A stretch of 64,000 nucleotides of DNA from Tagaea sp. (lineage in GTDB: Bacteria; Pseudomonadota; Alphaproteobacteria; CACIAM-22H2). Shown in pieces: positions 1-64,000 of this stretch (its first letter is position 1; each line of letters starts with the position of its first letter). Both the position numbers and the translations under genes were made by a program. The notes under the pieces were generated by a model that was not told the origin of the DNA, did not search any database, and worked only from the letters and a program-made list of their open reading frames with translations. The stretch covers positions 1,696,001-1,760,000 of the forward strand of contig CBDIIB010000005.1 in the NCBI GenBank assembly GCA_965279525.1, written 5' to 3'.

Positions 1-4
1 GGCG

Positions 5-361
5 TCAGAACTCGACCCGGCCGCCTTCGAGGAAGATCGTCAGCAGCGCTTCGACTTCCTTGTCGGCCGGCGTGCGCAGGTCCCAGGTGCCCGCGACATG
101 GCCTTCGGTCGTGCGCACGATCGTGCCGCGCCCGCGCACCTCGACCGAACCCTTTTCGCTGCGGATGCCGAGCACGATGTCGAACGGCGTGCCGGCCGGC
201 GACCATGGCTTTACGGCCTTCGCGCGCCAGCCGTTGCGGCTCCAGTCGACGATCTCGTAGCCCTCGCCGTCGACAAGCAGGGTGCCGCGCAGGACTCCGA
301 AGCGGGTCTGGCGCCGTTTTTCGTCTGATGTTCCGTCGGTCATGCTGCTTGAATCCGCCAT
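5..361 (-). CDS. PilZ-like c-di-GMP receptor
   Basis: 118 aa with RxxxR (KRRQTR) and DxSxxG (DWSRNG) motifs and a beta-rich remainder. Confidence 0.7.
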   Translation of the reverse strand: MADSSSMTDGTSDEKRRQTRFGVLRGTLLVDGEGYEIVDWSRNGWRAKAVKPWSPAGTPFDIVLGIRSEKGSVEVRGRGTIVRTTEGHVAGTWDLRTPADKEVEALLTIFLEGGRVEF

Positions 362-413
362 TCTGAAGGTGGCGCAAACCTAGCCGATCCGCGCGCCGGG
401 GAAAAGCGGCGCG

Positions 414-1127
414 CTATTCGACGTCGACTTGCGCAAGCCGTGTGGCGACCGTGTAGCGGAACGTGCCCAGCGGCCGGCCGCGATTGCCCAACTCCGGCAC
501 CAGGCGTGCGAGCGTGGCCTGCACTTCGTCGCCGCTGCCGGGCAGCGGGGCGAGGGCCAGCTGGAATCGCGCCCCGCCGGCAGAAAAGGCGAGCGAACCG
601 TCTTGTGCCGCCTCGCTCCCCGGTCCGATCAGGCCGGCAAGATCGATTCCGGGGGCCGCCAAGACGGCGCGTGCAAGTGCCGGCAGCACCGGCTCGAGCA
701 TGCCCATGGGGGCGCGGCGGGCGAATTCGGCCGCCGCATCTGCCGGCCGCATGTCCGAGATCCGCCCCGTCGTCTCGCCGACGAGCCGCAGCCGGCAGAT
801 CGCCCGCCCGCCGCCGTCGGCCCGCCGCAGTTCGATGGTCCGCGTGGTTGCCGGTGCGAACCCGGCTTCGGTCGCCGGAGCGGCGAAGGTCGCGCGATAA
901 CGCGCGCGGCCGATCTGCAGGCGGCGCGGGCTCCCGGACAGTTCCATGCCGTCGACCCGCCAGGCCGGCCCGCCGGCAAGGCGTGAATGGACGCGGTCGA
1001 GATCGACATCGGCCTCGAAATTCGCGCGGATCGCGTCGGCGAGCGTCGCGCACGGCCCGACGGCCGCGAAGGCAGGACCGGCAGACATCAGGACGGCGAA
1101 CAGGACGAAAGGCGTGCCGTGTTTCAC
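414..1127 (-). CDS. Hypothetical exported protein (~237 aa)
   Basis: GTG start overlaps the upstream TGA (GTGA); signal-peptide-like N-terminus VKHGTPFVLFAVLMSAGPAFA. Confidence 0.6.
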   Translation of the reverse strand: MKHGTPFVLFAVLMSAGPAFAAVGPCATLADAIRANFEADVDLDRVHSRLAGGPAWRVDGMELSGSPRRLQIGRARYRATFAAPATEAGFAPATTRTIELRRADGGGRAICRLRLVGETTGRISDMRPADAAAEFARRAPMGMLEPVLPALARAVLAAPGIDLAGLIGPGSEAAQDGSLAFSAGGARFQLALAPLPGSGDEVQATLARLVPELGNRGRPLGTFRYTVATRLAQVDVE

Positions 1128-2053
1128 TTCGGCCGGAACCCGCCCGTGATCGCGTGGATCAGGATCGCCGCCGTCGCCGCGACGTTGAGCGACTGGATCT
1201 TGCCGGTCCCCGGCAGGTTCACGACATGCTCGCACACCGCGAGCGTGGCGGGGGCGAGGCCCACCTCTTCGTTGCCCAGCACGAGGCACACGGGCTTGGG
1301 CCCCGTGGCGAGTTTCTGCATGGGCATCGGCGCACCCGTCCCGATGGCCGTGCCGACGACCGTGTAGAACATGCCGAGCTTGCGCAGCACGTCGGGCAGC
1401 CGGTGGATGCGGTAGACGTCGAGCCACACGAGCCCGCCTTCGGAAACGCGATAGGCGGCCTCGGACGGGGCGGCCTGCCCCGGATGATCGGTGATGGCGA
1501 GATGCGTGAGGCCGAAGAACGCGGCCGTGCGCGCGATGGCGCCCAGATTGTGCGGGTTGCCGATGCCGTCGAGCACGATCAGCGGCTGCCAGCGTGACGC
1601 CCACACGCGCGCCTCGCCCACGTCGAACGGCTTGGCCGGGCGAGGGCTGGTTTCTGCGATGATCCCGCCCGTCAGCGGCGTGCCGGCGATCTTGGCCAGC
1701 GCCTCGGCCGGCACGATGCGGTGCGCGATGTTGCGTTGCGTGGCCTCGCGCAGCAGGGCCGATGCGGCCTGCGCCATGTCGGGGGCGACGATCAGCCGTT
1801 CGACCGATTCCGGTGCGCGCGCGAACAAGGCTTCGACCGCCGGCAGGCCGGCGATGCGCAGGATGTCGCGCCGGTGGCGGCCGTCATGCACGCGCGCGTC
1901 CTGCTGGCGCGCATCTTGCGGACGCCCGCGATTGGGGCCCTCGCGCAGCGGGGCTTCGTCGCGGTTCGGCTGGTCGGACCGGCGATCGGGGGCCCTCGGA
2001 TGGGCCGGGCGGCGGCCCGGGCGCTTGGGCCTGTGCGGGGGCGGGCGGTTCAT
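1124..2053 (-). CDS. SpoU/TrmH-family RNA methyltransferase (YfiF-like)
   Basis: SPOUT motifs LDGIGNPHNLGAIARTA, LVLGNEEVGL, IQSLNVAAT; Arg/Pro-rich N-terminal extension. Confidence 0.9.
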   Translation of the reverse strand: MNRPPPHRPKRPGRRPAHPRAPDRRSDQPNRDEAPLREGPNRGRPQDARQQDARVHDGRHRRDILRIAGLPAVEALFARAPESVERLIVAPDMAQAASALLREATQRNIAHRIVPAEALAKIAGTPLTGGIIAETSPRPAKPFDVGEARVWASRWQPLIVLDGIGNPHNLGAIARTAAFFGLTHLAITDHPGQAAPSEAAYRVSEGGLVWLDVYRIHRLPDVLRKLGMFYTVVGTAIGTGAPMPMQKLATGPKPVCLVLGNEEVGLAPATLAVCEHVVNLPGTGKIQSLNVAATAAILIHAITGGFRPK

Positions 2054-2178
2054 GGCACCGTCCTAGCGCGGAACCGGGACCGTGCGCTACGGGCCTGTCG
2101 TTGCATTGCAGCAGGGATAGCCGTATTTTCCGCGTCCCCTTGGCGCGACTTGGCACCCGAACGGACGGAACGACGAAT

Positions 2179-4068
2179 ATGGACGCGAAACCGGCTCCCG
2201 ACCTCGACCGCATGCGGCATTCGTGCTCGCACGTGCTCGCGGCCGCCGTACTGAAGCTCTTCCCCGACGCGAAGCTGGGCGTGGGCCCGGCGACCGACAC
2301 GGGCTTCTACTACGACATCGAGACGGCCGTGCCGCTGACGACCGAGGACCTGCCGAAGATCGAAGCCGAGATGCGCAAGATCCGCGAGCGCAAGCTGCCG
2401 CTCGTGCGCACCGAAGTGCCGATCGCCGACGCCGTCGCGTTCATGGAGAAGACGGGCCAGACCTACAAGGTCGAACTCCTCGGCCTGCTGGCCACGCGCG
2501 GCTCGACGGCCGCCAAGGGTCTCGAAGACCCCAACCTCGTCGAGGCGGGCGCTTCGGGCGTGACGAGCGTATCGTTCTATGCGCTCGGCGATTTCACCGA
2601 TCTCTGCCGCGGACCGCATGTGGAGCACACGGGCCAGGTGGGTGCGTTCAAGCTCACGAAGCTTGCCGGCGCCTATTGGCGCGGCGATTCGCGCAATCCG
2701 CAGCTCACGCGCGTCTACGGCACCTGCTGGGCCAACGAGCAGGACCTGAAGGCGTATCTCCACCGCGTGGAAGAAGCCGAGAAGCGCGACCATCGCAAGC
2801 TCGGCGCGGCGATGGGCCTGTTCCACCTTCAGGAGGAAGCGCCGGGCACGGTCTTCTGGCACCCGAAGGGCTGGACGCTGTTCCGCACGGTCGAGCGCTA
2901 CATGCGTTCGCGCCTGGAAGCCGACGGCTATGTCGAGGTCAAGACGCCCCAGCTGGTGGACCGCGTGTTCTGGGAGAAATCAGGCCACTGGGCCAACTAC
3001 CGCGACGCGATGTTCATCGCCCGGCCCGGCAAGGAAGGCGAGGAGGAAGACCGTCTCTACGCCATCAAGCCGATGAACTGCCCGGGGGCCGTGCAGATCT
3101 TCCGCGTGGGCCAGCGCAGCTATCGCGAGTTGCCGCTGCGCATGGCCGAGTTCGGTGCCTGCCACCGCTACGAGCCGTCGGGCGCCTTGCACGGCATCAT
3201 GCGCGTGCGCGCCTTCACGCAGGACGACGCGCACATCTTCTGCACCGAGGATCAGGTGCCGGCGGAATCGCAGAAATTCTGCGACCTGCTGCGCGTCATC
3301 TACAAGGATTTCGGCTTTGCCGATCTGGTCGTGAAATTCTCCGACCGGCCCGAGCAGCGCGCCGGATCGGACGAGACGTGGGACAAGGCGGAAACCGCAC
3401 TCGAAAAGGGCGCCGAGGCCGCCGGCCTCGCGACGGTGCGCAATCCGGGCGAGGGGGCGTTCTACGGCCCCAAGCTCGAATTCGTGCTGCGCGACGCCAT
3501 CGGGCGCGACTGGCAGTGCGGCACGCTGCAGGTCGATTTCGTGCTGCCCGAACGTCTCGACGCCGCCTATATCGGCGAGGACGGCAACAAGCATCGTCCG
3601 GTGATGCTGCATCGCGCGATCCTGGGATCGTTCGAGCGCTTCATCGGCATCCTGATCGAGAACTATGCCGGCCGCCTGCCGACCTGGCTGTCGCCGATCC
3701 AGGTCCGCATGGTGCCGATCGCCGACCGGCACGTCGATTTCGCGCGCGACGTGGCGCGTCGCCTGATGGGCTCGGAGTTGCCGCAGACCGACGGCGGCAT
3801 CCGCGTGGATGTCGACGACACGACCGAGCGCATGCAGAAGAAGATCCGCAACGCCCAGCTCGAGCAGATCCCCTACATGCTCGTCGTCGGCGACAAGGAA
3901 GCCGAGATGGGCAAGGTCGCGGTGCGTCTGCGCTCGGGGCGCGATCTCGGGACCATGGCGGTCGAGGACGTGGTCGCGCGCATCCGGGCGGAAGTCGCCA
4001 CGCGGGCCGACATCGTCGACCCGCCGGCACCCGTTCAGCAGGCGCCGAACCAGGCGAAAGCGCCGTAG
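2179..4068 (+). CDS. thrS: Threonine--tRNA ligase lacking the N-terminal TGS domain
   Basis: RHSCSH, DLCRGPH, RDHRKLG, KPMNCP, EGAFYGPK, MLHRAILGSFERF; ATG at 2179. Confidence 0.97.
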   Translation: MDAKPAPDLDRMRHSCSHVLAAAVLKLFPDAKLGVGPATDTGFYYDIETAVPLTTEDLPKIEAEMRKIRERKLPLVRTEVPIADAVAFMEKTGQTYKVELLGLLATRGSTAAKGLEDPNLVEAGASGVTSVSFYALGDFTDLCRGPHVEHTGQVGAFKLTKLAGAYWRGDSRNPQLTRVYGTCWANEQDLKAYLHRVEEAEKRDHRKLGAAMGLFHLQEEAPGTVFWHPKGWTLFRTVERYMRSRLEADGYVEVKTPQLVDRVFWEKSGHWANYRDAMFIARPGKEGEEEDRLYAIKPMNCPGAVQIFRVGQRSYRELPLRMAEFGACHRYEPSGALHGIMRVRAFTQDDAHIFCTEDQVPAESQKFCDLLRVIYKDFGFADLVVKFSDRPEQRAGSDETWDKAETALEKGAEAAGLATVRNPGEGAFYGPKLEFVLRDAIGRDWQCGTLQVDFVLPERLDAAYIGEDGNKHRPVMLHRAILGSFERFIGILIENYAGRLPTWLSPIQVRMVPIADRHVDFARDVARRLMGSELPQTDGGIRVDVDDTTERMQKKIRNAQLEQIPYMLVVGDKEAEMGKVAVRLRSGRDLGTMAVEDVVARIRAEVATRADIVDPPAPVQQAPNQAKAP

Positions 4069-4229
4069 CACGCGTCGAACAGCCCGTTGAGGACCGCGAA
4101 CACGATCAGGTCCAGCACGAGCAGGGCGACGATCAGCGGCACGCCGACGCGCCACGCGAGCAGCGGGATCAGCCGCCATGTCGGCCGCGGGGCGGCGATG
4201 CGCTGTCCGTGCACGGGCTCGTCTTTCAT
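4035..4229 (-). CDS. Small membrane protein (64 aa)
   Basis: ATGA overlap with the upstream GNAT gene; long hydrophobic segment then CYGAFAWFGAC; overlaps the 3' end of thrS convergently. Confidence 0.6.
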   Translation of the reverse strand: MKDEPVHGQRIAAPRPTWRLIPLLAWRVGVPLIVALLVLDLIVFAVLNGLFDACYGAFAWFGAC

Positions 4230-5131
4230 AGATAGGTTCCTGCAAGCGTGCGGGGGACTGCTCCGGTGCCGAGCTTGAAGCGCGCGAGGCCCGGGCTGCG
4301 GTCGGTGTCGATCGTGCCCAGATCCACCTTGCGCACGCCGGCTTCCTTCAGCGCCGTCAGCCCGCGCCACAGCACGAGATTGGCGGCATTGCGCTTGCGC
4401 CCTTCGTCGGTCGCGGCGGCGACGTAGTAGCTGGCATCCGGTCCGTGGCGCACGAAGAGCGCGCCCGCGACCGGCTCGTTACCATCCAGCGCCACGACGG
4501 CAAGCGTGGCGCGCGGCGATTTCAGGCCGGCGATCCGTGCCACGAAATCGCGCGACGGACCTTCGAAGCCCTTCGTCGCGTGCACGTCCTCGTAGCGTGC
4601 GACGACCCAGTCGATCCACTTGCCCTGCTGCGCCGTCTCGACACGAAGGCCCCCGCGCTCGGCGGCGGCAAGCCGGTTGCGCCATTTCTGGTGCAGCCCT
4701 GCACGCAAGGCGGCCTCGTCGCCGGCCGCAAGATCGAGGATCGCGCAGCTGTGGCCGGTATAGACGCGTGCACGCCCCAGCCAGCGCGCCGCGTTGGCCG
4801 GCGTCGCCGCGATCTCGGGGGCGATGAAGCTCAGACGCGCGATGCCGCGCGGGATCGCCGCCAGCAAAGCCGCGGCACCGGCATCGCCGGCGCCCAATGG
4901 AACCGGACCGCGTAGCGCCAGCCACAGCTCGGCGAAACCGAGCCAGCGCCGTCCGACAAGCTGGAGCGCTGCGCATACATTGTCAGGATCCGTCGCGAGC
5001 AGCCGCAACACGGGGCGACCCTGCCAGCGCACCGCGAGGCCATAGTCCCAGTCCTGCTGGAGCGGCCAGAAATCCGCCTGCCGTGCGGCGTTCTCCCAGG
5101 ACCGGCGATCGGGCTCGACAACGATCTGCAT
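4226..5131 (-). CDS. GNAT/FemAB-like acyltransferase
   Basis: PLQQDWDYG, LHQKWRNRL, VAGALFVRHG, DLGTID..PGLARFKLGTG; AAGGAA RBS. Confidence 0.8.
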   Translation of the reverse strand: MQIVVEPDRRSWENAARQADFWPLQQDWDYGLAVRWQGRPVLRLLATDPDNVCAALQLVGRRWLGFAELWLALRGPVPLGAGDAGAAALLAAIPRGIARLSFIAPEIAATPANAARWLGRARVYTGHSCAILDLAAGDEAALRAGLHQKWRNRLAAAERGGLRVETAQQGKWIDWVVARYEDVHATKGFEGPSRDFVARIAGLKSPRATLAVVALDGNEPVAGALFVRHGPDASYYVAAATDEGRKRNAANLVLWRGLTALKEAGVRKVDLGTIDTDRSPGLARFKLGTGAVPRTLAGTYL

Positions 5132-5211
5132 GCCGTTCCTTTTCGGACGCGGCCGGGACAAGGTCAAGCATAGAACACGATAGTATGCTATCGAAGATCG
5201 CTATCGTTCCA

Positions 5212-5226
5212 TTAATTGCACGTAAA
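5212..5226. promoter_or_regulatory. Putative CtrA box
   Basis: TTAA-TTGCACG-TAAA (consensus TTAA-N7-TTAA) between the divergent GNAT gene and paralogue 1. Confidence 0.55.
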
Positions 5227-5276
5227 GATTTGGCCGCTAGGCTCGCCCGTGAGCTCGACAAGCGACGGAGCATGCC

Positions 5277-6269
5277 TTGGCCGAACCTGCGCACGACGAA
5301 GCCGGCGCCGACGCCCTGATGAAGGCGCCGCCGCGCACGGCCGTGGCCCCGCGCCGCTTCGAGTTCGTCCACAAGGTCTTCCAGGTCGAGAACGGCCTGT
5401 TCCAGCCCGATCCTTCGAGCGACGAACCGGTCTACAGCGTCGATCTGGGCGACTTGCGCGCCAACCTTTCCTTTCCCACGCTGCGCGTCTCGTTCGACAT
5501 CGACCCGGACAGCGCCGACTCCCGCCTGCTCGACGAGGTCGCCAAGGCGCTCACGTTCGTCAAGCGCATCCGGCCCGGCGACACGATCCCCAGCGAACTG
5601 CTCGACGGCTCGGCATCCTGGTCGGTCACGCCGCAGTTCCGCGCGATCGCCAAGGGCCGCGTGTGGGTCGGTCTCGTCGCGTGGCTGTCGGGCCAGCGCG
5701 GCGGGCGCGACATCAGCATGATCGAGCTTGCCAAGGTGTCGGAATCGAACGAGGCGAAAGACCACGTGAACATGGCTTTCGGCCGGCTCGCCGAGCATCT
5801 GGGCTACGGGGCCGCCAACAAGGAGATGGTCATCCGGAAGGTCGAGCGGCTGGTCGACGAGCTTTCCTACATCGAGGCGCTGCGCGAGCGCGTCGGGCGC
5901 GCGCGGCGCGTCGTCGAGATCGTCAAGCGGATGCGCAACACCTACAAGCGCGAGAAAAGCGTGCGCGAGGAGATCGAGCGCATCGTGCTGCTGATCGAAC
6001 GGCCGGTCGCCAAGCTCGAGGCGCAGATCACCGAAGTCGACGCCCAGGCCGGCGAGACGTCGAACGCGTTGCGCAACCTGCTGCAGCAGATCGGGTTCAT
6101 CCGCAAGACGCGCGACCGCCTGCATGCCGACCTGATGAAGTGGGACGACATCCTTGCGGCCTGGCAGGACATGGATGCCGAACCCTCGCCGCGCGCGCAA
6201 AAGCTCATCCGCAATACGTACCGCTTCGTCGCAAGATATTTTCCCGCCGAGTCCGAGTGGGTGCGTTGA
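5277..6269 (+). CDS. Unknown protein, tandem paralogue 1
   Basis: 330 aa; GGAG then TTG (alternative ATG 5319); shares PVY[ST]VDLGD, PSELLDG[ST]ASW, EALRERV, MKWD and TYRF with the next two ORFs. Confidence 0.9.
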   Translation: MAEPAHDEAGADALMKAPPRTAVAPRRFEFVHKVFQVENGLFQPDPSSDEPVYSVDLGDLRANLSFPTLRVSFDIDPDSADSRLLDEVAKALTFVKRIRPGDTIPSELLDGSASWSVTPQFRAIAKGRVWVGLVAWLSGQRGGRDISMIELAKVSESNEAKDHVNMAFGRLAEHLGYGAANKEMVIRKVERLVDELSYIEALRERVGRARRVVEIVKRMRNTYKREKSVREEIERIVLLIERPVAKLEAQITEVDAQAGETSNALRNLLQQIGFIRKTRDRLHADLMKWDDILAAWQDMDAEPSPRAQKLIRNTYRFVARYFPAESEWVR

Positions 6270-6297
6270 CGGTTTCGGGAAATCTTGCCGGCATTCG

Positions 6298-6312
6298 TTA
6301 ATCGCCCGGTAA
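6298..6312. promoter_or_regulatory. Putative CtrA box
   Basis: TTAA-TCGCCCG-GTAA (reverse TTAC-N7-TTAAC) upstream of paralogue 2. Confidence 0.55.
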
Positions 6313-6372
6313 GCTCTGCAGCTATAACGTGTTCACAGTCCGTTGGCCGACACCGGTCGATCGGAGGAACGC

Positions 6373-7362
6373 GTGACAGATACCCTGCCGAAAGCACCAC
6401 CTGCCGATCCGTTGAGCGAAGCCCCGCGCGAGGCGTCGCCGCCCCAGCGGTTCGATTTCGCGAACAAGGTCTTCCATGTCGAGAGCGGCGCCTTCCTGAT
6501 CGACGCCACGACCGACGAACCCGTCTATACCGTCGACCTGGGCGACGTGCGCGCCACGCTCACCTTCGCCACGCTGCGCTCGTCGTTCGGCATCGAGAAG
6601 GAACATCCGGACTCGAAACTGCTGGATGAGGTGAAGCGCGCACTTGTCTTCGTGCGCCGCGTGCGCAACGGGGATTCGATGCCGAGCGAGCTGCTCGACG
6701 GTTCGGCGTCGTGGAAGGTCGAAGAACGCCATCGCGTGGTCGCGCGCGGGCGCGTGTGGACCGGGCTCGTGGCGTGGATCTCGGGGGGCAAGTCGGCCGG
6801 CGGCGTCAGCATCGACGAATTCGCGACGATCGCAAACTCCGTCGAGACGCGCACGCGCGTGCAGGCCGCGTTCGGCCAGCTTGCCGACGCACTCGGCTAT
6901 CCGCCGGCGCGGCGCGGCGACGTCGTCGACCAGATCGAGCGGCTGATCGACGAGCTCTCGTTTCTCGAGGCGTTGCGCGAGCGCGTGGGATTGGCCCGGC
7001 GCATCGTCGAGACGCTGCGTGCCTACCGTGTCGCGCTCAAGCGCGAGAAGACCCTCGCCGAGGAGGTCGAGCGCACGATGCTGCTGGCCGAGCGCCCGGT
7101 CGTCGAGCACGAGAAACGGTTGGCGAAGATCGACGCGCAGTCCACGCATGTGCTCGAGATGCTGCGCCGGCTGGCGAATCAGATCGTCCTGATCCGCCAG
7201 ACGCGCGATGCGCTGCATGCCGGGATGATGAAGTGGGATCCGATGCTGGAGGCGTGGGCCGACGCCCCGCCGCAGCCCGGGCCGAACTGTCACCTGTTGA
7301 TCCGCGATACCTACCGGTTCGCGGCCCGGCACTTCCCGGTCCAGCAGGCTTGGAAACGCTGA
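6373..7362 (+). CDS. Unknown protein, tandem paralogue 2
   Basis: GGAGGA then GTG at 6373; same motif set, the most divergent of the three. Confidence 0.9.
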   Translation: MTDTLPKAPPADPLSEAPREASPPQRFDFANKVFHVESGAFLIDATTDEPVYTVDLGDVRATLTFATLRSSFGIEKEHPDSKLLDEVKRALVFVRRVRNGDSMPSELLDGSASWKVEERHRVVARGRVWTGLVAWISGGKSAGGVSIDEFATIANSVETRTRVQAAFGQLADALGYPPARRGDVVDQIERLIDELSFLEALRERVGLARRIVETLRAYRVALKREKTLAEEVERTMLLAERPVVEHEKRLAKIDAQSTHVLEMLRRLANQIVLIRQTRDALHAGMMKWDPMLEAWADAPPQPGPNCHLLIRDTYRFAARHFPVQQAWKR

Positions 7363-7463
7363 TCCGGATGCCGGATTGGCGGTGGCGGCCATAGCAATGT
7401 AGGATGGAGACAATCTAGTGAAATCAGCCCGCCTCGACCGAACGTGCCCACGCGGAGTGCCGA

Positions 7464-8456
7464 TTGACCGAAGTCACGACACAGGCCGGCGAACCCGAAT
7501 CGCTGATGACCGAGGCGCCGCGCGTCGCGGCACCCGTGCGCCGGTTCGAATTCGCGCACAAGGTGTTTAGCGTCTCCGGTGGCTTGTTCCAGATCGATCC
7601 GCAGACCGACGACCCGGTCTACAGCGTCGATCTGGGCGACGTGCGTGCCAACCTCACCTTCGTGGCGCTGCGCGCGGCTTTCGGACTTGCACCCGACGAT
7701 CCGGATTCGAAGCTGCTGGACGAGGTCGGGCGCGGCCTTTCCTTCGTCAAGCGCATCCGGCCGGGCGACACGGTGCCAAGCGAACTGCTGGACGGGACGG
7801 CGTCGTGGACGGTCTCGGACCAGCATCGCGCGATCGCGCGCGGGCGGATCACCGTCGGTCTCATGGCGTGGATGTCGGGCAACCGCAGCACCCAGCAGAT
7901 GAGCATGCTCGAGCTTGCCAAGGTCGCCGAGGATCCGGAGACCAAGGGGCGCGTCCAGGCGGCATTCGCCAAGCTTGCCGACGAGCTGGGGCTGCCGCCC
8001 GACCGCAAGGCCGACGTGGTCGGCCAGATCGACAGGCTCGTCGACGAACTCACCTATATCGAGGCGCTGCGCGAGCGCGTGGCCAAGGCCCGCCGGATCG
8101 TCGAGGTCCTCAAGCGCCTGCGCGCGGTCTACAAGCGCGAACGCGGCGTGCACGACGAGATCGACCGCACGATCGCGTTGGCCGAGCCGCCGGTGGCCAA
8201 GCTCGAATCGCAGATCACCGAGGTCGACGGACAGACCGGCGAGACCGCCAACGCGCTGCGCACGCTGCCGCGCCAGATCGCGTTCATCCGCGAGACGCGC
8301 GACCGCCTGCATGCCCAGCTGATGAAGTGGGACGACATCCTGGTCGCCTGGAACGGCGTGGCCGCCGAGCGTTCGGGCACGGTCCAGCGGCTGGTGCGCG
8401 ACACCTACCGTTTCGTGGCACGCTATTTCCCGGCCGAGTCGGAGTGGGTCCGGTGA
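7464..8456 (+). CDS. Unknown protein, tandem paralogue 3
   Basis: GGAG then TTG; C-terminus TYRFVARYFPAESEWVR identical to paralogue 1. Confidence 0.9.
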   Translation: MTEVTTQAGEPESLMTEAPRVAAPVRRFEFAHKVFSVSGGLFQIDPQTDDPVYSVDLGDVRANLTFVALRAAFGLAPDDPDSKLLDEVGRGLSFVKRIRPGDTVPSELLDGTASWTVSDQHRAIARGRITVGLMAWMSGNRSTQQMSMLELAKVAEDPETKGRVQAAFAKLADELGLPPDRKADVVGQIDRLVDELTYIEALRERVAKARRIVEVLKRLRAVYKRERGVHDEIDRTIALAEPPVAKLESQITEVDGQTGETANALRTLPRQIAFIRETRDRLHAQLMKWDDILVAWNGVAAERSGTVQRLVRDTYRFVARYFPAESEWVR

Positions 8457-8478
8457 GCGGGGACGCGGGGGCGGGCAC

Positions 8479-9810
8479 GTGGCAGGCATAAAGCAGGTCG
8501 AGCGCAGGAAGCTGGGGCGCGAGGAGCTGTCAAAGCGCGTCGCCGCGCACGAACGCTTCTTGAAGAAGCAGTCCGGCGGCGTGCGCCTGCAGATCAATTT
8601 CTGCGTGGCGGCGCGCAACGACCTGCACGACCGCGACCTCGCCGAGGCCGAGCTCGTCGGCGCCGACCTGACCGAATGCGATTTCAGCCGCACGAACCTG
8701 TCGCGCGCCAACCTGTTCGGCGCGAACCTGACCCACGCGTGCCTGACCGACGCCAATCTCAGCCGCGTCGACCTGCGCGGGGCGGTGCTGAAGGGCGCCA
8801 ATCTCGAGGGCGCCGACCTCACGCGCGCGGACATCCGCGACGGGTTCCTGGTGACCGCCAACGAGAACGGCGAGTTCGACTACTCGGTCGTGCTGACGCA
8901 GAAATCGTCGATCGACGGCGCAAAGTTCGCCGGCGCCAATCTCGGCGAGGCGAAGCTGGGCCGGATCGTCGGCCAGTCGACCGATCTCACCAACTGCAAC
9001 CTGCGCGGCGCCAATCTCACCGGTGCGGACCTCTCGAACTCGAACCTGTCGGGCGTGGTGTTCACCGGCGCCGACCTTTCCGACGCGAACCTGTCGAACT
9101 GCAAGCTCAACGGCGCCGTGCTGGTCGGCGCCATCATGGCCGGCGCCAATCTCGACGGCGCCGACATGTGTGCGTGCCATTTCGTCATCGGCGACATGGA
9201 GAAGTGCGATCTTTCGCGCGCCGTCCTGCCGCGCACGCTCGCCGACATCGGCATGTCGTTCGGCGACATGGTCGTGGCGCACAACGACTGGCTGCGCACC
9301 GGCGGCGCGCAAGGTGCCCAGGTCACGATCGACGGCGTGGATCTGGGCCCCATCGAATGGCCCGGCGTGACGCTGTCGGCCGCCAGGCTCCAGCGCATCA
9401 CGCTCGTGGGCGCCAAGCTGCCGTCGGCGCGTTTCGACATGGCCAATCTCGAAGGCTCGATGCTCGCCGGCGTCGACATCTCGAACGGCTCGCTGCGCGG
9501 GGCCAATCTCGACAAGGCGGTGCTCGACGGCGCCAACATGCGCGACACCGATTTCTCGCCGCTGCCGCTGGCGGGCGTGGCCAACAGCAAATGGCCGGCG
9601 CGCGCCAAGGGCATCCGCGGGCACAAGACCGATTTCCGCGGCGCCAACCTGAAGGGCGTCGATTTCACCGAATCCTCGCTGCGCGACGCGGATTTCCGCG
9701 AAGCCGACCTCACGGGGGCACGGCTCGTCGATTGCGACCTGACGGGGGCCGACCTGCGCGAGGCGATCACGGCCGACGCGGACCTGCGCGGCGTTATCGG
9801 GATGAAGTGA
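8479..9810 (+). CDS. Pentapeptide-repeat protein, bipartite
   Basis: Long A[DN]Lxx runs (GADLT, RANLF, GANLE...); two helical cap modules AAHERFL..GG and VAHNDWL..GG..G. Confidence 0.92.
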   Translation: MAGIKQVERRKLGREELSKRVAAHERFLKKQSGGVRLQINFCVAARNDLHDRDLAEAELVGADLTECDFSRTNLSRANLFGANLTHACLTDANLSRVDLRGAVLKGANLEGADLTRADIRDGFLVTANENGEFDYSVVLTQKSSIDGAKFAGANLGEAKLGRIVGQSTDLTNCNLRGANLTGADLSNSNLSGVVFTGADLSDANLSNCKLNGAVLVGAIMAGANLDGADMCACHFVIGDMEKCDLSRAVLPRTLADIGMSFGDMVVAHNDWLRTGGAQGAQVTIDGVDLGPIEWPGVTLSAARLQRITLVGAKLPSARFDMANLEGSMLAGVDISNGSLRGANLDKAVLDGANMRDTDFSPLPLAGVANSKWPARAKGIRGHKTDFRGANLKGVDFTESSLRDADFREADLTGARLVDCDLTGADLREAITADADLRGVIGMK

Positions 9811-9828
9811 CGGAAAAGACCCGCCGCG

Positions 9829-10305
9829 TCAGACGCGGCGCGGGGCGGGGCCGAGGCGGCGCTTTTCCACGGTGAAGCTGCGCGTGGCCGAAGTCGGCCG
9901 GCTGACGATCGGCTGGCTGAGGCCGAGCCGGTCGGCGTCGGGGCGCAGATGGGCCGGCAGCGGGCCGCCGTCCATCGGGCGCGTCGGGCGACGGCGTGCC
10001 GCCTTGGCGCGCGGCGGCTTCTTGGCCTTCACGTCGGCCAGGCGCACCTCGATCTTGCGCTCGCCCACGGTCGACCCGTCGAGGGCGGCGATGGCCGCCT
10101 TGCAGTGCGCCTCGGTCGCCATCGTCACGAAGGCATAGCCGATCGCCTTGCCGGTCGCGGGATCGGTCGGCACCTGGGCCTGGATCACGATGCCGTGCGC
10201 GTCGAACAGGTCGGCGAGCTTCTCGGCATCGATCCCGAACGGCACGTTGCCCACGAACAGGCGCGTGTTGTAGCTCTTGGCGGGTGTGGCGGCGGTCTTC
10301 GGCAT
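9829..10305 (-). CDS. RRM RNA-binding protein
   Basis: RNP2 LFVGNV, RNP1 IGYAFVTM, basic C-terminal tail. Confidence 0.88.
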   Translation of the reverse strand: MPKTAATPAKSYNTRLFVGNVPFGIDAEKLADLFDAHGIVIQAQVPTDPATGKAIGYAFVTMATEAHCKAAIAALDGSTVGERKIEVRLADVKAKKPPRAKAARRRPTRPMDGGPLPAHLRPDADRLGLSQPIVSRPTSATRSFTVEKRRLGPAPRRV

Positions 10306-10571
10306 CTGGTCTGTCCCCGGAGGGCGGCGGACGCGTTGGCCCGGCACCCAAGTTAGCAGTCTGATCCTTTCGCTTCCCCGCGACTCGCGGGAAACGCTCG
10401 TCCCTGATCTGCTATTCCCGCATGGCGCGGGACGCCGACTTGGACTTGCAAAACGCTCACCAGACACATCCTCGTTGCAAACTGCGGCAATAGGATGACA
10501 GCGATTGGGGCTTGAAGGGACCGGCCCGCCGGGCTTAGTTTCGGGCCTTCAGACTCCGGACGGATCGAGAA

Positions 10572-10973
10572 TTGTTCAAGAAATTCCGCGCATTGGTCGT
10601 CGACGACGACGGCACGACACGGCTCATGCTCCGCAACATGCTCGAAGCGCTCGAGTTCATGGCGGTCGAGACGGCCGCAGGCGCCGAGGGCGCCAAGCTC
10701 GCTTTCCAGACGTCGCCCGACCAGTGGCCGGACGTTTTGCTGTGCGATGTCAACATGAAGCCGACCAGCGGGCTCGAACTGGTCGCGTGGATGAAGTCGC
10801 AGCCCAAGATCGTCGCGCACAACGTGCCCGTCGTGATGGTAACCGCGCACTCCGACGCGCCGATCGTGCGCCGGGCGATGGAGCTTGGCGTCTCGGGATA
10901 CCTGATCAAGCCGGTGCAGCCGCTCGCCCTGCGCGTGCGGATGGAAAAAGCGCTGCTGCCGCGCGCGTTCTAG
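10572..10973 (+). CDS. Single-domain response regulator (CheY-like)
   Basis: LVVDDD, LLCDVNMKP, VMVTA, YLIKPV. Confidence 0.9.
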   Translation: MFKKFRALVVDDDGTTRLMLRNMLEALEFMAVETAAGAEGAKLAFQTSPDQWPDVLLCDVNMKPTSGLELVAWMKSQPKIVAHNVPVVMVTAHSDAPIVRRAMELGVSGYLIKPVQPLALRVRMEKALLPRAF

Positions 10974-10974
10974 T

Positions 10975-12417
10975 TCAGGCGAAAAACCGCACGAGCCACA
11001 GGGCGAGGCCCGGGATGGCGACGACGAGCGCCAGGCGCAGCACGTCGGCCGCGATGAAGGGCAGCACGCGCCGGTAGGTCTGCTGGATGGGCACGTTGCG
11101 CGTGATCGCCGAGATGACGAACACGTTGAGGCCGATGGGCGGTGCCGTCAGCCCGATGCCCACGACGATCAGCACGAGGATGCCGAACCAGATGGCGACG
11201 TCGTCCGGCGTCATGCCGAAATCGAGCGCCTGCACGATCGGGAAGAACACCGGCAGCGTCAGCAGGATCATCGCAAGCTCGTCCATCACGGCACCCAGCA
11301 GGATGTAGATCGCGAGCATCGTGACGAGCACGATATAGGGCGACACGCCCATGCCGCCGACGAAATCGGCCACGGAAGTCGGCAGTCGGGCGAGTGCGAG
11401 GAACGCGCCGAACACTTCGGCCCCCAGCAGGATCATGAAGATCATGCCCGAGGTTTCCGCCGTCTGGCGCACGGCATCGACGATCTCGCGCCAGCCGAGC
11501 GTGCGCTGGGCAAGCCCGACGAGCAGCATGGCGAGTGCACCGACGGAAGCACCCTCGGTGGGCGTGAAGATGCCCCCGTAGATGCCGCCGACCACGACGA
11601 TGGCGACGGCGATCGCGGGGACCACTTCGGTATCGACGACCGCGATGACGAGGGCAAGGCCGGCGATGGCGACAGCGAGGCCCGGCCCGATCGATCCGCG
11701 CAAGAACAGCGTCGCGCAGAGCGCCACCAGTGCCGCGGCCGCGAACTTGGGCCAGCGCGCCTTGCGTGCCGGTGCGGCGATCTCGACTGCGGCAAGCGGC
11801 GCAAGCTGCGGGCTGCGGCGCACCATCAGCGCGATGGTGATGCAGTAGAAGATCGCGGCGAGCACGCCGGGGATCAGCGCCGCCTGGAACAGCTTGGCGA
11901 TGTTCTGCTCGGTCGTGATCGCGTAGACGACGAGGATGACCGACGGCGGGACGAGGATGCCGAGCGTACCGCCCACCGCGATGGTCGCCGAGGAAAAGCC
12001 CCGGTCGTAGCCGAAGCGGTCGAGCTCGGGCATCGCCGCGCGCCCGAACGTGGCGGTCGTGGCGACCGACGAGCCGCAGATGGCGCCGAAGGCCGTGCAC
12101 GCCCCGATCACCGCCATGGCAAGCCCGCCGCGCCGGCGCCCGAAGGCACGCTCGGCCGCCAGGAACAGGGCGCGCGCGATGCCCGCGCGTTCGGCAAGTG
12201 CCCCCATCAGGATGAAAAGCGGGATGACCGACAGCGTGTAGTTGGCGAACTGGTGGTAGGTGTTGGTCTTCATGTAGCCGAAGAGCGCGTTCCAGCTCGA
12301 CAGCGTGCAGTAGCCGACCCCGCCCACCAGCAGCATCGCAAGCCCGATGGGGGCGCGAAGCGCGATGAGCGCGAGCATCGCGACGAAGCCCAGCGACGCG
12401 AGAAGTGCTCCGCTCAA
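10975..12417 (-). CDS. dctM: TRAP transporter large permease
   Basis: IPLFILMG, GAICGSSVAT, GTLGILVPPS, GIFTPTEG, TAPPIGLN; TTG start overlaps the dctQ stop. Confidence 0.93.
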   Translation of the reverse strand: MSGALLASLGFVAMLALIALRAPIGLAMLLVGGVGYCTLSSWNALFGYMKTNTYHQFANYTLSVIPLFILMGALAERAGIARALFLAAERAFGRRRGGLAMAVIGACTAFGAICGSSVATTATFGRAAMPELDRFGYDRGFSSATIAVGGTLGILVPPSVILVVYAITTEQNIAKLFQAALIPGVLAAIFYCITIALMVRRSPQLAPLAAVEIAAPARKARWPKFAAAALVALCATLFLRGSIGPGLAVAIAGLALVIAVVDTEVVPAIAVAIVVVGGIYGGIFTPTEGASVGALAMLLVGLAQRTLGWREIVDAVRQTAETSGMIFMILLGAEVFGAFLALARLPTSVADFVGGMGVSPYIVLVTMLAIYILLGAVMDELAMILLTLPVFFPIVQALDFGMTPDDVAIWFGILVLIVVGIGLTAPPIGLNVFVISAITRNVPIQQTYRRVLPFIAADVLRLALVVAIPGLALWLVRFFA

Positions 12418-12941
12418 CGTGACCCCCGCGCCTTGAGGCCCCGCGCCTTGAGGAAGGCGGTCGCCGTCGCGGTCGCCGCCAGCAGCGCGCACAAGGCGGC
12501 GCACAGCAGGATGAAGGGCCACATCTGGAGCTGGAGTTCGCTCGTCGTCTCGTAGTTCTCGCGCGCGTCGAACGTGCCGAGATAGAGGCCGTAGGCGCAC
12601 GCCGCCATGCAGGCCGCGAAGACGAGATCCCAGAACGCGTCCATCACGTCGCGCACGCGCTGTGGCAGGCGCTGGGTGAAGGTGTCGACCATGATGTTGG
12701 CGCGGCGCGCCTGCGTATAGGGCAGGTAGGCGAACACGGCGCACGCCGTGGCGATGCGCACGAGTTCGAAATCGCCGCGCACCGGCAGGTAGAAGAGCCA
12801 GCGCCCCAGCACGCTGACGACCACGAGCGTGGCGACACCCACGGCGAGCACGCCGCCGAGTGCGGCGGACACGCCCATCAGCCGGTCGAGAGTTCCGTGC
12901 GGGGGCTCGCCCCCGGTCGGGGAAGTCGCGTCGACGTCCAT
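12414..12941 (-). CDS. dctQ: TRAP transporter small permease
   Basis: Four TM segments, SVLGRW..P..GDFELV, NIMVD. Confidence 0.88.
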   Translation of the reverse strand: MDVDATSPTGGEPPHGTLDRLMGVSAALGGVLAVGVATLVVVSVLGRWLFYLPVRGDFELVRIATACAVFAYLPYTQARRANIMVDTFTQRLPQRVRDVMDAFWDLVFAACMAACAYGLYLGTFDARENYETTSELQLQMWPFILLCAALCALLAATATATAFLKARGLKARGSR

Positions 12942-12991
12942 CGGGTCCGAAACTTCCTAGCCGTTCCGCGAAGGACGTCGACGCATGCGTG

Positions 12992-14041
12992 TCAGGCCGC
13001 CGTCGCGTGCTTGGCGAGCAGGGCCTTGAACGAGTCGGCGAGCTTGGCGCCGTCGAGGTTGCGGCCCTTCATCTGGGTGGCCCATTCCGCCCAGACCGGT
13101 TCCGTCGCCCGGACCCAGCGCGCCTTCTCGGCCGCGGTGATCGTCGAGATCGCGTTGCCGCGCGCCTTGACCATGTCGGAGACGGTCTTGGCTTCGGCGT
13201 CCCACATGTTTCCGGCAAGACGCGCGAACGCGGCACCGGAGTTGCGGTCGACGATCTGGCGCAGCTCGCCGGGCAGCCCGTCGTACTTCGCCTTGTTCAT
13301 CGCGAGGAAGAACGAGGCGGTGTAGAGCGTCGGCGTGCCCGGGATGGCGGTGTGGAACTTGACCAGCTCGTGCACGCGCACGGCCGGCACCACTTCCCAC
13401 GGGATGACCGCGCCGTCGATGACCTTCTGCGCGAGGCTTTCGGCGACCTGCGGGACCGGCATGTTGACCGGGGTGGCGCCGAGCGCACGCAGCGCTTCGC
13501 CCGTCAGGCGCGCGGGGCTGCGCAGCTTGAGGCCGCGCAGGTCTTCCATCGTCTTGACCTCTTTCGAGGCGTGGATGAGGCCCGCGTCGTGCGCCCAGAA
13601 CGACAGCAGCTTCAGCTCCTTCGTCTCGTCGGCCAGGTTCGCGTCGGCGAATTCCTGGGCGGCCAGCGAATTGACGATGCCGCGGTCCGACGCGATGAAC
13701 GGCAACTCGACCGTCTCGGTGATCGGGAAGCGGCCGGGCGTGTAGCCGGGCAGCGTCCACACGATGTCGACCACGCCGTCGCGCGCCTGGTTGAAGAGCT
13801 GCGGGGGCGTGCCGCCGAGCTGCATGCCGGGGAAGATCTCGATCTTGATGGCGTTGTTGCTGTCGGCCATGACCTTTGCGGCCCACGGGGCCAGCATCTT
13901 GGCGTGGCCGTTGGACTGCGGCCCGAGGAAGTGGTGCAGGCGCAGCGTGACGGCCTGCGCGCTGGCCGGACGCACGATGGCCGGGGCGGCCATGAGGGCC
14001 GCACCGGCGGCGGTTGCCTGAAGGAAATCGCGACGGTTCAT
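12992..14041 (-). CDS. dctP: TRAP substrate-binding protein, Tat-exported
   Basis: MNRRDFL Tat motif; LHHFL, MQLGG, GYTPGRFP, DLRGLKLR. Confidence 0.93.
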   Translation of the reverse strand: MNRRDFLQATAAGAALMAAPAIVRPASAQAVTLRLHHFLGPQSNGHAKMLAPWAAKVMADSNNAIKIEIFPGMQLGGTPPQLFNQARDGVVDIVWTLPGYTPGRFPITETVELPFIASDRGIVNSLAAQEFADANLADETKELKLLSFWAHDAGLIHASKEVKTMEDLRGLKLRSPARLTGEALRALGATPVNMPVPQVAESLAQKVIDGAVIPWEVVPAVRVHELVKFHTAIPGTPTLYTASFFLAMNKAKYDGLPGELRQIVDRNSGAAFARLAGNMWDAEAKTVSDMVKARGNAISTITAAEKARWVRATEPVWAEWATQMKGRNLDGAKLADSFKALLAKHATAA

Positions 14042-14189
14042 GGGAAAGTTCCTCGCCTGTCGAACCGGATTCGGCCCTGACGGCCGCGCGGTTCTGGTTG
14101 TTCGATGTCGCGGACCCTAGCACGGCGCCCGATTGGTGCAAAAGCCCCGGCGGCGCCCTAAACTCCCGGCAAACCGGAGGATTCGGAAG

Positions 14190-14912
14190 ATGCGCGAACA
14201 TGCCGTGGCCCGCCGCGAACTGGCTGCCGCCCTGCGCTGGGCGGCCCGGCTGGGCCTCAACGAAGGCAACTGCAACCATTTCAGCCTGCAGGTCGCACCC
14301 GACCGCTTCTTGGTCAATCCGTGGGGGCCGCACTGGCGCGAGATGAAGGCGAGCGACCTGCTGCTGATCGACGCGAAGGGCACGATCCTCGAAGGCAAAT
14401 GGCCGATCGAGGACACGGCGCTGCACATCCACACGCGCATCCATATCCGCCATCCCGATGCCGTCGCCGTGTTCCACACCCACATGCCCTATGCGACGGC
14501 ATTGTGCGCGATCGACGGCGGGCGGCTGGAGCCGTGCATCCAGTCGGGCCTGCGCTTCTATGACCGCATCGCCTACGACGAGGACTACAACGGCTTCGCG
14601 CACGGGCCCGAGGAGGGCGACCGCATGGCCGCCAAGATGGACGGCAAGCCCGTGCTGTTCCTCGCCAACCACGGCATCATCGTCACCGGGCCGACGGTCG
14701 CCCAGGCGTTCGACGATCTCTATTATCTCGAGCGCGCCGCGACCATCCAGGTGCTCGCGATGTCGACCGGCAAGCCGTTGCGCATCGTCCCCGGCCAGAT
14801 CGCCGCGCGCACCGCGCGCGAGAAGGCGCAGGGGCGCAAGGCCTACGACGAAGCGCACTTCGCCTCGATCCTGCGCATGCTCGACCGCGAGGAACCGGAG
14901 TATGCGGAGTAG
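14190..14912 (+). CDS. Class II aldolase/adducin family protein
   Basis: EGNCNHFS, IHTRIH, VFHTHMPY, LFLANHG. Confidence 0.9.
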   Translation: MREHAVARRELAAALRWAARLGLNEGNCNHFSLQVAPDRFLVNPWGPHWREMKASDLLLIDAKGTILEGKWPIEDTALHIHTRIHIRHPDAVAVFHTHMPYATALCAIDGGRLEPCIQSGLRFYDRIAYDEDYNGFAHGPEEGDRMAAKMDGKPVLFLANHGIIVTGPTVAQAFDDLYYLERAATIQVLAMSTGKPLRIVPGQIAARTAREKAQGRKAYDEAHFASILRMLDREEPEYAE

Positions 14913-15041
14913 GGCGGTGCCACGCCTTTCCGTTGTAAAATGAAATTCCTATGATAGGATGATGTGTGGCTAACCATGACCCGTGGAAGGCCAGTGCGCG
15001 CCTTGTAGTCAAAAAGCGCGCGGACGTTACCAGCCTTCGTT

Positions 15042-15080
15042 TTCAATGGGTTAAATAGGTTACCGTAACCTGTCGTAACC
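15042..15080 (+). repeat. 39-bp dispersed element, copy A
   Basis: TTCAATGGGTTAAATAGGTTACCGTAACCTGTCGTAACC; 32/39 identical to the reverse complement of 49058-49096. Confidence 0.8.
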
Positions 15081-15123
15081 CATTCATTTTGCAGCCGCAG
15101 CGCAGCCATACAAAATTCGCAAC

Positions 15124-15152
15124 TTGACAAAATGAACGTTCATTCATTTTAT
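15124..15152 (+). promoter_or_regulatory. tetR promoter with overlapping palindromic operator
   Basis: TTGACA at 15124-15129; inverted repeat AAAATGAA-N6-TTCATTTT at 15129-15150, just before the ATG at 15160. Confidence 0.75.
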
Positions 15153-15159
15153 ACGCGCC

Positions 15160-15792
15160 ATGCCCCGCCTTGCCCCCCAGTCCGTCGCCGACCGCCGCGC
15201 CCGCATCCTCGATGCGGCGAAGAGCTGCTTCATCCGCTACGGCTTCCACAGCGCGTCGATGCAGCAGATCTGTGCCGCCGCCGAGATGAGTGCGGGCAAC
15301 CTCTACCGCTATTTCCCGTCGAAGGACGCGATCATCGAAGGCCTGTGCGAGCGCGACATGAGCGAGGCCGCCGAAGGCTTCGCCGCCGCGCGCGCAGGCG
15401 CCGACGTTCTCGCCGGTCTCGAAGGCATGCTGATGGAGTACATGTGGAAGCGCCCGCGCGAGCAGCTCTGCATGTGGACCGAGATTTCGGCCGAAGCCAC
15501 GCGCAGCGACGCGGTCAACCGCAACTCGCGGCGCGTCTACGCCTTCATCGAGAAGAGCCTTGGCGACGTGCTCGCGCACGGCATGAAAGCGGGCAGCGTG
15601 CGCAAGGGCATCGATACCGCCAGCTACGCCGCCTTGATGAACGCGGTGTTCGAAGGGCTGATGGTGCGCCGCGCGGTCGCGTCCGATTTCGATCCGCGCC
15701 CGACCATCCGCCAGTTCATGTCGCTCGTGCGCGCCGGGCTCGCCCCCGCCGTTTCCATCCCGAAAAAGAAGACCAGAGGAGCGCGCAAGTGA
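15160..15792 (+). CDS. TetR/AcrR family regulator
   Basis: RILDAA..F...GF..ASMQQI.....SAGNLYRYFPSK HTH. Confidence 0.93.
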   Translation: MPRLAPQSVADRRARILDAAKSCFIRYGFHSASMQQICAAAEMSAGNLYRYFPSKDAIIEGLCERDMSEAAEGFAAARAGADVLAGLEGMLMEYMWKRPREQLCMWTEISAEATRSDAVNRNSRRVYAFIEKSLGDVLAHGMKAGSVRKGIDTASYAALMNAVFEGLMVRRAVASDFDPRPTIRQFMSLVRAGLAPAVSIPKKKTRGARK

Positions 15793-16958
15793 TGCGCCGG
15801 ATATCGATACTCGTCGCCGCCCTGATCGCCATCGCGATGCCCGCACACGCCCAGACCGCCAAGGCCGAAGCCGCGCGCGGCAACCCGCCGCCGGCCGTGT
15901 CGGTCGTGGTCAGCGCCACGCGCGAGCTTGTCGACACGGTGCTCGTGACCGGCACGCTGGTGGCGCGCGAGGAAGTGCTGGTGCTCGCCGAGAACGAAGG
16001 CGCGCGCATCGCCGAAGTGCTGGTCGACGAGGGCGAAAGCGTGCGCCAGGGCCAGGTGCTGGCCCGGCTGTCGCGCGACCTGCTCGACGCCCAGTTCGCC
16101 CAGAACGCCGCCCAGCTTTCGCGCGCCGACGCGTCGATCGCGCAGGCCCGCGCCCAGATCGTCCAGGCCGACGCCGCCAGCGTCGAAGCCCAGCAGGCAC
16201 TCGAGCGCGCGCGCTCGCTTCGCAATTCCGGCAACGCCACCGAAGCCACGCTCGAACAGCGCGTGTCCGCCGCCCGCTCGGCGCAGGGGCGCCTCTCCGC
16301 TTCGCGTGACGGGCTCGCCTTCGCCATCGCCGAGAAGGCCCAGGTCGAGGCCCAGCGCCGCGAACTGCAGGTCCGCATCGAGCGCAGCGACGTCAAGGCG
16401 CCGCGCGCCGGCACGGTGTCGCGCCGCACGGCGCGCATCGGCCAGATGACCGGTGCCGGCGGCGAAGCGCTGTTCCGCATCGTCGCCGACGCCGAGATCG
16501 AACTGGAAGCCGAACTCCTCGAAACACGCATCGCCAGCCTCGCGGTCGGCCAGAGCGCGCGCATCTCGATCAGCGGCCGGCCCGACATCGCCGGCACCGT
16601 GCGTCTTGTTCCCGCCGAGATCGACCGCACGACGCGGCTGGGCAAGGTGCGTATCGCCCTGCCTCGGGATGCGGGCCTGCGGATCGGTGCCTTTGCGCGC
16701 GGCTCGATCGAGGTCGCGCGCCGCACGGTGCTGGCCGTTCCGGTCGGCGCCATCGTCTATGCCGACGACGGCGCCGCCGTGCAGATCGTCGACGGCACGA
16801 AGATCGTCGTGAAGCCGGTCAAGATCGGCCTCGTCGCCGACGGCCATGTCGAGATCCGCGAGGGCCTGACGCCTGATCTTCTGGTCGTGGCGCGCGCGGC
16901 AGGCTTCCTGCGCGAAGGCGACCAGGTCCGCCCGCTTCTCGCCGACAAGGCGCGCTGA
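15792..16958 (+). CDS. RND efflux membrane fusion protein
   Basis: Signal peptide, VDEGESVRQGQVLA lipoyl half-motif, coiled coil, VKAPRAGTV. Confidence 0.92.
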   Translation: MRRISILVAALIAIAMPAHAQTAKAEAARGNPPPAVSVVVSATRELVDTVLVTGTLVAREEVLVLAENEGARIAEVLVDEGESVRQGQVLARLSRDLLDAQFAQNAAQLSRADASIAQARAQIVQADAASVEAQQALERARSLRNSGNATEATLEQRVSAARSAQGRLSASRDGLAFAIAEKAQVEAQRRELQVRIERSDVKAPRAGTVSRRTARIGQMTGAGGEALFRIVADAEIELEAELLETRIASLAVGQSARISISGRPDIAGTVRLVPAEIDRTTRLGKVRIALPRDAGLRIGAFARGSIEVARRTVLAVPVGAIVYADDGAAVQIVDGTKIVVKPVKIGLVADGHVEIREGLTPDLLVVARAAGFLREGDQVRPLLADKAR

Positions 16959-16961
16959 GCC

Positions 16962-19900
16962 ATGGCCTTCCCCGTTTCCGCCTGGGCGATCCGCCAGCCG
17001 CTGCCCTCCATCGTCCTCTTCCTCGTGCTGACGATCCTGGGGCTGTTCGGTTTCGCCAACCTGCCGATCACGCGCTTTCCGAACATCGACGCGCCGTTCG
17101 TGTCGGTCACGGTCACCCAGTCGGGTGCCGCCCCTTCCGAGCTGGAAACGCAGGTCACCAAGAAGGTCGAGGACGCGGTCGCCGGCATCGCCGGCGTCAA
17201 GCACATCGTCTCGACGGTGACCGAGGGCAATTCCGGCACGACCATCGAGTTCCGGCTGGAGACGCAGGTCGACCGCGCGCTCAACGACGTCAAGGACGCG
17301 CTCGCGCGCATCCGCCAGGACCTGCCGCGCACGATCGACGAACCCATCGTCCAGCGCATCGATATCGCGGGCCTGCCCATCGTCACCTACGCCGCGCGCG
17401 CCCCGCAGATGTCGGTCGAGGAGCTGTCGTGGTTCGTCGACGACACGGTCGCGCGCGACCTGCAGGGAATCCGCGGCGTGTCGAAGATCGAGCGCGTGGG
17501 CGGCGTGGACCGCGAGATCCGCATCACGCTCGACCCCGACCGGCTTGCCGCCTTCGGCGTGACGGCGGCAGACGTCAACCGCCAGCTGCGCGCCACGCAC
17601 GTGGACCTTGCCGGCGGGCGCGGCGAGGTGGGCGGGCGCGAACAGTCGATCCGCACGCTGGCCGGCACGCACACGCTGGCAAGCCTCGCCGACACGGCGA
17701 TCGCCCTTTCGGGCGGGCGCAAGGTGCGGCTCGAGGAACTGGGCGAGGTCGTCGACGGCCACGCCGAGATGCGCACCTTCGCGCGCTTCGACGGCGAACC
17801 GGTCGTCGCCTTCGCGATCAGCCGCTCGAAGGGGGCGAGCGACGCCACGCTTTCCGTCGCGATCGACGCGCGTATCGCGAGCCTGCAGGCCCGTCATCCC
17901 GAGGTGACGCTCGCGCGCATCGACAGCTACGTCACCTACACCATGGGCAACTATCATTCGGCGATGGCCTCGCTGCTGGAGGGTGCGGCCCTTGCCGTCG
18001 CGGTCGTGCTGCTGTTCTTGCGCGACTGGCGGGCCACGCTCATCACCGCGATCACGCTGCCGCTCGCCATCGTGCCGACCTTCTGGGCGATGGACCTGAT
18101 GGGCTTCTCGCTCAACCTCGTGTCGCTGCTGGCGATCACGCTGGTGACCGGCATCCTCGTCGACGACGCCATCGTCGAGATCGAGAACATCGCGCGCCAC
18201 ATGCAGATGGGAAAGACGCCGTGGCGCGCGGCCCTGGAAGCGGCCGACGAGATCGGCCTTGCGGTCGTCGCCATCACGCTCACCATCGTCGCGGTGTTCG
18301 CGCCCGTCAGTTTCATGGGCGGCATCGCCGGTCAGTATTTCAAGCAGTTCGGGCTGGTGGTGGCGGCGGCCGTGCTGTTCTCGCTGCTGGTGGCCCGTCT
18401 CATCACGCCGATGCTCGCCGCCTATTTCCTGCGCCCGGTCGCGCACAAGGCCGAGGTGGACGGGCGCATCATGCGCGCCTATCTGCGCCTCGTGCAGTGG
18501 TCGACGCGCCACCGCTTCAAGACCGTGATCATCGGGCTTGCGCTGTTCGCGGGCTCGATCTGGTCGACGGCCCTGCTGCCGTCGGGCTTCCTGCCGGGCG
18601 AGGACGTGGCGCGCACGCTGCTCGTCGTCGAACTGCCGCCGGGGGCCCGCCTTGCCGATACCCAGGCCGTCACCGGCGGGATCGTGGAACGGCTGCACAA
18701 CCGGCCGGAAGTGAAGAGCGTGTTCGTCGACGGCGGGCGCACGCCCAATGGCGGACGCGAGGTGCGCCGCGCCACGCTGACGATCCAGTTCGTCCACAAG
18801 ACCCAGCGCGACAAGAAGCAGAAGGTGCTGGAAGCCGAGATCCTGCGCGAGCTTGCCGACATCCCGGACATCCGCTTCTGGCGGCTCAACGAGAACGGCC
18901 AGCGCGGCCTCACGCTGCTCGTCACCGGCGACGATCCGGTCGTGACGGCCGAGATCTCGACGCGCCTTGCCAGCGAGATGCGCACGCTGCCCATCGTGCA
19001 GGGCGTGGTCTCCACCGCCGCCCTCGACAGGGCGGAAATCCGCATCCGGCCGCGCGCCGACCTCGCGGCCGACCTCGGCGTTTCGACCGACACGATCGCC
19101 GAGACGCTGCGCGTGGCGACCATCGGCGACATCGGCGCGAACCTCGCCAAGTTCGACGTCGGCACGCGCCAGATCCCGATCCGCGTGCAGCTCGACGCGC
19201 GCGCGCGCACCGAGGCACAGACGCTGGAAGCCCTGAAAGTGCCGACCGCGCGCGGCGGGCCGGTGCCGCTGGCGACCGTCGCCGAGATCAGCTTCGGCCA
19301 GGGGCCGACGTCCATCGAGCGCTACGACCGCGTGCGGCGAATCGCGGTCGAGGCCGACATGCTGGGCACCGACGCGCTTGGCGACGTGATCGAGCAGACG
19401 ATGCAGCTCCCCGTCGCGCGCAACCTGCCGCCGGGCGTCGAGATCCGCACGTCGGGCGATGCCGAAGTGATGGCAGAGGTCTTCCAGAGCTTCGCCGTCG
19501 CGATGGGGGCCGGCCTGCTGATGGTCTTCGGCGTGCTCGTCCTGCTGTTCGGCTCGTTCCTGCAGCCCGTCACGATCCTGTTCTCGCTGCCGCTGTCGTT
19601 CGGTGGCGTGGTGCTGGCCCTGCTGGTCACCCAGCGCCCGATCTCGATGCCGGTCGTCATCGGCCTCCTGATGCTGATGGGCATCGTCACCAAGAACGCG
19701 ATCATGCTCGTCGATTTCGCGATTGAGGAGATCGCAAGGGGCGTGGACCGGCTGACCGCGATCGTCGATGCCGGGCGCAAGCGCGCGCGGCCGATCATCA
19801 TGACGACCATCGCGATGGCGGCGGGCATGCTGCCCTCGGCCTACGGCGTGGGCGACGGCGGCGAATTCCGCTCGCCGATGGCCATCGCCGTGGTCGGCGG

Positions 19901-20057
19901 CCTGATCGTGTCGACCGGCCTGTCGCTGGTTTTCGTGCCGGCCTTCTTCCTCGTCATGGACGATGTCAGCCGGCTGGGGGCGCGTCTGTTCGCACGCTAT
20001 GTGGGTGCCACCGACGAGCATGAGGCGGGGCCGCCCGCGCGGAATCAGATACCGTAA
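16962..20057 (+). CDS. RND efflux transporter (AcrB/AcrD/AcrF family)
   Basis: 1031 aa; GILVDDAIVEIENI, GIVTKNAIMLVDF, RARPIIMTT. Confidence 0.96.
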   Translation: MAFPVSAWAIRQPLPSIVLFLVLTILGLFGFANLPITRFPNIDAPFVSVTVTQSGAAPSELETQVTKKVEDAVAGIAGVKHIVSTVTEGNSGTTIEFRLETQVDRALNDVKDALARIRQDLPRTIDEPIVQRIDIAGLPIVTYAARAPQMSVEELSWFVDDTVARDLQGIRGVSKIERVGGVDREIRITLDPDRLAAFGVTAADVNRQLRATHVDLAGGRGEVGGREQSIRTLAGTHTLASLADTAIALSGGRKVRLEELGEVVDGHAEMRTFARFDGEPVVAFAISRSKGASDATLSVAIDARIASLQARHPEVTLARIDSYVTYTMGNYHSAMASLLEGAALAVAVVLLFLRDWRATLITAITLPLAIVPTFWAMDLMGFSLNLVSLLAITLVTGILVDDAIVEIENIARHMQMGKTPWRAALEAADEIGLAVVAITLTIVAVFAPVSFMGGIAGQYFKQFGLVVAAAVLFSLLVARLITPMLAAYFLRPVAHKAEVDGRIMRAYLRLVQWSTRHRFKTVIIGLALFAGSIWSTALLPSGFLPGEDVARTLLVVELPPGARLADTQAVTGGIVERLHNRPEVKSVFVDGGRTPNGGREVRRATLTIQFVHKTQRDKKQKVLEAEILRELADIPDIRFWRLNENGQRGLTLLVTGDDPVVTAEISTRLASEMRTLPIVQGVVSTAALDRAEIRIRPRADLAADLGVSTDTIAETLRVATIGDIGANLAKFDVGTRQIPIRVQLDARARTEAQTLEALKVPTARGGPVPLATVAEISFGQGPTSIERYDRVRRIAVEADMLGTDALGDVIEQTMQLPVARNLPPGVEIRTSGDAEVMAEVFQSFAVAMGAGLLMVFGVLVLLFGSFLQPVTILFSLPLSFGGVVLALLVTQRPISMPVVIGLLMLMGIVTKNAIMLVDFAIEEIARGVDRLTAIVDAGRKRARPIIMTTIAMAAGMLPSAYGVGDGGEFRSPMAIAVVGGLIVSTGLSLVFVPAFFLVMDDVSRLGARLFARYVGATDEHEAGPPARNQIP

Positions 20058-20130
20058 AGTTCGTAGTGGAAATCTTAACCGGAACGGGCGCACCATTCGG
20101 TGTCCGGAATCTGGCCGAAGCTTCGAACGA

Positions 20131-21483
20131 ATGGCTTTTCGATACCGCAGCACCCTCGCGGCCGCCGCCGTCCTCGCCGGCGTGCTCGGTGCATGGATGC
20201 CGGCCTGCGCCCAGCCCGCCGATCCCCGGATGTCCGCCGATGTCGACGCGGCTTTCGCGCGCATGCTGGCCGATCCGGGCAATCCCGAACTGACCTTCGC
20301 CTATGCCACGGCCGCGGCGCGCGCCGGCAATCTCGAAGGTGCCATCGCGTCGCTCGAACGCATGCTGCTGGCCGATTCGGGCCTCGCGCGGGTGCGCTTC
20401 GAACTCGGGATCCTCTATTACAGGATCGAATCCTTCGAGGCCGCACGCGGCTATTTCCGTTCCGCGCGCGAAGGCGGACGCCTGCCCGACGATCTCGACG
20501 CGCGCGCTGCCGAGTTCCTCGCCGAGATCGACAAGCGCCAGTCGCCGCACCGCTTCTCGGGGTCCGTGACGGTCGGGGCGCGCTACCAGTCCAATGCGAA
20601 TTCGAACAACAACACGGCCTTCGTGCGCATCCCGGCCCTCGGCGGGCTGAACGTCACGAACTCCGGCTCCAGCCGCAAGCATGACTGGAACGCGCTGGCC
20701 TCGGTGGCACTCCTCCACAATTACGAATGGGAGCCGGGGTCCGGCGATTCGCTGGAGACGGCGCTGACGCTCTATGGCGTGCGCCAGGCGAGCGTGCGGT
20801 CGGTGAATACGGCGCTGGCGGAAATCTCCACCGGGCCGCGTTTTGCCCTGCCGTTCGGCCCGTTCGATTCGGCGAGCATGCGGCCCTACCTGCTGGCCAA
20901 CCTCGTCACCCTCGACGACAACCGCTACTACCATTCCGGCGGCGCCGGCCTGCAGTTCCAGACCGCTTTCGCGAACGCCTTCGAATGGACGCTCGGCTAC
21001 GAGACGCGAAGCACGAACTACCGCACGGACTCCACGCGTTCGACCGCGCGTGCCGAGCAGGGGCAGGGCCATGTCGGTTCGACGTCGCTGACTTGGAACG
21101 CGACGGCCGTCGACAGTTTCACCGTCGGCTTCGCCGCCGGCCAGGTGTTCACGCGCGAGACCTACAAGACGTCGACGCAGACCGAGACGAGCTTTTCCTA
21201 CGCGCGCCGGATCGAGGCACCCTTCGGTCTGGGTGCCGGCCCCTGGATACTCGGCGGCGGCGTGGCGCGGGAAATCGTCAGCTATGCCGCGGGTGATCCG
21301 AATGTCGACCGCCGGGCGCGGCGCAACGACCGCGAGTGGCGCTTCACCGCATCGATGAGCGTGCCGGTCACGCTCGATGTGTCGTTCGTGCTGATCGGCC
21401 AGCACCAGACGGTCGTCTCCAGCTACGAGGTCAACACCTACCGCAACGAAAGCCTGACGGCGGGGCTCACATGGAGCTTCTGA
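20131..21483 (+). CDS. TPR plus outer-membrane beta-barrel protein (DUF560/Slam-like)
   Basis: Signal peptide; TPR pair AIASLERML..RVRFELGILYY; amphipathic strands; terminal AGLTWSF beta-signal. Confidence 0.78.
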   Translation: MAFRYRSTLAAAAVLAGVLGAWMPACAQPADPRMSADVDAAFARMLADPGNPELTFAYATAAARAGNLEGAIASLERMLLADSGLARVRFELGILYYRIESFEAARGYFRSAREGGRLPDDLDARAAEFLAEIDKRQSPHRFSGSVTVGARYQSNANSNNNTAFVRIPALGGLNVTNSGSSRKHDWNALASVALLHNYEWEPGSGDSLETALTLYGVRQASVRSVNTALAEISTGPRFALPFGPFDSASMRPYLLANLVTLDDNRYYHSGGAGLQFQTAFANAFEWTLGYETRSTNYRTDSTRSTARAEQGQGHVGSTSLTWNATAVDSFTVGFAAGQVFTRETYKTSTQTETSFSYARRIEAPFGLGAGPWILGGGVAREIVSYAAGDPNVDRRARRNDREWRFTASMSVPVTLDVSFVLIGQHQTVVSSYEVNTYRNESLTAGLTWSF

Positions 21484-22475
21484 CCCGCATCGCGGCCGGC
21501 GTCCTTGCCGTCTCGTTGGCGGCGGGCGGCGCGCATGCGCAGCCGGCCCCGTCCGTCGGCGTCGCGGCGGCGGTGGTGCCCGACGCGCGCTCCATGCCGC
21601 CCGGTGGCGAGAACCGGACGCTTGCCGTCGGCGCCAATCTCGTCTTCCGCGAGCGCGTGACGACCGGGCCCGCCGGCCAGGTGCAGCTTCTCTTTGCCGA
21701 CCAGTCCGCGGTGTCGGTCGGCCCCGGCTCGGACCTGACGATCGACGAATATGTCTACGATCCCGCCGCCGGTGCGGGCCGCATGGCGATGCGGCTGGCG
21801 CGCGGTGCCGCCCGCTTCGTCGGCGGCAAGATATCGAAGACCGGCGAGGTCGCGATCGAGACGCCGGCCGGCCAGATCGGCATCCGCGGCGGCATGGCGA
21901 TGGTCGACGTGGCGCCCGACGGCGCCACGACCCGCGTCGTCCACCTGTTCGGCTATACGACGCTGCGCGCACTCGACGGCCAGACCCTGACGATGTCGCG
22001 CGCCGGCTCGCTCGTCGATCTCGCACGTCCGGCACAGGCGGGCGCACCTGCCGCGCGCCTTGTCGCGCGTCCGGCGCAGTCCGGCGAGATGGCGGCGATG
22101 CGGGGCCAGTTCGAGCGGCCGGGTGCCGGAACGTCTGCCGGTCCCTCGGCGCCGGGCGGTGCTGCACCGCCGACGGCACCTTCGCCCGGCGGACCGCCGG
22201 GACTTCCCGCCGCCGGTGCCGCCGGCCCGCCAGCTGGCGGCCAGATCGACTCAGCACTCGGCCGCTCGGGAATGTCGCAGGTCAATGCGGGTGCCCCGGC
22301 CCGCCTTGTGACCATCGCACCGCAGGGCAGCGTGCAGGGCGGCCCTGCGGCCGGCGGCCAGCCACCGCAGGCGAAAGGCCCGTCAGCGGTCAAGCTGCCG
22401 GCACTGGGACCGAAGGGTCCCGGGATGGGGCGGCCGATGCGCCCGCCGCCGAAATTCATCAAGCCGCCGCAATGA
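21471..22475 (+). CDS. Exported FecR-domain protein with Pro/Gly/Ala-rich tail
   Basis: VQLLFADQS..VGPGSDLTIDEYVYDP, GAARFVGGKISK, TPAGQIGIRGG. Confidence 0.82.
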   Translation: MELLTRIAAGVLAVSLAAGGAHAQPAPSVGVAAAVVPDARSMPPGGENRTLAVGANLVFRERVTTGPAGQVQLLFADQSAVSVGPGSDLTIDEYVYDPAAGAGRMAMRLARGAARFVGGKISKTGEVAIETPAGQIGIRGGMAMVDVAPDGATTRVVHLFGYTTLRALDGQTLTMSRAGSLVDLARPAQAGAPAARLVARPAQSGEMAAMRGQFERPGAGTSAGPSAPGGAAPPTAPSPGGPPGLPAAGAAGPPAGGQIDSALGRSGMSQVNAGAPARLVTIAPQGSVQGGPAAGGQPPQAKGPSAVKLPALGPKGPGMGRPMRPPPKFIKPPQ

Positions 22476-24700
22476 AGCGACTGGCGGGCCTTGCGGCGCC
22501 GCTTCTTCTGCTGGCCGGTCTCGCCGGCCTGCGCGTGCTGGATCCGCCGGTGCTGCGCGACGTGCGTGCCTGGATTTTCGACGGCTACCAGCGGCTGGCG
22601 CCGCGCCCGTGGAGCGATGCCGGTGTGCGGATCGTCGATATCGACGAGGAAAGCCTCGCCCGTTTCGGCCAATGGCCGTGGCCGCGCCCGCTCGTCGCCT
22701 CGCTTGCCGAGCGGCTTTCCGCCGCCGGTGCCGCTTCGATCGCGTTCGACATGGTGTTCGCCGAGCCCGACCGGACGAGCCCTGCGGCGATCCTGCCGCT
22801 GTGGGCCGGTGCCGCCGGCGATCCGGCGCTGGCTGCACTTGCCGCACGACTGCCGGATCACGACGCCCTGTTCGCGCAGGCGCTCGGCAGCACACCCTCG
22901 GTGCTTGGCTTCGTGCTGTCGGACGCCGCGGTGCCGGCCGCACCGCCCGCCGCCAAGTGGGGCATCGTCTTCGCGGGTCCCGACGCGAGCGGCTTCCTGC
23001 ACGCCCATTCCGGTGCCGTGCGCAACCTTCCCGCACTCGAAGCCGCGGCACCTGGCCTGGGAAGTATCACGACGGGCTTCGACGCCGCCGGCATCGTGCG
23101 CCGCGTGCCGCTGATGGCACGCCTGAAGCGCGAGGACGGGAGTGCCCATCGCGCGATCTATCCGTCGCTGGCGGCCGAGGCACTGCGTGTCGCGCAGGAT
23201 GCCTCGACCTACGTGATCCGTGCCGCGGGCGCTTCGGGGCAGGGCGCGTTCGGCGCGCAGACCGGGATCGTCGACATCCGGATCGGCGCGTTCGTCGCGC
23301 GCACCGATGCCGGCGGCCGCATGCTGCTTTACGACACCGGGCCCGTGCCGCAGCGCGTCGTGCCGGCCTGGCGCGTGCTGGCAGGCGACATGCCGCCGGA
23401 CGCGTTCGACGGGCGCATCGCGTTCATCGGCACGTCGGCGGCCGGTCTCAAGGACATCCGCGCCACGCCGCTCAATCCGGTGGCTGCCGGCGTCGAGGTC
23501 CACGCGCAGATCGCCGAGCAGATCGTCGACGGCATCTTCCTGGAGCGGCCGGACTGGGCGGACGGATTCGAGTTCGCGGCACTCGTGGCGGCCGGCGCGA
23601 CGCTGATGCTGGTGCTCGCTGCGACGGGGGCCGCGACAGGTGCCGTCGTGCTGGTGCTGGCGCTGGCCGCCGCGTTCGCAGGCTCGTGGTACGCGTTCGC
23701 CACACACCGGATGCTGTTCGATCCGGTCTATCCGGCACTTGCCGCCGTGGTGCTCTATATGGTGCAGACGCTGATCGGCTTCCTGCGCAGCGAGGCCGAG
23801 CGCCGGCAGGTGCGCGGCGCCTTCGGCCGGTACCTGGCACCTGCCCTTGTCGAGCAGCTCGCGCGCGATCCGGACAGGCTTGCATTGGGCGGCGAGATGA
23901 AGCCGATCACGCTGATGTTCATGGACATCCGCGGCTTCACGCCGATCTCCGAACAGTTCGACGCGCACGGGCTCACGCGCTTCCTCAACCGCTTCCTCAC
24001 GCGCATGACGTCGTTCGTGCTCGACAGCGGCGGCACCGTCGACAAATACATGGGCGACGCGATCATGGCGTTCTGGAACGCGCCGCTGGACGTCGCCGAC
24101 CATCCCAGGAAGGCGCTTGAAGCGGCGCTCGCGATGCTCGCCGGGGCAAGGGCTTTCGATGCCGAATGGCGTGCCGAGCGCGAGAAGGAAGGGCTGGGCC
24201 ACGTGCCGGTCAGGATCGGCATCGGTCTCAACACGGGGATCTGCTGCGTGGGCAACATGGGGGCCGAGCAGCGCTTCGACTATTCGGCCATCGGCGACGA
24301 CGTGAACCTGTGTTCGCGCCTGGAAGGGCAGAGCAAGTCCTATGGCCTCACGCTGCTGATCGCCGAGGCAACCGCCGAGGCATGCGCCGAAGCCTTTCCG
24401 CTGCTCGAAATCGACCTGCTGCGCGTCAAGGGCAAGACGCGCCCCGCACGCATCTTCACGGCCGTGCCCGGAGAGATCGATGCCGCTTTCGCCGACTGGA
24501 GGCAAGCGCACGACGCCGCACTTGCCGCCTATCGCCGGCAGGACTGGGCGGGTGCCCGTGCCGCGATCGCGGCGTCGCGCGGGCGGGGCGACGGCGCCCT
24601 CGACGGTTACTACGCGGTTCTCGAAGCGCGCATCGCTGCCTACGAGACCGACCCGCCGCCCGCGGACTGGGACGGCGTGCACGTCGCGACCGAGAAGTAG
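22472..24700 (+). CDS. CHASE2-domain class III adenylate cyclase
   Basis: IVDIDEESL.RFGQWPWPR, three TMs, MFMDIRGFT, DKYMGD, DYSAIGDDVN..SRLEG; K/D pair typical of ATP specificity. Confidence 0.93.
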   Translation: MKRLAGLAAPLLLLAGLAGLRVLDPPVLRDVRAWIFDGYQRLAPRPWSDAGVRIVDIDEESLARFGQWPWPRPLVASLAERLSAAGAASIAFDMVFAEPDRTSPAAILPLWAGAAGDPALAALAARLPDHDALFAQALGSTPSVLGFVLSDAAVPAAPPAAKWGIVFAGPDASGFLHAHSGAVRNLPALEAAAPGLGSITTGFDAAGIVRRVPLMARLKREDGSAHRAIYPSLAAEALRVAQDASTYVIRAAGASGQGAFGAQTGIVDIRIGAFVARTDAGGRMLLYDTGPVPQRVVPAWRVLAGDMPPDAFDGRIAFIGTSAAGLKDIRATPLNPVAAGVEVHAQIAEQIVDGIFLERPDWADGFEFAALVAAGATLMLVLAATGAATGAVVLVLALAAAFAGSWYAFATHRMLFDPVYPALAAVVLYMVQTLIGFLRSEAERRQVRGAFGRYLAPALVEQLARDPDRLALGGEMKPITLMFMDIRGFTPISEQFDAHGLTRFLNRFLTRMTSFVLDSGGTVDKYMGDAIMAFWNAPLDVADHPRKALEAALAMLAGARAFDAEWRAEREKEGLGHVPVRIGIGLNTGICCVGNMGAEQRFDYSAIGDDVNLCSRLEGQSKSYGLTLLIAEATAEACAEAFPLLEIDLLRVKGKTRPARIFTAVPGEIDAAFADWRQAHDAALAAYRRQDWAGARAAIAASRGRGDGALDGYYAVLEARIAAYETDPPPADWDGVHVATEK

Positions 24701-24706
24701 GCCCGC

Positions 24707-25420
24707 TCAGGCCTGCTTGAACTCGTGGACCATTTCCTTGAGCCGCTTGGGCTCGAGGACGGCAAGTTCGGCCTTCTCGCGCACGACGATCTTCTTGCGC
24801 GCGAGTTCGGAGAACACCCGCGCCACCGTCTCGCGCGTCGTCGACACGCGCGCCGCGATGTCGCCGTGCGCCGGGATCGGGCGGATCACCGTGCGCCCGC
24901 CGGCGGCCTGCTTCGCCAGCCGCAGGATTTCGGCATAGACGCGGTTGTGGGCACCCAGCGTGGAAAGTTCGACGATGCGCGACGTCGCGTGGCGCACCAT
25001 GTGGGCCAGATGGTCGAGCAGGGCGAGCTGGGCGGACGAGCTGGCGAGAACCGCGTCGAGGAACGCCTGGCGCCCGAGCACGCCGAGCTGCGAGGGTTCC
25101 AGCGCCACGACGCTGGCCGAGCGCGGCTCGCCGTCGATCGCCGCAAGCTCGCCCACGCAGGCACCCGCCCCGATCTCGTCGAAGCTGACTTCGCGGCCCG
25201 ATTCCGAAAAGACGACGATGCGCGCCCGGCCGGCGACGAGGAAATAGACGTCGCTGTCGTCGCTGTCGCGGTCGATGATCGGCTGGCCGGCGTCGAAGCG
25301 GCACCAGCGGCATTTCGCCTCGATCGCCTGGCGGGCGCCGTCGGCCAGCGGGGCGAACAGGGCGATGCCCTTCAGGGTCCGGACCGCGGGGGCCGGAACC
25401 GCCTTTCTGGCACTGGTCAT
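24707..25420 (-). CDS. Crp/Fnr-family regulator (Clr-like)
   Basis: cNMP-binding GELAAIDGEPRSASV; HTH IAARVSTTRETVAR. Confidence 0.9.
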   Translation of the reverse strand: MTSARKAVPAPAVRTLKGIALFAPLADGARQAIEAKCRWCRFDAGQPIIDRDSDDSDVYFLVAGRARIVVFSESGREVSFDEIGAGACVGELAAIDGEPRSASVVALEPSQLGVLGRQAFLDAVLASSSAQLALLDHLAHMVRHATSRIVELSTLGAHNRVYAEILRLAKQAAGGRTVIRPIPAHGDIAARVSTTRETVARVFSELARKKIVVREKAELAVLEPKRLKEMVHEFKQA

Positions 25421-25555
25421 CGCCGAATCTCCCTGTTGCGGGCCTTGCCCGGCCGGACGTTGCCGCATCGCACTCCCTTCCTCTATAGTCGCCCGGGCCG
25501 TGTTGCAACGCAACAAGGGGCGGCAGCACATCACATCGGGGGCGCGCGGGTTCGG

Positions 25556-26044
25556 ATGGATCAGTACGAGGAACTTCACGGTCTCTATTTCGAGGATCTG
25601 AAGGTCGGCCAGACCGCGATTTTTGCCAAGACCGTCACCGAGACCGACATCGTGCTGTTCGCAGGGCTGACCGGCGACAACAATCCCGTGCACATCAACG
25701 AGGTGTTCGCCGCCGCCACGCCGTTCTCGGGCCGCATCGCGCACGGCATGCTGACCGCCAGTTTCGTCTCGACGGTTCTCGGCACGCGCCTGCCGGGACC
25801 GGGCGCCATCTATCTGAGCCAGACGCTGCGCTTCAAGGCGCCGGTGCGCGCGGGCGACACGGTCGTGGCGCGCGCGACGGTCAAGGAACTGGTGCCGGAG
25901 AAGCGCCGTTGCACGCTCGAGACGACGATCATGGTCGATGACAAGACCGTGCTCGAGGGCGAGGCCGTCGTGCTCGTGTCGAGCCGTGCGGCACTGACCG
26001 CGCATCGCGCGAGCGCGCGCGAGACATCGGCTGCAGGCGACTGA
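25556..26044 (+). CDS. MaoC-family (R)-specific enoyl-CoA hydratase (PhaJ-like)
   Basis: FAGLTGDNNPVH, RIAHGML, LPGPGAIY. Confidence 0.9.
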   Translation: MDQYEELHGLYFEDLKVGQTAIFAKTVTETDIVLFAGLTGDNNPVHINEVFAAATPFSGRIAHGMLTASFVSTVLGTRLPGPGAIYLSQTLRFKAPVRAGDTVVARATVKELVPEKRRCTLETTIMVDDKTVLEGEAVVLVSSRAALTAHRASARETSAAGD

Positions 26045-26052
26045 ACGAACCA

Positions 26053-27018
26053 ATGCGTCTTTACCGCGATCCGGCCGGCATTCCCGCCGATGCGAAGGGT
26101 GCCTACGCCGCCATCGGCAATTTCGACGGCGTGCATCGCGGCCATCAGGCCGTGATCGGCGAGGCGATCCGCCTTGCGCGCGCGGCCGGCCGCAAGTCGG
26201 CCGTCATCACGTTCGAGCCGCATCCGCGCCGCGTGTTCAAGCCCGACCTGCCGCCGTTCCTGCTGACCAGTGCGCGCATGAAGATCGCCACGCTGCGCGA
26301 TCTGGGTGTCGATCTGTGTTTTGCACTCCGCTTCGACCGGCAGCTTGCGGGCCTGACAGCCGAGGAATTCGTCGCGCGCGTGCTGGTCGGCTCGCTCGGC
26401 CTCGAAGGTATCGTCGCCGGCTACGATTTCGTCTTCGGCAAGGGTCGTGGCGGCAGTCCGGAAACACTGGTCGCCGAGATGCGCAAGGCCGGGCGGGTCG
26501 CGAAGATCGTGGCCCCCGCACTCGACGCGGCGGCCGCCGGGTCGGCGGCTGGCGAGAGCGATCCGGAAGCGTTCGTCTATTCGTCGACCGGCGTGCGCGA
26601 CGCGCTCAAAGCGGGCGATCCGCGCGCCGCCGCGCGCATCCTCGGCCGGCCCTTCGCGATCGAAGGGCGCGTGCGTCACGGCGACGCGCGCGGCCGCACG
26701 ATCGGTTTTCCGACCGCGAACCTGGCGCTGGGCCCCTATCTGCCACCGGCCTTCGGCGTCTATGCGGTGCGCGTGGACGGTGCCGTCGCCGGTCGTACGC
26801 TGGGCGGTGTCGCCAATCTCGGCGTACGCCCGACGGTGGGCGGGGATCCCGCACCCCGCCTCGAGGTCCATCTGTTCGACTTCGCGGGCGATCTTTACGG
26901 GCGACGGCTGACGGTCTCGCTGATCGAGTTCCTGCGTCCCGAACGCAAGTTCGACGGCCTCGATGCGCTCAAGGCCCAGATCGCCGCCGACGCTTCGGCT
27001 GCGCGAAAGCTGGTCTAG
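26053..27018 (+). CDS. ribF: Riboflavin kinase/FAD synthetase
   Basis: GNFDGVHRGH, TFEPHP, GRTIGFPTAN, LEVHLFDF. Confidence 0.96.
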   Translation: MRLYRDPAGIPADAKGAYAAIGNFDGVHRGHQAVIGEAIRLARAAGRKSAVITFEPHPRRVFKPDLPPFLLTSARMKIATLRDLGVDLCFALRFDRQLAGLTAEEFVARVLVGSLGLEGIVAGYDFVFGKGRGGSPETLVAEMRKAGRVAKIVAPALDAAAAGSAAGESDPEAFVYSSTGVRDALKAGDPRAAARILGRPFAIEGRVRHGDARGRTIGFPTANLALGPYLPPAFGVYAVRVDGAVAGRTLGGVANLGVRPTVGGDPAPRLEVHLFDFAGDLYGRRLTVSLIEFLRPERKFDGLDALKAQIAADASAARKLV

Positions 27019-28145
27019 CGCGCCGGCGGGCGTGGTGCCTGGCCTGCTTCGGCGGCCATTTCGGCGCGGCCCTGCGGCGTCAGGCGCTTCTTCAGGTTCA
27101 TCACGTAGCTGATGACTTCGGCGACCGCCTTGTAGTGCTCGGGCGGGATTTCCTCGTCGATGTCGACGCTGGCGTAGAGGGCACGCGCCAGCGGGCGGTT
27201 CTCGACGATCGGCACTTCGTGCTCGGTCGCGATCTCGCGGATCTTGAGGGCCGTGAGGTCCACGCCCTTGCCCACGCACACCGGGGCCGCCGTCTTCTCG
27301 TCGTAGCGCAGCGCCACGGCATAGTGGGTCGGGTTCGTTACCACGACGGTCGCCTTGGGGATCGCGGTCATCATGCGCCGGCGCGCGCGTTCCATGCGCA
27401 GCTGCTTGATGCGCCCCTTGACGACCGGGTCGCCTTCCGACTGCTTGTACTCGTCCTTGATCTCCTGCTTGGACATGCGCAGGCGCTTGTAATGCTGGAA
27501 GCGCTGGTAGAGATAGTCGAGCCCGGCGATCAGCGTCATCACCGAGATGACGGCGACCATCACCTTCATCGCCAGCGTGAGCATCACGCGGCCGATATCC
27601 GGCAGGTCGAGTTCGACAAACCGCGCGAGATCGTCGGCTTCGCCCTTCAGCGTGTACCAGCAGACCGTGCCGACGATCGTGATCTTGATGAGGCCTTTCA
27701 GGAACTCGAAGACGGAGTTGAACGAGAACAGCCGCTTGAAGCCGCTCGTCGGCGAGATCTTGCTGAATTTCGGGATCAGCGGCTGGGCCGAGACGATGAA
27801 GCCGTTCTGCAGGACCTGGGCGGCGACGGCGGCCACCATCAGCACCGCGAAGAACGGCAGCATGGCGACAAGCGGCGACATGAGCGCGAAGGCGATGATC
27901 TGCTGGAGACCGCCGCCCTCGAAGGTGAATTCGTGCGGGCGCTCGAAGAAGGGGACCATGGCGCCGGTCAGTCCGCGCCACATGTGGGTGCCGAGAAACG
28001 TGAAGCCGAGCGTGGCGCCCATGAACATCATCCAGTGATTGAGCTCGCGCGTGGCCGCGACCTGGCCTTTCTCGCGCGCATCGTCCAGCCGTTTGCCGGT
28101 TGGCTCTTCTGTTTTGGAGGACTCGTCTTGGGCTTCTTCGGCCAT
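27015..28145 (-). CDS. flhB: Flagellar export protein FlhB
   Basis: KTEEPT, EGDP, NPTH autocleavage motif. Confidence 0.97.
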   Translation of the reverse strand: MAEEAQDESSKTEEPTGKRLDDAREKGQVAATRELNHWMMFMGATLGFTFLGTHMWRGLTGAMVPFFERPHEFTFEGGGLQQIIAFALMSPLVAMLPFFAVLMVAAVAAQVLQNGFIVSAQPLIPKFSKISPTSGFKRLFSFNSVFEFLKGLIKITIVGTVCWYTLKGEADDLARFVELDLPDIGRVMLTLAMKVMVAVISVMTLIAGLDYLYQRFQHYKRLRMSKQEIKDEYKQSEGDPVVKGRIKQLRMERARRRMMTAIPKATVVVTNPTHYAVALRYDEKTAAPVCVGKGVDLTALKIREIATEHEVPIVENRPLARALYASVDIDEEIPPEHYKAVAEVISYVMNLKKRLTPQGRAEMAAEAGQAPRPPAR

Positions 28146-28155
28146 GTCAGGACCT

Positions 28156-28938
28156 TCAGGGACCGAGGAGCAGGGGTTCGAGCTTGTCCATGAAGCCGCG
28201 CTCGAAGGCGCGCATGGCCGCCGCCGTGGTCAGGGCGAGGGCCGCCATGCCGATGGCGATCTGGGCCGGCTGGGCGATGAAGAACACCTGGATCGCGGGC
28301 TGCAGGCGCGCGATCAGCCCCATCGCGAGGTTGATGACCAGGCCGAAGACGAGGAAGGGGGCCGAGATCTGCACGCCGAGCGCGAAGCTGTGCGCGGTCC
28401 ATGTCGTCAGCGCCTTGGCGAAATCGCCAAGCGGCGGGAGCTGGCCGGGCGGGAACAGCCGGTAGGAATCCGCGATCGCGTGCAGCAGCAGGTGATGCAT
28501 GTTCGTCACGAACAGGAACGCGATGGCGATCGCCACGAGCCAGGCGGAGATCGCCGCACCCTGCTGGCCGAAGCCCGGATCGAAGAGCGTTGCCGCCGCA
28601 AGGCCGGTCTGCTGGGCGATGATGGCGCCGGCGACGACGAGTGCGGAGATGGCGAAGCGGCCGGCGAGCCCGATGAAGGCGCCGACCAGCGTTTCGCCCA
28701 GCAGGATGCCGGTCATCGAGATGACGGATTCGGGAAGCGGCGGGATCGACGGGCCGACCAGCGGCGTGAGGACGAGACAGATCGCCAGCGCCAGACCCAG
28801 CCGCATGCGCGCCGGGATGGCGAGTTCGCCCAGGCCCGGCATGCCGAGCATCGCAGCGCTTATCCGCACGAAGACGGCGAAATAGACGAAGACCTCGGCG
28901 GGCAGGGCGCGCGTCAGTTCGCCGACGATCAGGTTCAC
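28156..28938 (-). CDS. fliR: Flagellar export protein FliR
   Basis: Hydrophobic; AGAIIAQQTGL, HHLLL, RLQPAIQVFF; gene context. Confidence 0.94.
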   Translation of the reverse strand: MNLIVGELTRALPAEVFVYFAVFVRISAAMLGMPGLGELAIPARMRLGLALAICLVLTPLVGPSIPPLPESVISMTGILLGETLVGAFIGLAGRFAISALVVAGAIIAQQTGLAAATLFDPGFGQQGAAISAWLVAIAIAFLFVTNMHHLLLHAIADSYRLFPPGQLPPLGDFAKALTTWTAHSFALGVQISAPFLVFGLVINLAMGLIARLQPAIQVFFIAQPAQIAIGMAALALTTAAAMRAFERGFMDKLEPLLLGP

Positions 28939-29216
28939 GAGCTGCCGCCGATCCCGATGCCGACGGCCTTGGCCATCAGCTCGCGCGTGAATTCGATCAG
29001 CGTCGTGGACATGAACGGGATCGTCAGCACGAAGACGGCGAACAGCACCAGGATCTTCGGCACGAAGGTCAGGGTCTGTTCCTGGATCTGCGTCAGCGCC
29101 TGGATGAGGCTGATGACGAGGCCGACGACCAGCGCCACGAGCATCAGGGGAGCCGAGATCTTGAGCATCACCCAGATCGCCTCGCGCGACACTTCCAGCA
29201 CGTCGGTGGCGTTCAT
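28935..29216 (-). CDS. fliQ: Flagellar export protein FliQ
   Basis: QALTQIQEQTLTFVPK. Confidence 0.97.
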   Translation of the reverse strand: MNATDVLEVSREAIWVMLKISAPLMLVALVVGLVISLIQALTQIQEQTLTFVPKILVLFAVFVLTIPFMSTTLIEFTRELMAKAVGIGIGGSS

Positions 29217-29254
29217 GGGCGTTCCCGATAGGCTAGGGCGATCCGACGCTGCCG

Positions 29255-29575
29255 TCAGATCGGCATGCGGATGATTTCCTGGTAGGCCTGCACGACGCGG
29301 TCGCGCACGGCGATGGTCGCCTGCAGCGTGACCTCGGCGGCCGATACCGCCTGCACGACCTGGCCCACGTCGGCCTTGCCGGCAAGGGCGCGAAGGCTGG
29401 CCTGCTCGCCCGCCTTCAGCGACTGCATCGTGTTCTGGGCGGCCTGCGCCAGGATCGAGCCGAAATCGGCGTTGCCGGGTGCCGACTCGTCGGCGCCGGC
29501 GGCCGAACCGGGTTTGGAGATGCGTGCCGCACCCTGATAGGCGGCGGCGGCGAGCGAGGGCGAGGTGATTGCCAT
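29255..29575 (-). CDS. fliE: Hook-basal body protein FliE
   Basis: C-terminal VRDRVVQAYQEIIRMPI. Confidence 0.95.
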   Translation of the reverse strand: MAITSPSLAAAAYQGAARISKPGSAAGADESAPGNADFGSILAQAAQNTMQSLKAGEQASLRALAGKADVGQVVQAVSAAEVTLQATIAVRDRVVQAYQEIIRMPI

Positions 29576-29598
29576 TTAAGGGGTCCCTTCGGCGGCGA

Positions 29599-30009
29599 TC
29601 AGCCGCGCAGGATGTCGATCGTGCGGGAGATCATGCTCTTCGACGTCTCGATGACGTTGATGTTGGCTTCGTAGGAACGCTGCGCCTGGCGCATGTCCAT
29701 CGCCTCGATCAGGTTGTTGACGTTCGGGGCAAGCACATAGCCCTCGGCGTCGGCGGCGGGATGCGAGGGCTCGTAGCGGCGCGCGAAGGAGGTCTTGTCG
29801 GTGCCGATGCCGGAGGTGCGCACCGTCTGGGTGCCGATCTGGCGGTCGAGGATGTTGCGGAAGCTGATCGTCTTGCGCCGGTAGGGATCCGCACCCGGCG
29901 TCTCGCCGAGCGAGTCGGCGTTGGCGATGTTTTCGGCGATCACGCGCATGCGGGTCGACTGGGCGGCCATGCCGGCTGCCGAGACGCGCATCGATTTCTG
30001 GAGGTCCAT
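29599..30009 (-). CDS. flgC: Basal-body rod protein FlgC
   Basis: ENIANADS, PYRRK, YEPSHPAAD, RSYEAN. Confidence 0.97.
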   Translation of the reverse strand: MDLQKSMRVSAAGMAAQSTRMRVIAENIANADSLGETPGADPYRRKTISFRNILDRQIGTQTVRTSGIGTDKTSFARRYEPSHPAADAEGYVLAPNVNNLIEAMDMRQAQRSYEANINVIETSKSMISRTIDILRG

Positions 30010-30022
30010 CGCTATTCCCCGT

Positions 30023-30424
30023 CTACGAGTTGCGGCCGATCGCCGAGCGCAGCATGGCGAGCTGCCGGCGATAGATGTTGGTGGTCATCTGGTAGTCCAT
30101 CGCCGTGTCGGCGACCTTCATGAGTTCCGTGTCGAGCTGGACCGAGTTGCCCGACAGCGTCGTCTCGCTCGGGCGCGGCTTGTCTTCGCGGTCCGGGCCG
30201 GCGATCTGGCGGCTGGTCAAATGCTGCGTCGCCGTCGTCGTCGCGGTCAGGCGCGAGGTCTGCTTGCGCATCTCGGCGCGGAAATCGATGGCCTTCAGGT
30301 CGCGCGGCTGGAAGTTCGGCGTGTCGGCGTTCGAGACGTTGTGCGACAGCACCGTCTGGCGGTGGCTGAGCCAGTCCATCCGACGTGCGATCATCCCGAA
30401 GAGGGGCAGACGCGTAATATCCAT
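30023..30424 (-). CDS. flgB: Basal-body rod protein FlgB
   Basis: RQTVLSHNVSNADTPNF, SGNSVQLDTE. Confidence 0.95.
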   Translation of the reverse strand: MDITRLPLFGMIARRMDWLSHRQTVLSHNVSNADTPNFQPRDLKAIDFRAEMRKQTSRLTATTTATQHLTSRQIAGPDREDKPRPSETTLSGNSVQLDTELMKVADTAMDYQMTTNIYRRQLAMLRSAIGRNS

Positions 30425-30448
30425 GACCTTACTCTAGTGGCCGAAAGG

Positions 30449-30611
30449 TTAATAATCGGTAAATTATCTATAATTTTAGAGAATTTGAAAAGCATTTAAT
30501 TCACGCCAAGATTCAATATCTTGTTTGGCGAATCGGAGTCTCGAGTCGAGACTGATTTTCGGGCTAATTGCTGGAAACTACAAACAAAACTCACTTTTAA
30601 TAAAGTTTTAG
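30449..30611. promoter_or_regulatory. AT-rich divergent flagellar promoter region with two CtrA-like boxes
   Basis: TTAA-N7-TAAA at 30449-30463 (reverse TTTA-N7-TTAACC); TTAA-N7-TTAG at 30597-30611; four GANTC at 30510-30547. Confidence 0.65.
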
Positions 30612-30672
30612 CTGGTTTGGGGTAGTCCTGTGATCGTCAGTCCTTCCGCGAACCTGTCGAAAGCCGTTTCCC

Positions 30673-31005
30673 TTGGCCCGTCGTCCACCCCGACCGCCGC
30701 GTGCCCCGCTCGATCCGAACATGAAGCGGGCGATCGCCCTCGAGTACGCGCGCGAAAGCGATCCTGCACCGCGCGTCACGGCGAAGGGCGAGGGGCTGCT
30801 TGCCGACAAGATCGTCGAGATCGCGCGCGCACACGGCGTGACGGTGCGCGAGGACCGCGACCTGGTGATGCTGCTGGGAGCGGTCGACATCGACAGCCCG
30901 ATCCCGGTCGAAGCCTTCCAGGCGGTCGCCGAGATCCTCTCCTACATCTATCGAAAGCAGGGCCGCCTCGCCGCCGGCAAGGCCGCACCGGAGACCAAGC
31001 CATGA
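30673..31005 (+). CDS. FlhB C-terminal-like protein (FlhX/YlqH family)
   Basis: AIALEY..APRVTAKG, IP...FQAVAEIL; start may be the ATG at 30721. Confidence 0.88.
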   Translation: MARRPPRPPRAPLDPNMKRAIALEYARESDPAPRVTAKGEGLLADKIVEIARAHGVTVREDRDLVMLLGAVDIDSPIPVEAFQAVAEILSYIYRKQGRLAAGKAAPETKP

Positions 31006-31295
31006 GGGCGGTCGAAGTCCTGCAGGCCATCGTCGACGTGACGCGCGAGATCGACGAGGCGCGTGCCGCCCTCCATCGCGGACAGGACGTGGCGCTCGAC
31101 GGGCTCGACGGGCGCGTGCGCGACCTTTGCCTGTCCACGACCGAGCTTCCGCGCGCCGAAGGGATCGCGTGCGCGGGCGCGCTCGACGGCGTGCACCAGG
31201 CCCTCGAACGGCTGCGCGGCACGCTTGCCGTTTCCGCCCGGCTTGCCGGTCCGGCCGCCCGCGTTCCGCAGGGCCACACGGGCTATCCGCGATGA
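31002..31295 (+). CDS. Small helical hypothetical protein in the flagellar operon
   Basis: ATGA overlaps at both ends; LDGLDGRVRDLC. Confidence 0.65.
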   Translation: MRAVEVLQAIVDVTREIDEARAALHRGQDVALDGLDGRVRDLCLSTTELPRAEGIACAGALDGVHQALERLRGTLAVSARLAGPAARVPQGHTGYPR

Positions 31296-31582
31296 TGATG
31301 GAACCCGAAAGCCTGCTGCGTTTCGCGGCCGCCCTTGCCTTCGTCGTGGCGCTGATCGCCGCGATCGCGTGGCTCGCGCGCCGCTGGATGCCGGGCGGCG
31401 TGGCGGTCTCGGCCAGCAAGCGCCGGCGCCTCCAGATCGTCGAGACGCTCGCCCTCGATCCCAAGACGCGCGCGATGCTGGTACGGCGCGACGAGGTCGA
31501 GCATCTCCTCGTCGTCGGTCCGCACGGTACGACGCATGTCGAGCGCGTCGAGCCGTCGCGCGCGACGTCGGAGCCGGCCTGA
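31292..31582 (+). CDS. fliO: Flagellar protein FliO
   Basis: One TM then RRLQIVETLALDPK..LVRRDEVEHLL; directly upstream of fliP. Confidence 0.88.
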   Translation: MMMEPESLLRFAAALAFVVALIAAIAWLARRWMPGGVAVSASKRRRLQIVETLALDPKTRAMLVRRDEVEHLLVVGPHGTTHVERVEPSRATSEPA

Positions 31583-32313
31583 TGCGCTTGCTGAAGGCCG
31601 CTTGCGTCTTCCTGCTGGTGCTGGCGCCGCTGCCGGCGCTGGCGCAGAGCTTCAATCTCGACCTGGGCGACGGCAGTTCCACCACGGGCCGCATCATCCA
31701 GCTGATGCTGCTGATGACGGTGCTGACGCTCGCACCCTCCATCCTGATGATGGTGACGAGCTTCGTGCGCATCGCCGTCGTGCTGTCGCTGCTGCGCACC
31801 GCACTGGGCACCCAGCAGGCGCCGCCCAACGCGGTGCTGACGTCGCTGGCGCTGTTCCTGACGTTCTTCATCATGGCGCCGGTCGGCGAGGTCGCATGGC
31901 GCGACGGCATCTCGCCGCTGATCGACGGGCGCATCACCGAAGTCCAGGCAATCGAGCGGTCGGCGAAGCCCTTCCACGAATTCATGATCGTGCACACGCG
32001 CGAGCAGGATCTTGGCCTGTTCATCGACATCGCCAAGATCGCGGCACCCGAAACGCCCGAGGCGACGCCCTTCCGCGTGCTGATCCCCGCCTTCATGATC
32101 TCGGAGCTGCGCCGCGCCTTCGAGATCGGCTTCCTGCTCTTCATCCCGTTCGTCATCATCGACATGGTCGTGGCGGCGGTGCTCATGTCGATGGGCATGA
32201 TGATGATGCCGCCCGCGATCGTGGCGCTGCCGTTCAAGCTCATCTTCTTCGTGCTGGTCGACGGCTGGTACCTGATCAGCGGATCGCTGGTCCAGTCGTT
32301 CGGGACGGGCTAG
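31582..32313 (+). CDS. fliP: Flagellar export protein FliP
   Basis: TSFVRI, QQAPPN, PAFMISEL, LPFKLIFFVLVDGW. Confidence 0.97.
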   Translation: MRLLKAACVFLLVLAPLPALAQSFNLDLGDGSSTTGRIIQLMLLMTVLTLAPSILMMVTSFVRIAVVLSLLRTALGTQQAPPNAVLTSLALFLTFFIMAPVGEVAWRDGISPLIDGRITEVQAIERSAKPFHEFMIVHTREQDLGLFIDIAKIAAPETPEATPFRVLIPAFMISELRRAFEIGFLLFIPFVIIDMVVAAVLMSMGMMMMPPAIVALPFKLIFFVLVDGWYLISGSLVQSFGTG

Positions 32314-32702
32314 CGCGGCGGCAGCCGCCGGATATCGTCGTCGGGCGCATGACCTGCAGGCGGCGTGACATCTTTCATTTCCGGCTCCTGCCATCGGGCC
32401 GTCCGCATCGTCGACATGTGGACGACCGTGGCGTTGGCCGCCGCCCGGCGCAGGACCAGGCCTGCGACCGCGATCAGCACCGTGCCGGCAAGCCAGACCC
32501 AGGCGATCAGGGCCGTCCCGAAGGCTTCGAGAAAACGCAACCCTGTCGCGACGGCACCGCCGGCCGCGGGATCGAGCACGGCTCCGGCGATCCAGCCGAG
32601 CAGGTCGCCGCCGAGCGACACCGCCCCCCAGAAGCCGAGGCAGATCAACGTCCAGAACAGGAATCCGGCCCACGCGAAGCCGGTGAAGATTCGACCGATC
32701 AT
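32310..32702 (-). CDS. Hypothetical membrane protein
   Basis: Two or three hydrophobic segments; KDVTP tail. Confidence 0.6.
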   Translation of the reverse strand: MIGRIFTGFAWAGFLFWTLICLGFWGAVSLGGDLLGWIAGAVLDPAAGGAVATGLRFLEAFGTALIAWVWLAGTVLIAVAGLVLRRAAANATVVHMSTMRTARWQEPEMKDVTPPAGHAPDDDIRRLPPR

Positions 32703-32842
32703 GCAACGAATATAGGGATGCCGGCCGCCATTCGGAAGGCAAGTCGCGAGGATTTTAGGAAATTCCGGCTGATCGCTTAACGACTTTTTCAACCTTCGGA
32801 GCCAATTTCCGCACACATTTTTTCAACCGAAAGCACCCCCCG

Positions 32843-34813
32843 ATGAACCTCCTCGCCCGCTCCCTCGTCGTGCGCCTCATCCTGGCCATGAGCGCCATGG
32901 CGCTGCTCGCTTGCGCCACGCTCTTCGTGATCGTCTTCGTCGACCGCATGTCGCTCGACGCGCGCACGGTCGAGCGCGACGTGATCGACAAGTATCAGGA
33001 TGTCGTTGGAGAGATGCAGAGCGAGCTTTCCGTCGTGCGCGCCATCGCCGCTTCGCTCGCGCGGGTTCCGGCGATCCGCGAGGCCGCCATGTCGGGCGAC
33101 CGCGCGCGCATGGCCGCGATCCTCGACCCGATCCTTGCGAGCATCCGCGAGACCTCGGGCGTGCCGATCCTTTGGCTGTCGAAGGCGCCGGGCATCGCGC
33201 TCTACCGCGCCCACGCGCCCGACGTGCACGGGGACAACGTCACCGCGCGCCGCACCACCGTCGTCGAAGCCTATCGTGACGGCAAGATGTCGGCCGGACT
33301 CGAGCCGGGAAGGGACAACATCAGCCTGTTCGCGACCGTGCCGCTGTTCGACGGCGACAAGGCCGTCGCCGCCCTCGATGTCGGCGTCTCGCTCGCCAAG
33401 CCGTTCGCCGAACGCGTGAAGCACAAGCTCGATGCGGACATCGCCTTCCACGTCCTCGACGGCGACAAGTTCGTCACGCTCGCCAGCACGCGCGCGGACG
33501 GCACGCTGCTTTCTGCCGGTGAGATGAAGCTCGCCTTCGACGGCGAGGACCTGACGCGCCTGCCCGAGACGGGCGGCAGCCATTTCATTGTCCATGCCCG
33601 CAAGCTCGTGAACAAGGCGGGCAAGACGTTCGGCGTCCTCGAGGTCTCGCGCGACATCACCGGTATGCGCGCCGCCGCCGAGGCCGCCAAGCGCAACCTC
33701 GTGCTTGGAGCGCTTGCCGCCCTGACGCTGACCGTCGTCATCGGGTTCTTCCTGGCGCGCGGCGTCACGCGGCCGATCCTGGCATTGGCCGGCACGCTTG
33801 ACACGATCGCCGCCGGCCGCACCGACATCGAGGTTCCCGGCCGCGAACGCGCCGACGAGATCGGCCGCATGGCCAAGTCGGTCGGCGTGCTGCGCGAAGG
33901 GCTGGTCGAGGTCGAGCGCCTGCGCGCCGAAGCCGCCGAAAAGGAACGCGCCACCCAGGCCAAGCGGCGCGAGGACGCGCTGAAGCTTGCCGAGACGTTC
34001 GAGCGTTCGGTCGGCGCCGTCGTCAACGAACTCAACGAATCGGCGCGGGTGCTGCAGGGGTCGGCCCAGTCGATGAGTGCCGCCGCCGAGGAAGCCAGCA
34101 CGCAGGCATCGACCGTGGGTGCGGCATCCGAGCAGGCGTCGACGAACGTGCAGACGGTCGCGGCGTCGACCGAGGAGCTGTCGGCCTCGATCCAGGAGAT
34201 CTCGCGCCGCGTGGCCGAGTCCGCGACGATGAGCCGTCAGGCAGTCGAAGAGGCCGCGCGCACCGGCGAGACGGTCCAGGGCCTCGTGACGCTGGCCGGA
34301 AAGATCGGCGACGTGACCAAGCTCATCAACCAGATCGCCAGCCAGACCAACCTGCTGGCGCTCAACGCGACGATCGAGGCCGCGCGCGCCGGCGATGCCG
34401 GCAAGGGCTTCGCGGTCGTGGCGTCGGAAGTGAAGGGGCTTGCCGCCCAGACCGCCAAGGCGACCGAGGAGATCGGCGCCCAGATCGAGGCGATCCAGGC
34501 GGCATCGGCGAAGACCGTCAAGGCGATCGACGCGATCTCCGGCACGATCCGCTCGCTCGACGGGATTTCCGGAGCCATCGCGGCTGCGGTCGAGGAACAG
34601 GGCGCTGCCACGCAGGAGATCGCGCGCAACGTCCAGCAGGCCGCGACCGGGACCCAGCAGGTGACGACGACGATCGTGGGCGTGGCGCAGGCCGCGGACG
34701 AGACCGGCCGCGTGTCGGTCGACGTCAACGACCGCGCGTCGGGGCTCGCCGCACAGGCCGAACGCCTGCGCGGCGACGTGCGCACGTTCCTTGAGGGCGT
34801 GCGCGCGGCCTAA
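32843..34813 (+). CDS. Methyl-accepting chemotaxis protein (Cache-type sensor, HAMP)
   Basis: [34 protein letters not shown] hairpin tip; two TMs. Confidence 0.96.
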
Positions 34814-34820
34814 CCGGCCA

Positions 34821-36758
<1,938 letters not shown>

Positions 36759-36873
36759 GGAATGGCGCCTCCGTTCGGGGCGCGGGGGACGGTATCCTTC
36801 CCGCACCTTTTGCTCTTGGATCGGTTTTAGTCCGCCCGTGCGGCCTTAGGCAAGCCGGACGGGGTGCGGCCTG

Positions 36874-37233
36874 TCAGCGCGCCGCCGGCGCGTCCGGCCA
36901 TTCGACCGACGGACATTCGAGACCGCTTTCGACGATCCTGACCGCGATCGGCGACAGCCGGCGCCCCTTGCACGGGCCGGCGACGCACAGGCCGTCGTCG
37001 ATTCCGAACAAGGCGCCGTGCGAGGCGCACTGGATCAGCGTCTTCGACGGATCCAGGAACACGTCGGGCTGCCAGTCGAGCGGCGTGCCGGCATGCGGGC
37101 AGATGTTGAGATAGCCTTGCACGGCTTGCCCGCGCCGGACGACGAAGAGATCGATGCGGCCGGCCCCGGCACCGAGCGTGAACCCCTTGCCGCCGGGGTC
37201 CGCGATCTCGTCGAGACGGCACAGGACCGTCAT
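36874..37233 (-). CDS. Rieske [2Fe-2S] ferredoxin
   Basis: CPH...CASH motifs; ATGA-coupled to the EVE gene. Confidence 0.9.
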   Translation of the reverse strand: MTVLCRLDEIADPGGKGFTLGAGAGRIDLFVVRRGQAVQGYLNICPHAGTPLDWQPDVFLDPSKTLIQCASHGALFGIDDGLCVAGPCKGRRLSPIAVRIVESGLECPSVEWPDAPAAR

Positions 37234-37643
37234 GCAGGCACACCCAGCCGCTTGCAGATGGATTTCCACTCGGCCGGCGTCACGGGCTGGACCGACAGGC
37301 GCGAGAACTTGACGAGCGCCATTTCGCCAAGCTCCGGCAGCGTCTTGATCTCGGCCAGGCCGAGCGGCGTCTTTGCCGCCTGCAGCGGCGCCACGTCCAC
37401 CATGAACCAGGCACCCTTCTCGGCGGACGTGTCCGGATAGGCCTCGCGCACGATTTCCATCGTGCCGACGATCTCCTTGCCGATGTTCGAATGGTAGAAG
37501 AACGCGCGGTCGCCCTTCTTCATCGCCTGCAGGTTGAGCTTGGCCGAGTGGTTGCGCACGCCGTCCCATTTGCCGCGCCCGTCGGCGACCAGCTTCGACC
37601 AGGGATAGACGTCGGGTTCGCTCTTCAGCAGCCAATACTTCAT
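37230..37643 (-). CDS. EVE domain protein
   Basis: YWLLKSEP, WDGVRN, FFYHS, SRLSVQPV. Confidence 0.95.
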   Translation of the reverse strand: MKYWLLKSEPDVYPWSKLVADGRGKWDGVRNHSAKLNLQAMKKGDRAFFYHSNIGKEIVGTMEIVREAYPDTSAEKGAWFMVDVAPLQAAKTPLGLAEIKTLPELGEMALVKFSRLSVQPVTPAEWKSICKRLGVPA

Positions 37644-37647
37644 CGAA

Positions 37648-38664
37648 CTACTCGTCCTTCAGTGGCCGGGCCAGCAGGGTGGCGATCGCGGCCGCGACGT
37701 CGGCATTCGCGTGCAGGATCGCCTCGACGGTGCTGCAGATCGGCATGTCGACACCGAGGCGCCGCGCGAGATCGCCGACGGACGAGGCACCCTCGACGCC
37801 CTCGACGACCGCATGGCGCAGGCCCAGTTCCGGATCGTCGACGGCTTCGTGGCGTGTCTTGCCGCCGCCGATGGCGATGCCGAGGCGCATGTTGCGCGAC
37901 TGGTCGTTGTTGCAGGTGAGTGCCAGATCCCCGAGGCCCGTGAGGCCCATCAGCGTTTCCGCCCGCCCGCCTTTGGCAAGCCCGAGGCGGACCATCTCGG
38001 CAAGGCCGCGCGTCATCAGGGCGGCGCGCGCGTTGTCGCCGAGCTTGCGCCCTTCGACGATGCCGCAGGCCAGCGCGATCACGTTCTTGACCGCCCCGCC
38101 GATCTGGGCACCCGCCACGTCGTCGGACCGGTAGATGCGGAACGAAGGCGTGGCGCAGGCGGCGGCAAGCGCACTGCCAAGCGCGCCATCCGCGCAGGCG
38201 AGCGTCACGGCCGTCGGTTTGCCTTCCGCGACCTCGCGCGCGAAGGTCGGGCCGGACAGGATCGCGACCGGATTGCCGGGGGCGATCTGGGCCGCGACCT
38301 CGCTCATCAGCAGGCCGCTCACGGCTTCCACACCCTTGCTGGCCACCGCCAGCGGCACGCCTTCGGCCAGCACCGGTTCGGCCAGCGCCAGCGTCACGCG
38401 GAAGAACTGTGCGGGCGTCGCCCAGACGAGCAGGTCCTTGTCGCGTGCCGCCTCGAGGATCGCCGAAGTGGCCTGGATCGTCGGATCGAGCGGCACGCCC
38501 GGCAGGAAGACCGGGTTCTCGTGGCGCTCGTTGATGTCGCGCACCGTGGCAGGCTCGTTCGCCCACAGGGTCACGTCGAGCCCTGCGCGCGCCAGCGTCT
38601 GCGCCAATGCCGTTCCCCACGCACCCGCGCCGATGACGGCCGCCGTCTTGAATTCCTGTGTCAT
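37648..38664 (-). CDS. gpsA: NAD(P)H-dependent glycerol-3-phosphate dehydrogenase
   Basis: GAGAWGTALA, LSGPTFA, GAVKNV, GLGDLALTC...SRN. Confidence 0.96.
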   Translation of the reverse strand: MTQEFKTAAVIGAGAWGTALAQTLARAGLDVTLWANEPATVRDINERHENPVFLPGVPLDPTIQATSAILEAARDKDLLVWATPAQFFRVTLALAEPVLAEGVPLAVASKGVEAVSGLLMSEVAAQIAPGNPVAILSGPTFAREVAEGKPTAVTLACADGALGSALAAACATPSFRIYRSDDVAGAQIGGAVKNVIALACGIVEGRKLGDNARAALMTRGLAEMVRLGLAKGGRAETLMGLTGLGDLALTCNNDQSRNMRLGIAIGGGKTRHEAVDDPELGLRHAVVEGVEGASSVGDLARRLGVDMPICSTVEAILHANADVAAAIATLLARPLKDE

Positions 38665-38696
38665 GCGACCCTTCTAGCGGAAGTGCGTGCGCGCCG

Positions 38697-39164
38697 TCAC
38701 GACGCGATTTTTTCGGGTTCGCCGAGGCCCGCATGCAGGGCGATCGTGCGGGCGCATGCGTGCGCTGCTTCGGTCCCCTTGGCGATGAAATGGCGCATGA
38801 GGAATTCGCGGTGCGTCTCGTGCTCGTGGAAATGATGGGGGGTCAGCACGCACGAGATGACCGGCACGCCGGTGTCGAGCTGCACGCGCATCAGCCCGTC
38901 GATCACCGCGTGCGCGACGAATTCGTGCCGGTAGATGCCGCCGTCGACGACGAGGCCGGAGGCGACGATCGCGGCATACCGGCCCGTGCCGGCCAGGCGC
39001 TTGGCAAGCAGCGGGATCTCGAAGCTGCCGGGCACGCGATGGATCTCGACCGCGCTTTCGGCATGGCCGTGCCGGGCGATCTCGGCGAGGAAGGCCCTGC
39101 GGCTCTGCGCCAGGATGTCGTCGTGCCAGCTGGCTTCGATATAGGCGATGTGCGGCTTGGTCAT
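38697..39164 (-). CDS. ribH: Type II lumazine synthase (RibH2-like)
   Basis: EASWH, VPGSFEIPL, VVDGGIYRHEFVA, VLTPHHFHE; lies downstream of an FMN riboswitch. Confidence 0.92.
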   Translation of the reverse strand: MTKPHIAYIEASWHDDILAQSRRAFLAEIARHGHAESAVEIHRVPGSFEIPLLAKRLAGTGRYAAIVASGLVVDGGIYRHEFVAHAVIDGLMRVQLDTGVPVISCVLTPHHFHEHETHREFLMRHFIAKGTEAAHACARTIALHAGLGEPEKIAS

Positions 39165-39264
39165 GTCGTGCTCCGTCGCGGTTCCGGTGGAACGTTCGCA
39201 AGGCGGGCGCACGGGTATACGCGCACGCGCGTCCGCCATCGCGGACGCGTCGCGCGGAGTTGAC

Positions 39265-39420
39265 CCGTTCTCTTCCATCCGGACTGTGACCGTCGGCGCC
39301 GGGATCCCACCGGCTCTGCTGACCCCGTCCGCTTTCGCGGGAACGGGCGCTCGCGGGCTGATGCGCGTCTTCGCGCAATCACCGCCGGTGGGGAATTGCA
39401 CCCCGCCCCGAGAACGCTGC
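39265..39420 (-). ncRNA. FMN riboswitch (RFN element)
   Basis: Minus strand reads GTTCTCGGGGCGGGGTGCAATTCCCCACCGGCGGT...AGCCCGCGAGCG...GTCAGCAGA.CCGGTG...CCGACGGTCACAGTCCGGATGGAAGAGAAC. Confidence 0.95.
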
Positions 39421-39448
39421 CGCCCGGTGTGCCGGGCGACGGGGCGGA

Positions 39449-40498
39449 TTATGGCGGGGAAGGGGGCGTGACGGAAGCCAGTTCCTCGAGCGGCCAGCGC
39501 GGCCGGCAGGCGATGTCGAGCGGCGAGACGAGACCGAGCGCCAGGCGCTCGACGCCCGCCCACGCGATCATCGCCGCGTTGTCCGTGCAAAGGCGGATCG
39601 GCGGGGCGATAAGTGCCAGACCGTGCGCGGCCGCAACCTTGGCAAGGCGCGCGCGCAGTGCCTGGTTGGCGGCCACGCCGCCCGCGACGACAAGGTGTGC
39701 GCCTGCCGGATGCATCGAGGCGAACGCGCGCGCGGCGTTGCCGGTGCGGTCGGCGAGCGAGTCGGCGACCGCCGCCTGGAACGATGCGGCAAGATCGGCG
39801 CGCGCGCGGTCATCGACCACGTCGCCGCGGTCGACGATCTGGCGAACGGCGGTCTTAAGACCTGCGAACGAGAAGTCGCAGCCCGGCCGGCCGGCAAGCG
39901 GGCGCGGCAAATCGAAGCGTTTGGGATTGCCGTCGCGCGCGAGCTTCTCGATCGCGGGACCGCCCGGATAGCCGAGGCCGAGCAGCTTGGCGACCTTGTC
40001 GAACGCCTCGCCGACCGCATCGTCGAGCGTCGTGCCCAGCCGCCGGTATTTCCCCACGCCCTCGACCGCGAGAAGCTGGCAGTGCCCGCCCGACACGAGC
40101 AGCAGCAGGTAGGGGAACGGCACGTCGTCCGACAGGCGCGCGGACAGCGCGTGGCCTTCCAGATGGTTGATCGCCACGAAGGGCAGGCCGCGCGCAAGTG
40201 CGATCGCCTTGGCGAAAGTGGCGCCGACGATCACGCCGCCGATCAGCCCGGGGCCGGTCGTGGCCGCGATGGCATCGATTTGCTTCCAGTCGCACGCGGC
40301 ATCGGCGAGCGTGCCGCGCACCATGTCTTCCAGATGCGCCAGATGCGAGCGTGCGGCGATCTCGGGCACGATGCCCCCGAACGGGGCGTGCTCGCGCGTC
40401 TGCGACAGCACGCGTTCGGCAAGCACGCGCCGGTCGCTGCCGACAAGGGCGGCGGCCGTTTCGTCGCAACTGGTCTCGATGCCGAGGACAAGGCGCAT
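39449..40498 (-). CDS. tsaD: tRNA N6-adenosine threonylcarbamoyltransferase
   Basis: [39 protein letters not shown]. Confidence 0.97.
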
Positions 40499-40591
40499 GC
40501 CGGGGGTGTAACGCATCCGGACGATGGCCGAAAGCGCCCTTGCGGCGGCCGGTGCCGGCACGCGATAAAGGATGCCGGAAGAAGGGGTTCG

Positions 40592-41521
40592 ATGACGGGC
40601 ATGTTGCGTATCGGGACACGTGGATCACCGCTTGCGCTGTGGCAGGCGAACGAGACGAAGCGGCTGCTGGTGGCCGCCCATCCGGCACTCGCCGCCGAAG
40701 GCGCGATCGAGATCCGCGTGATCAAGACGACCGGCGACCGCATCCAGGACCGCACGCTCGCCGAAGCGGGCGGCAAGGGCCTGTTCACCAAGGAAATCGA
40801 AGAAGCGATGCTGGCCGACGAGATCGATCTCGCCGTCCATTCGATGAAGGACGTGCCGACCTGGCTGCCCGACGGGCTTGGCATCGTCGCGATCCTCGAG
40901 CGCGAGGACCCGCGCGACGCGCTCATCGCGGGGCCCGGCGTGTCGAAGCTCGACGACCTGCGCAAGGGGGCGGTCGTGGGGACCGCGTCGCTGCGCCGCG
41001 GCGCCCAGCTCCTTGCCCGCCGTCCCGACATCAAGATCGTGCCGCTGCGCGGCAACGTGGAGACGCGCCTTGCCAAGGTCGAGCGCGGCGAGGTCGAGGC
41101 GACGTTTCTTGCCTATGCCGGACTGCGCCGGCTGGGCAAGACCGACGCAGTGCGTGCCGTGCTCGAACCCTCCGAGATGCTGCCGGCGGTGGCGCAAGGC
41201 GCCATCGGCATCGAATGCCGGCTTGCCGACGCGCGCACGCGCGGCTATCTCGCCGCCCTCGACCATGCGCCCTCGGCCATCGCGGTCGCGGCCGAGCGCG
41301 GCCTGCTCGAACGGCTCGACGGCTCGTGCCGCACGCCGATCGGCGCGCTCGCCACGCTGGCACCTGGCGGACGGCTGCGGCTCGATGGCCTTGTCGTGCG
41401 CCCCGATGGCAGCGGACTTCTGACGACCTCGCGCGAGGGTCCCGCCGCCCTCGCCGCCGAGATGGGCCGCGATGCGGGCGACGAGCTCAAGGGCCGTTCC
41501 GGCCCGGGCTATTTCCAGTGA
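40592..41521 (+). CDS. hemC: Hydroxymethylbilane synthase
   Basis: [38 protein letters not shown]. Confidence 0.97.
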
Positions 41522-43323
41522 AGCGGCGGCTGCGCGTCCTCGTCACCCGGCCGCGCGGCGAATCCGAGCTGTTCGCGGTGGCGCTCGCGATGCGCGGCCA
41601 CGACGCGATCCTGGCACCGCTGATCGAGATCGTACCCGTCGAAGGTGCGGCGATCGATCTTGCCGGCGTGCAGGGCGTGCTGTTCACGTCGGCCAACGGC
41701 GTGCGTGCCTTCGCGCATGCGGTTTCCGGGCGCGACCTGCCGGCCTTCTGCGTGGGCGATGCGACGGCGGCGGCAGCGCGCACCGCCGGCTTCGCGCGGG
41801 TGGAAAGTGCGGCCGGCGACGTCGAGACACTGGCAACCCTCGTGCGCGACCGGCTGAAGCCGGCCGACGGCGCGCTCGTCCATGCGGCGGGCACCGTGGT
41901 GGCCGGCGATCTGGGCGGCACGCTCGAGGCGGCGGGGTTCGAGGTCCGCCGGGTCCAGCTCTATCGGGCCGAGACGGCCCAAGAACTGCCCGGCGAAGCG
42001 GCCGACGAGCTGCGCGCAGGCCGGATCGATGTCGTTGCCTTCTTTTCGCCGCGCACGGCGCAGACCTTCGCGCATCTCGTCGAGGCCGCCGGGCTCGGCG
42101 ACACGCTCGAATCCGCTGACGCACTGGCGCTCGCACCGGGTACGCTGGCGCTGCTGCGCGAGGAAGGCTGTGCCTTCCGACGCGCGGTCGCTGCCGACCG
42201 GCCCAACGAGGCGGCCTTACTCGATGCCCTCGACCGTCTTGCGCAGGAGCCAAGCGTGCCGCCCGAACAAGCGCGTCCGAAGTTCGAACTGCCGCCCGCC
42301 GACATGCGAGAGCCCGACATGCCGCCGCCGCGCGCCAAGCCGGCGAAGCAGCCGCCGCGCGCCGGAGCACTCGTGCCGCTGGCGACCGCCCTCGTCGTCG
42401 CGGTGCTCGGCATCCTCGGCTGGGTCTACTGGCAGCACACGCTGACCGGCGGTGCCGAACCCGGCCTGCGCGCGATCGAGCAGCGCCTCGCGGCCGTCGA
42501 CCGGCGCATCGCGCAGATGGAAGCGCGCCCGGCGGCGGCCCCTGCGCCGCGCGTCGATCTGGCTCCACTCGAAGCGCGGCTTGCCGCCGTCGAAGCGCGC
42601 CCACCTTCGGTCGCGGCGGCGCCGCCCGATCTTGGCGACCTGCCGGCAAGGCTCGCGGCACTGGAAGCGCGCCCGACTGCCGATCCGGCCACGCAGGCGG
42701 CACTGGCCGGCCTCATGTCCGAGAACCGTCGGCTCGCCGACGAACTCGCGCGCGTGCAGGCCGAGATCGGCCGCCTGCAGGGCGGCATCGTCGAGCAGTC
42801 GAACGACCGCATCGGCATGCGGCGCGCCGAGCTGCGCCTTGCGGCAACCCAGCTGCGCGATGCGCTGGCGGCCGGCCGCCCGTTCGCGGGCGAACTGGCG
42901 CTGGTGCGCGACATCGCGGGCGAAAGCGTGCCGGCGTCGGACTTCGCGGCACTTGCCCCGCACGCGAAGGACGGCATCGAGACGCGCGCGAGCCTCGTGC
43001 GCCGCTTTCCCGCACTTGCCAATGCCGCCGTCGCGACGGCCCGCGCCGAACAGGTGCAGGGCCCGCTCGGCGAACTGATCGAGCGCGCGCAGGGCTTCCT
43101 GTCGATCCGCCGGATCGGCGACGTGCCGGGCGATTCGCCGGCGGCCCGCCTGGCGCGCGCCGAAACGCGGCTCGCCGCCGACGATCTGGCAGGTGCGCTC
43201 GGCGAGCTCGAAGGCATCCAGGGCTCCGCGTGGGCGGCGCCCGTGCTGCCGTGGATCGAAACGGCGCGCCGCCGGCTGGCGGCCGAGCGCGCGGCGGCGG
43301 CCCTTGCCGTCGCCGGCGGCTAG
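41518..43323 (+). CDS. hemD: Uroporphyrinogen-III synthase fused to a COG4223/mitofilin (alphaMic60-like) domain
   Basis: VLVTRP, FTSANGV, CVGDATA, FFSPRTA, then Pro-rich linker, TM, coiled coil and C-terminal ARAETRL..DDLAGAL..W motif; no internal stop. Confidence 0.87.
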   Translation: MKRRLRVLVTRPRGESELFAVALAMRGHDAILAPLIEIVPVEGAAIDLAGVQGVLFTSANGVRAFAHAVSGRDLPAFCVGDATAAAARTAGFARVESAAGDVETLATLVRDRLKPADGALVHAAGTVVAGDLGGTLEAAGFEVRRVQLYRAETAQELPGEAADELRAGRIDVVAFFSPRTAQTFAHLVEAAGLGDTLESADALALAPGTLALLREEGCAFRRAVAADRPNEAALLDALDRLAQEPSVPPEQARPKFELPPADMREPDMPPPRAKPAKQPPRAGALVPLATALVVAVLGILGWVYWQHTLTGGAEPGLRAIEQRLAAVDRRIAQMEARPAAAPAPRVDLAPLEARLAAVEARPPSVAAAPPDLGDLPARLAALEARPTADPATQAALAGLMSENRRLADELARVQAEIGRLQGGIVEQSNDRIGMRRAELRLAATQLRDALAAGRPFAGELALVRDIAGESVPASDFAALAPHAKDGIETRASLVRRFPALANAAVATARAEQVQGPLGELIERAQGFLSIRRIGDVPGDSPAARLARAETRLAADDLAGALGELEGIQGSAWAAPVLPWIETARRRLAAERAAAALAVAGG

Positions 43324-43330
43324 ACCCGCC

Positions 43331-44674
43331 ATGCGCCGGATCGTCGGCATCCTCGTCTTCGCCGCCCTGGCGATGCTGCTGGTCGCGTGGCTGGCCGAAG
43401 CGCCGGGCAGGGCGACGCTCGAATTCTCGGGCTGGCGCGTCGACACGTCGGCGGGCGGGCTCGCGATCGTCGGTCTTGCGGTGGCGCTCCTGCTCGTGCT
43501 CGCCGACCGGCTGTGGCGCTATCTTGCCGGCACGCCGCGCCGCTTCGTCGCGTGGCGCAAGGCGCGGCGCGAGAAGCGCGGGCTTACCGCCCTCACGCGC
43601 GGACTCGTCGCGGTCGCCGCGGGCGATGCGGCCGAAGCACGCCGGCAGGCGAAGCTTGCCGACAGGGCGCTGGGTGCCCCGCCGCTGACGCTGCTCTTGT
43701 CGGCGCAGGCCGCCCAGCTTGCCGGCGACGAGCCGGCCGCGCGCGGCTATCTGGAGGCGATGCGCGCCTCGCCGGAGACCGAGTTCGTGGCGCTGCGCGG
43801 CCTGGTCGCCAGCGCCATGCGCGAGGGCGACAACGCGCGCGCGCTCGCCCTTGCGCGGCGTGCGCGCGAACTGAAGCCGGCGGCACCGTGGGTGACCGCC
43901 TCGCTCGTCGATCTCGAGACCAAGGGCGGGGACTGGGCGGCGGCGGCCGAAACGCTCGCGCGCGCGCGCAAGGCAAAGCTGCTCCCCGCCGGCCAGGCCG
44001 ACGCGAACGGGGCGGCCGCGTTGCACGAACGCGCCCGCACGCTCGAAGCCGAGGGCGAGCTCAAGGCCGCCATCGCGGTAGCCGAGCGCGCGCTGCGCCT
44101 TGCCCCCGACCGGCCGGAGATCGCCGCGACGCTGTCGGCGTTCTATGCGCGCGACGGCCGCGCGCGCGCGGCGGGCGCCCTCGTCGAGAAGGAATGGACG
44201 CGCCATCCGCACCCCGAGCTCTATGCCGCCTATCGTGTCGCGAAGCCGGCGGAAAGCGCGCTGGCGTGGGTCAAGCAGGCGGAGCGGCTGGCGAAGCTGG
44301 CGCCTTCGCACCGGGAAAGCCACGCGGCCCTTGCAGACGCGGCCCTTGCCGCCGAGCTGTGGGGCGAGGCGCGCCGGCATGCGGACGCGGCGATCAAGGC
44401 GTCGGGTGGTGAAGCCAGTGCGGGGCTGTGCCGCTTGATGGCGCGCATCGCGCAGAGCCAGGGCGACGATCTTGATTCTGCCCGCGCGTGGCTGGCGCGG
44501 GCCGCCGAAGCACCGCCCGATCCCGCCTGGACGTGCCGGACCTGCGGCCAGCCGCATGCGCATTGGCAGGCGCTGTGCGGTGCATGCGGTGCGTTCGACA
44601 GGCTCGAATGGCGGCCGCCGGCGCGCGTGGCCGCCCCGCTCACGGCGATCGAGGCGATGCCGCCTTCGGTCTAG
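43331..44674 (+). CDS. hemY: HemY-like membrane TPR protein (Orf52 type) with a C-terminal Cys4 motif
   Basis: Two TMs, LLLSAQAAQ, PHPEL, WTCRTCG..W...CGACG. Confidence 0.87.
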   Translation: MRRIVGILVFAALAMLLVAWLAEAPGRATLEFSGWRVDTSAGGLAIVGLAVALLLVLADRLWRYLAGTPRRFVAWRKARREKRGLTALTRGLVAVAAGDAAEARRQAKLADRALGAPPLTLLLSAQAAQLAGDEPAARGYLEAMRASPETEFVALRGLVASAMREGDNARALALARRARELKPAAPWVTASLVDLETKGGDWAAAAETLARARKAKLLPAGQADANGAAALHERARTLEAEGELKAAIAVAERALRLAPDRPEIAATLSAFYARDGRARAAGALVEKEWTRHPHPELYAAYRVAKPAESALAWVKQAERLAKLAPSHRESHAALADAALAAELWGEARRHADAAIKASGGEASAGLCRLMARIAQSQGDDLDSARAWLARAAEAPPDPAWTCRTCGQPHAHWQALCGACGAFDRLEWRPPARVAAPLTAIEAMPPSV

Positions 44675-46101
44675 CCCTTGCTTTCGGCGATCTTCTCGTC
44701 GATCAGGTTGAGACCCTCGACGAGGGTCTTCTCGGCCTTTTCCGCCCCCACGACCAGTTCGAGCATGCGCACGCTCGAATAGAGGTCGGCTTCGGTCGCC
44801 TCGCGGTTTTCCGGCAGCAGACCGCGCGAGCGCAGGTCGAAGAAGAGCTTGCCGGTGTGGCCGTCGATATGGCCCTCGACGCGCTTCAGCTCGTCCTTCA
44901 GTTCCTGCGACAGGCCGATCTCGCCGGCGAACTTGGCAGCGAGCTGCAGGGCGAGCAGGCGGTCCTCGACCTGCTGCATCTCGGTGATGTCGCCTTCGCC
45001 CGTCGCCATCGGCGCCAGACGCTTCAAGTCGGCGAGCACGGCGGCGATCTCCTTGCCGGCGTTCTCGATGACGTTGGAGTTGATCATGTCCTTGAGCTTG
45101 ACGCGCACGCGGTCGAGACGGCGCGCGGCGGCGGCGCCCGACGTGCCCTTGAGCAGTTCCTTGCCCTTCTGGATGCCTTCCAGATGGTGGCCGATCTCGC
45201 GCGCGAGATCCTCGCGCACGGTGATCTTGCCGTCGTTCGAGCCCGAGGCGATCTGGCGGCGCACTTCCTCGAAGCGCTGCTCCATGTCGGTGACCATCAC
45301 CTCGGTCGTGATCGAGGCGAGCTCGCCGGTCGACCCGGCCATGCCGCGCTCGGCGACGCGCACGAAGATCGACAGGATCTCGGTCGGCTGGTCGAGGCGC
45401 GCCACGAGCGCGTAGACGACGACCGGTGCGCGGATCTTCATCTTCTCGTCGACGGCCATGACGGTCTGGCCGATCGCGCCGATGTCCTCCTCGCCCAGCG
45501 CCACGATGGGCTTGGGCGGCAGGTTGTCGCGCATCGTCTGGATCTCGACGCCGATCTCCAGCACGTCGCAGACGTCCTGCAGGTCGAGCCACATCTCCGG
45601 CCCGCCGAGCTTGGGCACGATCTCGGCGCGGTAGCCGACGTTCTTCTCGCCGCGCGTGATGATGTCGCGCAGTGCGCGCGCGCATTGCGGCCACAGCCGT
45701 TCGCCCAGCCCCAGCCAGCTCGCATGCGCGCGGCCGACATTCTTGATCTCGTTCTCGATCTGCTCGACCTCGGTGCGGCCGAGCTTGTCGACCATCAGGT
45801 CCCATGCCGGATTGATGACGGCGCGCGCGATCTTGCCGATGATCTTGGGCTGCGTGGGCGGCGCGTTGGTCAGCATGTCCTCGAACGGCAGCGCGAACAG
45901 CCGCTTGGCGGTCATGCGCCGCACCGGGCGGACGAGCTGCAGGCGCGGGCGGAACTGGCCCAGCAGCGTCACGGCCGTGCTGTCGGTGTGGTTGCCCGCG
46001 CGCTTGCCCTCGAGGCTCCAGACGAGCTCGACGAGCGTCGCTTCGGGGATCTGCGACAGGCGCTGGGAAAGATCGCCGAGGGATTTTCCGACGTCGGTCA
46101 T
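44671..46101 (-). CDS. Unknown helical protein (476 aa)
   Basis: ATGA-coupled to the upstream ORF; host-like codon use; RP.R...KRLFALPFEDML. Confidence 0.85.
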   Translation of the reverse strand: MTDVGKSLGDLSQRLSQIPEATLVELVWSLEGKRAGNHTDSTAVTLLGQFRPRLQLVRPVRRMTAKRLFALPFEDMLTNAPPTQPKIIGKIARAVINPAWDLMVDKLGRTEVEQIENEIKNVGRAHASWLGLGERLWPQCARALRDIITRGEKNVGYRAEIVPKLGGPEMWLDLQDVCDVLEIGVEIQTMRDNLPPKPIVALGEEDIGAIGQTVMAVDEKMKIRAPVVVYALVARLDQPTEILSIFVRVAERGMAGSTGELASITTEVMVTDMEQRFEEVRRQIASGSNDGKITVREDLAREIGHHLEGIQKGKELLKGTSGAAAARRLDRVRVKLKDMINSNVIENAGKEIAAVLADLKRLAPMATGEGDITEMQQVEDRLLALQLAAKFAGEIGLSQELKDELKRVEGHIDGHTGKLFFDLRSRGLLPENREATEADLYSSVRMLELVVGAEKAEKTLVEGLNLIDEKIAESKG

Positions 46102-47207
46102 GCGGCCTTCGCCTTGTAGCGTTCGAGGCGCGTGCGCAGGTCGGCGTCGATCGAGCCGGAGACCCAGTCTTCCATCGGCTTCACGAGCTTGCGCCGCTGC
46201 ACGCCGATGTCGCGCAGCTTGTCGCGGCGCACGCCGGTGACCTCTTCCTCGGGCACGATGGGCACGATGCGCGCGAGTTCCTGCACGGTCGCCTGCTGGT
46301 CGAAGGCGGGCTTCAGCACCGCGTCTTCCCACATCGCGACGAGCAGGTCCCAGCCGTCGAGCATCCAGGCGATGCGGCTGACGGCGAGGGAAAGCTCGGC
46401 GCGCGACTTTTCCCAGTTGAGGATCGTCTGGTCGATCTTCTCGAGATGCCCGTCGATGACGGCGAAATGCTCGCTGGCCAGCGCCGCCGTCTCGCGCGCG
46501 ACGAGGCTGGCGAGCGCGCCCAGCGGGCTCGCTTCGGACCTGTCGACCTCCGACCAGCTGCCGATCGAGTTGGCGAATTCCTCGATGCGCGTGCGCATGC
46601 GCCTCAGGCGCGGCGGGCGCGGCAGCTTGGGCGAGCCGACCGGGCCGATCAGGTCCGACCATTCCTCGAGCTGCGCATAGAGCTCGTTGCCCTCGAGCTT
46701 CACCTTGTGCGCGACGCGCGCGAGGATGAGCTTGGCCTGCTGGCGGCCGGTCTCGCTCTGCACGTGCGCGAGCGTGATCTGCAGCTCGCCGCCGGAGAGC
46801 TGCCCCACGGTCTGCGAGAGCAGCGAGAAATTGATCAGGAGCTTGAAGTCCTCCTCGTCCTTCAGCATCGCCTTGGCCTGCTTGGCGGCGGCGGGGCCGG
46901 CGAGGCCGGTGGAGGCGGTCTTGAGCGTGGCGCGGCGGACGGCTTCGGGCGTCGAGGCGAGGGCTTCGCCGACGGCGCGATGCAGGACCCGGTCATGGAC
47001 CGTCAGCGTGAACACGTCAGGAAGGTTCTTCCACTGCAGGATATAGTTGCCCTTGGCGCCCGAGGGGTTGGGTACCACCAGTTCGAGACTTTCGTGCCGG
47101 CCGCGTACGCGCGCCCCGACGATGATCGGCGTCGTGAACGGCACCGATGCCCCGCGCTCCGCGAACGACGGAGGCGCCCAGAAAGACTTCGATACCGCCC
47201 CGTCCAT
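46098..47207 (-). CDS. Unknown protein, probable remote homologue of the 5277-8456 paralogues
   Basis: GAGG RBS then ATG at 47207; manual alignment given in the findings. Confidence 0.85.
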   Translation of the reverse strand: MDGAVSKSFWAPPSFAERGASVPFTTPIIVGARVRGRHESLELVVPNPSGAKGNYILQWKNLPDVFTLTVHDRVLHRAVGEALASTPEAVRRATLKTASTGLAGPAAAKQAKAMLKDEEDFKLLINFSLLSQTVGQLSGGELQITLAHVQSETGRQQAKLILARVAHKVKLEGNELYAQLEEWSDLIGPVGSPKLPRPPRLRRMRTRIEEFANSIGSWSEVDRSEASPLGALASLVARETAALASEHFAVIDGHLEKIDQTILNWEKSRAELSLAVSRIAWMLDGWDLLVAMWEDAVLKPAFDQQATVQELARIVPIVPEEEVTGVRRDKLRDIGVQRRKLVKPMEDWVSGSIDADLRTRLERYKAKAA

Positions 47208-47378
47208 TCCTCGCCTAAAATCCGCTCCGGCTTGCCGATTTGCTCTACGACCCGCGTTTTCCCACAAGACCTTAGCAGAAGGCAATCGGGCCAAGCCAGA
47301 GATAGACATTTCCGCCCCGGCAATGGCACCGGACTGGTGCGATCTCAAGTACAGGCGCGATTCGGAGAGGCCCCGGCC

Positions 47379-47819
47379 ATGAGCGATTTCGACCCCGCCC
47401 GGGAGCGCCCGGCCGTGCTTTTCGCCAACGAGGCGTTCTACCGGGCCTTCGCCGACCGCGATTTCGCGGCGATGTCGGAGCTGTGGGCGCACGACCTGCC
47501 GACGGTCTGCATACATCCGGGCTGGCCGGCGCTGGCCGGGCGGACAAGCGTGCTGGCAAGCTGGGAACGCATTCTTGGCGGCCAGCCACCCAAGATCGTC
47601 TGCCATCTGCCGGAGGTCCATTTCGTCGACCGGACGGCGCTGGTCGTCTGCTACGAGGCGATGAAGGACGACTGGCTGGTCGCGACCAACGGCTTTTCGC
47701 GGGCGGCCGACGGGCGCTGGCGGATGGTCTTCCACCAGGCCGGCCCGACGCCGCCGATGCGCGCCGAGGTCGAGATGCGCGCCGGCGAAGACGGCCCCGA
47801 TACCAAGCTGCCGAACTAG
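47379..47819 (+). CDS. SnoaL/NTF2-like protein
   Basis: ANEAFYRAF..RD...M..LW, CIHPGW, ATN.F, WRMVFHQAGP. Confidence 0.87.
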   Translation: MSDFDPARERPAVLFANEAFYRAFADRDFAAMSELWAHDLPTVCIHPGWPALAGRTSVLASWERILGGQPPKIVCHLPEVHFVDRTALVVCYEAMKDDWLVATNGFSRAADGRWRMVFHQAGPTPPMRAEVEMRAGEDGPDTKLPN

Positions 47820-48181
47820 CGCCGCCCGAACGAAGCGGCGAACAGGGCGGCCCAGCCGAGCAGGAAGGCGATGCCGCCGGCCGGCACCAGCGGGCCGAGC
47901 GCGATGTCGAGGAACACGCGCGCATAGAGCCCGCCGCTGAACGCGACGCACCCCGCCGCGAAGAACAGCCCGGCAAAGCCCAGGCGCAGCGTGCCGCGCC
48001 GTTCGCCCAATGCCTCGACGCCGACAAGGGCGAGCGCATGCAGGCACTGGTAGAGCGAGGCGGTGCGCACGAGCGCGATCTGGGACTCGTCGAGCGTGGC
48101 CGCGAGGGCGTGTGCCGCCGCCGCCCCCATCGCCACGCCGATCAGCCCGTTGAGGGCGCCAAGCGCCAACCAGATCCGCAT
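47816..48181 (-). CDS. DUF423 family membrane protein
   Basis: GAAAAH, YQCLHALAL, FSGGLY, P.GG..FLLGW. Confidence 0.87.
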   Translation of the reverse strand: MRIWLALGALNGLIGVAMGAAAAHALAATLDESQIALVRTASLYQCLHALALVGVEALGERRGTLRLGFAGLFFAAGCVAFSGGLYARVFLDIALGPLVPAGGIAFLLGWAALFAASFGRR

Positions 48182-48261
48182 GGGATCAGTTTTGCACTAA
48201 TGTTGCGAGGCGCGAAAGTGCGAGTCGCGAAAACAGGATCTGGAAAATGGAGCGGGCACCA

Positions 48262-49032
48262 ATGGACGACGGACTTCAGGGCAGGACGGCGCTGGTGACG
48301 GGGGCCTCGCGCGGCATCGGGCTGGCGATCGCGAGCCGGCTGGTCTCGGCCGGCATGAACGTGACGCTGGTGGCCCGCTCGGCCGACGCACTTGCCGAAC
48401 ACGCGAAACGCCTGCCCGGCACGCTCGCCCACGGCGCCGACCTGCGCGAGCCTGGGGCGGCGGCGGCCGCGATCGCCGCGACGGTGGCGAAGTTCGGAGC
48501 ACTCCACCTGCTGGTGAACAACGCAGGGGCGACGAAGCGCGGGCCCTTCGCCGAACTCACCGACGCCGATTTCCATGACGGCTTCGCGCTCAAGTTCCAC
48601 GGCAGCGTGCGGCTGACGCGCGCGGCCTGGCCGCACCTGAAAGCGTCGGGCGGCGCGATCGTCAACATCATTGGCGGTGGCGGCAAGACCGCGTCGCCCG
48701 ACTTCACGATCGGCGGCTCGGTCAACGCCGCCCTCTTCAACTTCACGAAGGCGACGGCACAGCTGGGCCTTGTCGACGGCGTGCGCGTCAACGCGGTCAA
48801 CCCCGGCCATATCGAGACCGGCCGGCTGACCGGACGGCTCGAGGCGGCGGCGAAGGAAGCGGGAGTCGGAATCGACGAAGCCCGCCGCCGCTCGCTCGTG
48901 GACCTGAAGCTGCCGCGCTTCGGCGACCCGTCGGAAATCGCCGAGGTCGTCGCGTTCCTCGCCGGCAAGCGCGCCAGCTACATGCAGGGCGCCATCGTCG
49001 AGGTCGACATGGGCCAGACGCGCGCGATCTAG
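48262..49032 (+). CDS. SDR family oxidoreductase
   Basis: TGASRGIG, LVNNAG, VRVNAVNPG; canonical YxxxK not evident. Confidence 0.9.
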   Translation: MDDGLQGRTALVTGASRGIGLAIASRLVSAGMNVTLVARSADALAEHAKRLPGTLAHGADLREPGAAAAAIAATVAKFGALHLLVNNAGATKRGPFAELTDADFHDGFALKFHGSVRLTRAAWPHLKASGGAIVNIIGGGGKTASPDFTIGGSVNAALFNFTKATAQLGLVDGVRVNAVNPGHIETGRLTGRLEAAAKEAGVGIDEARRRSLVDLKLPRFGDPSEIAEVVAFLAGKRASYMQGAIVEVDMGQTRAI

Positions 49033-49057
49033 GGGCCGGCGGGACCGCAAATCATCA

Positions 49058-49096
49058 GGTTACGACCTGTTACCGTAACCAGTTTATCCCCTTGAA
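49058..49096 (-). repeat. 39-bp dispersed element, copy B (inverted relative to A)
   Basis: Reverse complement is TTCAAGGGGATAAACTGGTTACGGTAACAGGTCGTAACC. Confidence 0.8.
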
Positions 49097-49183
49097 GTTA
49101 TTACGATGTTACTGCAACGCGCGTCCGTGCAACCGGATTTTCGCGGCACAGCGGGGCGCCGGAAGCGGGGGGTGGATATTCAC

Positions 49184-49243
49184 TTGTCAAAGAGCACGGC
49201 GGACCAGTGGCGTAGCATGCCGAAAACCCCCTCCGGTTGTCAA
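49184..49243 (-). promoter_or_regulatory. Sigma70-like promoter followed by a boxA-like element
   Basis: Minus strand TTGACA(49243-49238)-N18-CATGCT(49219-49214), then TGCTCTTTGACAA (49196-49184). Confidence 0.6.
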
Positions 49244-49290
49244 GAAAATAAACACACGACAGGAACGAAAGACCCCACGCGCCCTGTCAC

Positions 49291-49319
49291 TTGCACCGCC
49301 CCCATCGCTCCTGTAGGTT
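49291..49319 (+). promoter_or_regulatory. Putative tRNA promoter
   Basis: TTGCAC-N17-TAGGTT ending 29 nt upstream of the tRNA. Confidence 0.55.
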
Positions 49320-49347
49320 CCCGCGCGATTTGAAATTGCCCCACAGT

Positions 49348-49422
49348 GCCGCAGTAGCTCAGGGGTAGAGCAGCGCATTCGTAATGCGCGGGTCGGGGGT
49401 TCAATTCCCTCCTGCGGCACCA
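49348..49422 (+). tRNA. tRNA-Thr(CGT)
   Basis: GCCGCAG acceptor stem pairs with CTGCGGC; anticodon arm GCGCA-TTCGTAA-TGCGC; GGTTCAATTCC T-arm; encoded CCA. Confidence 0.97.
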
Positions 49423-49551
49423 TTTTTTCCCGAAAAGTGCGCTAACTCGGGTCTCGCGAGTTTGACGTCGAAATCGGATCAGTGAGCATCCTCGGCAATC
49501 CATCAGTGTTGAGAATCACTCCGCTATTGGTGCAGGAGAGGGCAGGCAGCG

Positions 49552-50199
49552 ATGACCAATCACCTCCTGCCTAAACTCGAAGATTGGCGATTCGTAGGTC
49601 TTGATCCTAAGCGAGAAATGTATCTCCAGGAGCCAATCGACTACTCGGTGCTTGTTTTGAAAATCGTTCAAGATTCGATTGTATCGGAGCCCCGACGCGA
49701 TTGTTGCGACGACAACCGCAAAGATGCACCGGGCTTCGGTGCCGCGCGTTGGATTTGGCGCGTTACTACGCCCCCGAAACTCTTTGATCTTTTTTACAAT
49801 TCACGCTTCGGACTTCGCGCACACTACTGGGTGTCGGCTGAGTCCGGAAAAAAGGCGACTAAAACATTTCTTGAAGCAATGGACTCCAGAGCGCGTTCAA
49901 TGTGCTCGGAACAAATCCGAGTCTTGGCGATGGAATCGTACTCATCCGACTCTTCGAAAGTCTGGCCATCGGAGGAGGGTTTGGAGGGCGAACGTGCTTT
50001 AACGGTGGAACGGTGGGCAGCCAGTGAGATGCAAAACAATACTCCGCACCAGTGGCGGTGGACACCGTGCCATGGTCAACTGGAGATTAAGGGCGGATTT
50101 AGACATCCAGATGGGCGCGAGCACGTTCCAATCAGCAAGCAGGATCGCGAAGATCGAATACATCTAACGGGTTGGTCGGGGCAGCGTCCTTACGAGTAA
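49552..50199 (+). CDS. Low-GC orphan hypothetical protein (215 aa)
   Basis: Open frame with atypical A/T-ending codons, purine-rich (AGGAGAGG) upstream region; immediately 3' of the tRNA. Confidence 0.6.
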   Translation: MTNHLLPKLEDWRFVGLDPKREMYLQEPIDYSVLVLKIVQDSIVSEPRRDCCDDNRKDAPGFGAARWIWRVTTPPKLFDLFYNSRFGLRAHYWVSAESGKKATKTFLEAMDSRARSMCSEQIRVLAMESYSSDSSKVWPSEEGLEGERALTVERWAASEMQNNTPHQWRWTPCHGQLEIKGGFRHPDGREHVPISKQDREDRIHLTGWSGQRPYE

Positions 50200-50242
50200 T
50201 TTTCGCGAAGAGAGCCACCCCAAAACCCGCTAAACTCCCCCA

Positions 50243-51607
50243 ATGTCCCAGTCCGCCCTCAACGCGGCCCTGTCCGCGCTCTTCGCCAACAGCGCGAGCG
50301 TCGCGCAGCGCGCGGGCAATGTCGCGAACGCGCAGACCGGCGGCTACAAGGCGATCGAGGCGCGGCTGTCCGCACTCGCAGGCGCAGGTGGCGCCGGGGC
50401 CGGCGTCGTCGCCACGCCGGTCGCGACCAACGCGCTGTCGGGCACCATCCTTCAGTCGGCGAGTGCGACGTCCATCGCGGTGACCGGGTCGGGCTTCCTG
50501 CCGGTGCGCGAGACGGTTTCGGGCACGGGCGAAACGCTCTACACGCGCCGCGGCGATTTTTCGCCGGATGGCGAGGGCTATCTTCGCAACGGCGCGGGCC
50601 AGGTGCTTTATGCGCGCGCCGTCGGCGGGGCGGGGCCGCTCGTACCCGTGCGCATCGAGCGCGCCGACGTGCCGGCCGTTCCCACATCCGCCGCGCACTA
50701 TGCGGCGAACCTGCCGGCCAATGCGCCGCCGGGCACGGTGGTGAATGGCGGCTCGATCGCCATCGTCGATGCGCAAGGCAACACGCGCAGCTTCGACATC
50801 GTCTGGCACAACCGCACCACCGCCGGCGGCACGTTGCCCGGCGTGGCGCCGGGCCCGACGACCGGTTCGGCCGCGATCCCGGCTTCCGCCGCCGGCACCG
50901 TGCCGCAATGGCGCGCGGTGCTGACCGCGACGACCGGCTCGGCCAACGGGGCCGAAAGCCTCGCGCTCGATTTCTCGTTCGGCACGTCTGCCGGCGTGGA
51001 TGCGGGCCTGCCGGTCGCGGTATCCGTGCAGTCGACAAATCCCGCCACGCTGTCGGGTGCCGTTTCGGGCGGGCGCGTCACGCTCGGCTATGGCGCACCG
51101 GCCGCGTCGCCCGCACCGTTGCAGACCATCGCGGTCGAGTTCGGCGCACCGGCCCCGGCGGCCGGATCGCCGTCGCTGCTGGGGGCCGCCGGCGGGATGA
51201 CCGCGTTCGGGGCCGCGTCGATCTCGATTTCGCAGGCGTCTGCCGACGGCAGTGCCGCCGCGCGCTTCATCGGCGCCGGCATCGATGCGGACGGGCAGGT
51301 CTATACGAGCTATTCCGACGGGCGGCGTGTCGCGGCCTATCAGGTCGTGCTCGCCGGCTTCGCCAATGCCGATAGCCTGTCGGCGCAGAACGGCGAGACG
51401 TTCCGGGCCAATCCGGGTTCGGGCGATGCGACATTGTCGGCCGCCGCGCGCGGCGCGCTTGCGGCCAATTCGGCGGAAGCCTCGAACGTGGATCTCGGCA
51501 ACGAGCTTGTCCGCACGCTGGTCGCCCAGCGCGCCTACACGGCCAGTGCGCGCCTTGTGGCAACCAGCGACGCGATGCTGAAGGAACTGACGCGCCTGCG
51601 CCGCTGA
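50243..51607 (+). CDS. Divergent flagellar hook FlgE-like protein
   Basis: N-terminal GNVANAQTGGYK, YTRRGDF.PD.EGYL, C-terminal EASNVDL..E....AQRAY.AS. Confidence 0.8.
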   Translation: MSQSALNAALSALFANSASVAQRAGNVANAQTGGYKAIEARLSALAGAGGAGAGVVATPVATNALSGTILQSASATSIAVTGSGFLPVRETVSGTGETLYTRRGDFSPDGEGYLRNGAGQVLYARAVGGAGPLVPVRIERADVPAVPTSAAHYAANLPANAPPGTVVNGGSIAIVDAQGNTRSFDIVWHNRTTAGGTLPGVAPGPTTGSAAIPASAAGTVPQWRAVLTATTGSANGAESLALDFSFGTSAGVDAGLPVAVSVQSTNPATLSGAVSGGRVTLGYGAPAASPAPLQTIAVEFGAPAPAAGSPSLLGAAGGMTAFGAASISISQASADGSAAARFIGAGIDADGQVYTSYSDGRRVAAYQVVLAGFANADSLSAQNGETFRANPGSGDATLSAAARGALAANSAEASNVDLGNELVRTLVAQRAYTASARLVATSDAMLKELTRLRR

Positions 51608-51627
51608 CGTTCCCTGGAGTTTTCCGG

Positions 51628-52431
51628 ATGAAATCCCCCGCGTTCGCGTCCCTTGCGGTTCTTCTGACGCTTTGCGCACCCGCCGCCGCACAGGCCGATC
51701 CGTGCGCCGGGCGCGATGCGGCGCGCAATGTCGCGGGCGACAGGCTGTGTCTGGCGATGCGCGCGTTCGGGGCGCCGACGGCACCGGGCGGCACGCTCGT
51801 CGTCGTGCTGCATGGCGACGCCAGCTCGGGCGGGCCGGCCAACTATCATTTCGAGCTGGCGCGCGAGATCGCCGCCGCGCGCCCGGCGGCGTCCGTCGTC
51901 GCCCTCGTGCGGCCCGGCTATGCCGATGGCGATGGACTGACGTCGGACGGCAACCTCCATGGGCGGCGCGACCATTACACACCTGAGAACATCGACGCGG
52001 TCGCCGCGTCCATCGCTTCGTTGCGCGCGCGCACCGGGGCCGCGCGCGTCGTCGGCATCGGGCATTCGGGCGGGGCGGCCACGCTTGGCGTCATCGTCGG
52101 CCGCCGGCCGGGCACGCTTGACGCGGCGGTGCTGCTGGCCTGCCCGTGCGATATCCCCAACTGGCGCGCGATGAACAGCGGCCGGCCCTGGGCGCAGAGC
52201 CTGTCGCCGCACGATTTCATCGCCGCGATCCCGGCGGGCACGCGCGTGATCCTCGCCGTGGGTACGGGCGACAACAACACCTGGCCGCGCCTGTCGGAGA
52301 ACTATGTCGCCGCCTTGAAGAAGCGCGAGCTGCCGGCCGAGCTCGTGGCGATCGACGGCGTGGGCCACAACATGAATGCCGGCATGCGCGCGACGGTGCT
52401 GAAGCTGTTCGCCGACGGCAAGCTCGACTGA
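51628..52431 (+). CDS. Exported alpha/beta hydrolase
   Basis: Signal peptide, VLHGD, GHSGG nucleophile elbow, D and GH. Confidence 0.85.
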   Translation: MKSPAFASLAVLLTLCAPAAAQADPCAGRDAARNVAGDRLCLAMRAFGAPTAPGGTLVVVLHGDASSGGPANYHFELAREIAAARPAASVVALVRPGYADGDGLTSDGNLHGRRDHYTPENIDAVAASIASLRARTGAARVVGIGHSGGAATLGVIVGRRPGTLDAAVLLACPCDIPNWRAMNSGRPWAQSLSPHDFIAAIPAGTRVILAVGTGDNNTWPRLSENYVAALKKRELPAELVAIDGVGHNMNAGMRATVLKLFADGKLD

Positions 52432-52447
52432 GGGCGCTTGCGAGCCG

Positions 52448-54637
52448 TCAGACCGGCGGGTCGAAATCGATCCGGGCCTGCAGGCCGGCGGGCTCGACGT
52501 TGCGCAAGGTCAGCCGGCCGCCCATCAGCTTGAGCAGCTCCATGGTGATGGCGAGGCCCAGCCCGGCGCCCTCGTTGTCGCTCACCAGATCGCTGCGCGC
52601 CTGGACGAAGGGCTGGCCGATCCGGCGCATGACGTCGGGCGGGATGCCGGGGCCCTCGTCGCGGACCTCGAGCATGCTGCCACCGCCGTCCTTGCGCGCG
52701 ACGCGCAGCGTGATCCGCCCGCCCGTGGGCGAGAACTTCACGGCATTGCCGATGATGTTGATCAGCACCTGCAGCATCGCGCGCGGGTCGGTCGCGAACT
52801 CCATGCCCTCTTCCAGATGCTCGACGATCTCGATCTTCTTGGTCGCGATGCGCGCGCGCAGGACCTGCGACGCCTCGATCATCGCGCCGCGCAGATCGAC
52901 GGGCTGGACATCGCGCAGGGCGGCACCGCCGTGGATGCGGCTGAGATCGAGGATGTCGTTGATCAGCGACAGCAGGTGCCGGCCGGCGCCCAGGATCAGC
53001 TGGATGTATTCGCGGTAACGCGGGGAATCGGCAGGGCCCGCGATGCCCATGTCGATCGACTCCGAAAAGCCGATGATCGCGTTGAGCGGCGTGCGCAGTT
53101 CGTGGCTCATCGTGGCGAGGAACTTCGACTTGGCCGCACTCGCCTGCTCGGCGAGTTCGCGCAGCCGCTCCTGCTCGTTCGCCACCTCGGCAAGATGCTC
53201 CTCGTTCGCGAGGATGTCGGTCATGTCGCGCACGACGGCAAGGTACATCGGCGATCCGAGCACGGTGACCTTCGAGATCGAGACCATCGCCGGGAACTCG
53301 CGGCCCGAGGCGTGCAGGCCCTTGACGGCGCGCCAGTTGCTCATCGCGCGCGAGACGTCGGGTGCCTGCGCCATGTCGCGCATCAGGCCGGCATGGCGCA
53401 CGCGCATCGCGGCCGGCAGCAAGGGGTCGAGCGGCCCGCCGGCGAGATCGCTCTCGCTTGCGCCGAAGATGCCCTCCGCCGCGCGGTTCACGGCGGTGAT
53501 GTGCAGGTTCTCGTCGAGCGTGATGATGCCGTCATGGGCGCTGGCAAGCACCGCGCGCAGGCGCTGCTCGGACGTGATCGCCGCGTCGCGCTGCACGGCG
53601 ACGAGACGCGAACGGTCCGCGGCCTTGCGGATCGTGACGAAAGCCAGCAGGGCGAAGCCGCTCGCCGCGACGAGGACGAGGATGCCGAGTGCGATGAACG
53701 GTGCGTGCGGCTCGATCGAGTGCCACGAAAGCGGTGTCACGTCGAACGAGATGGTCAGCACCAGCGGCAGCGGGGCGAGCCCGTAATGGACGCCGATGCG
53801 CCGGATGCCGTCGGTCGCGGCCGGGCCTTCGAAGCGGCCCTTCAGCTGGCCCGGGTAGTTCCGGAAAGCGAGGGCGTCGGGGAGAAACTGCCCGGAAAAC
53901 CGAACATCGAACGGCGCCGCGACGAGGCCGACCCGGTCGTCGCGCAAGAGCGATATCCTGTCGGTCGGGGCGTGGCGCAGCAGGTCGAACAGTTCGACGA
54001 AATTGTCCTCGGGTATGGTCGCCGTCAGGATCGCGCGGATCCGCCCGCCGCCGTCGCGGTACGCGCGCGAGATCGGCAGCAGCCGGAATTCGCGCACTCG
54101 GCCCTGGACCGGGGCGGCGATCACCGATCCGGTCTTCGCGACCTTCCGCAGGTCGGCTTCGCGTGACGGTTCGAAATGGGCGGCGAACGGCTCGCGGTCC
54201 GCGACGTTGATGCCCGCTTTTTCCGTCGCATCCGAGCCGTCCGGTCGCCAGATGTTGATGTCGATGCCAGCCGCGGAAAACTGCCGGTCGACGCGCGCCT
54301 TGATCGCCAGAAGCGCGTTGATATCCGTGACCGCCGGCTCGGACCGGTCGAGCAGGTCTTCGACCGTGTCGAGCGCGCGCTCCATGTTCTCGTACTGCCC
54401 GGACACGTAGCGGCCGAGCGCGACGATGTTCCGCTCTTCTTCCGCGAGGCGGGCATCGATGGCGGTCGTATGGCTGAAATAGACGGATGCGGCGAGGCCT
54501 GCGACCGCCACGAGGATCGTCGCGATGGCGGCGGCGGCGACTGCGCGCAGTCCTTGATGCGATTCCCTGAAGTCTGAACCCGGGATGTCCGAACTCGACC
54601 CAGCCATCAGCTTCAAGAGGGACCTTGCCTTCTGCAC
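52448..54637 (-). CDS. Membrane sensor histidine kinase (Cache-PAS-HisKA-HATPase; PleC/DivJ-like H box)
   Basis: FLATMSHELRTPLNAIIGFSE, NAVKFS, DEGPG, GAGLGL; start uncertain. Confidence 0.92.
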   Translation of the reverse strand: MQKARSLLKLMAGSSSDIPGSDFRESHQGLRAVAAAAIATILVAVAGLAASVYFSHTTAIDARLAEEERNIVALGRYVSGQYENMERALDTVEDLLDRSEPAVTDINALLAIKARVDRQFSAAGIDINIWRPDGSDATEKAGINVADREPFAAHFEPSREADLRKVAKTGSVIAAPVQGRVREFRLLPISRAYRDGGGRIRAILTATIPEDNFVELFDLLRHAPTDRISLLRDDRVGLVAAPFDVRFSGQFLPDALAFRNYPGQLKGRFEGPAATDGIRRIGVHYGLAPLPLVLTISFDVTPLSWHSIEPHAPFIALGILVLVAASGFALLAFVTIRKAADRSRLVAVQRDAAITSEQRLRAVLASAHDGIITLDENLHITAVNRAAEGIFGASESDLAGGPLDPLLPAAMRVRHAGLMRDMAQAPDVSRAMSNWRAVKGLHASGREFPAMVSISKVTVLGSPMYLAVVRDMTDILANEEHLAEVANEQERLRELAEQASAAKSKFLATMSHELRTPLNAIIGFSESIDMGIAGPADSPRYREYIQLILGAGRHLLSLINDILDLSRIHGGAALRDVQPVDLRGAMIEASQVLRARIATKKIEIVEHLEEGMEFATDPRAMLQVLINIIGNAVKFSPTGGRITLRVARKDGGGSMLEVRDEGPGIPPDVMRRIGQPFVQARSDLVSDNEGAGLGLAITMELLKLMGGRLTLRNVEPAGLQARIDFDPPV

Positions 54638-54991
54638 GGCGGACCCCGGGGGAAGTCGGCTGGTGAACGAAACCAGTTATCGTAAGTAAACTCTATTTAT
54701 TCAACTCAAATGCGAGTCGGGGCCCGCGAACGGCGCCGCGATCTTGGGCAGGCGGCCCGCGAACCACCTGCGACAATCGTGAAATTGTGCAGATGCCGCT
54801 TGGGTTTCCGGGTACCCGGGGACGCTGGCGCGCGTTTATGCATGCTGCACGCAAGAATCCCTGCAGAAAATGCATTGCTGCATCGCAACATTAACTGCGC
54901 CAACACCCGGATTTCACTCGTACATTTTCATACCGCATCACAGCGCGACGGGCCGATTGGCGACCCGCCGATCCCACAACGAGGTTCCCCG

Positions 54992-55357
54992 ATGTCCCGC
55001 ATCGACCCGTCCCGCATCCCCGCCACCCTGTCGGCCTTCGACATGGAACTGGCCGCCCGCCATTACCGCGCCGCGCGCATCGGCGCCGACATCGCCGAGC
55101 TGATCGTCGCGGTTTCGCGTGGCATCGACCGCCTGGCAGCCGCCTATCGCGGCTGGTACGAGCGCCAGCTGGTCATCGAGGCCCTCGAGCGTCTGGACGA
55201 CCGCAGCCTCGCCGACATCGGCATCGCGCGCGACGGGATCGCCCGCTTCGCGGCCGGCCATGTCGCGCGTCACGACGCCGACGGGCATCTCTATGTCGCG
55301 GGCACGATCGAGGGAACGGAAGCCAACACGCAGACCGGCGGTCGCGTCGCGGCCTGA
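54992..55357 (+). CDS. DUF1127 protein (long type)
   Basis: LERLDDRSLADIGIARDGI; GAGG RBS. Confidence 0.88.
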   Translation: MSRIDPSRIPATLSAFDMELAARHYRAARIGADIAELIVAVSRGIDRLAAAYRGWYERQLVIEALERLDDRSLADIGIARDGIARFAAGHVARHDADGHLYVAGTIEGTEANTQTGGRVAA

Positions 55358-55389
55358 AGGGTCATCGCGGGCGGGCGGGCGGGGAACGG

Positions 55390-56412
55390 TCAGTAGATCA
55401 GATCGTCCTCGCCGCCGGCGCCGCCCTTCGACAGCACGATCTCGTCCTTCGCGGCGAGTTCCTTGGCGACGTTGACCATCGCCGTCTGCGCTTCGGCCAC
55501 GTCCTTGCCGCGCACCGGCCCCAGCGCTTCGATCTCCTCGCGCAGCATCTTTCCCGCGCGCTCCGACATGTTGGAGAAGAACAGGTCGCGCACCTGTTCG
55601 TTCGCACCCTTCATCGCGATGGCGAGCTTGCCCTTGTCGACCGCGCGCAGCAGCGTCTGCACGCCGCCGGGGTCGAGACGGCCAAGATCCTCGAACTTGA
55701 ACATCAGCGCCTTGATCTTCTCGGCACTGTCGCGGTTGCGCTCTTCAAGGGCGGTCGTGAAGCGGCCTTCGGTCTGGCGGTCGAGGGAATTGAAGATTTC
55801 CGCCATCAGCTCGTGGTTGTCCTTGCGGCTGGTCTTGGCAAGGTTCGACATGAACTCGTTGCGCAGCACGCGTTCGAGATCGTCGAGAACCTCTTTCTGG
55901 ACCGTCTCCATGCGCAGCATGCGCATGACGACTTCCATCGCGAAGGCTTCCGGCAGCGTGCCCATGACGCGCGCCCCGTGGTCGGAGCGGATCTTCGAGA
56001 GCACGACGGCGACGGTCTGCGGATATTCGTTCTTGAGGTAGTTGGCGAGCACCGCCTCGTTGACGTTGCCGAGCTTGTCCCACATCGTGCGGCCGGCGGG
56101 GCCGCGGATGTCGTCCATGATGCCGGACAGCCGGTTCTTGTCGAGGATCTTGCCGAGCAGCCGTTCGGTCGAATCGAACGAGCCCACGAGCGAGCCGGTC
56201 GCGGAAATCTGGTCGGCGAATTCGATGATCAGGCGTTCGATGATCGAGGAATTGACGTTGCCCAGCCCCGCCATCGACTGGGAGATCTCCTTGATCTCCT
56301 CGTCGCTCATCAGCGCGAACAGCTTGGTCGCGACCTGTTCGCCCAGCGACAGCAGCAGGATCGAGGCCTTGTCCTTGCCCGATAGCGTCCTGTAGTCGTC
56401 GCGTACGCGCAT
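55390..56412 (-). CDS. fliG: Flagellar motor switch protein FliG (not linked to fliF)
   Basis: [38 protein letters not shown]. Confidence 0.95.
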
Positions 56413-56484
56413 GCGGGGTGTCCGATCGGCGACCGTTCACGTCGGCGCGGGCCCGCGCTTCCCGGAAAGGCAGCGACGATTGTA

Positions 56485-58248
56485 TCAGGAATCGCGATTC
56501 GCGGGGCGGAATTCGGCCGTCCAGCGTTGGGTCCAGGCCGGCAGGTCGTCGGCCGGCATCGGGCGCGCGATCGCGTAGCCCTGGCCCGTGCGACACCCGT
56601 GCGCCACCAGCACGTCCCGGCAGGCGAGATCCTCGATCCCCTCTGCGACGATGGCGATGCCCAGTGCCTCGCACAGCACGGCCACGCTGCGCAGCAGGAT
56701 CGCGTCGAAGCTGCCAGCCGCGATGCCGGAGATGAAGCTGCGGTCGATCTTGACCTCGCGCACGGGGAAGTCGCGCAAGTACGAGAACGACGTGTAGCCG
56801 GCGCCGAAATCGTCGATCGAGAACGCGATGCCGTGGCTGCCCAGCCGGGCGACCGCCTCGCGCGCGGCCGCCTGGTTGACCAGCAGGGCGGTCTCGGTGA
56901 TCTCGAAACAGACCAGCTTGTGCGGAACCCGGTAGCGCGCCAGCAGGTCGAGGATGTCGCGCTCGAGCGTCTCGCGCTCCAGCATCCGGGCCGACAGGTT
57001 GATCGCGACGGGGACCTGCGATCCGGCGTCGAGCCATGCGCGCATCTGGCCCAGCACGAGTTCGACCGTGTGGTAGGTGAAGAAATCGAGCAGCCGCGAC
57101 TGCTCGACCGCGGGCAGGAAGTCGGCCGGGCGCACGACGTCGCCCGCCCCCCGGTTCCAGCGCACAAGCGCTTCGAGCCCGAGGACCTTGCCGGTGACGA
57201 GATCGACCTTCGGCTGGTAGTGCATCTCCAGCTCGCGGCCCAGCATCGCCTGCTCGATCCGGCCGAGCACGGCCTGGCTGGCGTCAGCCGGCATCTCGTC
57301 GGCCCCGGCATCGACCACGACCGACAGCATCCGGCGCTTGGACTGGTACATCGCGCGGTCGGCGCGCGACATCAGCTGGTGGGCGTCGGTCCCGTGCTGC
57401 GGGCAGAACGCCACGCCGACCGAGACGCCGACGACAAGCCGCCTGCCGTCGACGGCGATGGGCAGGTGCAGCGATGCCGCGAGCCGGCCGGCGAGCTGGG
57501 TCGCGATCTCGACGCTTTCCACGCCGGGCAGGATCGCGGCGAACTCGTCCCCGCCCAGGCGCGCCAGCGTGTCGGATTCGCGCAACGTCGCGGCCATCCG
57601 CTTGCCGACCTCGCGCAGCACCGCGTCGCCCGCGGCATGGCCGAACGCCTCGTTCACTTCCTTGAAGCGGTTGAGATCCATCATCAGCACGGCGAAGCCG
57701 ACATGGTCGCGCCTGTGCGCGAGGCAGCAATGCCCGAGGCGGTCGAAGAACAGGTTGCGGTTCGGCAGGCCCGTGAGCCCGTCATAGAGGCTCTGCTGGC
57801 GCAGCTGCTGTTCGGCCGACACGAGCCTGTTCTGCATCTGCGACCAGCGCAGGCCGTTGTCGAGCGCCTGGTGCAGCTTCCTGCGGTCGAGGCCGGCCTT
57901 GGGCAGGTAGTCGAACACGCCGTCGCGCATCGCCTCGACGGCACTCGTCTCGGTGCCCATGCCCGTCACCATGATGATCGGGCAGTCGCGGCCGAGATTG
58001 GCCTGGATGAAGGGGATCAGCGTCGTGCCCGCCCCGTCGGCGAGCCGGAAATCGAGGATGATGCAGTCGTAGGCCGTCCGGCCGATCTCCTGCGAGGCGT
58101 CGACGAGCGAGGCCGCCTCGATGACGCGGGTAGGCCTCGAGTACTGCGCGAGGAAACGGCGGATCTTCTCGCGGTCGACGTCGTCGTCGTCGACGAGCAG
58201 GATCTCGAGCATCCGGTCGGGCGGAGGAAGGGCCTGCTCGGTGATCAT
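56485..58248 (-). CDS. REC-GGDEF-EAL diguanylate cyclase/phosphodiesterase
   Basis: Intact RLGGDEF, EALVRW, EITE, DDFGAGY, VAEGIE. Confidence 0.95.
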   Translation of the reverse strand: MITEQALPPPDRMLEILLVDDDDVDREKIRRFLAQYSRPTRVIEAASLVDASQEIGRTAYDCIILDFRLADGAGTTLIPFIQANLGRDCPIIMVTGMGTETSAVEAMRDGVFDYLPKAGLDRRKLHQALDNGLRWSQMQNRLVSAEQQLRQQSLYDGLTGLPNRNLFFDRLGHCCLAHRRDHVGFAVLMMDLNRFKEVNEAFGHAAGDAVLREVGKRMAATLRESDTLARLGGDEFAAILPGVESVEIATQLAGRLAASLHLPIAVDGRRLVVGVSVGVAFCPQHGTDAHQLMSRADRAMYQSKRRMLSVVVDAGADEMPADASQAVLGRIEQAMLGRELEMHYQPKVDLVTGKVLGLEALVRWNRGAGDVVRPADFLPAVEQSRLLDFFTYHTVELVLGQMRAWLDAGSQVPVAINLSARMLERETLERDILDLLARYRVPHKLVCFEITETALLVNQAAAREAVARLGSHGIAFSIDDFGAGYTSFSYLRDFPVREVKIDRSFISGIAAGSFDAILLRSVAVLCEALGIAIVAEGIEDLACRDVLVAHGCRTGQGYAIARPMPADDLPAWTQRWTAEFRPANRDS

Positions 58249-58679
58249 GCGCCGGCCCCGGGGTTCGCGTTCTGGCGGAAGCCCTGCATCAGGCTGACGA
58301 AGTTCGAATGCTGGGGGCCGGCACCCGACTTCACCATGTAGCCGGCGATGCCCAGCTCCTGCGCCCGCCGCCGGTCGGCGTCGGAGTTCGACGTCGTCAG
58401 CACGAACACGGTCGCCCGACGCAGCTCGTCGTCCGCGCGCAGCGCTTCGATCAGTTCCAGCCCGTTCATGCGCGGCATGTTGAGATCGACCACGACCACA
58501 TAGGGGGCGTGGATCGACTTGGCCGGATGCTGGCCGCGCAGCAGGTCGAGCGCTTCCATCCCGTCCTCGGCGATCACGACGTTCCAGTCGTGGCCGCTCC
58601 GGCGGATGCCGCGCACGACCGCCTCGGCGGCCACGTCGTCGTCCTCGACGAGCAGGATGTTGAACGCGCGCTCAGCCAT
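58245..58679 (-). CDS. Single-domain response regulator (Rcp1-like)
   Basis: LLVEDD, DLNMPRMNG, VLTTS, YMVK. Confidence 0.9.
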   Translation of the reverse strand: MAERAFNILLVEDDDVAAEAVVRGIRRSGHDWNVVIAEDGMEALDLLRGQHPAKSIHAPYVVVVDLNMPRMNGLELIEALRADDELRRATVFVLTTSNSDADRRRAQELGIAGYMVKSGAGPQHSNFVSLMQGFRQNANPGAGA

Positions 58680-60132
58680 CGCTGTCGACCTTGCGCATCC
58701 GCACGTTGGGCCACAGCACGCGGAAATGGGCCCCGCCCATGGCGCTTTCGCCCTGATAGTCGACCTCGCCGCCGTGGCGCGTGACGATGCGCCGCGTGAC
58801 CGCAAGGCCGATGCCGTGGCCTTCGGTCTTCGTCGTGGCTCGGTGGAACAGGCGGAAGATCTGGTTGCGCGCTGTCTCCGGCACGCCCTGGCCGTCGTCC
58901 TCGACATGGAAGGCGCAGTAGCGGCCCTCGCTGCGCACCGAAATGCGGATCGTCGCGTCCGGCCGCCCGGCATGCTTCAGCGCGTTCTCCAGCAGGTTTC
59001 GCAACGCTGTCTGCAGCGGCACGCTCGTGGTGTCGAACGGCGCCACGTCCGGGCCGACCTCGATCTCGATGCGGGCACCCGCCGACCGGTTGACCAGCAG
59101 GACCAGCGATTCGAGCATCTCGCGCGGCGAGACCTTGCTGATCTCGTCGTCCATGGCGCCGGCGCGCGCGTAGGTCAGCAGGTCGTCGATCATCCGCTCG
59201 GTGCGCGCGACGCGGACCTGGATGCGGTCGAAATTGCCGCGCACGCTGTCGGTCATGCGCGCCTCGTCGAGCTCCTCGCGGATCCATTCGAGCAGGTCGG
59301 AAATGCCGCGCAGGGGCGAGCGCAGGTCGTGCGAGGCGACGTAGGTGAACTCCTCGAGATTGGCGTTGGCCTGGCGCAGGTTGTTCTCGAGATCCTTGCG
59401 CAGCGAGATGTCGGTGACGGCCGCGAGCGTCAGCTTGCCGCCGCCCTGCTCGATGGGGGCCAGCGCGATCTCGACCGGGAACTCGGCGCCGCTGCTGTGC
59501 ATGGCCATCAGGTCGCGCCCCGTGCCCATCGCGCGGATGCTGGGCGCCATCGCGTAGCTGTCGCGGAAACCCACATGCTGCTTGCGGATGCGCGCGGGGA
59601 TCAGCACTTCCAGCGCCTTGCCCTTGAGCGCGTCGGGCGCGTAGCCGAACATCGCGTCGGTGCGCGCGTTGGTCAGCGCGATCTTGCCCGCCGCGTCGAC
59701 GAGCAGCAGGCCGAAGGGCATGGCGCCGAACATCTGGGCGAACTGCGCTTCGAGGCGGTGGCGCTGCGTGAGGTCGATGACGAAGGCCATCGCCTGCGAG
59801 TCCGCGCCGTCGCCCACCACGCCGAGGCCGATCTCGATCGGGAACAGGTGGCCGTCGGCATGGCGCGCGCGAAGTTCGCGCCCGCTGCCCATCGCGCGCG
59901 GCTCGGGTGCGCGCAGGAAGGCGTTGCGCCAGTCGACATGGGCATGCCGGCTCGGCTCGGGCAGCAGCATCTCGACAAGCTGGCCCTTCATGTCGCCGAT
60001 CGCGTAGCCGAACATCTGGGCCAGCACCGCGTTGACGTAGACGATGGTGCCGGTCTGGTCGACGACGAGCACGCCGATCGGGGCGGCGTCGACGATGCTC
60101 GAGAGATTGATGTCGGTACGCGCGTCGGCCAT
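58672..60132 (-). CDS. Cytoplasmic PAS-PAS histidine kinase
   Basis: Two similar PAS repeats (MFGY..L.P..H...R.MG.GR.L..FP.EI), SHDLRSPL, NALKH, GHGIGL. Confidence 0.93.
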   Translation of the reverse strand: MADARTDINLSSIVDAAPIGVLVVDQTGTIVYVNAVLAQMFGYAIGDMKGQLVEMLLPEPSRHAHVDWRNAFLRAPEPRAMGSGRELRARHADGHLFPIEIGLGVVGDGADSQAMAFVIDLTQRHRLEAQFAQMFGAMPFGLLLVDAAGKIALTNARTDAMFGYAPDALKGKALEVLIPARIRKQHVGFRDSYAMAPSIRAMGTGRDLMAMHSSGAEFPVEIALAPIEQGGGKLTLAAVTDISLRKDLENNLRQANANLEEFTYVASHDLRSPLRGISDLLEWIREELDEARMTDSVRGNFDRIQVRVARTERMIDDLLTYARAGAMDDEISKVSPREMLESLVLLVNRSAGARIEIEVGPDVAPFDTTSVPLQTALRNLLENALKHAGRPDATIRISVRSEGRYCAFHVEDDGQGVPETARNQIFRLFHRATTKTEGHGIGLAVTRRIVTRHGGEVDYQGESAMGGAHFRVLWPNVRMRKVDSDG

Positions 60133-60260
60133 GGACCCACCGGGATGCAGGGATGCATCCTGCGTGGAATGTCCTACAAAAACCCTAACGCGAAAACCGG
60201 GTCTTCGCGAATATGGTTAATTTCGCGTGCGAATCACAGCCTGAAGGCGTAGCCCTGGTT

Positions 60261-61106
60261 TCACACCGCGAAGCCGTAGAGTTCCGCGGGGTTGTCCACA
60301 AGGATGCGGTTGCGCAGCTTGTCGTCGTCGACCCAGTGCAGCAGCGTGTCGAGCTGGCCCGCGTCGTCGGGCGGATCGGCCAACTTCGACACGTGCGGCC
60401 AGTTCGACGCCCACACCATGCGCTCGGGCGCCAGCGCCACGGCCGCACGCGCCAGTGCACCGGTGTCGGCCCAGTCGGGCGGGCCCTTGCGCGAAACCTC
60501 GTAGGCGGCGGCAAGCTTCAGCCAGCAGCGCCCGCCTTCGAGCAGGCGGGCCAATGCCTTGAAGCCCGGATGGTCGGTCGCGACCGGTTCGAGGAACTTG
60601 CCGACATGGTCGATGACCAGCGGGCAGGGCAGGCGCTTGAGGAAGTCGGCGCGTTCGTGGAGCAGCCGTCCGTCCATCTGCAGCTGGACGTGCCAGCCCA
60701 GCGGTGCAATGCGCGCGGCGACGGTCTCGAGCGCATCCCAGCCCAGCACGCCGCCGGGCAGCATGTGGAAGCGCACGCCGCACGCACCGCGAAAGGCCAT
60801 CGCGGCAAGGTCGGTCTCGCGCACGTCCGCGCCGACGACCACGACCGCGCGCGTGCGCTCGGCGCCCAGCCGCGCCACGCCGTCGAGCGTGACGTTGTTG
60901 TCGAAGCCGTAGGCCGTGGGCTGCACGACGATGGCGCGCGACGTGCCAAGGCGTGCGCGCACCTTCTCGTAGGCCGCGGCATTGGCCCAGACCGGCGGCG
61001 GGATCGTCGCCGTCGGTGCCGCGCGCGCGGCCGGATCGTAGACGTGGATGTGGCTGTCGCAGGCGTTCGCTGGCGCCTTCAGGCGCGGCGGTGTCGGGGA
61101 TGGCAT
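60261..61106 (-). CDS. Amidohydrolase_2 family lactonase (LigI-like)
   Basis: CDSHIHVY, VQPTAYG.DN, IDHVG, WASNWPH, DNPAELY. Confidence 0.88.
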   Translation of the reverse strand: MPSPTPPRLKAPANACDSHIHVYDPAARAAPTATIPPPVWANAAAYEKVRARLGTSRAIVVQPTAYGFDNNVTLDGVARLGAERTRAVVVVGADVRETDLAAMAFRGACGVRFHMLPGGVLGWDALETVAARIAPLGWHVQLQMDGRLLHERADFLKRLPCPLVIDHVGKFLEPVATDHPGFKALARLLEGGRCWLKLAAAYEVSRKGPPDWADTGALARAAVALAPERMVWASNWPHVSKLADPPDDAGQLDTLLHWVDDDKLRNRILVDNPAELYGFAV

Positions 61107-61119
61107 TCCGTTTCCTCGT

Positions 61120-62946
<1,827 letters not shown>

Positions 62947-63004
62947 CGGCTTATTCTTGGCGTGCCGGGTTGCATATTGCCGTATGACGATGCCCTACAA
63001 ATGA

Positions 63005-63021
63005 CTAAGCGGACGTTAACC
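63005..63021. promoter_or_regulatory. Putative CtrA box
   Basis: CTAA-GCGGACG-TTAACC upstream of the kinase gene. Confidence 0.5.
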
Positions 63022-63042
63022 GTGCGCGGTGCCGGACGATGT

Positions 63043-63255
63043 TCAGCCGGCAGCCCCGCGCCACTCGCCGCACCAGTCGCTGTCATAGGACGATGCGGTG
63101 GCGCTGTTGATGCGGATGCTGGTCCACACCGGGACCGGCGGAAAGCGCCGGCACAGGCCCAGGAACGCCGTTCCGCCCTCGGTCGCCGGGCGGGGCGTCG
63201 CGGGTGGCAGCCAGTACATGCAGTTCGAGCAGCGCTGGGTCGTCGCAGGCTTCAT
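63043..63255 (-). CDS. Small four-Cys protein (CxxC...C...WC)
   Basis: GGAGGA RBS; CSNCMYW..GLCRRFPP..DWCGEW. Confidence 0.75.
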   Translation of the reverse strand: MKPATTQRCSNCMYWLPPATPRPATEGGTAFLGLCRRFPPVPVWTSIRINSATASSYDSDWCGEWRGAAG

Positions 63256-63306
63256 GGCGCGTCCTCCCCGACTTGCCGGCCGTTCACGGCCGTTGGGGCA
63301 ACCCTA

Positions 63307-63873
63307 TCACGGCGCCACGAAGGCGAGCATGTCGTTGACGAATTGGTCGTGCAGCCCGGCGAGATGGCCTTCGGTCGGATCCGCGCGCGGGCCGGCAACG
63401 CGCACCAGATAGGCGAGGATCTGCCGCACCTCGCCTTCGCCGAATGCCAGCAGCAGGCGCTCGAAGCCGATATTGTGGCCGTCGCGGCTGATGCGGTGGC
63501 TGCGGGAATAGAGCGGCAGTTTTGTCGAAAGCACGGCCGAATAGCAGTCGAGGATCTGGCTGGCGGACTCGCGCGGAAGCACTTCGTCGAGGTACCGGCC
63601 GGTGAAATTGCCGCCGTCGGCGACGGCCGCGTTGTTGCCGTGCACGCGGAAGCGCAGCCGGCTGCCCCCGCCGTCGCTCTCGACGTCGTAGAGGATCAGG
63701 TCGGGCCACCACGCGGCGAGTTCTTCGGCCAGGAAGTCGCGGCGCGACGGCATCGCGCGCCCGGCGAGCCGGCCGGCCCACCAGTCGAACAGGGCGCGTG
63801 CCCGCGCCGACGGAATGGCCTCGCGGCTGACCGTCGGCGCGAAATCGGGATGGACGCGGGTTGCGACGAACAT
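63307..63873 (-). CDS. PAS_5 (DUF1457-like) protein
   Basis: LFDWW....GRAMPSRRDF, FRVHG, TGRYL, FERLLL. Confidence 0.85.
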   Translation of the reverse strand: MFVATRVHPDFAPTVSREAIPSARARALFDWWAGRLAGRAMPSRRDFLAEELAAWWPDLILYDVESDGGGSRLRFRVHGNNAAVADGGNFTGRYLDEVLPRESASQILDCYSAVLSTKLPLYSRSHRISRDGHNIGFERLLLAFGEGEVRQILAYLVRVAGPRADPTEGHLAGLHDQFVNDMLAFVAP

Positions 63874-63942
63874 GCGGTCGAGTCTTGCATACAAAAGTTA
63901 ACAAAAATGTATGACGTCCGGGACCTGGGCTAGAATGGCGCC

Positions 63943-64000
63943 ATGGACCTGCCGAGCATCTCGGATTTCGCGCGCCACGGCGTCGATCCCGGCCACTATG
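63943..64000 (+). CDS. Start of a CDS truncated by the window edge
   Basis: MDLPSISDFARHGVDPGHY; open to the end of the window. Confidence 0.4.
   Translation, partial: MDLPSISDFARHGVDPGHY

Follow-up and report, generated by a model that had tools for sequence, protein, structure and literature searches.

The 64-kb stretch of Tagaea DNA analysed here (referred to below as the window) carries three tandem paralogous genes followed by a gene for a pentapeptide-repeat protein, with a GNAT/FemAB-like acyltransferase gene diverging from the array on its upstream side (Table 1). The sequence-only reading of this DNA had described three intact tandem open reading frames sharing a set of motifs, and both the frames and every one of the motifs were confirmed; PVY[ST]VDLGD, DS[RK]LLDEV, PSELLDG[ST]ASW, DEL..EALRERV, MKWD and R.TYRF.AR.FP....W.R are all present in the paralogues. 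The non-ATG starts that it called plausible also stand, with one correction for paralogue 2, whose longest open reading frame (6343-7362, + strand, 339 aa) begins at TTG 6343. A start at GTG 6373 is more likely there, because GGAGG lies 5 nt upstream of it and TTG 6343 has no Shine-Dalgarno sequence. The pentapeptide gene begins 22 nt past the stop codon of paralogue 3, the distance originally read from the sequence, and the start of the divergent gene is more likely to be the ATG at 5131, which is conserved in the Tagaea promoter alignment.

Table 1. Features of the paralogue array and its flanks, in window positions.
Feature	Position	Strand	Description
GNAT/FemAB-like acyltransferase, divergent neighbour	4226..5167	-	Pfam Acetyltransf_6, E=2e-13
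Inverted repeat CGATAG-N4-CTATCG	5178..5193		intergenic, common to paralogue 1 and the divergent GNAT/FemAB-like gene
CtrA-like box 1, TTAATTGCACGTAAA	5212-5226		7/8 consensus positions, 51-65 nt before paralogue 1 start
Paralogue 1	5277-6269	+	330 aa, TTG start, GGAG 6 nt upstream
CtrA-like box 2, TTAATCGCCCGGTAA	6298-6312		7/8 consensus positions, 61-75 nt before GTG 6373
Paralogue 2	6373-7362	+	329 aa from GTG 6373, GGAGG 5 nt upstream
Paralogue 3	7464-8456	+	330 aa, TTG start, GGAG 7 nt upstream
Pentapeptide-repeat gene (gene 4)	8479-9810	+	443 aa, GTG start
G+C-rich palindromic hairpin	9822..9840		between convergent pentapeptide and RRM genes; scored as minus-strand terminator

The intergenic gaps within the array are 22-103 nt, and neither a plus-strand terminator-like site between 5277 and 9810 nor sigma-70-like promoter hexamers for the array were found. 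The inverted repeat upstream of paralogue 1, scored as a minus-strand hairpin, is near-invariant in all seven aligned Tagaea promoters and may be an operator, and the hairpin at 9822..9840 is likely to be the end of the array transcription unit.

At the DNA level the array consists of three repeat copies, 64-73% identical and following one another at intervals of 1093 and 1094 nt, and the encoded paralogues share 51-62% identity in pairs (51% for paralogues 1 and 2, 62% for paralogues 1 and 3). GC3 of the four frames is 0.87-0.91. Orthologues of each paralogue were found in other Tagaea genomes, and dN/dS against orthologues is 0.09-0.42 for the array genes, with values of 0.17-0.33 for paralogue 1 and 0.26-0.42 for paralogue 2, which is the fastest-evolving copy, paralogue 3 being the slowest. 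Paralogues 1 and 2 score 462.9 and 444.6 bits respectively with the family HMM, and the three window copies retain every one of the 24 columns that do not vary among 52 homologues. The three frames are real genes under purifying selection, and the earlier view that they are old, maintained duplicates is supported by the orthologues and the dN/dS values. In the tree, paralogue 1 is sister to paralogue 2 and paralogue 3 is basal within the Tagaea clade, a topology that shows two tandem duplications, the first separating paralogue 3 from the ancestor of the other two and the second separating paralogue 1 from paralogue 2. No compositional anomaly was found at the locus. As first proposed, the paralogues have no predicted membrane helix, with a maximum Kyte-Doolittle value over 19 residues of only 0.74-1.27.

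No named family had been recognised by eye, and none emerged from the curated libraries, as the paralogues gave no match to the models of Pfam, NCBIfam, PADLOC or PHROG. For paralogues 1-3 the scores reach at most 15.5 bits in Pfam-A (curated cut-off 28.3) and 17.6 bits in NCBIfam (cut-off 300); the best PADLOC result is 14.6 bits (E=0.0022), and of 52 family members at most eight match any one Pfam family. A PDB sequence profile search with the paralogues gave a best E of 0.034. The weak look-alikes, whose likeness consists of long alpha-helices, are the SMC/Rad50 coiled coil, the bacterial dynamin-like helical domain PF21808 and, in the ESM Atlas, ImpA_N/TssA-like and ExsD clusters. The paralogue model differs from these in its compact bundle and its alpha/beta N-domain, and all scores (13-18 bits, E 0.001-0.1; Atlas cosine 0.78-0.81) are far below the curated cut-offs of 28-700 bits and the level of 0.9 from which Atlas matches are meaningful. 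An SMC/Rad50 identity was rejected, as the helical matches reach 10-18 bits against cut-offs of 300-1087 and the protein has 330 aa, no P-loop domain match and a compact model (pTM 0.85).

The family comprises 630 clusters at 50% identity (E<=1e-3), 313 of them with E<=1e-30, and its members are 225-444 aa long among the 150 clusters listed. Word-index searches gave 159 and 269 family matches, and among the 120 matches listed per search the source name is 'hypothetical protein', barring a JGI 'ParE' label. The family is carried on at least 573 genomic stretches and occurs in Azospirillum, Nitrospirillum, Skermanella, Sneathiella and Tagaea. Its tree matches taxonomy, with Sneathiella, Azospirillum, Nitrospirillum and Tagaea each forming a clade, and the family is evidently inherited vertically in Rhodospirillales and Sneathiella-type Alphaproteobacteria. 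A single copy, shown to be the ancestral state, is present in 60 of the 78 fetched loci, and two or three copies in 18; at least four lineages duplicated the gene in tandem independently of one another (Tagaea A, Tagaea B, the group of loci L018, L024 and L028, and locus L047). Plasmid matches are confined to five Azospirillum replicons of chromid size, in which the family gene lies amid housekeeping genes. No gene neighbour is conserved across genera among the fetched loci; smc, dciA and mutY are found beside the gene in Azospirillum lipoferum, uvrA and trmFO in Sneathiella, PTS genes and ahcY in L018 and L024, and thrS in Tagaea, within which the locus is syntenic (thrS ... RRM). The neighbours in other genera are housekeeping and not flagellar genes, which counts against a CtrA or motility reading.

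Both of the CtrA-like boxes that had been pointed out before paralogues 1 and 2 exist, and they are indeed like those at flgB. With a box defined as TTAA-N7-TTAA with at most one mismatch (7/8 positions), nine were observed in the window where 0.37 are expected; the other seven lie at flgB/fliP, MCP, flgE and histidine-kinase promoters, and the flgB intergenic region holds three of the nine. Box 1 is kept in its TTAA-N7-TAAA form in all seven orthologous Tagaea promoters, within a longer invariant block, whereas box 2 was seen in just two of six aligned sources, the window and L001, which is its closest relative; the same 15-mer is also found upstream of the single family gene in Nitrospirillum iridis (L026). 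Box 1 could serve either paralogue 1 or the divergent GNAT-like gene, since the promoter region is common to both.

Boxes precede 31 of 103 family genes and 47 of the 1086 other genes in those loci (Fisher p=3e-15), these being counts of genes from related genomes that are phylogenetically non-independent. The family genes with boxes include those of Tagaea A and B, Nitrospirillum, L019, L020, L022, L025, L033 and others, the five numbered loci coming from MAGs in two clades near the base of the Skermanella/Sneathiella/Azospirillaceae group. The fetched Azospirillum, Niveispirillum and Skermanella loci, and 13 of 14 Sneathiella loci, showed no full box with at most one mismatch ahead of the family gene, and the lone Sneathiella box (L038), at -7, is probably due to chance. 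As full boxes are missing in several genera, CtrA control is therefore either not universal or exerted via weaker sites. All 11 aligned Sneathiella promoters contain a GGTAACC(A/T)TTT block ~17 nt before a TAT-rich hexamer, and the half-site [GT]TAACC precedes 23 of 102 family genes and 77 of 1086 others, an enrichment that is post hoc because the half-site was picked after the Sneathiella alignment had been viewed.

The promoters of paralogues 1 and 2 resemble CtrA-activated promoters in their 7/8 boxes, which lie 51-75 nt upstream of the gene starts, and share this kind of box with the flgB/fliP, flgE, MCP and kinase promoters of the window; they differ from the CtrA consensus in having no perfect 8/8 site. 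A study of Caulobacter describes full and half CtrA motifs near the -35 of activated promoters (PMC4287350), and the paralogue boxes agree with it in motif classes and may do so in position. In Rhodospirillales, CtrA is dispensable for growth according to PMC8116508, which also cites work whose titles link CtrA to motility in this order.

It is rather unlikely that the family is a housekeeping protein with no tie to CtrA or motility, concerned for instance with nucleic acids, the chromosome or stress, and that the boxes are chance AT-rich features or belong to neighbouring genes. The neighbours listed above, from smc to thrS, fit this explanation, as do the 72 of 103 family genes that have no box with at most one mismatch and the position of box 1 in a divergent promoter held in common with the GNAT-like gene, but boxes occur seven times as often upstream of family genes as upstream of the remaining genes in those loci, recur in several clades in different sequences at similar positions, and are otherwise found in the window at flagellar, chemotaxis or kinase promoters.

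The AlphaFold2 model of paralogue 3 (pLDDT 87.7 and pTM 0.85 for the whole protein, pLDDT 81.2 for the N-domain) places strands at residues 41-65 and helices at residues 119-321, which bears out the beta-rich N-terminus and helical C-terminal half first suggested, and shows a compact predicted fold of a small alpha/beta N-domain (~residues 25-118) and a helical bundle (119-321). The N-domain holds an invariant P-x-E-x-x-D-G-x-x-S-W loop. D81, E107, D110, S114, R128, E195, E200, R276 and R279 are among the residues invariant in 52 sequences, H121, D255, D280 and H283 are near-invariant in the family alignment, and P105, G111, W115, R276 and R279 are invariant across 133 sequences, down to 26% identity. 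Many of the invariant positions are charged or polar, which suits an enzyme or a ligand pocket no less than an adaptor. A Foldseek comparison, proposed along with the sequence-only reading, gave no match at E<=0.001 for the whole model in either the PDB (best E=0.28; best query-normalised TM-score 0.23 among the 50 matches listed) or BFVD (best E=0.57), and none at that threshold for the N-domain in PDB/BFVD (best E=0.64; best TMq 0.34 among the 50 PDB matches listed). The fold is confidently predicted, and these searches show the model to have no relative in the PDB or BFVD.

A new-fold enzyme, or a regulator binding a small molecule or nucleotide, with paralogues that differ in substrate or ligand, is an unlikely explanation of the family; its active or ligand site would be made up of the invariant acidic, basic and histidine residues. 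The 24 invariant columns (including D81, E107, D110, R276 and R279), the four near-invariant residues and the five that are constant in 133 sequences speak for it, as does the compact model, which is not an extended coiled coil; however, no catalytic motif or nucleotide-binding loop is recognisable, no enzyme family or fold was matched, and no metabolic neighbour is conserved across genera.

Gene 4 matches PF00805 at 235.2 bits against a gathering threshold of 20.2, in eight stretches, and the PDB sequences that match it best are those of pentapeptide beta-helices, both designed and natural, along with QnrB1 and MfpA. Its tandem five-residue repeats along most of its length are like those of the cyanobacterial pentapeptide-repeat proteins Np275/Np276, All3740, Rfr and Alr5209 and of Qnr and MfpA, which are topoisomerase-protecting proteins of ~180-220 aa. 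It is about twice as long as Qnr or MfpA, and nothing ties it to topoisomerases; it is further set apart from these pentapeptide proteins by a basic, helix-like stretch at the N-terminus and by ~55 inserted residues that lack the repeat (~residues 245-300). Identity with Qnr (91.1 bits against an NCBIfam cut-off of 240), MfpA (74.4 bits against an NCBIfam cut-off of 360) and HetL (167 bits against a cut-off of 260) was rejected, and the Alr5209 model is passed only since its 113-position profile matches five times.

Linkage of this gene to the family, a point raised by the sequence-only reading, is confined to 10 of 79 sources (the window and L001-L009), all from one Tagaea subclade, in which it always lies next to a paralogue-3-type copy with a gap of a few to 22 nt. 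The pentapeptide orthologues are 83-96% identical, above the conservation of the paralogues, and dN/dS is 0.10-0.27. In the sister group, Tagaea B, a hybrid histidine kinase is present at the syntenic site. These comparisons show that one Tagaea subclade gained a pentapeptide-repeat gene directly behind paralogue 3.

The four-gene system envisaged from the sequence is not borne out by this distribution, and a dedicated system, in which three paralogues build a hetero-oligomeric scaffold with an obligate pentapeptide partner, is very unlikely. The constant position of the pentapeptide gene in all ten Tagaea subclade A sources, its high conservation and the maintenance of all three paralogues would suit such a system, but 69 of 79 sources have no pentapeptide neighbour, 60 of 78 loci carry just a single family gene, the duplications in Tagaea B, L018, L024, L028 and L047 come without a pentapeptide gene, and Tagaea B has the kinase in its place. 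The novelty is in the protein family and its predicted fold, and the four-gene arrangement is a lineage-specific elaboration and not a demonstrated system. A mobile defence or toxin-antitoxin module is a scarcely credible reading of the array, for although it has tandem paralogues followed by a repeat protein, and at least four homologues (P0062, P0065, P0072 and P0121) bear the JGI label 'plasmid stabilization system protein ParE', there is no PADLOC or PHROG match and no family match in 50,697 phage records, the plasmid matches are only the five chromid-size replicons with housekeeping genes around them, the tree matches taxonomy, thrS ... RRM synteny is kept within Tagaea, the locus has no compositional anomaly, and the Pfam families that at least two of 52 members match do not include ParE.

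We favour, at slightly under even confidence, a real and vertically inherited cytoplasmic family with a CtrA-type promoter and an adaptor role as the best overall explanation. The case for the array as one transcription unit is evenly balanced. Transcription would start at the CtrA-type promoter before paralogue 1, box 2, before paralogue 2, would be a younger addition, and the transcript would end at the hairpin behind the pentapeptide gene; driven by such a promoter, the array would therefore be expressed together with the flagellar and chemotaxis regulon. It is possible, if doubtful, that the protein is a non-enzymatic adaptor, whose conserved N-domain loop and conserved helix faces would bind a partner. 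The paralogues would then be subfunctionalised versions, either as mixed oligomers or as partner-specific forms, and the pentapeptide beta-helix would be a lineage-specific accessory that is co-expressed with paralogue 3. A hitherto unrecognised, CtrA-controlled component of the motility and polar-development programme of Rhodospirillales-type Alphaproteobacteria, with a fold that has no solved relative, in which repeated tandem duplication turned a homo-oligomer into a hetero-oligomer and the pentapeptide protein was recruited as a regulator or partner in Tagaea, is quite unlikely.

On the best reading, the paralogues represent an orphan cytoplasmic protein family of ~330 aa that is probably in the CtrA regulon, with a biochemical role that we infer. 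A family of this size has been missed by all curated family libraries, and it has a confidently predicted fold without a solved relative. The CtrA circuit is among the best-studied bacterial regulatory circuits, and CtrA is thought to keep an ancestral motility role in the order Rhodospirillales; if the link to CtrA is true, a conserved uncharacterised player would be added to this circuit. Azospirillum brasilense and Nitrospirillum amazonense, which have a single family copy each, with boxes in N. amazonense, are genetically tractable and make the question directly testable.

The array (5277-9810) consists of four ORFs in one direction: three tandem genes of one protein family (paralogues 1-3), followed by the gene for a pentapeptide-repeat protein (PRP). 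The window has the composition of an alphaproteobacterial chromosome segment (G+C ~0.65-0.70) with no compositional break at the array, GC3 is 0.87-0.91 across the four frames, and among the best 80 genomic matches the nearest relatives are MAGs labelled Tagaea. GGAG lies 6-7 nt 5' of the TTG starts of paralogues 1 and 3, and the likelier start of paralogue 2 is the GTG at 6373, with GGAGG ahead of it, not the TTG at 6343. Paralogue 1 shares 51% protein identity with paralogue 2 and 62% with paralogue 3, and the DNA forms a three-copy repeat with a period of 1093/1094 nt, the copies being 64-73% identical. Every motif quoted in the sequence-only reading was found in the paralogues, and the ORF coordinates agree with the 22 bp that it gave between paralogue 3 and the PRP gene; its observation of a paralogue array with a PRP is confirmed.

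Upstream, the array is flanked by thrS and a divergent GNAT/FemAB-like gene, and downstream by a convergent RRM-domain gene, a CheY-like receiver and a TRAP transporter. Neither a sigma-70-like promoter (sigma-70 scan) nor a plus-strand terminator was found inside the array, and nothing in Rfam matched between 4000 and 11000. A G+C-rich hairpin separates the PRP gene from the convergent RRM gene. The latter adjoins the locus in both Tagaea groups (RRM_1, E=2e-16), and its product scores 61.9 against the NCBIfam model 'RNA-binding regulator', below the cut-off of 100. The longest thrS ORF encodes 768 aa against 618-653 aa in relatives, with the tRNA_SAD and core domains correspondingly later, and ~120 of its upstream codons are probably not translated.

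Features of the array, its surroundings and related loci (window positions unless a locus is named)
Feature	Position	Strand	Remarks
thrS	1762-4068		longest ORF
Inverted repeat	5178-5193		CGATAG-N4-CTATCG, 20 nt upstream of box 1
Box 1	5212-5226		CtrA-like, before paralogue 1
Paralogue 1	5277-6269	+	330 aa, TTG start, GGAG upstream
Box 2	6298-6312		CtrA-like, before paralogue 2
Paralogue 2	6343/6373-7362	+	339 or 329 aa
Paralogue 3	7464-8456	+	330 aa, TTG start, GGAG upstream
PRP	8479-9810	+	443 aa; start 22 nt past paralogue 3
RRM-domain gene	9829-10467	-	
CHASE2-cyclase gene and CRP-family regulator gene	22472-26053		convergent
flhB, fliR, fliQ, fliE, flgC, flgB; short flhB-like, fliP	27015-32313	first six -, last two +	
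CtrA-like boxes	30449, 30485, 30597		flgB/flhB-like intergenic region
Long ORF	42217-43446	-	409 aa
Long ORF	44671-46662	-	663 aa
CtrA-like boxes	50076, 50087		overlapping, 5' of flgE
flgE with the boxes before it; fliG	50076-51607; 55390-56412		flagellar genes
Hybrid histidine kinase gene (L011; also L012-L014)	10794-13286		830 aa
Cas9-like gene (L047)	13358-16591		1077 aa
Sneathiella block (L038, L039, L057, L058, L060, L063, L065, L067, L072, L075, L076)	~80-120 nt before family gene		

The paralogues stayed under every curated cut-off of Pfam-A and NCBIfam (best 15.5 and 17.6 bits, helical noise) and had no significant match in PADLOC or PHROGs, which bears out the sequence-only reading, where no named family was recognised. 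When 52 family members were scanned singly, any one Pfam family matched at most 8 of the 52, and in PDB sequences a profile search reached no better E than 0.034. An SMC-like coiled coil was rejected by membership tests, as was ParE, a label used by JGI without any support. No fused forms were found among proteins of 624-2000 aa, which is weak evidence, and nothing on the family was found in the literature, where a family with no name or locus tag is hardly searchable, so that its absence from print is not claimed.

AlphaFold2, given a 52-row alignment, produced a compact and confident model of the whole protein (pLDDT 87.7, pTM 0.85). It comprises a small alpha/beta N-domain (strands 41-44, 51-57 and 60-65; helices 66-73 and 80-91) and, from residue 119 to 321, a helical bundle which includes one 44-residue helix. 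A Foldseek check, as suggested in the sequence-only reading, found no relative at E<=0.001 in either PDB or BFVD; the best PDB match to the whole model had E=0.28, and the best query-normalised TM-score among the 50 listed was 0.23. Modelled alone (pLDDT 81.2), the N-domain likewise had no PDB match at E<=0.001 (best E=0.64, TMq 0.34). In the ESM Atlas, look-alikes of the whole protein reached at most 0.81, a level often attained by shuffled sequences, and residues 22-140 gave no usable match. No hydrophobic stretch compatible with a membrane helix occurs in any of the four array proteins. The paralogues are soluble two-domain proteins of a new family, and within the limits of Pfam-A, NCBIfam, PADLOC, PHROGs, PDB and BFVD both family and fold lie outside every kind tested.

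The family could tentatively be assigned to partner binding, through the invariant N-domain loop P105-x-E107-x-x-D110-G-x-x-S114-W115 together with the conserved helix faces ELSYIEALRER, IRxTRDxLH and TYRFxAR, although this is the less probable side of the question. An enzyme or a ligand-binding regulator is a serious rival that accounts for the family about as well as partner binding does, and is favoured by the dense invariant acidic, basic and histidine residues. A predicted complex of paralogues 2 and 3 (133-row alignment each, run without controls) scored 0.11 and 0.09, the mark being 0.32, and weighs neither way on binding.

Word-index searches recovered 159 and 269 family proteins, and an exhaustive HMM search 630 clusters at 50% identity (E<=1e-3), 313 of them at E<=1e-30. 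Among the 150 clusters listed, lengths are 225-444 aa and nearly all are single-stretch matches; the listed rows that show a name read 'hypothetical protein', apart from the JGI label. At least 573 stretches of one-genome-per-species contigs encode a relative, and the best 80 of these genomic matches, representing 78 loci, were inspected. The genera represented are Tagaea, Azospirillum, Nitrospirillum, Niveispirillum, Skermanella, Oleisolibacter, Aerophototrophica and Sneathiella, and there are further loci from Rhodospirillales. With the family HMM run over all ORFs, 60 of the 78 loci carry one copy and 18 carry two or three in tandem. Phage records contained no family match, and among plasmid records the only matches were five Azospirillum chromids, annotated 'hypothetical protein'. 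The family is large, vertically inherited and usually single-copy, with one copy ancestrally.

Genera come out as clades in a quick maximum-likelihood tree of the family (IQ-TREE, SH-aLRT support). The window falls in a Tagaea clade of 25 rows (support 98), in which the paralogue-3 type takes the basal place and its branches are short. Paralogues 1 and 2 pair as sisters (support 97), and the orthologues of each form a separate clade (support 100 in both cases). The first copy of L009 is absent from the tree as its contig begins within that copy. Two Tagaea loci, L006 and L008, have one paralogue-2-type and one paralogue-3-type copy; the same two types are present in the stretch of L007 that was examined, with the 5' flank, the expected site of paralogue 1, lying outside that stretch. 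From this topology and the copies in L006 and L008, two successive duplications can be deduced, older than the splits between the sampled species. Separate duplications are seen in the second Tagaea group (Tagaea B, L011-L014), in L018/L024/L028 and in L047, and the family has thus been repeatedly duplicated in tandem.

The three copies of the window preserve all 24 columns in which 52 homologues do not vary. Comparison with orthologues puts dN/dS at 0.17-0.33 (paralogue 1), 0.26-0.42 (paralogue 2), 0.09-0.39 (paralogue 3) and 0.10-0.27 (PRP); as dS is compressed by codon bias, these are upper estimates. The description of the paralogues as old, maintained duplicates was correct, given the orthologue clades, the dN/dS range (0.09-0.42) and the invariant columns. 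Family genes also occur on contigs of MAGs labelled Hydrogenophaga, Rhizobium and Asaia (L040, L046 and L047). Those of L040 and L046 nest in the Niveispirillum clade on branches of 0.008-0.06, and those of L047 fall in a divergent group which also contains a Tagaea-labelled MAG; judged from these placements, the three contigs are probably mis-binned. In L047, a Cas9-like gene (HNH_4, RuvC_III and Cas9 alpha-helical lobe) lies directly 3' of two family copies.

All ORFs within 7 kb were clustered and, apart from the family itself, no gene cluster occurred in more than 22 of the 79 sources (the window and the 78 loci). Pfam annotation of neighbours at 14 representative loci gave differing housekeeping surroundings: thrS with the RRM gene in Tagaea, PTS genes plus ahcY in L018 and L024, uvrA and trmFO in Sneathiella and, for both Nitrospirillum and Oleisolibacter, a BatA/DUF4159 gene. 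A glutamine-synthetase-like gene is located 5' of the family gene in A. brasilense (L034); in Azospirillum lipoferum one lies upstream with a FAD oxidoreductase, and smc, dciA and mutY are downstream. An adjacent PRP orthologue was present in only 10 of the 79 sources, the window and L001-L009, all of Tagaea subclade A; this count leaves out shadow ORFs over the RRM gene, a single-linkage artefact behind a 14-locus cluster. Within the subclade the PRPs are 83-96% identical and the neighbour is always a paralogue-3-type gene. The protein is a generic long pentapeptide beta-helix, scoring well under the cut-offs for Qnr, MfpA and HetL. At the syntenic position in Tagaea B, flanked by the family genes and the RRM gene, is a hybrid histidine kinase that carries a receiver domain. 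The sequence-only interpretation was right as to an unnamed family, old duplicates and a CtrA-like box, but the system of four genes that it saw, beta-helix partner included, is an arrangement specific to one clade and not a general property of the family, and the scaffold that it proposed is conjectural.

At one mismatch or fewer, the window has nine TTAA-N7-TTAA matches where shuffles predict 0.37, an overstated excess since the shuffles ignore AT-rich intergenic patches. Two of the nine are those at paralogues 1 and 2, and the remaining seven are in the flgB/flhB-like-fliP intergenic region (three) and before an MCP gene, flgE (two) and a histidine kinase gene. In this genome the motif therefore singles out promoters of the type that is under CtrA control in other bacteria. 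Box 1, the CtrA-like box reported earlier at paralogue 1, is upheld, being kept within the invariant block TTAAnTnCACGTAAAGAT in seven of seven orthologous Tagaea promoters (proteins ~65-91% identical), and box 2 is shared by the window and its closest relative only. The inverted repeat upstream of box 1 (perfect, 6+6) and its flanking GGTCAAG...GAACAC block are almost invariant in the same seven promoters; the repeat may serve as the operator of a second regulator, which would act on either paralogue 1 or the divergent GNAT-like gene. Elsewhere in the window, a 742-aa CHASE2-adenylate/guanylate cyclase gene lies beside that of a CRP-family regulator, whose ORF has a ~240-residue N-terminal extension ahead of the cNMP-binding domain, and two long ORFs (409 and 663 aa) of coding-like G+C have no Pfam or NCBIfam match.

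Across all sources, one or more boxes lie at -250 to +60 of 31 of the 103 family genes; among the other genes called in that DNA the figure is 47 of 1086 (Fisher p=3e-15, which is no true probability as the genomes are related). The box-positive clades, with differing box sequences, are Tagaea A and B, Nitrospirillum (two boxes 25 nt apart), L023, L040, L041 and L047, and five MAGs (L019, L020, L022, L025 and L033) that make up two clades, both close to where the Skermanella/Sneathiella/Azospirillaceae group begins. Two genetically tractable relatives carry the family gene singly: Nitrospirillum amazonense, which has the boxes, and Azospirillum brasilense, which has none. No box with at most one mismatch precedes a family gene in the inspected loci of Skermanella, Azospirillum or Niveispirillum; in Sneathiella only L038 has one, at -7, which looks like chance. 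A housekeeping role with no relation to CtrA is a serious rival, for which two things speak: the genes that adjoin the family in other genera, and the large number of family promoters that have no box.

Single-copy family genes of Sneathiella have another conserved element: a block of ~30 nt, GGTAACC(A/T)TTTGTATAGAATG...CTAT.AT, is present in all 11 aligned promoters. It looks like a promoter, with the TAACC part over the -35 position relative to a TAT-rich hexamer. The half-site [GT]TAACC, a pattern picked post hoc from the alignment, precedes 23 of 102 family genes and 77 of 1086 others, and this enrichment is a lead only; the pattern resembles a CtrA half-site of the form TTAACCAT. Full and half CtrA motifs in Caulobacter are reported to be located near the -35 of activated promoters (PMC4287350). 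For the Rhodospirillales R. centenum and Magnetospirillum, another study describes CtrA as dispensable for growth, and titles cited there tie CtrA in these bacteria to swarming, encystment and an ancestral motility role (PMC8116508).

A defence or toxin-antitoxin module is unlikely, having been rejected by membership tests. CtrA-type boxes often stand before the family gene, and one lineage has a PRP gene after it. For the Tagaea array, the chances are evenly balanced that it is transcribed as one unit from the box-1 promoter through the PRP gene, with the flagellar and chemotaxis regulon. The paralogues would be subfunctionalised versions of the family protein, and the PRP a lineage-specific accessory.
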